Of a stretch of DNA of 35,885 nt, positions 1 through 35,885 are shown in pieces. Source of the stretch: a virus. Taxonomy: Duplodnaviria; Caudoviricetes. Within the stretch, counting starts at the first letter, position 1. Each line of letters opens with the position of its first letter. The position numbers were made by a program, and so were the translations under genes. The notes under the pieces are model-generated. The model was not told where the DNA came from and ran no database searches. It saw only the letters and a list, made by a program, of their open reading frames with translations. The stretch is from IMG/VR virus record IMGVR_UViG_3300043414_001406, positions 1 to 35,885 of that record, one strand, 5' to 3'.

Positions 1-380
1 ATAAAAGTAGTTCATTTTTATAATCCTATCTTGTATTTTGTGTGTACAAATTTCCGCGGCAAAACAATTTATATAATATACGTATATATAGAACTAATAG
101 ATATATATAACAAAACCCCATCCACAGATGCATTGGGGGGACCATAATTAGTTAACAAGTAACGAATTATAATGGGTTCCCCCTTGCGTTTGGTGTGTTT
201 GGGGTGTTTCGGTAACAAAATCTTATGGGTTGTTGTTATGTTCTATGTTGTTTCTTATATGTTCTCTATATATATTATATGTATACTATGCACTTGTTAT
301 TGTTTTTTGGGCGGGCGTTTATTATCTGTATATATACATTCTATATATATAGGATAATAATACTTTGCTATTATAGTGTT

Positions 381-418
381 AGAGGGACGGGAGCCACCAC
401 CTAGCTCACCGCCCCTCT
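381..418 (-). terminator. Hairpin ending the minus-strand gene block
   Basis: Imperfect inverted repeat AGAGGG-ACGG-GAGC...GCTC-ACCG-CCCCTCT just downstream of the stop at 441. Confidence 0.5.
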
Positions 419-440
419 ACATCTGTGAAGGTCTTCTGTT

Positions 441-668
441 TTATACCATTGAGGTTAGATCTACATTGTAAAGTTTTTTGAAATCTCTACGCATTGGATG
501 GTATGCCGATTCGGTACCATGTGTTGTGTAGATTGGGCCGTCTATGTTATCTGGAGGGATAATAATATAGGATCCTGATTTCTTATGTTTGACATTGAAT
601 CCGAGTCGTTCTAATTCTGTTAGAACTTTCTTCATTGTCTTTGATTGATGCTGCCGGGGCATCTTCAA
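441..668 (-). CDS. HicA-like (dsRBD-fold) small protein
   Basis: KKVLTELERLGFNVKHKKSGSYIIIPP...PIYTTHGT follows the HicA pattern (helix-GF-strand-GS[H]-strand); the catalytic His position reads Tyr; GGAG RBS upstream. Confidence 0.55.
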   Translation of the reverse strand: MKMPRQHQSKTMKKVLTELERLGFNVKHKKSGSYIIIPPDNIDGPIYTTHGTESAYHPMRRDFKKLYNVDLTSMV

Positions 669-673
669 TCTCC

Positions 674-892
674 TTATGTGATCTTGTTGTTGTCGGAAGT
701 TCCTTCCTCGTTTTCTAGTATAGCTCGTTGTTGCTTGTGCGTCAACTCGGTTGTTTTATATATTTCAGATATTTCGTATTTGTAATCTGGGTGTGCGTTT
801 TGGCGTATGTACAATGTTGCTTCGCGCATTGTCATGTATGGCCCAAAGTATGTTACTTTGTCTTCACTTTTTTTGATTACAATATATTTCAT
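674..892 (-). CDS. Hypothetical protein
   Basis: 72-aa ORF with GGAG RBS, co-directional with neighbours. Confidence 0.7.
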   Translation of the reverse strand: MKYIVIKKSEDKVTYFGPYMTMREATLYIRQNAHPDYKYEISEIYKTTELTHKQQRAILENEEGTSDNNKIT

Positions 893-942
893 ATCTTTTG
901 CTCCGGCTAATAGCCTATGTATAATTTTTTTATTATATCATA

Positions 943-1015
943 TGCTCCGTAGACTTCGCTGAATATATTTTTTGCTCCGCAGGCTTCGCTTTTTTTTGTA
1001 TGTTACGCAGGCTTC
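943..1015. repeat. Three direct repeats TGCTCCGYAGRCTTCGCT at ~30-bp spacing with AT-rich spacers
   Basis: Copies at 943-960, 973-990 and a degenerate copy at 1001-1015. Confidence 0.7.
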
Positions 1016-1081
1016 ACATACTGTTTCGGGGGCCCTTTTCGGTCGGGCTCGCTTCGCTCGCCCTCCCCCCCGACTAAGAAT

Positions 1082-1145
1082 CTATTTTAAAAGAGAGATA
1101 GAGTAGACAGACAGATTACTCCATCTGCCTACTCTATTTACTCTT
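1082..1145 (-). terminator. Long hairpin plus U-tract fused to an ATAG motif (same architecture as the 9.4-11.3 kb elements)
   Basis: AAGAG-AGATAGAGTAG-ACAGA...TCTG-CCTACTCTAT-TTA-CTCTT; the minus strand continues CTCTTTTAAAATAG. Confidence 0.65.
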
Positions 1146-1152
1146 GTTCATG

Positions 1153-1452
1153 TTAGCGTCGGATCCGCTGGGCACGCACGAAGCTCAAGATCTCGTTCAG
1201 AGAGTTGATGTCTTCGATGTCCTCCAGTTCCGAGGTCAACTTGTTTTTCAGCGTGATGGGATTCTGCTGGATACGGTTGAGCTCGCTTAGCATGAGATCC
1301 ACAAAGTTCTTGGCGTCCAACAGGCCCGAACAGGTGTTGTCTCGGATGATCTTGACCAGACGAATTTTGTTGTCTGCTTCGATCAAGTTTGACCGATCTT
1401 CCCGTCGGATGTTGATGATGTCGGGACCACTCTGGATGGTGAACAGATTCAT
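1153..1452 (-). CDS. Protein with a ribosomal L7/L12 C-terminal-like motif
   Basis: NKIRLVKIIRDNTCSGLLDAKNFVD matches the L7/L12 CTD signature KIxxIKxxRxxTGxGLxEAKxxVE; GGAGG RBS. Confidence 0.65.
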   Translation of the reverse strand: MNLFTIQSGPDIINIRREDRSNLIEADNKIRLVKIIRDNTCSGLLDAKNFVDLMLSELNRIQQNPITLKNKLTSELEDIEDINSLNEILSFVRAQRIRR

Positions 1453-1724
1453 TGATTCCTCCGTGATATTTTTTGTATGTACGATAAAAAGATTTAAACT
1501 TGTGCTCAGAGTCTTACTGAGTTATACGCATCCGTTGATGCAGCTGACATACAGATCAGCTTCCGCAAGCTTAGAAATTATGGAGTTAGCCTTGCAATGC
1601 CTATCGGTATCCCCTTGTTTCGGTGCAATTACTACTCGCACTGACCTTAAGGCCGGGACTATCGGGCATTCTCTCTGGGGCAACATCTCACCTGCAGGGG
1701 TATTATTGATGCTGTTCTCCATAG

Positions 1725-1810
1725 TGGAAGTTTAGGGAATTGAACCCTTGCGAATGTGTTCTTTGACAATCCGAGGGGATATTGTCTCATTCGTCGCCTG
1801 AATAACTTCC
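1725..1810 (-). ncRNA. tRNA-like RNA with acceptor stem and T-arm but no D-stem or canonical anticodon arm
   Basis: GGAAGTT...AACTTCC-A acceptor stem; T-arm AGGG-TTCAATT-CCCT; internal stem GAATG/CATTC plus GACAAT/ATTGTC. Confidence 0.6.
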
Positions 1811-2101
1811 GTGTGTACGTTTTTGATTGCTGGAACGTACAAACCAGTTTAGTTACCGTTTACTTATTACGTGTTGTTCCCTGAAACGGATAAGTAGGCA
1901 CGTCCACGCTGTATTATACCTCCAGCCGGATGAGGTGAATGTTCATGTCAGTTAGCATTTGGATGCCATGAATAGCATACCGTCAATCATCATCTAACTG
2001 TAATGATGCCTTTACTACATACTCTAGCACTTAGCAAAGATCAAGTGTGATCTAGAGGGTGGTTTTGTTAGCGCAGACCACCAACTGCGTCTGACATTAT
2101 A

Positions 2102-3115
2102 TCAGAAATCCTCTTCAGGTGCCGAAGAGTTAGTGCTAACGTTAGCCTTAGCCGAGTTGGACCACAGATCGACTTCCACATTACCATTACTGGTAACCAT
2201 GGTGAATCGACCGCAGGGAGCATACACCGGATCATACATGTTCTTCAACGTGTACGTACCCTTGTCGTTTTCAATACGCTGCTGCGCACCAGACCAACTG
2301 CTCATCCACTGACGACTCATCTTATTCAGCTCATCAGCACGCTCAGCGGCTTCCTTGATCTTCTTCTGAGACCAATCGTTCTGATTCTCAATAGCAGCTT
2401 TCAACAGGTGCGATTCCTTACGGAGCTTGAGAATGCGAGTGAACTGATCGACTTGAGCATCCAGAAGATTCAAGAAACCCTGAGGAACATCAGGGAACTG
2501 TGCATTACGCGGACTCTTGGAACGGTCCACAGTACCAAGCTCAAACTCGGTAACCGGAACACCTTCCTCATGAGCAAACGCACTCACAATACGCTTCGGA
2601 TTCTTGATGTTGTCGTACACACTCTTAGCACCAGCCTCTTCGAAAGCATCAATAGCCTTCGTATAGCTGTTCCAATTGGCACCAAACTGCTGGAAGAACA
2701 GCGGCATGCCGTCTTCAAAGTTGAAACCAATACGACGCGCAGTGAGCATAAACTCGTCACGACTCATCTTCGAACCAGAAGCTTCCTGAGCGATGTGATG
2801 AAGGAAATCGGTGATGTGAATGGGCGAACCATCAATCATCAACTCCACATCCATCTTGACACCCTTCATGATACCAGTGGCAAGGTAATAGTTACGCTGA
2901 GTCGAAATCTGCTGCTGTTCCAGCATGCTCAAACGAGTGAGGCGAGCCTCATTCAGAGTAACATAGCACGGTACGCTAATACCGTTGATGGTACCCGTAT
3001 AGGGCACACGCTTACCAACCTTGAGGCGAGTACTGCCTGCATTCTGGAACAAATCGTTCTCAGCGAGCGCAGCAAACGCAGTGGTATCAATCTTAAACTT
3101 ATCTAAAATACCCAT
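2102..3115 (-). CDS. Hypothetical protein, 337 aa, with acidic C-terminus (PEEDF)
   Basis: Long ORF with AGGA RBS; no recognisable motif. Confidence 0.85.
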   Translation of the reverse strand: MGILDKFKIDTTAFAALAENDLFQNAGSTRLKVGKRVPYTGTINGISVPCYVTLNEARLTRLSMLEQQQISTQRNYYLATGIMKGVKMDVELMIDGSPIHITDFLHHIAQEASGSKMSRDEFMLTARRIGFNFEDGMPLFFQQFGANWNSYTKAIDAFEEAGAKSVYDNIKNPKRIVSAFAHEEGVPVTEFELGTVDRSKSPRNAQFPDVPQGFLNLLDAQVDQFTRILKLRKESHLLKAAIENQNDWSQKKIKEAAERADELNKMSRQWMSSWSGAQQRIENDKGTYTLKNMYDPVYAPCGRFTMVTSNGNVEVDLWSNSAKANVSTNSSAPEEDF

Positions 3116-3191
3116 AATATAATTCTTCCTGTGTGTAATCGCGGAGTGAAATAGGGACTAAGATTATAGATCCCCTGTTTTTCAGTGTAGC

Positions 3192-3374
3192 TTAGACCTG
3201 ATTATCCTTCTTCACCTTTGCAGGCTTCTCAGGCTTTGCAGGCACCACTTCGCGATACCCTTCGGACAGATTGTGACCAATCTGCTTGAACTTGCTGGTT
3301 GTAGCCTTCGGAGCCACAGTGAGGCCCTTGATCAACTTGCCAGCAAACTTGCCAGTACTCTTTGAAACTTCCAT
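3192..3374 (-). CDS. Small basic hypothetical protein
   Basis: Lys-rich 60-aa ORF with GGAAGGT RBS. Confidence 0.65.
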   Translation of the reverse strand: MEVSKSTGKFAGKLIKGLTVAPKATTSKFKQIGHNLSEGYREVVPAKPEKPAKVKKDNQV

Positions 3375-3428
3375 TGTTACTTACCTTCCTGATTGTTGAT
3401 AATTGTAATAAGAACCGATTTCATCGAT

Positions 3429-3626
3429 TCACCTTTCATGCTGGTCAAGACCGTATTTCACGATCCCCAGTTTTTCACGGTAAACTTCCACGATGCTCTG
3501 AGCCTGTTTGTAATTGGTGCAGGGCAAGTGAAATACAATCGTGTCGCTTTCGCCCCCAGTTGGACTGGCGAAGTTGAACACAACTGAATCATCTTGTGCA
3601 AATACAGCACTGATACTACCTCTCAT
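3429..3626 (-). CDS. Hypothetical protein
   Basis: 65-aa ORF with AAAGGA RBS, directly downstream of a TCTAAATTTTTCTAATAG motif. Confidence 0.7.
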   Translation of the reverse strand: MRGSISAVFAQDDSVVFNFASPTGGESDTIVFHLPCTNYKQAQSIVEVYREKLGIVKYGLDQHER

Positions 3627-3664
3627 TATTTCCTTTCTTGGGTTCTATTAGAAAAATTTAGAGG

Positions 3665-3694
3665 TGAGCAGTTTATAGCACATGCTCAGGTGCT
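3665..3694 (-). ncRNA. H-type pseudoknot motif, copy 1
   Basis: Minus strand AGCAC-C-TGAGCA-T-GTGCT-ATAAAC-TGCTCA. Confidence 0.65.
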
Positions 3695-3699
3695 GTGAA

Positions 3700-3984
3700 T
3701 CAGTTGCTCTTGGCCAACTGTTCGGTGACACGCTTGTATGAGAGATGGGTCCGACGAACCCAACCATACTTGCGTTCAAATGCTTCCAGCTCGTAGTCCG
3801 GAAGATTCTTGTACAGCTTCATATCGTGACCGAAAATGAAGCCACGGAATGCGTCAGCTGACTTGGTAGGAAGCTTGAGTCCATCTTCCTCAACTTTGAC
3901 ACATTCATTGTTGATTTTGTTCTCCAACAGAATTTGCTTGTTGAGCAGATCGTAGAAGCGAGCGGAATGCCGTTCGCGGGCCAT
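3700..3984 (-). CDS. Hypothetical protein (MARERHSARF...)
   Basis: Start moved from 4035 to the ATG at 3984, which follows the RBS GAAAGAGGT; the upstream extension overlaps pseudoknot copy 2. Confidence 0.7.
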   Translation of the reverse strand: MARERHSARFYDLLNKQILLENKINNECVKVEEDGLKLPTKSADAFRGFIFGHDMKLYKNLPDYELEAFERKYGWVRRTHLSYKRVTEQLAKSN

Positions 3985-4017
3985 AATACCTCTTTCATGA
4001 CTATCGAAATGGGTGAA

Positions 4018-4044
4018 TGAGCAGTTTAGACACATACTCAGGTG
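4018..4044 (-). ncRNA. H-type pseudoknot motif, copy 2
   Basis: Minus strand CAC-C-TGAGTA-T-GTG-TCTAAAC-TGCTCA; the U-G wobble works only on the minus strand. Confidence 0.6.
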
Positions 4045-4052
4045 CTTGGAGG

Positions 4053-4196
4053 CTACTGGTCGAGACTCAGCAAGGCTTGCTCCAAGGCCCAGTGCTGACG
4101 TGCAGCTTTTAGCGTTTCACGGCTTGTTGCTGCGGTGCGGATGATTGCGAGCAGATTGGTAGCTTGCTCCGTGAGGTTCCTCTCACGAGTGTCCAT
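4053..4196 (-). CDS. Small hypothetical protein, 47 aa (not in ORF track)
   Basis: AGGAGGT RBS then MDTRERNLTEQATNLLAIIRTAATSRETLKAARQHWALEQALLSLDQ*. Confidence 0.7.
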   Translation of the reverse strand: MDTRERNLTEQATNLLAIIRTAATSRETLKAARQHWALEQALLSLDQ

Positions 4197-4734
4197 GAAT
4201 ACCTCCTATGGTAGGGCATGGTCCCCTGTTTTTCTCCGTAGAGATCTATTCCCGGGCGCTCAACCCCAGCAGAGGCAGTTACCAACTCTGCATACTGGGG
4301 GAGCAACGCCGGGGAGGCTGTGGACAGATTTAACGACATATCCAGGTCTTAATGCATATTTTGTATGCAATGTCAACATGCTTAGATGTTGAACAGGAGA
4401 AAGGGCCAGTTGATAATCAATCTTACTAATCCTCGGGACTGGCTGCTCCGAATCCTTACATTCACCTGCACCATGATGAGTGGTGGGCGGTGCCTTTGCG
4501 GGTTATTCGCGCCTAGGTATCGCGCTAGTACATTGGGCTGATCAACCCTGGCATATAGGCCTTCGGTCTATGTACGTAACCTTAGTGTGAACTATAGTGC
4601 TTTGATCTTATTGTTGCCACACTGACAATAAGATTTCTTATCATACTAGTTGCAACTAGCATGAAGTGCATACCTCCCTAGCAAAGTAGGGAACGCACTA
4701 GGCTTAAATTCTGTTTATAGTCGCCTAGTCGACT

Positions 4735-4986
4735 TCAGTTCGTCTTCAGGAAGTTTTCAATTTCCCTGAGACCGATTATGGTTGTTTGTTCGATGGTCAA
4801 GTTTTCTTTGGCGAAATCGAGCAGCATCAGAGCGAAGGTGCTGACCATCAGCTTTTCGAAGTCAGTTGCTTCGGTTTCATTTTCTTCGAACTGTCCATTC
4901 CACATGGCCAAGACCGAACCGATGATGATTGCGAAATCGGCAGGGATTGGCGCGCTGAACACTGGGATGTTGTTGATGTCGTTCAT
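4735..4986 (-). CDS. Hypothetical protein
   Basis: 83-aa ORF with GAGGAGG RBS. Confidence 0.75.
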   Translation of the reverse strand: MNDINNIPVFSAPIPADFAIIIGSVLAMWNGQFEENETEATDFEKLMVSTFALMLLDFAKENLTIEQTTIIGLREIENFLKTN

Positions 4987-5236
4987 GATAGAAGAGGCCT
5001 CCTCACCCCTGTTTTTCTATCTTGGAGTTCTATTATAAAAATTTAGAACACTGGTGCCCGCAACTCACAATTATCGGCTCGGTTACACCAATGTTCGATT
5101 CAGTTAGGGTATTTTTGGCCCGAGGAAACTGACATCCTTCAAAAGGTGGGGAATGATTCCCCTGTTTTTCTGCATGCATAGGTGCTATTGCAAAAAAAAG
5201 TTTAGAGTCTAGGCTCTATTGAAAAAAATTGGTACA

Positions 5237-5278
5237 CCAGCCAGCCGGATCCCCTTGTGAGGGGGACCCGACTGCTGG
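5237..5278 (-). terminator. GC-rich hairpin after the SSB-like gene
   Basis: CCAGC-CAG-CCGG-ATCCCC...GGGGGACCCG-ACTG-CTGG, followed on the minus strand by a T-run. Confidence 0.6.
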
Positions 5279-5286
5279 CGAGTGGA

Positions 5287-5682
5287 CTACAGGTCCTCTT
5301 CGTCGAAGGGACCTGCGGTGGCCGCGGTGGCCTGCTTGGCGCGGTAGGCGTCAGCATACGCTTTCGCCTGGTCGGAGAACACGACCGTGACCGGCTCCAT
5401 GACCGGCTGGTCCGGCGGCATGACCTCGATGTTACCGCCGAGGAAGAGCTGCTGCTTGGGGACCTTCAACGGGATGACTTCGTTGTTGCGGTCGGTGTAG
5501 GTCTCTTCGACCTTACCCGTGCCGACCTGGGTCACGTTCAGACGCATGCCCGGCACAAGCTGGGCGGCGATGTCGTTGGGCAACCAAGCCCAAGGGCGAA
5601 CACCGTCGTTCTTGACGAACGAGACAACCGTCGACCTCGGGCCGGAACCCCCAATAGCAGCGATGGACAGGACAGTGCTCAT
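5287..5682 (-). CDS. Putative ssDNA-binding (OB-fold-like) protein
   Basis: Beta-rich N-terminal part, Ala/Thr linker, acidic-aromatic tail PFDEEDL; GGAGGT RBS. Function is inferred. Confidence 0.45.
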   Translation of the reverse strand: MSTVLSIAAIGGSGPRSTVVSFVKNDGVRPWAWLPNDIAAQLVPGMRLNVTQVGTGKVEETYTDRNNEVIPLKVPKQQLFLGGNIEVMPPDQPVMEPVTVVFSDQAKAYADAYRAKQATAATAGPFDEEDL

Positions 5683-5729
5683 AATAAACCTCCACGTTTA
5701 GAGCACGAAAGGAACGGCAGAATTACCGT

Positions 5730-5815
5730 CCCCAGTTTTTCTCCCGAAAGAGAACAGGGATAACTCCCCTGTTTTTCTCCCCGAAAAGAACAGAGTGATA
5801 ACACCCCTGTTTTTC
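5730..5815. repeat. Three tandem ~37-bp units containing CCCCTGTTTTTC
   Basis: Cores at 5730, 5766 and 5804; unit CCCC[AT]GTTTTTCTCCC(C)GAAA(G)AGAACAG..GATAAC. Confidence 0.85.
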
Positions 5816-5986
5816 TTCGGTAAAGAAAACTTTAGAATTACCACCAATCTAGAACCTATGGCAACCCCGCTTACAAATTTAGAATTAGGATTCTATCAAT
5901 ATAAAACTTTTAATTATATGACTAAGGTTCTATCTGTATTGAAAAGACTATTACCCAGAATTAGTCTTTTCAACATGTGAGGGCAA

Positions 5987-6031
5987 GGGCCCCCTTCCCG
6001 CAAAGGTGTTACCCTAAGCGGAAAGGGGGCC
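5987..6031 (-). terminator. Hairpin downstream of the RNA polymerase-like gene
   Basis: GGCCCCCTT-CCCGC...GCGG-AAAGGGGGCC. Confidence 0.65.
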
Positions 6032-6045
6032 TAGCCTGAGGTGAG

Positions 6046-8877
6046 TCAGTCGTAGTCCAAAGACTGAGCGAAGCGCATCAGCTCTTCGAACTCATCGTCT
6101 TCGATCTCATCCAACTGGTGGATGACGACTTCCTCGTCGGGGTCTTCGATCTGCGGAATGAGCGGGATGTGCTCTTCCGGAGATTCAAACCCCCAACCTC
6201 GCTGGTGTAGTACGGGGATCAGCATGTCCATGATGGACACGCCGTCACCCTGCTGGAAGACCAGACGGTCATAGCGACCGAGAGGCTTCGTGGAGATGCC
6301 GTGGGCGTTCGGCTTCTCGGGTGTTAGCACGTAGTGCCAGACCGCTAGGGCACGCTGACCGGGCTTGTCAAACCCGTTGAGTTCTGCAACGGCATCGTTG
6401 ATGACGCTGCGGATCTCCGCATGCTTGGATCGCTGCAGGGTAATCTTCTTGAGACCACTGCTGTTGGCGATCACGCCCTTGTACTTGCCGTCCACATTGG
6501 ACAGCTTCGTACTGTAGCGCAGGTAGAACTCGCTTGCCCACGACATGCCCTTGTCGAAGTTGAGCGACTTCACCCACTGCACCACCGGCTGCTGGGAGCG
6601 CATCTGCAGAGTCTTCATCTCCACATTAGCCCAGATCTCCTTGATGGCATCACGATATGCCTCTTGGAAACTGGACAGCTCACCGTCCACAGCGAACTCG
6701 GCAGCCTTCTTCCTGTGCTTACCGGAGAACCGGTTCACAAGATAGCTGTCGACCTGTCCGTTCGTGCACTTCAGTGCAAGCAGTGTCGTTTCCGACGTGG
6801 CTTGTGCTGCAGCGGAGATCTCGTTGAAGATCTTCGGATCGGACAGCTGTTGCGCCCCGTCGACCAACTGTTCGAACGGAACAGTCAGCGACGGAGGCAT
6901 GGACGGCCCCATGGCACCAGCCCAGGCCATGATGGCGTTGGCAACACCACCAATACCTGGGTTCCACTGCTGGGCCAGGATCTGACGCAGAGCATCAGCC
7001 TTGGTCCAGGTAGTGCGGGAGTACGTCAGTGAACCCTGGATGGAGTTCACTTCGATACCCTTCATCTCCTCACCCTGCGGCAATGGCAATGTCGCCAGGT
7101 CGATGACCTCAGCATTGTCGAGGTCCAGGAACTGCCAGGGCAGATCCAGGATGTCATCGATCTCCAGGAAGGAGAATTCTCCGACACCGTTCGGTGACCT
7201 CAACGCCGATGCCACCCACTTGGCTTCGCTGGCCGTGGTGGGAATCATCTCCTTGGGGGAGATGACACCGTTCTCGGCCATCATCGCGGTTACGGTGGGA
7301 TCCGATGACCAGATCCGGCAGAGTTGCAGTTCCACCGAGTCATCGAAATCTGCGCCACCGAGCAGGCCGTAGATCTCCTCGAAACGGTCGTCGGGGATGA
7401 CGATACCGATACCGGGAGCATACCATGCCCTGTTGCCACGATGGTGGGTCTTGTAGTTGCCAACCTTCGTCAGCGAGCCGTGGCTCACGATGAGCATCAC
7501 AGTCGCATTCGACTTCGGCAAATACATGGCTTTGGCGTAGCCCTTGGCCTCGCCATTGTAGTAGCCACCGTCGAACCACTTTGCCATGCGGTTCGCACTG
7601 CCCCCCATCGCCATACGCAGCATGTTCTGAGCTGAACGGATGTCCAACCCAGCTTTCTGCCAGCGCATGATGGCGTTGGCTTCACCCTTGTAGGCCTCGC
7701 GTTCTTCGCCGAGACCTTCTTCGGTGTGGGCTTCGTTGCCCATGAGCAGCCAATCCGGCAGTTCGCCAGACTGGATGGCCTCCATGATCTTGGAGACATA
7801 GGTCTTCAGATCACGGTTCCGGTGGTGATGGGTGAGAATCTGCGGATTCATCACCAACCGCTGGACATCCCATGTCGCCTCGTGAACCGGGTGGTGTTCT
7901 GAGGCGGTGAACATCATGAACTGATCCGTTGGACGGATCTCGCTCTTGATGTTCTCGGGAACGGTGACGATATCATAGCCGTCCATGAACTTGTCAGGAC
8001 GGACGATCATGTCACCCTTGATGAGGCAGCCCATGGGAGCCAGGGCCACCTTGCCTGCCGGAATGAGCAAGCGCGCATTGAAACGCTTGATCTTCCCAGC
8101 TGCGATGAGGTACCGCTGCTTGCGGCGCTCTTCATCGCTAGGGATGAGTTCCGTGGCCTTGAGCATGAAGCTCTTGGACACGTAACTCATGCCATCGCGG
8201 CTGACAGCAGAAAGATCCCTCGGCTGACGGACCTTGATCCGAACAGCTTCGATCTCCTTAGTGTCGTCAGTGTACCAGGCCAGCTTGCTGGTACGAACGA
8301 GCTCATTTGCTCGCTTGGACGACTTCGGGGCATCGATCATCTCGATACCCATTGGTTGCAGCCCCCAACCTTCATGGTCGGGGAACTGGAGGAAGAACGA
8401 GGTTGATGCATTGGCCCAGGCGAACTGGACCTTATCAACCTTCTCCTTCCAGGTGGCGAAGAACTGCTTCTTCTCCATCTCGGTGGCGTTGGCGTCGAAA
8501 TTGATGACGCCATTCTTCACCACGGTGAGACGGAAACGAATGTTCTTCTCTTCCAGCCGTTTCATCAGTAGATACGGCTGCCAATCAGCACCATCGATGG
8601 CCATGAGACCATCGACTGGCATGGCGTCCTTGACGGAAACCATGTACCGATCCTTCTCGGATTGGATGGGATCATTGGTTATGATCCGCACCTCCCCGAA
8701 AACCGGATGCGACTTGAGAAAGGAGATTGTCCTCCCTCTTGGCGTGACCTTGGACTCGGCAACGATCGCTTCCTTCTTCAGGAAGTGAGCCTTGCCATTG
8801 ATCACCACATAGTGGCGACCGTCCTTGGCCACCTTCGTCTGGCTCAGAAGCCAGAAGAAGATGCTGTACGCGAACAT
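6046..8877 (-). CDS. Putative single-subunit two-barrel (DPBB) DNA-dependent RNA polymerase, YonO/eukaryotic-RdRP-like
   Basis: Ordered motifs RDGMSYVS, FNAR...IKGDM...ENIK, GIVIP...LGGADFDD and LRSPN; the size fits; start set at the ATG at 8877 behind GGAGGT. Confidence 0.7.
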   Translation of the reverse strand: MFAYSIFFWLLSQTKVAKDGRHYVVINGKAHFLKKEAIVAESKVTPRGRTISFLKSHPVFGEVRIITNDPIQSEKDRYMVSVKDAMPVDGLMAIDGADWQPYLLMKRLEEKNIRFRLTVVKNGVINFDANATEMEKKQFFATWKEKVDKVQFAWANASTSFFLQFPDHEGWGLQPMGIEMIDAPKSSKRANELVRTSKLAWYTDDTKEIEAVRIKVRQPRDLSAVSRDGMSYVSKSFMLKATELIPSDEERRKQRYLIAAGKIKRFNARLLIPAGKVALAPMGCLIKGDMIVRPDKFMDGYDIVTVPENIKSEIRPTDQFMMFTASEHHPVHEATWDVQRLVMNPQILTHHHRNRDLKTYVSKIMEAIQSGELPDWLLMGNEAHTEEGLGEEREAYKGEANAIMRWQKAGLDIRSAQNMLRMAMGGSANRMAKWFDGGYYNGEAKGYAKAMYLPKSNATVMLIVSHGSLTKVGNYKTHHRGNRAWYAPGIGIVIPDDRFEEIYGLLGGADFDDSVELQLCRIWSSDPTVTAMMAENGVISPKEMIPTTASEAKWVASALRSPNGVGEFSFLEIDDILDLPWQFLDLDNAEVIDLATLPLPQGEEMKGIEVNSIQGSLTYSRTTWTKADALRQILAQQWNPGIGGVANAIMAWAGAMGPSMPPSLTVPFEQLVDGAQQLSDPKIFNEISAAAQATSETTLLALKCTNGQVDSYLVNRFSGKHRKKAAEFAVDGELSSFQEAYRDAIKEIWANVEMKTLQMRSQQPVVQWVKSLNFDKGMSWASEFYLRYSTKLSNVDGKYKGVIANSSGLKKITLQRSKHAEIRSVINDAVAELNGFDKPGQRALAVWHYVLTPEKPNAHGISTKPLGRYDRLVFQQGDGVSIMDMLIPVLHQRGWGFESPEEHIPLIPQIEDPDEEVVIHQLDEIEDDEFEELMRFAQSLDYD

Positions 8878-9004
8878 AACTACCTCCAGTAGTATGCTCA
8901 TTCGCATAGCGTTATACTATGCTGCTCTTGATTTTGTTCTGTGATCGCTTATGTCACAGACCGGATTTGAACCGGAGGCTGCTAGCCTTATAGGCGCTAA
9001 GGGC

Positions 9005-9018
9005 CTATCCATAAAAAA
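9005..9018 (-). promoter_or_regulatory. TTTTATGGATAG motif upstream of the polymerase-like gene
   Basis: ctatccataaaa at 9005; variant TTTTACAGATAG at 9039-9050. Confidence 0.7.
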
Positions 9019-9057
9019 CTAATTTAATAATTAGAGTTCTATCTGTAAAAGGGGGAG

Positions 9058-9085
9058 TGAGCAGTTTCGCGACATGCTCAGGTCG
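9058..9085 (-). ncRNA. H-type pseudoknot motif, copy 3
   Basis: Minus strand CGAC-C-TGAGCA-T-GTCG-CGAAAC-TGCTCA; P1 covaries with copy 1. Confidence 0.65.
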
Positions 9086-9092
9086 ATGGGTG

Positions 9093-9359
9093 TTACTTGC
9101 GGTGCTGCGGGCAGCGGGACTGACCGCTCACCTCGGTGATGGTGCCGGTCCACCGGTGGGTGGAGCGGGACCACTTTCCGTTTTCCTGCGCCCAGGTGAC
9201 GCAGTTGACGGTGACCATCCGATCGATGATCATGGTCTTGGTCTTGGTATCATCAGACACTTTGACCATTTTCCCAGTAAGGCTGTTTTGCTTGGCGTAC
9301 GTGATCGCCTCAAGAAGATTAGCAGCCTCAAAGATCGTATTGCCGATCTTGTATTTCAT
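9093..9359 (-). CDS. Hypothetical protein
   Basis: 88 aa, GGAGG RBS. Confidence 0.8.
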   Translation of the reverse strand: MKYKIGNTIFEAANLLEAITYAKQNSLTGKMVKVSDDTKTKTMIIDRMVTVNCVTWAQENGKWSRSTHRWTGTITEVSGQSRCPQHRK

Positions 9360-9407
9360 GGTGTCCTCCAGACACTGGATAGCAGCCTCAGGTTTAAGGC
9401 TAGGGAT

Positions 9408-9460
9408 CTATCCATAAAAGAGTTCCCCCAGGACCGAAGTCCCAGGGGAATTACTCTTTT
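9408..9460 (-). promoter_or_regulatory. Hairpin + TTTTATGGATAG element
   Basis: Minus strand AAAAGAGTAATTCCCCTGGGAC-TTCG-GTCCTGGGGGAACTCTTTT-ATGGATAG. Confidence 0.8.
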
Positions 9461-9698
9461 ACCCCTGACAGCCGCAGGGGTCATTTGGCTTTTCGGCGTT
9501 GTATCCAGCCGAGATCAATGCCTTGATCTCTGCTAGAGTGAGCCGAAAAGCCAGCTGTTCTGGAGCGGTCGGTTTTGGCCTGTTGGCCTGACGCAACCGC
9601 CCCTGGACATGAAAGTTGCCGTGGTTAGGGCAACCGTCACGTCCGACTGTTCTCTGGCACGGATTGCCAGAGGTGGTGTTGGTTGATAGACATTTCAT
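9459..9698 (-). CDS. Small Cys/His putative Zn-binding protein
   Basis: KCLSTNTTSGNPCQRTVGRDGCPNHG (C-C-C-H); AAGGAGGTGA RBS. Confidence 0.8.
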   Translation of the reverse strand: MKCLSTNTTSGNPCQRTVGRDGCPNHGNFHVQGRLRQANRPKPTAPEQLAFRLTLAEIKALISAGYNAEKPNDPCGCQG

Positions 9699-9726
9699 TG
9701 TTCACCTCCTTTAAGTGACTAAATCT

Positions 9727-9780
9727 CTATCATTAAAAGAGTTTCCCCGAAGACTGAAATCCCCGGGGAATAACTCTTTT
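9727..9780 (-). promoter_or_regulatory. Hairpin + TTTTAATGATAG element
   Basis: AAAAGAGTT-TCCCCG...CGGGGA-ATAACTCTTTT adjacent to the motif variant. Confidence 0.8.
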
Positions 9781-9843
9781 ACCGTTTCTGTTCCCAAGCT
9801 ACGGTAGCTCGGCCCCACATGTCGGGAGCCAGGTGGCCATCTA

Positions 9844-9999
9844 TCACGCGACGTAGTAGTGGTAGAAGTCTGATGTCATCTTGACACCAAGCTTCCTCAC
9901 TCGCTTGGTCACGCGACGGCACTGCCTGTGACTGAGGGCCTGATTTGTATCAGGATCAATCAACGACATGGCAGCTCGGGCCGCATGGAAATTGGACAT
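9844..9999 (-). CDS. Small basic hypothetical protein (MSNFHAARAA...)
   Basis: ATG at 9999 behind AAGGAGGTGA. Confidence 0.75.
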   Translation of the reverse strand: MSNFHAARAAMSLIDPDTNQALSHRQCRRVTKRVRKLGVKMTSDFYHYYVA

Positions 10000-10027
10000 T
10001 TTCACCTCCTTTCTAAAGGCTAGAGAT

Positions 10028-10073
10028 CTATCCATAAAAGAGTTACCCCTTAGTTGCCCAAGGGATAACTCTT
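10028..10073 (-). promoter_or_regulatory. Hairpin + TTTTATGGATAG element
   Basis: AAGAGTTA-CCCCTT...AAGGGA-TAACTCTT next to ctatccataaaa. Confidence 0.8.
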
Positions 10074-10127
10074 CTTATTTATGTCAGCACTTAGTGTAGG
10101 GACATGTGCCAGACCCTTGTCCTCCTG

Positions 10128-10361
10128 CTAGGGGAGGAGGATTATTGCACCCACAGGAATTGATCCTGCGGGATAGGTGTTGACCTCCATGAGACGAAAT
10201 ACCGCCTCCTGAGGGTTGGTACAATGGCCAGCTGCGATGCTGGAGTAGGTGTCACCCGACTGGGCAACAACCTGTGGTGCATCGCACACCACCTCAGTAT
10301 TGTGCTTGCACGCGGCAAACACAAAGCCAAACAATGCCATAATGGCGAGGAAATACCTCAT
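10128..10361 (-). CDS. Small LysM-domain lipoprotein
   Basis: Signal peptide with lipobox-like FAAC, then VVAQSGDTYSSIA...LMEVN...IPVGAIILLP (LysM consensus). Confidence 0.75.
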   Translation of the reverse strand: MRYFLAIMALFGFVFAACKHNTEVVCDAPQVVAQSGDTYSSIAAGHCTNPQEAVFRLMEVNTYPAGSIPVGAIILLP

Positions 10362-10400
10362 ATTACTTGTCCTCCTTGTGGACTAATAGACCCCAATGGT

Positions 10401-10457
10401 CTATCCATAAAAGGGTTTCCCCTCACTACACTGGATGTGTAGCAAGGGGAGTCCCTT
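10401..10457 (-). promoter_or_regulatory. Hairpin + TTTTATGGATAG element
   Basis: AAGGG..TCCCCT-CACTACAC-TGGAT-GTGTAG-CA-AGGGGA..CCCTT. Confidence 0.8.
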
Positions 10458-10612
10458 CAGTCCTGAAGAAGGTTGTATGCCTCCTGGAGGAGGCTCTGGG
10501 CCTCCAGGATCTGATACGACAGGTCGCCCTGTCGCACTTTGAGTAGGGCTTGTTGAGCCCTACTCATTGTTGAGATGGCCTGCGAGATCTCGTGGAGCAG
10601 GTCCTCATTCAT
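10457..10612 (-). CDS. Small helical hypothetical protein (MNEDLLHE...)
   Basis: ATG at 10612 behind GGAGGTG; the longer track ORF reads through the regulatory element. Confidence 0.75.
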   Translation of the reverse strand: MNEDLLHEISQAISTMSRAQQALLKVRQGDLSYQILEAQSLLQEAYNLLQD

Positions 10613-10664
10613 GACAATGCACCTCCAGTGCATGGATAGCGGTCTCAGGTTTGAGACCAGGAAA

Positions 10665-10720
10665 CTATCCATAAAAGGGGTTGCCCCCACTACACTGGAT
10701 GTGTAGCAGGGGCTGCCTTT
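10665..10720 (-). promoter_or_regulatory. Hairpin + TTTTATGGATAG element
   Basis: Shares the 21-mer CACTACACTGGATGTGTAGCA with the 10401 element. Confidence 0.8.
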
Positions 10721-10721
10721 G

Positions 10722-11168
10722 TTAGACGAAGTCGCCACCTTCGTCATCTTCCTCCTCTTCTGGAGGAGGAGAGAAGATCGCCATCAAGGCGAGGATCGGA
10801 AAACCGATCTCCTCACCCCCAATGGCGTCTTCTGCCAGTGGCCACGGCGGTGTTACCTCCGTAGCCATCTGGTGCTCCACCCCCCACCAGGAGGGAGTAA
10901 CCTCCATTGACAGGAGGTCATCCGCGAAGATGCGGATCTTACCTCCTGTCAGCAGAAGCTCTTCCACCTCCTTCCTGGAGTAGGGGTAGATGACCTGTCC
11001 CCACTCCGAGGGAAGGTCGGCGGCGATTACCACCTTCCCTTCCGGAAGGTAGCTGCTCGTCACCTTTTGCCCCCACAACAGGATGGAGGCAACGTCTTCA
11101 CCTTCCCAGGTGATGACGACCTCCTTCTTGCTATGGTTGTCGAAGATGGTTGTCTGGCTGTTGTTCAT
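10722..11168 (-). CDS. Acidic hypothetical protein
   Basis: ATG at 11168 behind GGAGGT; acidic tail EEEEDDEGGDFV. Confidence 0.8.
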   Translation of the reverse strand: MNNSQTTIFDNHSKKEVVITWEGEDVASILLWGQKVTSSYLPEGKVVIAADLPSEWGQVIYPYSRKEVEELLLTGGKIRIFADDLLSMEVTPSWWGVEHQMATEVTPPWPLAEDAIGGEEIGFPILALMAIFSPPPEEEEDDEGGDFV

Positions 11169-11233
11169 GACTACCTCCAGTAGCATGATTGATGCGCACA
11201 GCGTTGTTGCTGTACGACTAGATGGCCATAGGC

Positions 11234-11295
11234 CTATCCATAAAAAAGGTACCCCTTCCCAGAATCCGAAGATCCTAGGAAGGGGTATTCTTTTT
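11234..11295 (-). promoter_or_regulatory. Hairpin + TTTTATGGATAG element
   Basis: AAAAAAG-GTACCCCTTCC...GGAAGGGGTAT-TCTTTTT with a cUUCGg loop on the minus strand. Confidence 0.8.
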
Positions 11296-11297
11296 AC

Positions 11298-12212
11298 TCA
11301 GTTGCAGATCACCTGCTGCAGCCCAGCGATATCGCCAGGCAGGTACTTACCATACGAGTAATCGCTCTCGTATGACATGATGCTCTGGACCTGCTCGCCC
11401 TCTGCATCATGGGTGTGATCCAGGCCCATGAGGTGACCCATCTCATGCAGGATAATGTGGGTATGGTTAGCCCAGTCATCCTGCACAGACGGATCCACTG
11501 CAAGGGTGGCATCCTGGATATGCAGAGACACACCGAGGAAGGTACTGCTACCTGCGACATTTATCTGCATTTCTGCTACATGTAGTTCGGGCAAATCCCG
11601 CTCAACAACAGGAACCACCCAATCCGTTTCAGTGGGGACATAGCTGCTGTCCACTACCTGTACACCCATGTGGGTATACTGGTTGAACAGGGCAATGTCG
11701 CCCATGAAATCATCATACTTGGAATCCATAGGGAGATTCCACTGCATGACGACATGGTTGTCCACCATGGTTTCCCACGGGATCTCAACCATGCTACCAT
11801 CCTCCATGGGGAACATGGTAGCAGTGTATTCACTGCTGTTGGTGTACGTATCGCACACGTACTCAGCAGTAACGGGTGCCACCGTGGTAGTTGTTTCTTC
11901 TACCATAGCAGCGGTGACTTCTGCTACAGTAGTGGTGCTTTCTTCCACCATGGTAGTAGTAGTCTCCTCCACCATGGTGGTGATGGTGGGGAGGACGTTG
12001 CTGGTAGCAGCGGTGTCATTGCTGCTAAGGACAATGGTGGCACCAATGATGCCAACAATGATGATCGCCATAGCAATCACGGTCATGACGATACGGTTCC
12101 ACATGGGAACCATAACTGCCCTGTAGTCGTTGGTATAGATCGGTTCATATGTGAACGGATCCATGCCGATTTGACGGCGGGCGATGACCTTGTATTCCTT
12201 CTTGAAGAACAT
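11298..12212 (-). CDS. Membrane-anchored metzincin zinc metalloprotease (matrixin-like)
   Basis: TM helix IVMTVIAMAIIIVGIIGATIVL, Thr/Glu-rich linker, HEMGHLMGLDH (HExxHxxGxxH) and Met-turn SIMSY; ATG at 12212 behind AAAGGA. Confidence 0.85.
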   Translation of the reverse strand: MFFKKEYKVIARRQIGMDPFTYEPIYTNDYRAVMVPMWNRIVMTVIAMAIIIVGIIGATIVLSSNDTAATSNVLPTITTMVEETTTTMVEESTTTVAEVTAAMVEETTTTVAPVTAEYVCDTYTNSSEYTATMFPMEDGSMVEIPWETMVDNHVVMQWNLPMDSKYDDFMGDIALFNQYTHMGVQVVDSSYVPTETDWVVPVVERDLPELHVAEMQINVAGSSTFLGVSLHIQDATLAVDPSVQDDWANHTHIILHEMGHLMGLDHTHDAEGEQVQSIMSYESDYSYGKYLPGDIAGLQQVICN

Positions 12213-12484
12213 TGTTATTCCTTTGATACGCGCGTAAGCGTGGGTTGGTTGATAATGAGTGACAAGTGCTGAACACCAAAGCCCCATACCCGGGTGGGCA
12301 TGTTAAAGGTTAGGAGCGCAACATATACTCACTATTACCGGCTTGTATTTTTTTCTGGTTTTTTCCCTTATATGGCTTTTATATGTTTATACATGTTGTT
12401 GTTCTTTTTTTATTCTTTTATTATTTTTTTTTTATATGTTTATATGGCCCGCTTGTTTTTTTCTTTTTTTTGTTCTTGGTTGTC

Positions 12485-12514
12485 TTGATTTTTCTTTTTT
12501 GTTCTGTGTATGAT
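12485..12514 (+). promoter_or_regulatory. Possible sigma70-type promoter
   Basis: TTGATT-18 nt-TATGAT, with TGTG immediately before the -10 box. Confidence 0.4.
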
Positions 12515-12564
12515 CTGTGAACCGGGCGAATTTGGTCGCCGGGAATAAACAACGTTAGGATGCC

Positions 12565-12774
12565 GTGGTGAATACTTTTGTAGATTGTCCGTCGTGTGGT
12601 TCTGAGTTCATCGTTGATGAAGAGATTATGTCTTCCAATCTTCGATGCCCTGATTGCTTACAGTGGGTATCTAGCTATAGTGACGATAATGATCGTTTGT
12701 TTGTGTCTGCATATGCGGTCCGCTTTGATGATCATTTTGAAGACTATGGTTATGAGTCAGGGTATGATTACTGA
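12565..12774 (+). CDS. Zn-ribbon protein with acidic tail
   Basis: CPSC...CPDC. Confidence 0.7.
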   Translation: MVNTFVDCPSCGSEFIVDEEIMSSNLRCPDCLQWVSSYSDDNDRLFVSAYAVRFDDHFEDYGYESGYDY

Positions 12775-12908
12775 TGTTTCTTTGTTCGTACTGTAAGAGA
12801 ACTGTGTCAGGGTCTGAAACGGCTTGGATACATAATGGTGCGGATGGAAAACATTTTATGTTTTGTTCGGAACTTTGCCTGCTGAAAAAGGTTAGTGATA
12901 ATGGATAG
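12774..12908 (+). CDS. Small TRASH/L24e-like zinc finger, 44 aa (not in ORF track)
   Basis: MFLCSYCKR...HFMFCSELCLLKK; TGATG overlap with the upstream stop. Confidence 0.65.
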   Translation: MFLCSYCKRTVSGSETAWIHNGADGKHFMFCSELCLLKKVSDNG

Positions 12909-13056
12909 GTTTTTAATCACTGGTACTTATGACCATACTGATTTCAGTGTGTCAGCTAAAGATCTTGATGAGTTAAATCGTTTGATCGATTCGTTAAGTT
13001 CTCATCCTGGTGTTGTGAAGTTTGATGTTTGGAAGTTGTTTTCTTCTGTAGAATAG
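12901..13056 (+). CDS. Small Lrp/AsnC ligand-binding-domain-like protein, 51 aa (not in ORF track)
   Basis: ITGTYDHTDFSVSAKDLDELNRLIDSLSSHPGV resembles the AsnC/RAM pattern; ends at the terminator. Confidence 0.5.
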   Translation: MDRFLITGTYDHTDFSVSAKDLDELNRLIDSLSSHPGVVKFDVWKLFSSVE

Positions 13057-13057
13057 C

Positions 13058-13098
13058 AAAAGGCCCCCGGTAGCGTTGCTGCTGCCGGGGGCCTTTTT
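13058..13098. terminator. Bidirectional intrinsic terminator
   Basis: AAAAGGCCCCCGGTAGC...GCTGCCGGGGGCCTTTTT between convergent genes. Confidence 0.9.
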
Positions 13099-13108
13099 GT
13101 TTTTGTTG

Positions 13109-13372
13109 CTAAAGTTCTTTGGGGTCGATTTTGATGCTGGTTATGTTTTCGTCTTTGGTGATGTCTACGATTACGTTATAGAAGCTGGCATCGGTGAGTT
13201 CGATGATATCTTTGATCATTGAGTATTGTTCTGGTGTGAACGCGGTCATGATGATCATTCCATCTTCGTCAGTGTGGAGTGTAAAAATTTTTTGTTCGTT
13301 TGGGAATGAGACGATCCCATCTATACTGTTTCTGTTTTGAAAGTAGTTGATGATTCGTCGCAAATAGTCCAT
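13109..13372 (-). CDS. Hypothetical protein
   Basis: 87-aa ORF with AAGG RBS. Confidence 0.7.
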   Translation of the reverse strand: MDYLRRIINYFQNRNSIDGIVSFPNEQKIFTLHTDEDGMIIMTAFTPEQYSMIKDIIELTDASFYNVIVDITKDENITSIKIDPKEL

Positions 13373-13455
13373 TGGTTAACCTTTTTTAAGATCGTTAGTT
13401 AACCATAGTAAAGCTGTATATATTTTTATTTGAAAAAAATTGTGTCGCGGGTTAT

Positions 13456-13617
13456 TCATTCTATATCATTTTTTAAAAAATTTTCTGGGAATTCCTCCCA
13501 GTAGTCGCCACAGTCACGGCACTCAAAACACATTATGTCTTCGCCGTTCTCTTTCACAGCTTGCGTGATAATGTGTGGTGGAAAAGTTTCGCAACTAGGA
13601 CACAGATTATCTAACAT
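13456..13617 (-). CDS. Small Zn-ribbon protein, 53 aa (not in ORF track)
   Basis: MLDNLCPSCE...FECRDCGDYWEE; TAATG overlap with the recA stop. Confidence 0.7.
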   Translation of the reverse strand: MLDNLCPSCETFPPHIITQAVKENGEDIMCFECRDCGDYWEEFPENFLKNDIE

Positions 13618-14663
13618 TACTTCGCCTTAATCATTTCTATTACCTCTGGAAGATCTTTCAATTTTTGAATAGCATTATCGCGGCCTTGAGCAAAATTCTC
13701 ACCATTAAAATACACCCAAGCACCCTTCTGAGTAAACAGCCCCTTATCGATAGCAGTATCGAAAAGACAACCATACTCGTCAATACCAGTACCATAAAGA
13801 ATGTCAAATTCTACAATTTTCATTGGAGGAGCCATTTTATTCTTAATAATTTTAGCCTTCACCTTCATACCGGTCGGCTCACCAGACTTGTCCTTCAAAT
13901 CTTCCTTCTTACGAACATCTATGCGCACAGAGGAGTAAAACTTGAGAGACATACCACCAGGGGTGGTTTCTGGATTTCCGAACATGATACCGATTTTATT
14001 TCTCAGCTGATTAATGAAAATTATCAGCGTATTATGCTGAGATGCAAGACCGGTCAGCTTACGAAGAGCTTTCGCCATCATTCTCGCTTGCAATCCCATG
14101 TGTGCCTGCTCCATTTCGCCATCCAACTCGGCTTTCGGAACCAGTGCAGCCACAGAATCAATGACGATAACTCCAATTTCACCAGTACGCAGCAATCTGT
14201 CAGCAATGTCGATACCCTGTTCACCATAATCAGGTTGAGCTAGATATAAATTATCCAGATCCACACCCAAGTCTTGCATGTAGACCGGATCTAGCGAGTG
14301 CTCAGCATCGATGTAAACGCAACTTAGCCCCATCTGCTGAGCCTTAGCCACTGTTGACAGTGCAATGGTCGATTTGCCGGATGACTCTGGTCCATAGATC
14401 TCTACAACGCGACCTCGTGGTAATCCGCCAATCCCAAGAGCAGTATCTAGTGTGAGCGCACCTGTTGGAATAGACTCCCATGCTTTAATGTTTGTTGTGC
14501 CCAAACGCATCACTGCGCCTGATCCGTACTGGCGTTGTAGCTGGGCTACAGCAATCTCTAACGCCTTCGATTCGTCCTTAACGGTCTTTAGTGGCTTCTT
14601 GTTTTCGGATGGCTCAGAGGGCAAAATCTCGCCTGTTTCATAATCTATATTTTCATCTATCAC
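13617..14663 (-). CDS. recA: Recombinase RecA
   Basis: GGLPRGRVVEIYGPESSGKS (Walker A), IVIDSVAAL, FINQLR..IG.MFGNPETTPGG, KNKMAPP. Confidence 0.97.
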   Translation of the reverse strand: MIDENIDYETGEILPSEPSENKKPLKTVKDESKALEIAVAQLQRQYGSGAVMRLGTTNIKAWESIPTGALTLDTALGIGGLPRGRVVEIYGPESSGKSTIALSTVAKAQQMGLSCVYIDAEHSLDPVYMQDLGVDLDNLYLAQPDYGEQGIDIADRLLRTGEIGVIVIDSVAALVPKAELDGEMEQAHMGLQARMMAKALRKLTGLASQHNTLIIFINQLRNKIGIMFGNPETTPGGMSLKFYSSVRIDVRKKEDLKDKSGEPTGMKVKAKIIKNKMAPPMKIVEFDILYGTGIDEYGCLFDTAIDKGLFTQKGAWVYFNGENFAQGRDNAIQKLKDLPEVIEMIKAK

Positions 14664-14983
14664 TTAAATAGTTTTCCTTGGTTTGAGATTCTTTTAAACT
14701 CTTCTTTATTATCATTTACTAATTTTTTGATTTCAAGTTCAGTTTCATGGAGTTTCTTAATAACTTTTATCTCCAGATTTTTCAATTGGATCTTAGTCTG
14801 AAAATCAATACCTAATGCAGCTGATTTGATGTCTTCAAGGAGTTCTGAAAGTCTACGCGAGTAGGAGATCTTTTCGGCGTACATGCTTTTAAGCTCTGAG
14901 TTTATTTGAAAATTATTAATATCTTCCAATTTATTATAGTTTTTGTTCATTTCGAATGCGTTCTTCGATGTATTTTTTTCCAT
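14660..14983 (-). CDS. Coiled-coil hypothetical protein
   Basis: ATG at 14983 behind AAAGGA; overlaps the recA start. Confidence 0.65.
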   Translation of the reverse strand: MEKNTSKNAFEMNKNYNKLEDINNFQINSELKSMYAEKISYSRRLSELLEDIKSAALGIDFQTKIQLKNLEIKVIKKLHETELEIKKLVNDNKEEFKRISNQGKLFK

Positions 14984-15002
14984 TGAGAAAATCCTTTTAA
15001 AA

Positions 15003-15033
15003 TGGTATAATAATCTACATGTCATTATACATT
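15003..15033. promoter_or_regulatory. Facing -10 boxes between divergent genes
   Basis: TGGTATAAT on + (15003-15011) and TGTATAAT on - (15024-15031). Confidence 0.5.
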
Positions 15034-15044
15034 AAGGAGTTTTT

Positions 15045-15203
15045 ATGGGCAAGTCGAAAAAGGAGAATGACGAGTTAAATCTGGCAATCTACCTTCTTAA
15101 AACAAGATTCAATTGTCCAGGTGATCTTGTCAAGTACTGGGCGTTCTCAGGCCCATGCCTAGAGGCACATCCTAGCATAGAAGATTATTCTAGAAAAGGT
15201 TGA
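15045..15203 (+). CDS. Small hypothetical protein, 52 aa (not in ORF track)
   Basis: AAGGAG RBS then MGKSKKENDELNLAIYLLK... Confidence 0.65.
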   Translation: MGKSKKENDELNLAIYLLKTRFNCPGDLVKYWAFSGPCLEAHPSIEDYSRKG

Positions 15204-15355
15204 TTTAACTTGATTCGATGTGATAAGCTTGTATTGCGCCCCCCTTCCCCCCTTCCCCCTTTACTATATACTTATATAGTTAATATATACTCTTATATAT
15301 ATACGTATACTAATATTATTCTATATAAGAATATAGGCAAATTTTAGGAGGCCGC

Positions 15356-16777
15356 ATGCAGATCTATCAAATTTTTATACCCGAACTACATGCGAACGTT
15401 AAATTTAAAGTTGTTGCTGCTTCCGAAGCAGAAGAGTTTCTTAGTAAGCACAAGAATAATAAAGATTTGAAACAAGATATCTTAAAATATGTTGTTTATA
15501 ATTTAAATACTGAAGTAGCTTCATCTTTAACCATGATGTCACGTTTAGCAGCTGAACGAGCGCTAGAAGCGGTATACGCTGGGTGTATAATGTTAAATCC
15601 ATCTCTTGATATTGATTATTGGTTAAATATCGCATATTCAACAGCGCCAGTAAATCCTGATCCAGTAGATGATGATTTTAACCTTGATCAGATTAAAAAT
15701 TTTATAAAGTCATCAGTTACCAAGAATGCTGTAGCTAAAAAGGCAGCTGCAAAGAACGTTGAGCCTAAAACTAAGAAACTTTCTAAAGAAAAGTTCTTAA
15801 GTTTGGAAACGTATTTAAAATCAACTATAATAGGCCAGGATGAAGCGATAGATGAACTAGTATCTGCCTTGTTTAGGTCACAGGCTGGACTTCACGACCA
15901 AACACGACCACTAGGAGTGTTTTTATTTGCTGGATCATCTGGAGTTGGTAAAACTCACTTAGCTAACACTCTGCACAAATATATTTTTGGCGAAGAAACT
16001 CACATGGTTAGAATTGATTGTGGAGAGTTTCAACACAAACATGAAAATCAAAAACTTCTAGGATCACCTCCAGGATATGTTGGACATGACGATGGAGGTC
16101 AACTCACTAATCAGATAAGAAAAAATCCTTATTCAGTTGTGCTGATAGATGAAGTAGAAAAAGCCCACCAAGATATTTGGAATACATTTTTAAGAATATT
16201 TGACGAAGGTATGGTAACAGACTCTAAAGGTGAAGTTGTAGATTTTAGAAATACAATTATTATTATGACAACAAATTTAGGTAATGATAAAATTGTAGAT
16301 AGTCTTATAGCAACAAGTGCAGGATTCACACAGAATGTGGTTTTTAATAGGTCTACTACTAAAATTCCATCACGTTCAGTGGTCGAAAAGGCTACTAATG
16401 AAGCTATCAACAAATACTTCCGTCCAGAGTTCTTAAACAGAATAGATAAGGTTGTTGTTTTTAATCATCTCACTAGAGAAAATTGCGAGAAGATAGCTGA
16501 ACTTGAAATGTCGGTTATTGCAACTAAGCTTTCTAAAAAGGGAATATCACTTCAATACAGCGAACAAGCAATTGGTGCCTTGATTGATCGCGGGATTGAT
16601 ACTATTCGTGGCGCACGAGGAATCTCCCAGGTTAGAAGAGATATTTTAGAAACGCCTATGGCAAAGTTAATTGTTAACACATATATACCTAAAGGTACTA
16701 TATTCCATATAGATTATATTAATGATGGTTTTGTTTTTGATATTACAAAACCAACAAAAAAAATAAAATCAGTATAA
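15356..16777 (+). CDS. ClpA/B/C-family AAA+ ATPase with only the D2 module
   Basis: IIGQDEAI, RPLGVFLFAGSSGVGKT, LLGSPPGYVGHDDGGQLT, VVLIDEVEKAH, FRPEFLNRID, GARGI. Confidence 0.92.
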   Translation: MQIYQIFIPELHANVKFKVVAASEAEEFLSKHKNNKDLKQDILKYVVYNLNTEVASSLTMMSRLAAERALEAVYAGCIMLNPSLDIDYWLNIAYSTAPVNPDPVDDDFNLDQIKNFIKSSVTKNAVAKKAAAKNVEPKTKKLSKEKFLSLETYLKSTIIGQDEAIDELVSALFRSQAGLHDQTRPLGVFLFAGSSGVGKTHLANTLHKYIFGEETHMVRIDCGEFQHKHENQKLLGSPPGYVGHDDGGQLTNQIRKNPYSVVLIDEVEKAHQDIWNTFLRIFDEGMVTDSKGEVVDFRNTIIIMTTNLGNDKIVDSLIATSAGFTQNVVFNRSTTKIPSRSVVEKATNEAINKYFRPEFLNRIDKVVVFNHLTRENCEKIAELEMSVIATKLSKKGISLQYSEQAIGALIDRGIDTIRGARGISQVRRDILETPMAKLIVNTYIPKGTIFHIDYINDGFVFDITKPTKKIKSV

Positions 16778-16824
16778 TTTTTATATGAATTATTAAACTT
16801 TCAATTAACTAACATGGAGCGACT

Positions 16825-17859
16825 ATGTTCGGAAATAAATATAAAGGAATGTCTGTTATAGATAGTTCCGGTATGGAAAGAGATCTTTCTAGAAGAGGTA
16901 GATTTAAAGGTTCAGCAAGAGTTGATGCACGTCGTGGCCTGGGTTCAATGGAAGGCTCAGTGGGCGCCTCTTCTGGTGGGTCAGGTGGTTTTATGTCTGG
17001 GCTTGGTAGGAGAATGTCTTCGGCTAGATCTACTGTTGGTGAAGGATTCGGTAACGCGTCTAGAAGAGCATATTTTGGTGGAACTAATATGATGAATTCT
17101 ACTGAAGAGGGAATCAGATCTGGAGCTGGAAGAGTAAGGCAAGGGTTCGGAGGGGCATTTAATATTAATATGGAAGGCTTTGGGGCCACCAGTGGAGTAG
17201 CTACCCGCAACCCGATGCAAAGAGCTATAGGTGCTGGCTCTAGCGCTAGAACTAGCGCTAGAGCGCCACTGGCTCTTGGTGCTGGTCCCAGTGTCAGCCC
17301 TAGGGCACCACTAGCTCTTAGCTCCGGTGCTTCAACGGTGGCTTCTGAAGCCGGAAAAGCTAGAAAAGGCTTCAGGGGTAGAATGAAAGGCCTATTTGAT
17401 GTTAACATGGAAGGTTTTGGGGCCACTAGCGGAGTTGCCACACGTCACCCGATGCAAAAAGCTATAGGCCCTGGTTCTAGGAATTCAGTTTTTCCCCCAC
17501 CAAATGTAGCTGGAAGACAATTTCCCCCACCAAATGCAGCTGGCAGACAATTAGCCCCACCAAATTTAGCTACTCGTAGACCTGGCCCAATTATGGCTCG
17601 CCCAAATGTAGCTACTCGTAAACCTGGTCCAATTATGACTCGCCCTAATTTAGCTACTAAGGTAGAAATGGCTCCTCCTAAAGCGCTTAATGCCGCTATC
17701 GAAGGTGACAAGGGTAAAAATCTTGGAAAACTTATGGAACACATGAAGGGTAATCCAAAAGCCTACGCAATTGGAGCAGGAGTAGTAGGCTTAGGGGCTC
17801 TGCTTCATGGTAGGGAAAAAAGAGGAACTTCTTCAGGTGCACAAGGAATGTATAGATAA
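16825..17859 (+). CDS. Gly/Arg/Pro-rich repeat protein with a C-terminal hydrophobic helix (putative virion protein)
   Basis: Duplicated NMEGFGATSGVATRxPMQxAIG block, PPN/RPN repeats, AYAIGAGVVGLGALL. Confidence 0.7.
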   Translation: MFGNKYKGMSVIDSSGMERDLSRRGRFKGSARVDARRGLGSMEGSVGASSGGSGGFMSGLGRRMSSARSTVGEGFGNASRRAYFGGTNMMNSTEEGIRSGAGRVRQGFGGAFNINMEGFGATSGVATRNPMQRAIGAGSSARTSARAPLALGAGPSVSPRAPLALSSGASTVASEAGKARKGFRGRMKGLFDVNMEGFGATSGVATRHPMQKAIGPGSRNSVFPPPNVAGRQFPPPNAAGRQLAPPNLATRRPGPIMARPNVATRKPGPIMTRPNLATKVEMAPPKALNAAIEGDKGKNLGKLMEHMKGNPKAYAIGAGVVGLGALLHGREKRGTSSGAQGMYR

Positions 17860-17876
17860 TAGATAGGTGTAATGTT

Positions 17877-18296
17877 ATGAATGATTGGAAAAAATTTACA
17901 GATGTTAATGGTGATTTTCAGTTAGCAAATTTTCTTTATAAAAGTATCAGTGATTTAATGAAACATTCTTTAGATATGGGAACATTACTTTCTACTGATC
18001 AAGCTAAACTTAGGGCATATAAAGAGCAAACTAAAAAACTTTTTAAAACTAAATGGTTTGAAGTAGCTCAAGCTTTAGAATTTTTTGATATTATTGAAAG
18101 ATGTGTTTGTTATTCTGAAACTCAAGAAAAGTATTGTGATATTTGTAAGGGTTCTAGATTTAAGTTAACTTCATATTTAACTTCTGATGAAGTTCATGAG
18201 ATTGGCGTTTTTTATAATGCTGTCCAAAACGCTGATGTTGCAGAAAAGATTCAGAAACAACTTATGCGGGCATTGGATGAGTTGTCCGAGGTGTGA
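17877..18296 (+). CDS. Hypothetical protein with CxC...CxxC
   Basis: CVC...CDICKG. Confidence 0.8.
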   Translation: MNDWKKFTDVNGDFQLANFLYKSISDLMKHSLDMGTLLSTDQAKLRAYKEQTKKLFKTKWFEVAQALEFFDIIERCVCYSETQEKYCDICKGSRFKLTSYLTSDEVHEIGVFYNAVQNADVAEKIQKQLMRALDELSEV

Positions 18297-18447
18297 TGCA
18301 ACTACGCAAATAGTTAGTGAATATTATAATTTTAACGAAAAAAGTTTTGTTAGAGATACTATTTGTGTTAATTGCAATAGTGCTACTGTGGAAAAATTTT
18401 ATGAAGATAGCACCTATAGATCTGAATGGATTGATTTAAATGTCTGA
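18277..18447 (+). CDS. Small Zn-ribbon protein
   Basis: MSCPRC...CVNC; start moved to the internal ATG at 18277. Confidence 0.6.
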   Translation: MSCPRCDATTQIVSEYYNFNEKSFVRDTICVNCNSATVEKFYEDSTYRSEWIDLNV

Positions 18448-19138
18448 TATTGAAAAAGTAGATAAAACTAAGTTCTTGAAAGAGTTTGAGTCTTTGCGTC
18501 CAGATTTATTCTTTCCAGATACATGGTCTGATGAGGATAAGCAAAAAGCTGTAGATCTTGTGAGACCTCAGAAAACTAGAACTTCAATGTTTTCTTCGAT
18601 TCCTATGAATTGCGAAGCTGTCAAGTGTATCTTTGCCAGTACTTGTCCTTTGATTAAAGAAAATCTTGCACCAAAAGGTAATCCTTGCCCTATCGAAATG
18701 TCCATCGTTGCACAGTTCACTTCTGAATATATGGAGCAACTCGATGTTCTTCCAGAGAATCTTGTAGAAGTTTCTATGGTTAGAGATCTTGTCGATCAAG
18801 AAGTTCAATATATTAGAAAAACTAAACTCTTAGCAAAAGAACATTTTATTCAAGAAAACATTATTGGCGTTGACAATGACGGTAATCCGATATTGAAGAA
18901 AGAACTCCACCTTGCTGTTGAGCTGGAAGATCGTCTTCATAAACGTAGAAAAGATCTACGCAACCAACTTCTAGCCACTCGTGAAGCTAAAGCTAAGATT
19001 GGTCAGACGCAACTAGATACAGCTCAGGCTATTTCTGAAATTATCAATAAAGTTCAGAATATTGAAATTCAAAGAGAAAAACTTTTGAAGCAAAAACTTG
19101 GCACTTATGATAAAGATGAATACATTGAAGTAGAATGA
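18440..19138 (+). CDS. Cys-cluster and coiled-coil protein (possible terminase small subunit)
   Basis: C-x4-C-x4-C...CPIE followed by a long coiled coil; the function is guessed from context only. Confidence 0.5.
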   Translation: MSDIEKVDKTKFLKEFESLRPDLFFPDTWSDEDKQKAVDLVRPQKTRTSMFSSIPMNCEAVKCIFASTCPLIKENLAPKGNPCPIEMSIVAQFTSEYMEQLDVLPENLVEVSMVRDLVDQEVQYIRKTKLLAKEHFIQENIIGVDNDGNPILKKELHLAVELEDRLHKRRKDLRNQLLATREAKAKIGQTQLDTAQAISEIINKVQNIEIQREKLLKQKLGTYDKDEYIEVE

Positions 19139-19141
19139 TAG

Positions 19142-22100
19142 ATGAGAGTCAATCGGGGTCAATCTAACCGAGAGTCAATGTTACGCTCTTTTGAAGGTAT
19201 AGCTAGAGTTGTTTCTTCTGATCCTAATCAGGTCGCAACTACAGGTTCATTTTTTCAGCAAGCTCCGATGGGAAAACTTTCTGATTATGAAGAAGTTTTT
19301 GGTACGGCTGATGAATTTCTTGAAAGGTATAAACTTTTCCAGGAAGAGTATCACGCAGCACTAGATGTCCGCTTAGATCACTTCAAGACAAATAGAATTG
19401 TTGCAGAAATGACAAAGAAGCGTCAAAAAATAGACTTGGGGTTTTTAGCACAAGATGCGTCTAGTGATTTGACAATGTACTTTAAAGATAAAGTGATGAG
19501 ATATAATAGTCTATTTAATAGGCAGGGACTTCCAGGTGTAGAGTTACCTAGCTCTAACTTGTATAGATCTTCTCATCTTTTCGAAGTTGATAATAGTCAG
19601 GGTATTGTTCATCCAGCGCAAATTGTTTTAAACGACGGAAGTTTCAACTTTAATCCAGAAAAAAAGGGATTAGAAAGTGTATCTACTGGTACATCAATGC
19701 CAAGCTTTGAAGCAATACAAAGAATGTGGGATAATTATTCTTCAGTTCCAGCAAATACTGCCAATAGGCTGATTAAGCAGATAGATCCATTTAAAGATGT
19801 TTTAGAGGGGCAGAAGATGTTGACAGTTGACGTTGAAACAACTGGACTTTTTAATAATGCTCAGGTGAGATCTTTTGCTGCCGCAGAAATGCGGGTAGAA
19901 AATGGTGTCCTCTCTGCTCCAGAAACAATACTAAATGCGGGCTTTAGATCTGAACAGCTTAATGGAATTAACGTTCCTGCACTAAATGGTGCAACTCAAG
20001 ATTTGAATTCATTCATAATGCAGATGGAGAACTCTGCTGGAAGAACTGTTTCAGATATGGGTACTGGTGGAGAAAAGTTTTTAGAAGAGTTCAATAAGCT
20101 AGCTGAAAGAATGCTGAGTGCTGATCGGGTGGCTGGTCACAATATTGGTTTCGACTTAGATATGCTAGCCCGTACAGCAATGGCTCAGAATGGGTTTAGT
20201 ACTTATAAAACTGGGGGGTTCACTGCTGCAGAAAGATTAGCGCAGATAGATGATAAAATTGCTGGCGGAAACTACCTTGTTGATACTTTACATTCGACTA
20301 GAATCTTTTTAAGGGATCAAGCACAGCAGGCTGTTGAAAAATCAGTTCCGTTAGATAAAAGATCTGCAGAGTTTGTTAAAAAACTTCTTCCGAGTGAGGT
20401 ATCTACAAATATTAGACTTGGCGGGTCTGCAAAGTTTGCTGGTGTTGGCGAATTTGTAATGAATACTAATTTTTTTGAATTATTAGAAAACGATAACCCC
20501 CAGCATGCAGAGAGAATATTTGAGTTAATAACTCAAGGATCACACATAGCCGAAACAGATATTCATCTTCAATCCTATATTGGAAAGTTTCTTCATGAAA
20601 AGGCGGAAACTGGTCAACTTAAAATTAAAGCGCTTGCCGAAAAGGAAGGTCAAGTTTTTTCTGAATTTGGCGAGTATGCAAGAATGAGGATTTTAAAATC
20701 TCAAGCTATTACTCCAACTACAAATATTGCTAGTGTCAAACATATGAGTCAGACGACTTTTGATTACCTTCAAAGAGATGAAGGATTAAAAAATATTTCA
20801 ATGCGAGTAGATATCAGCACTGCAAGATCTCAGCTTGGTATTACAAATACAGCAGAGGAAATGATTGGAACAGAGCGAGCTAGAACAATTTTGGCTATGA
20901 ATCCAAGAGCAGATTTACAACGGGAAATGGGAACTTTGTCTCGTGTCGATGGCAAATTTGCTTTTGTGACAGCTGAAGGGGCATATGAGGTTCAGAATCA
21001 GGATTCGGCAAAATCGTTTATTCGTACTAAGTTAAACGAAGCTAAATCTCTAGACACTAATGATTCTTTGAGAGTTGCAGGTAAGTCTCTTAATCTTACG
21101 AGGAATATTGCCGACGATGCATTCTTAGATTTTGGAATGAACTTTTTAACTCAATCTCAAAGCGAAGATTTAATTAATATTGGAAGTATTAATGTTTCAG
21201 GAAATCCTGGAATATCTGAAATAAATACTGCCCTAGGTAATACTTATGAAAGGTTTGGAACAGGTTTTTCAATAAATGATCAAATTAGAACTATTTTTAG
21301 AGCCAATACTCCCACTAGTCCTTACTCTAGGGGCTTTAAAGGCTACACTCCTGTTGAGTTTGCTCAAGTTGGAAAATCAATGGCACAGGATTTTGCCAGT
21401 ATTGGTGATCCTTATGCAAGATTTATAGATCCAAGATCTAGGATTGTTTCTTCACTTCTGGCAGAAAGCACTGCAGGTATAGCCGAAGGGGCTGGCATGG
21501 CAGCGATGGAAGTTAATAAAGCAGCACTAGCAGCAGGGGATCCAGCAAAGATCGGTCTTGATAAAATATCCCATTTAAGTATGTCAAGGCCTTTGTCTGA
21601 ACTTGGAGTTTCCCATTTCAGATCACAAGACGCCCTAAGAGTATTTGATATCGGTTCTGTGGACAAAGTCGCATCTTCTAGAATATTAGTTCAGCCAGAA
21701 ATAATTAAAGATATTTTGGCTAGGAAGTCGACTCAAGCTGGATCTAGTTTAGCTGGACTTCAAATGAGAGTTGGATTATCCAGGGCAAACATGGGTGAAC
21801 AGGGAATAAGAATTAATGCCGTATGGAACATTGGGGAAGAGGCAGGAGATAATGCTGCTAGAGAAATGGCAGAATCATTATTTGATGTTTTTACAAGTGG
21901 TGAAGATAACGTTGCCAAAATATTGAATGTTGGTAGAGATGAATTGGGGTCAGATGTTATTCGGGAACTTTCTCAGGCGCAGATGCTTAATCAAACTGAA
22001 AGAGCCACAACTATAGATAATCTAACTACCTTTATTAAGGAACGCGGGATTGGTGTTGGCTATATTGATAAAAAAGATGCAGTTATGGCTGATAAGGCTT

Positions 22101-22726
22101 TGAATGATGTTTTTGTAACTTTAGATAATGATGTGCTCTCGGATGCTAGAATGTACGAAGAAACAATTGATTATTCAAGTGATCTCAAGTATGGTGAGAG
22201 GGTTTTAGCTTTTGGTCCAGTACATAACCCTAAAGCCATTGAGTCGGCTGGACTTAGTGCAGAATTTGAGGCGGCGCGAAGGATAAATCCAGGAGAAACT
22301 GTATCTCCGTTAATCACGGCACAGAAGAGAGTGGCTTCTGTGATTGATTCAGAAGGTGCGGGCAATAGCATTATTCGTCGGATTTCTAGTAAGAAATCTG
22401 GTTTGGCAGAAGGTGCCGGTAGAGCATTCTATAATGCAAATAAGACTAAGATCGGTTTTGCTGCGTTAGGTGCGGCAGCTGTTGGCGCTAGTTACTATCT
22501 ATATAAGAAACATAAAGAGACTGCTTTATACGAGGAGACTTTAGCTCAACAGCCAACTGAACGTGGCACTGGTATGGATAGAACTATGCAAGCTCCACTA
22601 GCTTCTAGGAAGCCAAATTTCTCTGATCCATTAGCAACAGCTGGTGTAGTAGGTAATCTTGATAGATTGAAAATTGGTCATACTCAAATGGGAAATAACA
22701 AAAATAATCATTTATTTGGGATGTAA
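19142..22726 (+). CDS. Large protein with a DEDDh (DnaQ-like) 3'-5' exonuclease domain and C-terminal hydrophobic helix
   Basis: LTVDVETTGL (ExoI), VAGHNIGFDL (ExoII), SHIAETD (ExoIII); IGFAALGAAAVGASYYLY. Confidence 0.8.
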   Translation: MRVNRGQSNRESMLRSFEGIARVVSSDPNQVATTGSFFQQAPMGKLSDYEEVFGTADEFLERYKLFQEEYHAALDVRLDHFKTNRIVAEMTKKRQKIDLGFLAQDASSDLTMYFKDKVMRYNSLFNRQGLPGVELPSSNLYRSSHLFEVDNSQGIVHPAQIVLNDGSFNFNPEKKGLESVSTGTSMPSFEAIQRMWDNYSSVPANTANRLIKQIDPFKDVLEGQKMLTVDVETTGLFNNAQVRSFAAAEMRVENGVLSAPETILNAGFRSEQLNGINVPALNGATQDLNSFIMQMENSAGRTVSDMGTGGEKFLEEFNKLAERMLSADRVAGHNIGFDLDMLARTAMAQNGFSTYKTGGFTAAERLAQIDDKIAGGNYLVDTLHSTRIFLRDQAQQAVEKSVPLDKRSAEFVKKLLPSEVSTNIRLGGSAKFAGVGEFVMNTNFFELLENDNPQHAERIFELITQGSHIAETDIHLQSYIGKFLHEKAETGQLKIKALAEKEGQVFSEFGEYARMRILKSQAITPTTNIASVKHMSQTTFDYLQRDEGLKNISMRVDISTARSQLGITNTAEEMIGTERARTILAMNPRADLQREMGTLSRVDGKFAFVTAEGAYEVQNQDSAKSFIRTKLNEAKSLDTNDSLRVAGKSLNLTRNIADDAFLDFGMNFLTQSQSEDLINIGSINVSGNPGISEINTALGNTYERFGTGFSINDQIRTIFRANTPTSPYSRGFKGYTPVEFAQVGKSMAQDFASIGDPYARFIDPRSRIVSSLLAESTAGIAEGAGMAAMEVNKAALAAGDPAKIGLDKISHLSMSRPLSELGVSHFRSQDALRVFDIGSVDKVASSRILVQPEIIKDILARKSTQAGSSLAGLQMRVGLSRANMGEQGIRINAVWNIGEEAGDNAAREMAESLFDVFTSGEDNVAKILNVGRDELGSDVIRELSQAQMLNQTERATTIDNLTTFIKERGIGVGYIDKKDAVMADKALNDVFVTLDNDVLSDARMYEETIDYSSDLKYGERVLAFGPVHNPKAIESAGLSAEFEAARRINPGETVSPLITAQKRVASVIDSEGAGNSIIRRISSKKSGLAEGAGRAFYNANKTKIGFAALGAAAVGASYYLYKKHKETALYEETLAQQPTERGTGMDRTMQAPLASRKPNFSDPLATAGVVGNLDRLKIGHTQMGNNKNNHLFGM

Positions 22727-22729
22727 ATT

Positions 22730-23596
22730 ATGGGAATACTTAATTTTGGAAAAAGGATGGCTTTAGGAACTGGCAGAGCTGCAGAAAAAACATTAACTCG
22801 CTTAGGGACTAATAAGGCTGCACTTACCGGTATTGGTTTAGCTGCATTTGGTTTAGGTGTTGCAAATAAAACCGGTCCTGCAGCACGGGATGCTGCTATG
22901 GATATTTCTATGGGAGATCCTAACGCCGATGTAGCCTTCTTGGGTAAAAAGATGTCTGCAAGATATTTAGCAGGCACAGCCATTGGCGGAAATTTAGGTG
23001 GCGTAATGAGAGCTTCAAGTCCTAAAGATTATTTTACAGAAAATCCGATGTTTATGCCCGGTCCTGCTGGTGCAGCTAATCCTGTTGGTGGTGCGGTAGG
23101 CGGAGTTGCTGGAATGGGTGTTGGCGCAATTGGTGGAGCAATGGTTGGATCCATATTTGGCAAAGGTGGAGAAACTGCTGGTGGAATAATTGGTGGAGCA
23201 TTGGGTGCTGTTGCAGGTGGCACTGTTGGAGTTGGAGGTGGAGCGGTGCCTGCAGAAGCTATTGTTGGAGGAACCGCTGTAGCTGGCACAGTTGGCGGGG
23301 CAGTAGGTGCCGGTGTAGGCTCAAGTATAGGCGGAGCAATCGGGAAGCATATGGGAATGGGTTTTGCAGGCAAGGTCGTTGGAGGTTTAGCTGGAGCAGG
23401 ACTTGGTGCAGGCGTAGGTGCTAGTGCGGTCGTTGCTGGAGCAACTTCTCCAGTAAGGCATTATATGAAAGATAATCAACAATTTTTCAATGAGTCACCA
23501 TATGCAAAAAGTTCTAGTTCTTTAGCTGTAGCTCAGGCGCTTAATGCGAATGGGGATATTGTTCTCGGTATGCATAACTCTAGAAGGGGCTACTAA
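22730..23596 (+). CDS. Glycine-zipper hydrophobic protein (putative virion/ejection protein)
   Basis: Extended GxxxG repeats over more than 100 aa. Confidence 0.75.
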   Translation: MGILNFGKRMALGTGRAAEKTLTRLGTNKAALTGIGLAAFGLGVANKTGPAARDAAMDISMGDPNADVAFLGKKMSARYLAGTAIGGNLGGVMRASSPKDYFTENPMFMPGPAGAANPVGGAVGGVAGMGVGAIGGAMVGSIFGKGGETAGGIIGGALGAVAGGTVGVGGGAVPAEAIVGGTAVAGTVGGAVGAGVGSSIGGAIGKHMGMGFAGKVVGGLAGAGLGAGVGASAVVAGATSPVRHYMKDNQQFFNESPYAKSSSSLAVAQALNANGDIVLGMHNSRRGY

Positions 23597-24984
23597 TGGC
23601 TGAGCAGTATGGTAATGAGGGAGATTTTAGTCAGCCAGAAATGGTTCAGCCAGGCGAAATGCCGCTTGCGTTCAGGATGATGGAGAATTTGCCAGGGATT
23701 GGCGCTTCTATGGGGTTTGGCATATCTAGGGGTAGTCAGACCATTATGCGCGGTGGCGGATACATGGACAACATAGGGAAGGGAGTCCTTGGAAGAAGCA
23801 ATGTTACTAGAAGGTTTTCTAGAGCTGAAAGAGTAGCTAATAAGCATCGTGTTATAAGTAATGGGGCTCTTACAGAAAAAAGAGCTGGTCAATTTTTAGG
23901 CGGCGGAAGAAGAAGTGGATATTTAGCTGCCAGAGCAGAAAGACTTGCAGCCGGGGGAAAAAGTGCTGGGTTTTTGAGAAGTGCAAGATTAAATAACGTA
24001 ACTATGAGACCAAGAGCTATTGGTAGATATCATTCTCTTTCTGTTCTTGGAGAAGGTTCCTACACACCATTCGGTGGTGCTGGAATGATCGGTAAACATA
24101 TTCCAGGAATGAGGAAAGCCTTAGAAGCTCAAGGTATTGTTGCTGGTGAAGGGGAAAAGCTGTTTGGGCCTGGAGCAATGTCATTTTTAACTGCAGGTGT
24201 GAAAGTTGATAAAATTGAAAAGAGATTGGCTAAAAAAGTTGCTAAAGGAAATCCTTTTACTGGTGGATTAGAAAAAAAACTTGGCAAAGTTGATAAAAGT
24301 ATTTTTTCTTTAGCAAAGATGAACAATCGTGCTCTTACGCAAGAGTTTCTTATTGATAATGGAATTAAGCTTGGTGGGGTTGGGGTAAGGGGCGACTTAT
24401 TAGCTTCCACTGTTGGTGGAAGAGGTTCTCAATTTATGGGAGGTTATGTCAGAGGAGCTCTTGGTCACGGAGGGAGTGTAGTGGGCGAAGCGGCAAATAA
24501 AGGTGTTGGATTAGTAAGGAAGCATATGGCTGATGCTTTAGGTGAAGGGATAGTTGGGCGTGGAGGGGTTACGTTTGCAGGAGAGGCTGGAGCTAAAGCA
24601 GTTTTAGAAAAAGGTGCATTTAAAACTCTTGGAAAAGAAGGAGTGATGAAAGCCCTTGGTTCTAAAGCTGGACTAAAAGCGCTAGGAACTAGGGCAGCTA
24701 TGTTGGCTATTCCAGGTTTGAATGTTTTAGCAACAGCTTCTTTGATATATGATTTAGGCAAAATGGGTGGAGAAGTAATTAAGAGTGGTATAAATCTCGC
24801 TAAAGACTCTGTGAAGTCTTTAAGAGGAGATATTAACAAACCACTTTTTGGTATGGGCTATAAAGATACTGAGGCTGCAGCTACATCTCGTTCTAGGGGT
24901 GTGATGGCTATTCAGAATTCTCAGTTGAATGCTCGTAGTGTGTTAGGGAATGAAGGAGCGTTGATGGCAGCGCATTTTGGGTGA
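23596..24984 (+). CDS. Gly-rich basic protein (putative virion protein)
   Basis: 462-aa ORF coupled to its neighbours; hydrophobic segment AAMLAIPGLNVLATASLIY. Confidence 0.75.
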   Translation: MAEQYGNEGDFSQPEMVQPGEMPLAFRMMENLPGIGASMGFGISRGSQTIMRGGGYMDNIGKGVLGRSNVTRRFSRAERVANKHRVISNGALTEKRAGQFLGGGRRSGYLAARAERLAAGGKSAGFLRSARLNNVTMRPRAIGRYHSLSVLGEGSYTPFGGAGMIGKHIPGMRKALEAQGIVAGEGEKLFGPGAMSFLTAGVKVDKIEKRLAKKVAKGNPFTGGLEKKLGKVDKSIFSLAKMNNRALTQEFLIDNGIKLGGVGVRGDLLASTVGGRGSQFMGGYVRGALGHGGSVVGEAANKGVGLVRKHMADALGEGIVGRGGVTFAGEAGAKAVLEKGAFKTLGKEGVMKALGSKAGLKALGTRAAMLAIPGLNVLATASLIYDLGKMGGEVIKSGINLAKDSVKSLRGDINKPLFGMGYKDTEAAATSRSRGVMAIQNSQLNARSVLGNEGALMAAHFG

Positions 24985-24987
24985 TGT

Positions 24988-26841
24988 ATGAGTGTATTTA
25001 ATAGTGGTAAAGAATTTAGAAAAAGTTTAGAAAATCTATCAAGGGATGATCTTTTAGAAATTATCAGGATGCAGGATCCTGAGTTAATAAAGCAGATTAA
25101 TCGTATTGAATGGGTTTTTGCTAACAAACTTAGTCATTTAAACTGGAATGATGGCAGCCCTGTAACTAGTCGTCCTTTAACGAAGTTTGAATTAGCTCTT
25201 TTAATAGATGAACCTTTTGAGGCAGATAAAGAACTTATAGAGTTAGGTGTAAGCACAGAGCAGCAACGTCAGCTACATATTGCTAAGGATCCTGTAGTTT
25301 GGGCAAAGAACTTTCTTGGTGTTGAGTTACGTGCATATCAGATTTTAATATTAAGAGATCCTTCTTTGCGCAAGGTGTTGCGCGCAGGTCGTCGTCTTGG
25401 TAAATCTTATTCACTAGCTGTGCAGTTGTTGCATTATAGCTATACCCATAAAGATGGACGTTCTTTAGTTGTAGCCCCAATGAAAACTCAGGTAGAACTA
25501 ATTTACCAAGAAGTTTTAAGAATTGCAGCAAAGAATGAATCTGTGATGAATTCAATTGTTCGCAAAGTTACTAGTCCACAATTTATGATCCAATTTACTA
25601 ATGGTTCGACTATTAGATTTTTCACTTCAGGTATGCGTAGTGGCGGAAAAAGTGATGTTGCTCGTGGTCAGGAAGCTCATCTAATTATTCTTGATGAGAT
25701 GGACTATATGAATCCTGGGGACCTTGATGCGCTGTACGCGATGTTGCAGAAGACTGCCGAAGATCAGCCGGATAAGGTTCTAATTGGAGCTTCTACTCCT
25801 ACTGGAAGAAGGGAGAGATTTTGGGAATGGTCTCTTTCTGAAAGATTTAAAGAATTTTGGTTTCCTTCATACTGCAATCCATTTTTTAGTAAAGAACAGG
25901 AAGAGGAATTCAGGGAGCAATATTCATCAAGTGGATATCGGCATGAAATTGAGGCTGATTGGGGAGAAGATTCGGAAGGTGTATATCCGCGTAAGTTCGT
26001 TGATATGTCTTTTATTTCTCCTGGTTGGAATTATATTCCGGAAATAACGTCTGCTAGATCTTTCCATATTATTGGAGTTGATTGGGATAAATATGGAGCA
26101 GGTACAAATATTGTTGTTTTAGAAGTTTGTAATGATAATTATGAAGAGGAAAGATTCAGAGGAAAAGTAAAACTTTGTTATCGTGAAGAAATTAATAAGT
26201 CTGAATATACTTTAACTAAGGCAGTAGATAGAATTATTGAACTTAATAAACTTTTTAATCCTAAGCATATTTATGTTGACCGAGGATTTGGTGAAGTCCA
26301 GGTTGAGCTTCTTCGTAAGCATGGTGTAGAAAATCCTTCTTCTAAGTTAAAAGAAAGAGTTAAAGGTATTTCTTTTGCGGAAAGTATAGATGTTCGCGAT
26401 CCATATACTAAACTTATGATTAAGAAGGAAATTAAACCTTTTATGGTTGATAACCTTCGACAATTCCTAGAAAAGGAAACTCTTTTGTTTCCTGAGTCAG
26501 ATGAAGAAATGTACATGCAGCTTATCTCATATGTTGTTGTGCGTACGACAAGTAGTGGTAGACCCGTATTTGAGGCGGGTGGTTCAGCTGTCGATCATGC
26601 GCATGATGCGTTAATCTTAGCGCTTTTAGCTATTACTCAAAATTATGGTGAGTTTTCTAAATCATCTTTTGCAGCTAATACTGAAGTTTTTTCTAATGAG
26701 TTTTTTATTAATAATGATAAGTCTAACGAAAATGAATCAAATTCTAAGTATGCATTGACTGGAAGAGTTCAGGCAATGTCAATGAATTCTTCAAAAAAGC
26801 GCAGTTCTTCTGGTACTAGAATTGCAAGGAAAATGTTTTAA
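24988..26841 (+). CDS. terL: Terminase large subunit
   Basis: LRAYQ, RAGRRLGKS (Walker A), LIILDE (Walker B), ASTPTG, IGVDWD, DHAHDALILA (nuclease). Confidence 0.93.
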   Translation: MSVFNSGKEFRKSLENLSRDDLLEIIRMQDPELIKQINRIEWVFANKLSHLNWNDGSPVTSRPLTKFELALLIDEPFEADKELIELGVSTEQQRQLHIAKDPVVWAKNFLGVELRAYQILILRDPSLRKVLRAGRRLGKSYSLAVQLLHYSYTHKDGRSLVVAPMKTQVELIYQEVLRIAAKNESVMNSIVRKVTSPQFMIQFTNGSTIRFFTSGMRSGGKSDVARGQEAHLIILDEMDYMNPGDLDALYAMLQKTAEDQPDKVLIGASTPTGRRERFWEWSLSERFKEFWFPSYCNPFFSKEQEEEFREQYSSSGYRHEIEADWGEDSEGVYPRKFVDMSFISPGWNYIPEITSARSFHIIGVDWDKYGAGTNIVVLEVCNDNYEEERFRGKVKLCYREEINKSEYTLTKAVDRIIELNKLFNPKHIYVDRGFGEVQVELLRKHGVENPSSKLKERVKGISFAESIDVRDPYTKLMIKKEIKPFMVDNLRQFLEKETLLFPESDEEMYMQLISYVVVRTTSSGRPVFEAGGSAVDHAHDALILALLAITQNYGEFSKSSFAANTEVFSNEFFINNDKSNENESNSKYALTGRVQAMSMNSSKKRSSSGTRIARKMF

Positions 26842-26849
26842 GGATTTTT

Positions 26850-28460
26850 ATGGTTATTAAAAACACAACAGTGAATGGTGAAACCGGTAATAATCTTTAT
26901 GCAGAGTACGGATTTAGTGGTTCTGCTCTTTCTAATTCAAGGGGAGATGATTACACTGCGAATAAATTTGGCGATGTTTATGGATATCAGCAAACTTATA
27001 CTTTTAATGATGTTTATTCAATTCCTTTAAAATCAATCAGAGGCGAAGTTTTTGCTGCTGAAGAGTTGATTAATACTACTAAAAATAATATTGAACAAGA
27101 TCTTTTAAGAAAACTTTTTATTAATCCTTATATAGATCCTGATTTACAAGAAGCTCATGATAGGGTTTGGGAAGAGGTTTCGTCTATATTGGATTTATCA
27201 AATTCATCTGACGATTCTTCGCAGATCACTAAAGCTACAATTCCTGGATATATTTGTTATGACGAATACTCTTTTGCAGAGCGTTATAAATCTTTGGCAT
27301 GTAGGCGTTTGATTTCAGAGTTTGATGAAGTCATATCTCAGTCAACATTTTCTTATTTTTTTCAGATAAGAAAACTTTTAACTTATATGGCTAGTGAAAT
27401 AGCTAATATTAAGTCTTCGTTATTATTTGATTTTGGGGAGGATTATGAAACACAATCACAACAAAAAATCGCACTCAGGTATGACACATGGACAAAGGTG
27501 GCAGTTCACTATACGCGCAGGATTACCAGCACAATCCTTTCCAAACCAGGAGAGATACCCCATGCCGAAGTGGATAAAATCTCAAAAAAACAGGCCGCAC
27601 AGCTCCAAGCTTTTTTTGCGATTAGACTGAATGCTATTGATGAAGAAATAAATAATCTTTTAGAAAGTATTAAAAGAGATCTTGTAGATAATTCGGATGT
27701 ATTTTTTAATAGATATCTTTCTAGTGCGCTTAAAATGATTGCTAAGATTGTTGAACCTTTGGATTTAGAATATAATACAACTAATTTTAGAAAAGAGTTT
27801 CCTTCTTTGTCGAAGGAGGTAGCGTTTGCTACGTTAGCTTTTGAGGGTAATTTTACCGCTATTCACGCTGATCTTGTTGAGAGATTTGAGATGACAACAG
27901 CACGCATTGATGCTGTTTTGATGTTGATTCATGAGAAAAGAAAATTTGCACATCACATTACTCAACTTTCTGCAAAAGCAGCTGTTAAAAAGAAAGTTAT
28001 TGAAACTATTACTGATGATAAATATTCAAGCATTTTTAGATCGGTACCTGTCTATTCTGGTAGAAACAGTAGTTTTAAGTCTAGCCATGCAAACTTGGAT
28101 GATTTAGATAAAGATTCTCATCCGCAATATTTACTTAAAAGTAATGGAACAATTACTGGAAATATTGCAGTTAGTGACGGTGTAAAGATAGATGGTATTT
28201 CTTTATCAGGTCATTCCCATACTGGTTCTGATGGATCTTCTAAAATATTGTCTACTGATATAGATTATTCAAGTGTTAGAGGTAGTTCCGATTTTGTGGA
28301 TACGTATGCTCCAAAGCCTTTGTCAATTGGAATTGAAGGATTTGTTTCTGATATTATTGATGGTGGGATTCCTGTATTTGATGCAATTGTGTATATTGAA
28401 ACAAATGATGGATCTTTGGATAATTATGAATATGAAATAATATATACGGAGATTGTGTAA
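26850..28460 (+). CDS. Putative structural protein
   Basis: 536 aa; C-terminal [16 protein letters not shown] and GHSHTG motifs typical of tail-fibre-type proteins. Confidence 0.65.
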
Positions 28461-31400
28461 TGACTTGGTTTAGTTATAAAAAACAAGGAGAGACTTCTTT
28501 CTCTTATCCGTATGTTAAAAGGAAAATATCCAAGTTTACACCAATGGATACAATTGCAGAAGGTACTTGGCTTTTTGTTGATATTTCTGATTTGGATATT
28601 GATCAGAAAGTTAACGCACAGCTAGCTAAAACTACAGATGCTTCTGCTTATGTTGTCGTTTATGAGAGTAGCATTGAGAGTTCTACAAGTGTTCTCTCAT
28701 ACGAAGACGGTACTACTGGCGAATCTAATTTTTTTCTTCCAGTTGAATCAGTGATTAATAATAATATTTTATATTTTAAAGCAGCTGAAGATCATCTTTC
28801 AAATGAGGAAATCACTTTCACTTACGCAGTTTATTATCATACTCCTAATCTTAGATATATTGCTCCAGTAGAAAGTGTAGATAGTCTTTATTACCAGGTG
28901 ACTACACCCGCTGCTGCTTCTTTTGATTCAAGTTTTTCTAGTGTTGATAGATCTTCTTTTGAAGTTACTTTAGATTCTACTACTTATTATAATTTCTCCT
29001 TTGTTAATCAAGCTTTCGATTGGAATAGTGGACTATCTAGTACTGCTGGAGCAAAAGCTTATTTGTCTTTTACTGGACCTCTAATTGAATTGTATTGTTC
29101 TAAAGGTCCTGATTTTGGTAAGTTTAGATTAAAAATTATCTCTACTGGCAATGATGCTACGCCAAATTCAATTGTAAATGTTGACTGGACTGTTATAGAT
29201 TTGTATTCTTCTTCTTATCAAGAGAATGTTCTAGTATATTCTATTGATAATCTGAGGGATGGGAATTGTTCTTTAGAGGTTGAAGTACTTGCTGATAAAA
29301 ATACCTTATCTTCTGGTAATAAGATTAAATTAAATTCTTATCAATTCAGCTATAATGTTGAATTAAGTGTTGAAAATGAAGAACTTTTTGATCAAACTGT
29401 TTTTTCTACTTTTGAAAGTTTTGCTTCTGTAGGTCAAAATATTGTACCTAGTTATATCTCTTCTGGTGGTACTGGTTCAGATGGCGCTACTGGCCCTACT
29501 GGTCCGGCAGGGCCTACTGGACCGGCAGCTGCAGCCACTTTAACTGGCCCTACTGGATCGCAGGGACCTACGGGCGCACAAGGAGCAGCTTCTAACGTTA
29601 CTGGTCCAACAGGTTCTTCTGGGGCAGTAGGTCCAACAGGAGCTACTGGATCAGGTGGAACACAAGGTGCTACTGGTCCAACAGGTGCCACGGGATTAAC
29701 TGGTGCTACCGGTGCAGCTTCTACGGTTACTGGCCCTACCGGACCTATCGGTTTAATAGGTGCTCCCGGTGGCAACTCGTTTGCCTTCACATACTCCACC
29801 ACCACCACCGCTGGAGATCCAGGTAATGGCAACCTGAGACTCAACTCGTCGCTGTCTTTGGCCAGTTCTGCCTATATCGACACCCTCGATACCAACAGCA
29901 CTCCCGTCGTATCATGGCTCTCCACGTTTGCTGCCAGCAGTAACATCTATAAGGGCTACCTGAGGATCTACTCCAAGTCGAATCCGTCGAACTTTAGCTT
30001 CTACAAGGTAACCAACTCCGTCAACTCGGGTGGCTACTACACCATCAGCTTGAGCTACGTGACTAATAACGGCGCCCTCACCACAACGACTGGCGACACC
30101 GTTGTCGAGTTCACTCAGACCGGTGACCGTGGTAACACTTGGTCGGTCGGTGCCACTGCTCCCACGGTGAACCCTTCGGGTCTGCCGTTGAGCCAGAACG
30201 ACATGTGGATCGATAACCTCGGCAACGTGTCCTTTTACGACGTTGGTATTCCTGGCTGGACTCAGCAGTCGAACATAAAAGGGCCTACTGGTTCAACAGG
30301 ATTAACTGGCAACACCGGTGCGACTGGTCCAACCGGCGCAACAGGCCCGCAGGGCGCACAGGGTGTGGTCGGCACGGCTGGAATCATCACCTACTCCGGA
30401 AACATTATCAACAACGGTAGCTTTGAAACCTGGGTCGGTTCCGTTCCGTCCGGTGGTTGGGATACATTCTGGACGGGAGGTGCCTCCACTGTCTCACAGG
30501 ATACGAGTGTCGTAACGGGTAGCTATTCGGTCAAGACCGTTCTGGGGACCTCTGCCTTCCAAAGGTTTGGCAGCAACGAGTTCATCACTGTCCCGGCCGG
30601 ACAGATCACGGCGACCTTCTACGCCAAGTATTCAGGTACCCCTGGATCAACCCTCCAGAGCGTCTCTATCACGCTGCTGACCAACACGTCGGCCAACGAT
30701 CCTAACTACTTTATCACCGGGGTCACGGCTCAGACTGTTTCGTTTACTCCCACGACCAGCTACGCCGCCTACACGGCCACGTTTACTGTCCCCGCTTCTC
30801 ATACCCGAGGCCGACTTTCGTTCTCGGTTGAGTCTGGGAACTCAAGCAGCATATCTATGTGGGTTGATAACGCTTCTGCTGTCTACTTGTACGGACCCAT
30901 TGGACCGACAGGTACCACTGGTGCACAGGGCGCAGCTTCAACTGTTACTGGCCCTACCGGATCTATCGGTTTAACAGGTAATACTGGCGCAACAGGATCA
31001 ACTGGATTAACTGGAAATACCGGTGCGACTGGCCCAACGGGTGCTACGGGATTGACTGGTCCGACAGGTCCTGTATCTAATGTTACTGGTCCAACTGGAG
31101 TTACCGGACCCACTGGTCTGCGTGGCGCTACTGGAGTAGCTGGTTCGAATGGCGCTACCGGTTCAGCTGGAGCTAACGGAGCCACAGGTCCAGCTGGAGC
31201 CAATGGGGCCACAGGCCCAGCTGGCACCAACGGAGCCACAGGCCCTACCGGTTCTGCTGGCGCAGCATCTACGGTCGCTGGTCCAACAGGTGCAACAGGA
31301 TTGACCGGTGCTACTGGTCCAACCGGCGCTGTCGGTGCAGCTTCAAATGTTACTGGCCCTACCGGATCTATCGGCTTAACAGGTAATGCTGGTGCAACAG

Positions 31401-31990
31401 GTCCGACTGGATCCACCGGGTTAACTGGAAATACCGGTGCGACTGGCCCTACCGGTTCTACAGGATTGACTGGCGCTACCGGCGCAGCCTCTACAGTAAC
31501 TGGCCCCACCGGCGTTGCAAGCAATACTGTTTCTGGAACTACAGTGAATTTAAATCCAAGTACAAATTTAGCAATTAATGGTACAACAGCTAAAGTGTTA
31601 ACAGCTATACAATATTCTGCCTCTAATGCCGCACTAACAAATCAAATTACAACATTTGGAGACATCTCTAATGCCTCTATTACATTTGCAGGCAATACTG
31701 GGGATACAGTTGTAATAGATTGCTCATTTGATGTTTCAGTAACAGTAGCGACTGTTCAGGCTACTTGCAGGCTTCTGTTGAATGGATCAGCAGTTGGCGG
31801 TCAGCCTGTAGTAGGCTCTTCTTCTGCAACTGCTCCAGCTCGCGCTGGTGCAACAATCCTCTATACTCAAGCACTTGGCTCAACTAACTCTGCACACGTT
31901 GCTAAACTTCAGGGTATTGGATCAGCTAGCGGAACAATTTTCCAGTCAGGTAACTGTACTATTAGACTTATGGTTTTTGCTACAAAATAA
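28460..31990 (+). CDS. Collagen-like tail fibre with a carbohydrate-binding-like domain
   Basis: Three G-X-T tracts (GPT/GAT/GST); domain starting [11 protein letters not shown]. Confidence 0.88.
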
Positions 31991-32010
31991 ATTATTGTAT
32001 TGGAATTATT

Positions 32011-34530
32011 ATGGGAATTATTAAAAAGAAATTAGACAATTTAAGACCTGGCAAAGAATATCTTGTGACGGTTCGCGCCAAAAATGCGGATATTAATGTT
32101 GTATCTGAATATTCTGATTCAGTAAGATTCACCGTTCCTCAGGATTCTACTATACCTGAAGTTATTACAAATCTTCATCTTTTAGCTAATTTTGAAAAAG
32201 TAATGTTTATTTTCGATTATAGCGCCATCGCTGATTTAGATCGCTATGAGTATGAGCTTTACGATAACTCATCAGGCACTGGATCACCCGTTTCTAGTGG
32301 GTTCTCTGCCTCTAATGTGTTTACAATTTCGGTAGCCAATTCTACGGACTCAGTGTCAAGAGCATATTGGGGCAGGGTAAGAGCTATTGATACTACTGGA
32401 AACTCTGGCCCTTGGACTGGTCTTGTTCAAACCGATCAAGATACACCTCTTATAACAGAGCAATATATAAGTAGCTTGACTGCATCTAAAATCACTGCAG
32501 GAACTATTGGCGCACATACCATAACTCTTAATGGTGTAAATTCTATTTTAAAATCTTCTAATTATTCAGCAGGGTCTACTGGTTGGATGATTAATGGTAA
32601 CGGCGATGCAGAGTTTGCTACTGCAATAATTAGAGGAACAATAGATATTGGAACTAGCCCATATAAGTTTAAGGTAAGTAATATTGGTGTCGTAGAAGTT
32701 GGTCAAGCTACTTCTAATGTTTACACTATTTTAAATAGTGGTTTTGAAAATTGGAATAGTGGAAATAATATTCCAGATAATTGGGAAACCTCTCCTTGGG
32801 GGGCAGGCACTGTAACGATAAGTAGAGCTGTCTCCAGTTATGATGGGAGTTATTGTGCGAGGGTGACATTTGCTGGCACGGATCCAGCTAATTATCAAAG
32901 GTTTGGATCATCTATTTTTTCAGTTACAGGGGGACAAACAATAACCGTAGTTGCATGGGTAAGAAGAGGCGGTTCTGCTGGGGCAACCATGCCTAAAATA
33001 AGACTTGGATTTATGTCAAATACGACTAGTAATAATGTAAACTTTTACTTATTCCCTAATTATGTAGAGAGTACTGCTACTAGTTTGTCTACTAGTTGGA
33101 GAGCATATACTTTAACTGCTACTGTACCTAGTGGAGATCTTTATGGAAGAGTATGGATTACTGTCAACGATGGTGATGGGGCAAGTGATGTAATAGATAT
33201 TGATGGGGTATACGCAAATCGTGGATCGACATCTCTTTTTATTGATAATGATGGATCGATTAATATCGGAGCGGCAGTTGGCAATGGCTCATTTAATATC
33301 AGTAACAGTGGCGAAGTCACAATAGGTACTTCTCCAAGCCTTTTTAAGATTAGCCAAACTGGAGTAGTTCAGATAGGCAACACCAGTGGCACAAGACTCT
33401 TTATAGATAACGACGGTGCTATAAATATTGGCACAGCTTTAGGCTCAGGAAATTTTAAGGTATCTGCAGCTGGACAAGTAGATATTGGATCTGGAACAGA
33501 TTCATTTCATATAGCTAATAATGGAACGGTTTGGTCAGGTAGTACAGCACTATCTTCAACGTCACCGTTTGTATTGAATACTGATGGATCTATTGATATT
33601 GGAGGAAATGATAGCTCATCTTTGCACATCACGGCTTCTGGTGACGTATTTTTAGGCATAGCTAAAGCCAGCCAAGCTTCAGCTCCACTTAAAATTAATA
33701 GTGATGGAACATTAGATGTTGGCGGAAATGATAGTTCATCTTTGCATATATCTGCTACAGGTCAAGTGTACTCTGGCGTAACCAAAGGCAGTCAAGCTAC
33801 TGCACCATTCCTGTTAACTCCAAATACCGGAGCAATTAGAGTGGGAGATGTTACTGGTTCAAAAACAGTTGCAGGGTTATCTAGTATAATTTATCTTAAT
33901 GATGGCATGTATATAGGCAATAATACTATTACAGCATCTACCGCTGCTACCGGAGTCAATTGGAATGCGGCTGGAGTAATTAATTTTCAATTAAGTGCTG
34001 GAAACGGATTCATTGGAAGGCTGGGTGCATCTACCGAATTAGAGATTGGTGCCACGGGCATAAATACTCATACGCACGATATAACATCTCAGGGAACCAT
34101 ATATGGTGGGGAGTTTAGTAGGAATGATACAGTAAGCGGAGCTTTAGCGGTATATTCATCAGCAAATGCGGCAGCGTGGCAAAACTCAACTAGAGGAAAG
34201 TTATTAGGAGTTAGTAGTGCATCTTCAGTGAGGTACAAAACAGATATTAAACCTATTGAGTATGATAAATTTGTAAAAAAAATACTATCTATTCCTGTTG
34301 TTTCTTTTAAATATAAAGATGGAGTTTTATCTGACGAAGATCAACGTACCGGATTAGATATACCTGGATTTATAGCAGAGGATATTTATGATACACTTCC
34401 AATAGCATGTGATTTAAATTCTGAAGGATCGCCTGAAAACTGGAATTATAAAATCTTAATTCCCCCTATGTTAAAATTAATACAAGATATGTATGAAAAA
34501 ATTTCAGATTTAGAAAGTAAAATAAAATGA
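32011..34530 (+). CDS. Tail fibre/spike: FN3-like domains, CBM-like domain, beta repeats and C-terminal S74 intramolecular chaperone
   Basis: LRPGKEYLVTVRAKN, RVRAIDTTGNSGPW, LTASKITAGTI, SSVRYKTDIKPI...GFIAED. Confidence 0.88.
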   Translation: MGIIKKKLDNLRPGKEYLVTVRAKNADINVVSEYSDSVRFTVPQDSTIPEVITNLHLLANFEKVMFIFDYSAIADLDRYEYELYDNSSGTGSPVSSGFSASNVFTISVANSTDSVSRAYWGRVRAIDTTGNSGPWTGLVQTDQDTPLITEQYISSLTASKITAGTIGAHTITLNGVNSILKSSNYSAGSTGWMINGNGDAEFATAIIRGTIDIGTSPYKFKVSNIGVVEVGQATSNVYTILNSGFENWNSGNNIPDNWETSPWGAGTVTISRAVSSYDGSYCARVTFAGTDPANYQRFGSSIFSVTGGQTITVVAWVRRGGSAGATMPKIRLGFMSNTTSNNVNFYLFPNYVESTATSLSTSWRAYTLTATVPSGDLYGRVWITVNDGDGASDVIDIDGVYANRGSTSLFIDNDGSINIGAAVGNGSFNISNSGEVTIGTSPSLFKISQTGVVQIGNTSGTRLFIDNDGAINIGTALGSGNFKVSAAGQVDIGSGTDSFHIANNGTVWSGSTALSSTSPFVLNTDGSIDIGGNDSSSLHITASGDVFLGIAKASQASAPLKINSDGTLDVGGNDSSSLHISATGQVYSGVTKGSQATAPFLLTPNTGAIRVGDVTGSKTVAGLSSIIYLNDGMYIGNNTITASTAATGVNWNAAGVINFQLSAGNGFIGRLGASTELEIGATGINTHTHDITSQGTIYGGEFSRNDTVSGALAVYSSANAAAWQNSTRGKLLGVSSASSVRYKTDIKPIEYDKFVKKILSIPVVSFKYKDGVLSDEDQRTGLDIPGFIAEDIYDTLPIACDLNSEGSPENWNYKILIPPMLKLIQDMYEKISDLESKIK

Positions 34531-35435
34531 ATTCTATCAATGATTATAACAGAGTTCAATATGTGAATGGTGATTATAATTTTTCATCAAATACATATAC
34601 TTTAGTTGATAAAAATAATTATCAATTATTAAATTCAAATAATTTAAATCCAGTTCCAATAGACTATTATGATCTTTATTTAGATGAAAATAATAATATT
34701 TTTTTTTGTTACACAATACATTGGCTCTACACGCATTCGAATGTAACGTATAGTTTTACATTACAATATTTAGGTAATAATTATATTATCAATAATCAAG
34801 ATTATAAAAATATATATGATATAATAGATAAACAGTTGGATATTTTAGATGGCGGATTTACTTTTAATGATTCAACTCCGGTAAATAGCAAAGGCAGATG
34901 CGACGCTGCTGGGTACGGACCAATGACATTCTTGCGTCCAGAAGATCCAGATAATAATTCTGATAGTAAATCTCCAGTACTAGAATCATCTAGCATGTTG
35001 AAAAGATTCACACCATTTTTATCAGTTGACAGAATAGGTCATATCAACTATCTTGAAGTAGAAGATCTTTCTTTGGCCCACGTCGATACAAATGAAAATA
35101 CGATGCCAAAGTCTACGTATACTATTTCTGAGTTATTAAAACTTATGTTAGAATGGGCTGAATTAGTAAATCCTCCATGGAATTCTTTAGAGCCAATATC
35201 TGTAAAGTCTGATTTATTTTTTAGAAATTTAAATATTCCATCCGAAGTCAAAGATGATTTGATTAATAATCAAACAGATATGCAAGTTGCAAGATATCTA
35301 ATGGGTAATACTAATGCGCGTGAACGACCGCCTATGGAAGAAATAAGTGAAATTTCACCCATCTTAAAAAGATGGATTTTATCTAAATTTTTCTTTTCCA
35401 GTATTGATGAATTGAAAGCTAATTTGATGGTATAA
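34527..35435 (+). CDS. Hypothetical protein
   Basis: 302-aa ORF overlapping the upstream stop. Confidence 0.75.
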   Translation: MNSINDYNRVQYVNGDYNFSSNTYTLVDKNNYQLLNSNNLNPVPIDYYDLYLDENNNIFFCYTIHWLYTHSNVTYSFTLQYLGNNYIINNQDYKNIYDIIDKQLDILDGGFTFNDSTPVNSKGRCDAAGYGPMTFLRPEDPDNNSDSKSPVLESSSMLKRFTPFLSVDRIGHINYLEVEDLSLAHVDTNENTMPKSTYTISELLKLMLEWAELVNPPWNSLEPISVKSDLFFRNLNIPSEVKDDLINNQTDMQVARYLMGNTNARERPPMEEISEISPILKRWILSKFFFSSIDELKANLMV

Positions 35436-35436
35436 T
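35428..35436 (+). promoter_or_regulatory. Extended -10 promoter
   Basis: TGGTATAAT about 25 nt upstream of a GGAG-ATG start. Confidence 0.5.
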
Positions 35437-35461
35437 GTTTTGTTAAATGATTGGAGCAATA

Positions 35462-35626
35462 ATGGACCAAGAAGATATTGATATTAATTTATTAATTCAA
35501 AGTTATAGTCAAAAAATTACTCTTTTGACTAATGAGGTTGTTGTTAAAGAAACAATGATTAAGCAGTTAGCTTCTAGAGTTGAAAGTCTAGAAGAAGAAA
35601 TTAAAAATTTATCTAAGGAGAATTAA
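35462..35626 (+). CDS. Small coiled-coil protein, 54 aa (not in ORF track)
   Basis: GGAG RBS then MDQEDIDINLLIQSYSQKITLLTNEVVVKE... Confidence 0.75.
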   Translation: MDQEDIDINLLIQSYSQKITLLTNEVVVKETMIKQLASRVESLEEEIKNLSKEN

Positions 35627-35830
35627 ATGTCAGATGTAAATCCAGAATCAGAAGTAGAGACAGCAGAGGAAGAAACTCCTAAAGAGTTTACTGTTACAAT
35701 TAAAATCTCTGATCAGAATCTACAGTATAAGAGCGATTTCAATGAGGCTGAAACAGTGTTTTGGCTTGAAGCTGTAAAAGACCTTATTATCAAGAACGCT
35801 TTTAATAAAGCAAATCTTGAGAAGAACTGA
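35627..35830 (+). CDS. Small acidic hypothetical protein
   Basis: AAGGAG RBS, 67 aa. Confidence 0.75.
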   Translation: MSDVNPESEVETAEEETPKEFTVTIKISDQNLQYKSDFNEAETVFWLEAVKDLIIKNAFNKANLEKN

Positions 35831-35885
35831 TTAACTTATAAAAAATCAGCTTTAAAGCTACTATTTATATAGTTTTTATATGGAG

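Follow-up and report, generated by a model that had tools for sequence, protein, structure and literature searches.

The window analyzed here, a 35.9-kb virus record taken in full, encodes a terminase, tail fibers, RecA, and a Clp-type ATPase (Pfam/PHROG). The labels of the sequencing runs point to an uncultured, freshwater phage as its source, and no RNA run is found among the runs listed as containing this sequence. On the minus strand lies a gene that we call R1 (Table 1). The longest open reading frame covers 6046-8907 (953 aa); the ATG at 8877, which is Met11 of that frame and gives a product of 943 aa, is the likelier start, since GGAGG lies 5 nt upstream and the nearest homologues, like the Atlas record, start at this residue. 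Residue numbers follow the 953-aa frame, and the models, alignment, and covariation analyses count from Met11 (add 10). A first-pass annotation had read the gene as a single-subunit two-barrel RNA polymerase within a phage early block, on the strength of the motifs RDGMSYVS, FNAR, IKGDMIV, ENIK, GIVIP, LGGADFDD, and LRSPN. All of these do fall within one minus-strand frame, and the position in an early-type block is borne out.

Table 1. Features of the R1 locus (coordinates are those of the window; assignments are predictions unless they are plain words or open reading frames)
Feature	Coordinates	Strand	Basis
R1, predicted single-chain two-barrel RNA polymerase gene, 943 aa from Met11	6046..8877	-	homologues, conservation, predicted fold
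Ribosome-binding site GGAGG	8883..8887	-	5 nt ahead of the ATG at 8877
Basic barrel (DPBB-B): D238-G239, R279, K297, K321; R199 just upstream	7900..8292	-	DPBB alignment, conservation, QDE-1 counterparts
Metal-binding barrel (DPBB-A-like), likely rewired strand order	7159..7506	-	model, isolated-barrel alignment, covariation
DFDD catalytic loop (D520, D522, D523)	7339..7350	-	invariant, n=137
RSPN following the Asp loop (Pro-gate RxP)	7189..7200	-	conservation
V682-D683, likely trigger-loop VD (QDE-1 V1115-D1116)	6859..6864	-	D683 invariant; motif and order
Class A word TTTATGGATAG directly upstream of R1	9005..9015	-	word count
Five more class A words (9408, 10028, 10401, 10665, 11234)	9408..11244	-	terminator-like hairpin before, small ORF after each
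Class A variant	9727-9737	-	behind terminator-like hairpin, before small ORF
Three tandem class B words GAAAAACWGGGG	5730..5815	-	between R1 and the 131-aa ORF
Five more class B words (3172, 3465, 4223, 5006, 5159)	3172..5170	-	word count
131-aa ORF opening the class B block, acidic tail, possible single-strand DNA-binding protein	5287..5682	-	Phage_SSB cluster, OB-fold models
337-aa conserved ORF, class B block	2102..3115	-	sits between R1 and R2 in relatives

That routine annotation would pass this gene by had been anticipated, and it does: R1 has no match in Pfam, PHROGs, or NCBIfam, and the two viral models nearest to it, both from uncultured phages, are labeled "uncharacterized". Searches of PDB sequences, whether queried with R1 alone or with profiles, returned no supported match, and a hit to a tail-tube protein (E 0.003, residues 48-127) was rejected, being without support from profiles or fold. 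Neither R1 nor its paralogue R2, described below, was found by tblastn against 50,697 phage records. A word search recovered 23 homologues of 25-95% identity, and a profile of these, run against 1.84 billion representatives, reached 263 clusters at E<=0.001, of which 150 are listed. The alignment used below holds 137 sequences after removal of fragments, of the longest fusions, and of some near-duplicates. In a set of 27 listed members, chosen chiefly by length, the fused domains are Pif1 helicase (5), NADAR (3), and DUF4326 (2). A scan of GTDB genomes with the family pattern returned one 5-kb MAG contig, and cellular members are therefore without support from that pattern.

Structure prediction places R1 among the two-barrel polymerases. 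The AlphaFold2 model, built from 85 family sequences, has a pLDDT of 90.8 and a pTM of 0.86; the ESM Atlas model (pTM 0.17) was unusable. With Foldseek, the matches listed at E<=0.001 are all to plant RDR2 (7W82, 7W84; E 2.7e-7), Neurospora QDE-1 (PDB 2J7N, 7Y7P-T; 1e-6 to 2e-5), P74-26 gp62, or P23-45 gp64 (2-3e-5 for the two phage proteins), followed by weak matches to gp96 and phi14:2 gp66. In a VIA-align comparison with 48,161 chains, the top six rows are all single-chain two-barrel polymerases, again the enzymes found with Foldseek (Z 10.9 to 6.4); on a second look, RDR2 reached Z 12.3 (rmsd 8.0, 602 residues aligned) and QDE-1 Z ~10 (rmsd 5.2-5.7, ~600 aligned). Cellular RNA polymerases are not among the strong rows of either program, which does not amount to their exclusion. 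Residues 196-326 of the model, the basic barrel, align to a VCP-like double-psi β-barrel (DPBB) over 81 of 90 residues (Z 3.6). On these models R1 almost certainly has the two-barrel polymerase fold, and the single-chain two-barrel assignment made at first pass thus withstands the AlphaFold2 and Foldseek check. The family labels attached to it fare less evenly: "YonO-like" holds only loosely, failing on hhalign probability (0.1%) and motif order, while "RdRP-like" agrees with RDR2 and QDE-1 as best fold matches and not with the Pfam RdRP profile PF05183, which matches neither R1 nor 30 family members. Membership of R1 in the YonO, RdRP, or gp64 families is not shown.

The residues expected of an active enzyme are retained across the family, although many of the 137 homologues are only ~20% identical to R1. 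D520, D522, D523, R570, P572, and D683 are invariant, and K195, K198, R199, D238, G239, R279, K297, G298, K321, and Q349 are conserved in at least 90%; the DFDD, KG, and DG motifs, on whose conservation the first-pass reading had been made to depend, are all included here. When R1 is paired with QDE-1 by motif, order, and spacing rather than by distances, the QDE-1 residues R671, D709, R738, K743, and K767 are matched by R199, D238, R279, K297, and K321, and further counterparts are found in R570-x-P572, the three Asp, and V682-D683, by motif and order likely the VD of the trigger loop. The K297-K321 spacing of 24 is that of K743-K767 in QDE-1, and R199-D238 are 39 residues apart versus 38 for R671-D709. 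K1119 of the QDE-1 trigger loop, at the Lys/His position, is replaced by Gln in R1. In QDE-1, R962-x-P964 is reported to read the 2'-OH (PMC9508822), and R962 and D1116 to hold ribose hydroxyls (PMC9508822, PMC2919709); retention of both in R1 therefore favors RNA synthesis. Judged from the conserved residues and the modeled fold, R1 would very probably be an active DNA-dependent RNA polymerase in which D520, D522, and D523 bind Mg, K297 and K321 contact the NTP, and R570 selects ribonucleotides.

The metal-binding barrel is where R1 departs from expectation. The first-pass annotation gave DxDGD as the known form of the loop; R1 has DFDD, in which the exact DxDxD spacing is absent; the loop reads DxDD in 128 of 137 homologues and DxDGD in 9, and those nine carry it in the same frame. 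The RSP of R1 follows the Asp loop, a placement on which the first-pass annotation did not remark. An invariant RxP lies 22-67 residues downstream of the loop throughout the 137 sequences; upstream there is no conserved RxP column, some RxP occurring within 70 residues in 32 of 137. By sequence inspection RxP precedes the Asp loop in YonO and gp64, and the same order is reported for QDE-1 (R962 versus D1007; PMC2919709). Earlier comparisons describe DxDxD as invariant (PMC2919709), speak of eight invariant residues and a well-conserved metal barrel (PMC2919709; bioRxiv 2022.12.01.518664), and note good conservation of DPBB-A in all structures compared (bioRxiv 2022.12.01.518664).

In the model, this region runs through strands 468-475, 494-497, and 501-504, a helix, DFDD, strand 524-533, an insert, strand 563-569, RSPN, and strand 579-581. 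With standard DPBB strand names, we take this order to be b1-b2-b5-a2-loop-b6-b3-RxP-b4, with the b3-b4 hairpin behind b6, an assignment that draws on secondary structure, alignment ranges, and covariation. Folded alone, the metal barrel reaches a pLDDT of 94.7, and it spans the whole of the Sec18, NSF, CDC48, and symmetric designed DPBBs with its first four strands only (model residues 18-81/86, ~50 aligned), leaving the RxP hairpin outside. This pattern points weakly to rewiring, because its Z scores do not exceed 3.1 where unrelated clamps give 2.2-2.3, and because the row against QDE-1 covers the whole model (12-163, 72 aligned residues). Foldseek with the isolated barrel found no match below E 1. 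Covariation, computed from 185 sequences (effective 143), has as its top pair G517-E577 (z 11.4), linking the Asp loop with the RSPNxxGE hairpin; other pairs are L516-S579, the b1-b6 ladder V470-E526 and L472-S524, and the hairpin pair A566-I583. Despite its displacement, the RxP hairpin therefore probably remains packed on the Asp loop. That the barrel is simply half circularly permuted is disfavored by the Asp loop-RxP gap, which can be as small as 22 residues, and by the symmetric designed DPBB, which would be expected to match fully and aligned over only 50 of 86 residues.

Fold and covariation data together suggest that the metal barrel is likely rewired in this way. The RxP hairpin would have been relocated behind the Asp-loop strand, packing in its usual place, and one of the two psi crossings would therefore be lost. 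The active site of cellular RNA polymerases has been treated as fixed wiring, with double-psi barrels and RxP followed by DxDxD. With every catalytic residue kept, yet the metal barrel reordered and the loop shortened, the R1 family (at least 263 clusters) would demonstrate that so ancient a site can be rewired, a point that bears on how the barrel arose. The literature searched, outside which most subscription papers lie, holds no account of the R1 family, of a permuted barrel, or of three such polymerases in one phage (see also PMC7824862); the family could already be included in the 23 families of Chaban et al. or in Iyer and Aravind 2012.

Related contigs are syntenic with the window, and the relatives are roughly 200-kb phages that carry WhiB. 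WhiB is present in 5/5 complete relatives and sigma-70 region 2 in 0/5, suggesting actinobacterial hosts. A second paralogue, R2, usually lies 11-16 kb downstream of R1 in these relatives and forms its own clade in a FastTree phylogeny that carries long-branch warnings and leaves out the virion-type paralogues; the window ends before R2 would begin. A third paralogue is found among the giant open reading frames of the structural arm; its alignment to the R1 family extends across 310 columns (probability 98.4%, E 1e-14), with DG, R, K, K, GGFDLDD, and RQP all retained. From its position and size, it may be packaged in the virion. Counterparts of the three Asp, R570, P572, and D683 are kept in all three paralogue types. 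Nine of the 12 records that are at least 90% complete carry R1, R2, and the virion-type gene, the exceptions being G007 and G009, which end ~10 kb upstream of R2, and G014, without R1 in the stretch examined. R1 is absent from an intact RecA-to-R2 interval in G010, G019, and G014/G024, and it is dispensable in some lineages.

Two classes of repeated words divide at R1, with class A standing before genes as far as R1 itself and class B only after it. The class B word GAAAAACWGGGG has eight copies in the window (0.05 expected). In several of its copies, class B sits immediately next to the ribosome-binding site. The first gene of this block, the 131-aa open reading frame, falls in an Atlas Phage_SSB cluster at 0.88 and resembles OB-fold models at TM ~0.5, which offers a lead toward a single-strand DNA-binding protein; its homologues come after R1 in four close loci. 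For the 337-aa open reading frame, no confident family match was obtained in Pfam, PHROGs, or NCBIfam. Tandem class B pairs occupy the equivalent place in relatives, where class B copies also lie just upstream of R2. The window shares its GAAAAAC form with the five nearest loci that include downstream DNA (two of them near-identical), and further lineage-specific variants of the candidate promoter are GAAAAACAGGGG, GAAAATAGGGG, GAATAAGTCGG, and AAAGAAGGG; three forms occur among five genomes whose R2 proteins make one tight clade. In 11/11 R1-bearing stretches the sense strand has 4-9 class B-type words and the antisense strand 0-2, a count that leaves out G021 with its own word AAAGAGGGG; three R1-less lineages that keep R2 have 1, 0, and 0. 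The words thus track the presence of R1, in a comparison that is partly circular, the pattern having been derived from R1-bearing genomes, and that includes three R1-less lineages only. Blind word searches in R1-less genomes gave other words, and that of G024 contains TATAGT, which we take to resemble a host -10 element. Since class B words track R1, it is the probable reader of class B, on comparative grounds.

The window has six copies of the class A word TTTATGGATAG, against 0.01 expected; every one is on the minus strand, between 11244 and 9005, and the final copy stands before R1. Of 13 genomes, 11 have words of the TTTATGRNTAG type clustered upstream of R1, G008 and G021 being without them, and much of the genome-wide total lies inside the pre-R1 block (16/19 in G006, 11/11 in G018, 19/22 in G020). 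The 42 nt before class A sites fold like terminators, with a mean of -18.0 versus -6.6 kcal/mol for shuffled sequence over 104 sites; a hairpin also begins at the TAG end of the word, and its stability is above shuffled in 97 of 104. Sigma-70-type promoters occur at chance level in 2900-12700 (10 versus 8.5), and no third word, for the late arm, emerged from 65 intergenic segments. Whether the virion-type paralogue reads class A is evenly balanced in our view. Its link to class A is weaker than that of R1 to class B because four genomes with a virion-type gene (G008, G021, G014, and G019) have no class A cluster, the word being absent or single in the last two.

It may be proposed from these data that R1 is made early and, as seems likely, transcribes the downstream genes from GAAAAACWGGGG. 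The virion-type paralogue or the host enzyme would fire the terminator-plus-promoter cassettes of class A, R1 being driven by the final one; R1 would start at or near the class B G-run, and its transcription would express middle genes, the SSB-like one included, as well as R2 in relatives. A wider picture, to which we give somewhat less than an even chance, is that roughly 200-kb freshwater actinobacterial phages, as a widespread lineage, use three paralogous single-chain polymerases in relay (a virion, an early, and a later one), each served by its own promoter and all with a barrel that has lost both the double-psi topology and the DxDxD spacing thought universal to cell-type RNA polymerases; in this relay R1 would be a modular middle step that is gained, lost, and diverges together with a 12-base promoter.

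The link between R1 and class B can be contested while R1 is kept as an active RNA polymerase. R1 could read class A, and so amplify itself, or another signal, and class B could be a promoter for host RNA polymerase with WhiB, an R2 promoter, or an RNA-level translation element. The place of class A directly before R1 in most genomes would suit this account, as would its absence or single occurrence in R1-less G019 and G014/G024, the WhiB of all five complete relatives, which could redirect the host enzyme, and the A-rich composition of class B words, which often adjoin a ribosome-binding site. We nevertheless hold it to be unlikely: G010 lacks R1 yet carries 10 copies of a class A variant, G008 and G021 have R1 and no class A, and class B is lost where R1 is lost and R2 remains, just as its form changes among genomes whose R2 proteins cluster tightly.

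The activity of R1 can also be questioned. That its best structural matches are RNA interference polymerases, and that a Pif1 helicase is fused in 5/27 members of the length-picked set, could suggest a two-barrel polymerase with another job, either a primase-like replication enzyme or an RNA-templated polymerase like RDR2. Such a role appears improbable given that the phage relatives of the same fold, gp64, gp96, gp66, and YonO, are DNA-dependent RNA polymerases, that a gene-upstream word (class B) tracks R1, and that R1 itself is without a helicase domain in Pfam. Still less probable, to the point of being hardly credible, is that R1, as its short loop and displaced RxP might signal, is a polymerase that has lost catalysis and is retained as a DNA-binding regulator. 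The invariance described for DxDxD (PMC2919709), the missing basic trigger-loop residue, and the loss of R1 in some lineages would be in keeping with this; the invariant residues listed above, held at ~20% identity and in all three paralogue types, and the nine members with DxDGD in the same frame are not. An R1 that works like a phage two-barrel RNA polymerase is what we predict from model and sequence, and what is new would be its variant barrel and its candidate promoter.

Comparison with known systems places these features in context. R1 shares with QDE-1 and RDR2 the single chain, the basic barrel coming first, and the catalytic counterparts, and differs in identity (10-12%), in its DxDD loop with RxP after it, and in Gln for K1119; those enzymes serve RNA silencing, whereas R1 is a phage gene. 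Nearer in biology are the non-virion (gp64) and virion (gp96) RNA polymerases of Thermus phage P23-45 (8F72, 8F5M, 8H2M/N), with Z scores of 9.9 (rmsd 5.0, 401 aligned), 9.5 (7.8, 463), and 8.2 (4.5, 314). There, the virion polymerase is reported to transcribe pre-early genes, including that of the non-virion polymerase, and two motifs to mark two promoter classes (bioRxiv 2022.12.01.518664), so that P23-45 resembles the R1 phages in having two motif classes and a non-virion polymerase gene within the block of the first. It has two polymerases where R1 phages have up to three; gp64 carries RRP before DYDGD, unlike R1, and its profile similarity to the R1 family is nil (probability 0.2%, single-sequence template). 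In coliphage N4, a virion polymerase is followed by an early-made polymerase with an SSB partner, and early promoters contain hairpins; the N4 polymerases have a T7-like fold unrelated to the two-barrel fold.

SPbeta YonO, likewise a phage polymerase in a single chain, is comparable to R1 in size and has DG, KG, RSP, and the Asp triad, but its order is the canonical RSP...DNDGD, hhalign against the single YonO sequence gives a probability of 0.14% (E 0.41), and it is described as transcribing late genes (PMC5467207), whereas R1 lies in an early-type block. The virion RNA polymerase gp66 (6VR4; Z 6.4, rmsd 5.8, 491 aligned) of phi14:2, a crAss-like phage, is, unlike R1, a 2,180-aa virion protein with DFDxD, and no motif common to the upstream regions of its transcripts is reported to have been found (bioRxiv 2020.03.07.982082). 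Promoter recognition is left open in these accounts of YonO (PMC5467207) and of gp66 (bioRxiv 2020.03.07.982082). For R1, a compact enzyme of 943 aa, comparative data name a candidate promoter, and its lineage variants make promoter recognition by single-chain two-barrel polymerases testable and could yield orthogonal polymerase-promoter pairs.

The N-terminal 50 residues of R1, the predicted single-chain two-barrel RNA polymerase, recur in stand-alone small ORFs at two loci: L198, and, as a weak match, the place in G010 from which R1 itself is missing. N-terminal fusions are present in some members of the R1 family: a Pif1 helicase in P0070, P0075, P0118, P0125, and P0171, and NADAR in P0043 and P0128. 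Residues 1-200 of P0024 form a possible 2OG-Fe oxygenase-like region, judged by eye and without a database match. The gene for the third paralogue, the virion-type polymerase, is a single frame of 1,200-2,000 codons in some genomes and is found as neighbouring separate ORFs in others.

Two kinds of RNA element or repeat are found among the genes of the window (see the table for coordinates). The Pistol ribozyme begins exactly where an 83-aa ORF has its stop codon, within the block of genes downstream of R1 that bears the class B word, a candidate R1 promoter. The repeated element CCTGAGYATG..AAACTGCTCA is positioned immediately 3' of stop codons and is common to the window, two related genomes (G001 and G013), and two related loci (L201 and L203); two copies scanned against Rfam gave no match at E<=5. 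In G016, a different repeat lies upstream of R2, the second polymerase paralogue. This AATGAATCA array has a period of 37-38 nt with variable spacers, and six words of this type occur in G013. The G016 array may represent an origin or a small-RNA array.

Coordinates of features in the window and in related phages
Feature	Location	Strand	Remarks
AATGAATCA array, at least 15 units	G016, locus L185, about 10790-11400		spans about 600 nt, immediately 5' of R2
Pistol ribozyme	window 4668-4734	-	Rfam RF02679, 65.5 bits, full length
CCTGAGYATG..AAACTGCTCA element	window about 9055-9082, 4015-4042, 3665-3690	-	3 copies
Small ORF resembling R1 N-terminus	L198 854-1183		57% over 49 aa
Small ORF resembling R1 N-terminus	G010, about 11.2 kb upstream of R2		weak match, E 0.02
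Virion-type polymerase gene frames	G003 34727-36991 and 32335-34623		also G006, G011, G013
1,194-aa ORF	window 19142-22726	+	structural arm
329-aa ORF	window 11298-12287	-	membrane-like segment, C-terminal metzincin-type motif
RecA, bacterial-type	window 13617-14663	-	
AAA+ ATPase, Clp-type	window 15356-16777	+	

The 329-aa ORF opens the left arm as its first gene, beyond an AT-rich gap. RecA and the Clp-type ATPase lie back to back where the two arms meet, likewise in the relatives examined. Residues 190-350 of the 1,194-aa ORF weakly resemble a DEDDh exonuclease, and the ORF is kept in relatives at about 27% identity. G+C content is 52-58% in the polymerase block (window 6000-12000), whereas it is mostly 31-45% in the structural arm (15000-35000).

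Follow-up and report, generated by a model that had tools for sequence, protein, structure and literature searches.

Candidate terminator-promoter cassettes in a single-gene array of a WhiB-encoding phage family with three predicted RNA polymerase paralogues

The window analysed here, which is the whole 35,885-nt stretch of a viral record (Duplodnaviria; Caudoviricetes; IMGVR_UViG_3300043414_001406), contains a row of small genes on the minus strand, headed by copies of a short motif that is mostly fused to a hairpin. This raises the question of what the repeated element does, and which enzyme reads it. We regard the element as a stop-and-restart (terminator-promoter) cassette read by a phage-encoded RNA polymerase, a reading that we hold about as probable as not, and a predicted virion-packaged paralogue is more likely to be the reader than the product of the adjacent polymerase gene.

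Six exact copies of the motif TTTTATGGATAG were found on the minus strand at 9005, 9408, 10028, 10401, 10665 and 11234, with two-mismatch variants at 9039 and 9727, and no exact copy was found on the plus strand of the window. In 200 order-3 Markov copies of the window the exact motif appeared 0.03 times on average and at most once, and matches with up to two mismatches numbered 19 in the window versus 5.1 expected. A copy heads each of seven consecutive genes, each with a Shine-Dalgarno-like word, and the gene of polymerase A (6046-8877) is headed by two copies, 34 bp apart. Six copies sit at the end of a hairpin with 18-23 pairs (-25.5 to -32.5 kcal/mol), of which two (11234 and 9408) have a cUUCGg loop. 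The copies, variants, headed genes and fused hairpins listed in the initial annotation were thus confirmed by counting and folding.

All features of the array are on the minus strand. At its upstream end is a conserved site (12286..12305), which is also present in element-less relatives, is matched at 24 of 43 loci when a strict pattern is applied, and may be a genome-end or entry site. The first array gene (11298..12212) encodes a membrane-anchored zinc metallopeptidase-like protein (M12/M10 families, below or near the cut-off; homologue in 1 of 30 arrays) and ends at Element 1 (11234..11295), composed of a 23-pair hairpin with cUUCGg loop (11243-11295) and an exact motif (11234-11245). After a 148-aa gene with no assigned function (10722..11168; homologues in 2/30 arrays) comes Element 2 (10634..10720), in which an 18-pair hairpin (10674-10720) and an exact motif (10665-10676) are followed by a downstream stem (10634-10670) that pairs the motif hexamer with its own complement around an inner 7-bp hairpin. 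Next are a 51-aa gene with no assigned function (10457..10612; homologues in 0/30 arrays) and Element 3 (10386..10458), which has a 20-pair hairpin (10410-10458), an exact motif (10401-10412) and a 7-bp downstream stem beginning inside the motif. A gene for a 77-aa LysM-like lipoprotein (10128..10361; LysM E 0.004, under the cut-off; homologues in 5/30 arrays) precedes Element 4 (10028..10075), where an 18-pair hairpin (10036-10075) is fused with an exact motif (10028-10039). Element 5 (9727..9780), with a 20-pair hairpin (9735-9780) fused with a two-mismatch motif (9727-9738), lies between another 51-aa gene with no assigned function (9844..9999; 0/30) and a 79-aa Cys/His-rich gene (9459..9698; 2/30). 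Element 6 (9377..9460) has a 19-pair hairpin with cUUCGg loop (9416-9460), an exact motif (9408-9419) and a downstream stem (9377-9413) enclosing an inner 7-bp hairpin, and it is followed by an 88-aa gene with no assigned function (9093..9359), which has a homologue in 1/30 arrays with a look-alike element at its head.

Both copies before the polymerase A gene are without a long hairpin. They stand in tandem (9005..9050) as copy 7 (9039-9050, two mismatches) and copy 8 (9005-9016, exact), and in the hairpin's place a small H-type pseudoknot repeat (9059..9084) lies ahead of copy 7. Among 13 distinct copies of this repeat, stem 1 is paired in all 13 and stem 2 in 12, with compensatory changes in both. 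Rfam has no family matching the element or the pseudoknot repeat. The polymerase A gene (6046..8877) encodes a 943-aa homologue of single-chain two-barrel RNA polymerases with the catalytic loop GGADFDD, and 3' of it is a degenerate motif copy (5893..5904), where relatives have full elements. A Pistol ribozyme was also observed downstream, which means that the phage cuts its own RNA.

The kin of the window are a family of 200-216-kb WhiB-encoding phages, with WhiB found in 5/5 complete relatives. The window covers 17% of the genome, and the genes of polymerases B and C are outside it and were read from relatives. Scans of viral contigs that took polymerase A and a 337-aa protein as single query sequences gave nothing; the relatives came from alignment searches. 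We collected 170 distinct element copies from 22 of 27 related loci, all on the same strand as the polymerase, with the consensus Y-tract-AT-GnnTAG-N5/6-RR and a second covarying stem from the G; these copies are non-independent, and several motif columns are fixed by the search pattern. Across whole records, hairpin-fused copies are found nowhere but in the array. They account for 7 of the 15 pattern hits in G039, all within 50.5-55.7 kb, and for 2 of 6 in G037.

Scanning for the element first, we found family marker genes in all 20 contigs (of 63) with at least two hairpin-fused copies, and in all 9 such contigs (of 44) in a second scan. The polymerase is in 17/20 and 8/9 of them, and the others end before it; unrelated contigs with a single hairpin plus motif numbered one and five. 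The proposed tie between motif and polymerase was therefore supported, since multi-copy arrays occur only in the polymerase-encoding family. Five loci keep the polymerase while the elements are absent, and in element-less relatives the same region forms tight operons. Ribozymes were considered as replacements of the elements in these relatives and had no Rfam support.

The upstream hairpin reaches -15 kcal/mol or lower in 144/170 copies, and it is more stable on the sense strand in 155/170. Sense-strand loops include 42 cUUCGg and 18 GNRA versus 0 and 1 on the other strand, and the G.U bias is also on the sense strand; these RNA-type features support the suggested role of the hairpin as a terminator. 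There are 8-9 T within a 10-nt tract in 118 of the 144 hairpin-bearing copies, so most would stop transcription and a restart would then be needed. In the window the U-tracts are short (four T in 5/6), and thus read-through is likely there. The hairpin is missing in 26/170 copies, which often stand in tandem before the polymerase, and this supports a start function of the motif that does not depend on the hairpin.

Two further features are not in the initial annotation. Purines are conserved at +13/+14 in 159/170 copies, 6-7 nt past TAG and irrespective of pairing, and a second stem takes the motif as its own 5' arm. In the 129 anchored copies of the 144, second-stem pairing at +3, +2 and +1 is 0.55, 0.55 and 0.64 versus 0.38, 0.41 and 0.45 in the control, with no excess at -1 to -4; this stem-boundary excess is absent in the window and its nearest relative taken alone (13 copies). 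The middle letters of the motif are variable (GGG, GGA, GAC, GCC, GTA), and a copy's own letters rank 3.5 of 16 in the covariation test versus 6.7 in shuffles. The second stem has a sense-strand bias of 133 vs 36. From this covariation and bias, the motif is probably transcribed.

A transcribed motif could also belong to an RNA processing site. The array would be transcribed as a whole from the conserved upstream site, and the RNA would be cut into monocistronic pieces protected at both ends, by an RNase E/J-type nuclease in the U-rich linker between the stems or an RNase III-type one in the long stem. We consider this rather unlikely. It agrees with the second stem, which starts right past the U-tract, covaries with the motif letters and is biased to the sense strand, with the tight operons of element-less relatives, with the short U-tracts in the window, with the Pistol ribozyme, and with elements that are portable across polymerase clades. 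It agrees poorly with the terminator-like tracts of 8-9 T in the family and with stem sequences and loops that vary freely, and both the hairpin-less tandem copies with no intervening gene (9039/9005) and the purines conserved regardless of pairing would be unusual for a nuclease site. The RNase III sites of the T7 early type are imperfect stems of about 20 bp between genes with staggered monophosphate cuts. The window's 18-23-pair intergenic stems correspond to this early suggestion in length and place, but the stems of many relatives are shorter.

If the motif is a promoter, its reader has to be found among host and phage enzymes. As noted initially, there is no sigma70 -35/-10 pair: TANNNT at a fixed offset is present in 36/170 copies at best, and no -35 column is conserved at 14-17 nt, with the G-run/T-tract junction only 9 nt upstream. 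SigF/SigB -35 spacing and a sigma-A -10 box were looked for in the family copies and not found, and the 5/5 complete relatives have no sigma-70 region 2 or beta-prime domain.

Promoters of the host RNA polymerase, used with an alternative sigma factor or a phage activator (WhiB), are an unlikely explanation, under which the cassettes would be true analogues of the promoter-early stem-loops (PeSLs) of T4-type phages. The commonest hexamer resembles GGGTAY, the -10 box of actinobacterial SigB/SigF promoters, and with a start at +12/+13 it would be at -12 to -7; WhiB is in all complete relatives. Near-identical cassettes stand beside A and C proteins only 21-25% identical; in G007 and G013 the cassettes are 84-93% identical and the C proteins 25% identical. 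The motif type does not track the tree of polymerase C, which would also fit common host machinery. However, the -35 word is missing at the proper spacing, the middle letters are variable where SigF/SigB boxes are conserved, TANNNT is infrequent, no phage sigma factor was found, and the arrays are restricted to this polymerase-encoding family.

The model of polymerase A (pLDDT 84) gave Foldseek matches at E <=0.001 to RDR2, QDE-1 and gp64/gp62 only (TM 0.25-0.41), which indicates a predicted fold with two double-psi barrels in one chain, as in single-chain two-barrel RNA polymerases. The naming of the gene as a polymerase is thus supported by its model, although the protein has no match in Pfam or PHROG, nor in PDB by sequence. 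The catalytic loop is DxDD in the window and most paralogues, not DxDxD, so that the three invariant aspartates are retained with a spacer one residue shorter; one A clade has DxDGD. Other invariant residues are D229-G230, K288-G289, K312 and R561-x-P563, and to judge from their order they probably correspond to the canonical basic residues, the RxP motif and the second-barrel aspartate. The polymerase family has at least 261 clusters, and its trees were made with FastTree, with a long-branch warning for two A groups. No relatives of A, B or C were found among GenBank phages, and none of A among species genomes, so no host can be named beyond the WhiB marker.

The initial proposal was that the adjacent polymerase A may recognise the motifs as its own promoters, and would then amplify its gene and the array. 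This is now weakened, and we think it improbable. Two copies lie directly before the A gene and more after it, co-occurrence with the family is strict, and a promoter candidate has been proposed for the own polymerase of this kind in phage 0305phi8-36. Nevertheless, the same motif stands beside adjacent A proteins only ~21-22% identical: ATGGGTAG is present in both deepest A clades, and GAG(G/T)ATAG is shared by phages whose A proteins are 20-22% identical. Conversely, G039 has 7 elements and G046 and G048, with A proteins 70% identical, have none. The first transcript for an enzyme that does not come in with the virion has to be made by another polymerase, and there is no other promoter before the gene; in Thermus phage P23-45 it is the virion enzyme that reads the gene of the non-virion one. 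The presence of two further paralogues also weakens self-amplification.

The relatives encode three polymerase paralogues, A, B and C. Polymerase C has about 1600 aa and was found in 24/27 records; its alignment with A (E 8e-5) covers the DG, KxE, GGxDxDD and RxPxG motifs. Its gene lies amid structural (virion) genes in 8/8 near-complete relatives, and from this gene position C is predicted to be packaged in the virion. The structure of C was modelled with mediocre confidence (pLDDT 66); Foldseek gave no match to it at E 0.001, and the only long structural match is a middling one to RDR2 (Z 6.9 over 359 residues). The family members available for the co-occurrence analysis include none known to lack C, and two with C lack the motif: in G048 and G041 both C and A are present with no elements. 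Upstream of the polymerase B genes, no common motif was evident by eye at 12 loci.

Under the preferred reading of a cassette read by a phage polymerase, the array would lie near the first-injected end of the genome, as do the polymerase and monocistronic small genes of 0305phi8-36. The hairpin and U-tract would terminate the upstream RNA, and injected polymerase C would initiate the next one. The start may be the G after TTTAT, which we judge as probable as not, and the RNA would then open with a protective stem; it may also be at the purines 6-7 nt past TAG, which is possible and somewhat less probable, with the hexamer then at -12 to -7. Each host-takeover gene, and polymerase A, would in this way be expressed fast from a monocistronic transcript, and A would in turn serve later genes.

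The PeSL and P23-45 precedents support reading the elements as cassettes. PeSLs were shown to be active in the T4-type phages RB49/phi1, nt-1/KVP40 and PST/T4 (PMC2839356, PMC4122927); measured promoter and terminator activity and mini-circles are among the marks of the class. Like them, the elements would combine a terminator with a promoter, repeated in front of small, variable genes of a hyperplastic region, with an intergenic stem-loop capable of terminating upstream of the start (144/170, computational), and they act as crossover points, so that elements become chimeric and genes are gained, lost or put in a new order. PeSLs use the host polymerase with sigma-70 -35/-10 boxes, whereas our elements have no sigma-70 consensus, a start motif fused to the U-tract, a second stem following, a single array, and phage-encoded polymerases.

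In P23-45 the virion RNAP gp96 reads AT-rich pre-early promoters, which drive pre-early genes including the second polymerase, gp64 (PMC10770324). The present family likewise has paralogous single-chain two-barrel polymerases in one phage, a cluster of AT-rich motif copies in front of small early genes and of a non-virion polymerase gene, and a polymerase A whose predicted fold matches gp64. It differs in having three paralogues instead of two, mostly DxDD instead of DxDxD, a stand-alone 1600-aa C gene with no tape-measure fusion seen, and classical hairpins as predicted terminators in place of a 26-nt terminator motif.

Bacillus phage 0305phi8-36, with gp99 and a 21-bp promoter candidate in its right arm (PMC2147016), is a distant relative that shares a 232-aa gene (33% identity). 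Its RdRP-like polymerase gene lies next to the terminal repeat, and it has monocistronic small ORFs and a repeat specific to the phage, but that repeat differs in sequence from our element (a small hairpin, then a T-tract), and gp99 has DxDGD and no detectable similarity to A beyond the catalytic loop. Polymerase A resembles YonO of SPbeta and QDE-1/RDR2 in fold and catalytic motif order, but differs in that sequence searches of Pfam, PHROGs, PDB and GenBank phages gave no match to it. The genes served by YonO are late ones, and the promoter that it uses was not defined in that work (PMC5467207). The multisubunit non-virion enzyme of phiKZ reads late genes from T-3ATG+1 (PMC7598289); our commonest motif also has the letters TATG, and its stem boundary falls on the G of these, a four-letter likeness that may be chance. 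The literature that we searched did not list any large family of actinophages in which three paralogous polymerases and the DxDD loop occur.

Hairpin promoters of the N4 virion-RNAP kind have a short template-strand hairpin with a conserved 3-nt loop and a start about 11 nt downstream. This early alternative did not hold for our elements, whose stems favour the non-template strand, with variable loops and spans of 4-38 nt, and where initiation 11 nt beyond the second stem would truncate the Shine-Dalgarno words, which start at +21.

The close fusion of stop and start also allows that a polymerase coming from the genome end frees its RNA at each U-tract, stays on the opened DNA and restarts at the next purine, with the motif as a restart signal and not a free-standing promoter. 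We judge it very improbable. There is no spacer between U-tract and motif in 144/170 copies, the inferred 5' end is the end of the U-tract, the low sequence specificity required fits the portability, and element loss would simply give an operon; on the other side, 26/170 copies are hairpin-less and simple promoter use accounts for the same facts. A wider scenario, which is speculative and improbable, is that these are a widespread family of 200-kb freshwater actinophages with a three-paralogue cascade of sigma-less single-chain DxDD polymerases, in which the injected enzyme would relay along the first-entering DNA without fresh promoter melting, terminating at the U-tract and restarting a few bases on, helped by the non-template strand self-folded across the bubble. 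If true, any gene placed between two elements would have its own transcript, whatever the polymerase allele.

The elements also take part in recombination, one of the alternatives raised initially. Ends of shared gene blocks fall within elements in 77 of 185 cases versus 28.7 if uniform, a null that ignores the position of elements at gene borders. Gene blocks are reordered between relatives, with shared blocks starting and finishing at elements, and one element, carried by L009, is a chimera of two elements of L010. By these sequence comparisons the elements mark gene exchange points between phages. That they are recombination joints with ordinary terminators and have no role in RNA start is hardly credible: shuffling at the elements is directly visible, yet they keep one-strand orientation and a fixed place before the Shine-Dalgarno word, and genes behind strong terminators would be silent. 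Under the cassette reading, a gene and its element would be able to move together as one unit, through homologous recombination in the 30-60 bp that the elements share.

Very little is known of how phage polymerases of the single-chain two-barrel type, which are relatives of the RNAi enzymes, locate their start sites, and the P23-45 promoters were assigned only recently. In this family, 170 naturally varying copies of a candidate promoter can be set beside three candidate enzymes, and it would be a case of PeSL-type gene shuffling on a non-sigma-70 signal.

The array of the window (about 9005-11295) carries six exact copies of the motif (at 9005, 9408, 10028, 10401, 10665 and 11234) and two variants (9039 and 9727), all on the minus strand, with 0.03 exact copies expected by chance. 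Seven consecutive genes are each headed by a copy, as the initial annotation had claimed, and Shine-Dalgarno-like words are present. Six copies indeed close hairpins (18-23 pairs), and the reported lack of a sigma70 promoter pair held: the element has no sigma-70 boxes. The two copies before the polymerase gene have no hairpin, and one of them stands after a small H-type pseudoknot repeat. This repeat follows stop codons on the minus strand (9059-9084, 4019-4044 and 3666-3692), has 13 distinct copies across the loci with compensatory changes in both stems, and belongs to no Rfam family; it may protect 3' ends or be an RNA motif outside the named families. Downstream of the polymerase, the stop codon of an 83-aa gene marks the start of a Pistol ribozyme (4668-4734, minus strand; 65.5 bits, gathering score 34.5), and the relative L106 has one in a similar place (12710-12772).

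At 35.9 kb, the window covers an entire virus record, with a completeness estimate of 17%, and also encodes RecA, a ClpB-like ATPase, terminase and tail-fibre genes. Directly ahead of the terminase module, a gene on the plus strand (19142-22726) encodes a 1194-aa protein that has a 3'-5' exonuclease-like domain. A 75-aa gene (441-668, minus strand) without Pfam match, presumably HicA-like by its motif, is kept downstream of the polymerase in relatives. At the array head (12286-12560, minus strand), a tract rich in A and poor in G leads into a conserved site that is kept in relatives with and without elements; this may be the genome end, a packaging site or an entry promoter. GAAAAACWGGG has eight copies on the minus strand downstream of the polymerase (3170-5820), some within genes; it also occurs in the related loci L010 (five copies) and L011 (four) and is absent from ten other loci checked. 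It may represent a second class of promoters, serving polymerase A, or a set of origin repeats.

Polymerase A (6046-8877, minus strand, 943 aa) had no sequence match in Pfam, PHROG or PDB. Its structure model, built with 23 homologues (pLDDT 84), matched only single-chain two-barrel polymerases in Foldseek at E <=0.001: RDR2, QDE-1 and Thermus phage gp64/gp62. The catalytic loop is GGADFDD, with three invariant aspartates and one spacer fewer than DxDxD, which is called invariant in PMC2919709; one sister clade has a DxDGD loop. The profile of polymerase A covers at least 261 clusters at 50% identity. Long N-terminal extensions (open frames of 1400-2130 aa) were observed in L104, L105, L106, L115 and L340, and a 210-aa domain is common to three extended proteins across distant clades.

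Relatives were gathered by the neighbouring 232-aa gene (80 of 145 matching loci), by which the nearest named phages are Moorella phage MTATph1 and Bacillus phage 0305phi8-36 (33%). The polymerase profile was matched in 32 of the 49 records searched, including all eight that are at least 90% complete (two of these with paralogue B only). All five complete records tested encode WhiB and lack sigma-70 region 2 and the beta-prime domain. Because WhiB serves as actinophage marker (bioRxiv 2023.05.30.542503), an actinobacterial host is likely.

The element pattern matched 196 times in 27 loci that had been oriented on polymerase A; filtering left 171 copies and deduplication 170, spread over 22 loci. 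If the G that follows TTTAT is taken as +1, the element consists of a G-run, a pyrimidine tract (-12 to -3), AT or GA, then GnnTAG, a stretch of five or six free bases, and finally two purines and two pyrimidines. The search pattern required TA at +4/+5 and T from -5 through -3 and left +13/+14 free, and the latter were both purines in 159/170 copies, paired or unpaired. Each phage prefers its own middle letters. The hairpin-fused form was limited to the array in whole records (7 of 15 pattern matches in G039, 2 of 6 in G037). The suggested co-occurrence of motif and polymerase was also found when scanning for the element first: 20 of 63 contigs (80 of 96 loci, with flanks) and 9 of 44 contigs had at least two hairpin-fused copies, all with family markers. 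The polymerase was present in 17/20 and 8/9 of them, and the rest end before reaching it; one and five unrelated contigs, respectively, also gave a lone match to hairpin plus motif. The element-less relatives L107 and L109 have repeated structured intergenic RNAs with no Rfam match at gathering score.

Intrinsic terminators usually have a hairpin followed by a T-rich tract, and the upstream half of the element looks like one. A hairpin of -15 kcal/mol or better was found in 144/170 copies, 118 of these 144 with 8-9 T in the tract, and of the two strands the sense one folded more stably in 155/170. Loops included 42 cUUCGg and 18 GNRA on the sense strand versus 0 and 1 on the other. The T-tracts of the window rank with the weakest: five of the six have four T.

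The remaining 26 copies lack the hairpin and frequently occur as tandems ahead of the polymerase gene; therefore the motif is selected by itself. The motif also forms the 5' arm of a second stem, in which its own middle letters folded best (rank 3.5 of 16 versus 6.7 in shuffles). With the register set from TAG and inner bases only, pairing was above the control from +3 to +1, but no longer so from -1 to -4 (129/144 anchored), an excess of modest significance since the copies are related to one another, and not evident in the 13 copies from the window and its nearest relative alone. Pairing that reaches +1 and not beyond points to an RNA start at this G, to which we give an even chance, and would resemble the phiKZ late promoter, with consensus TATG+1 (PMC7598289). 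The conserved purines +12 to +14, at which many inner hairpins begin, suggest instead a start there, a possible but more doubtful reading; the motif would then be centred near -12, as in virion-polymerase promoters (PMC7598289).

The initial annotation proposed the adjacent polymerase as a possible reader of the motif, which is not obvious, because motif type does not track A. ATGGGTAG accompanies both deepest A clades, and GAG(G/T)ATAG accompanies A proteins only 20-22% identical. The related record G039 has seven elements, but G046 and G048, with A 70% identical, have none; in these two and in G019, G049 and G041 the element-less region runs as an operon. Besides, a non-virion enzyme would be unable to make its own first message. 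In Thermus phage P23-45, the virion enzyme is assigned an AT-rich motif that precedes pre-early genes, among them that of the second polymerase (bioRxiv 2022.12.01.518664; PMC10770324). The element has the layout of these pre-early promoters, although its reader is only predicted. The terminal repeat of 0305phi8-36 is adjoined by the polymerase gene and by small monocistronic ORFs (PMC2147016). The phage-specific repeat of 0305phi8-36 differs from the element: this published 21-bp promoter candidate, seen in locus L343 (190000-218948 of the phage genome), is a small hairpin with conserved loop, then a T-tract, in 10 copies near the polymerase gene.

There are three polymerase paralogues, none with a match in GenBank phages: A lies at the array, B has about 850 aa and is found 13-15 kb beyond it, and C has about 1600 aa. 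C was found in 24/27 records among giant structural genes, with invariant GGFD(L/F)DD; its alignment with A (E 8e-5) takes in four motifs in the same order, and its structure model was weaker than that of A, with a faint match to RDR2. C is present, for example, in G039 (191039-193855), G048, G012, G008 and others (L168-L187). Several records have it in pieces, as two or more ORFs, and in two cases the break lies immediately before or after the catalytic loop. Because of the P23-45 virion enzyme, the 0305phi8-36 layout and the case against A, C is by analogy the first candidate as predicted reader. Motif type does not track the C tree either: cassettes of G007 and G013 are 84-93% identical and their C proteins 25%. 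So the host polymerase may read the motif, or the element may be an RNA processing site. Known features of SigF/SigB, N4 and T7 RNase III served for comparison.

PMC5467207 leaves the promoter of YonO undetermined, and a jumbo-phage review (PMC7824862) names just two YonO-like cases in the 200-kb size class. In the literature, subscription journals and supplements aside, we found no description of this phage family or element; relatives may be among the 23 polymerase families listed in the P23-45 supplement.

The idea of recombination joints agreed with gene order. Ends of blocks common to arrays lay within an element in 77/185 cases versus 28.7 if uniform, a null that takes no account of elements sitting at gene borders. 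Two cases are more direct. G029 and G031 share three blocks in differing order, and the block ends fall between -18 and +12 of the motif. One element of L009 is chimeric: its upstream half is that of the first element of L010 and its downstream half that of the last, with about 1.2 kb missing. Polymerase aside, homologues of 5/7 array genes of the window occur in 1-5 of 30 further arrays, elsewhere in order. Such shuffling is described for the promoter-early stem-loop cassettes (PeSLs) of T4-type phages (PMC2839356, PMC4122927). Without sigma-70 boxes the element is not a PeSL, but it is real and conserved, and we infer from sequence that it would work like a PeSL cassette.
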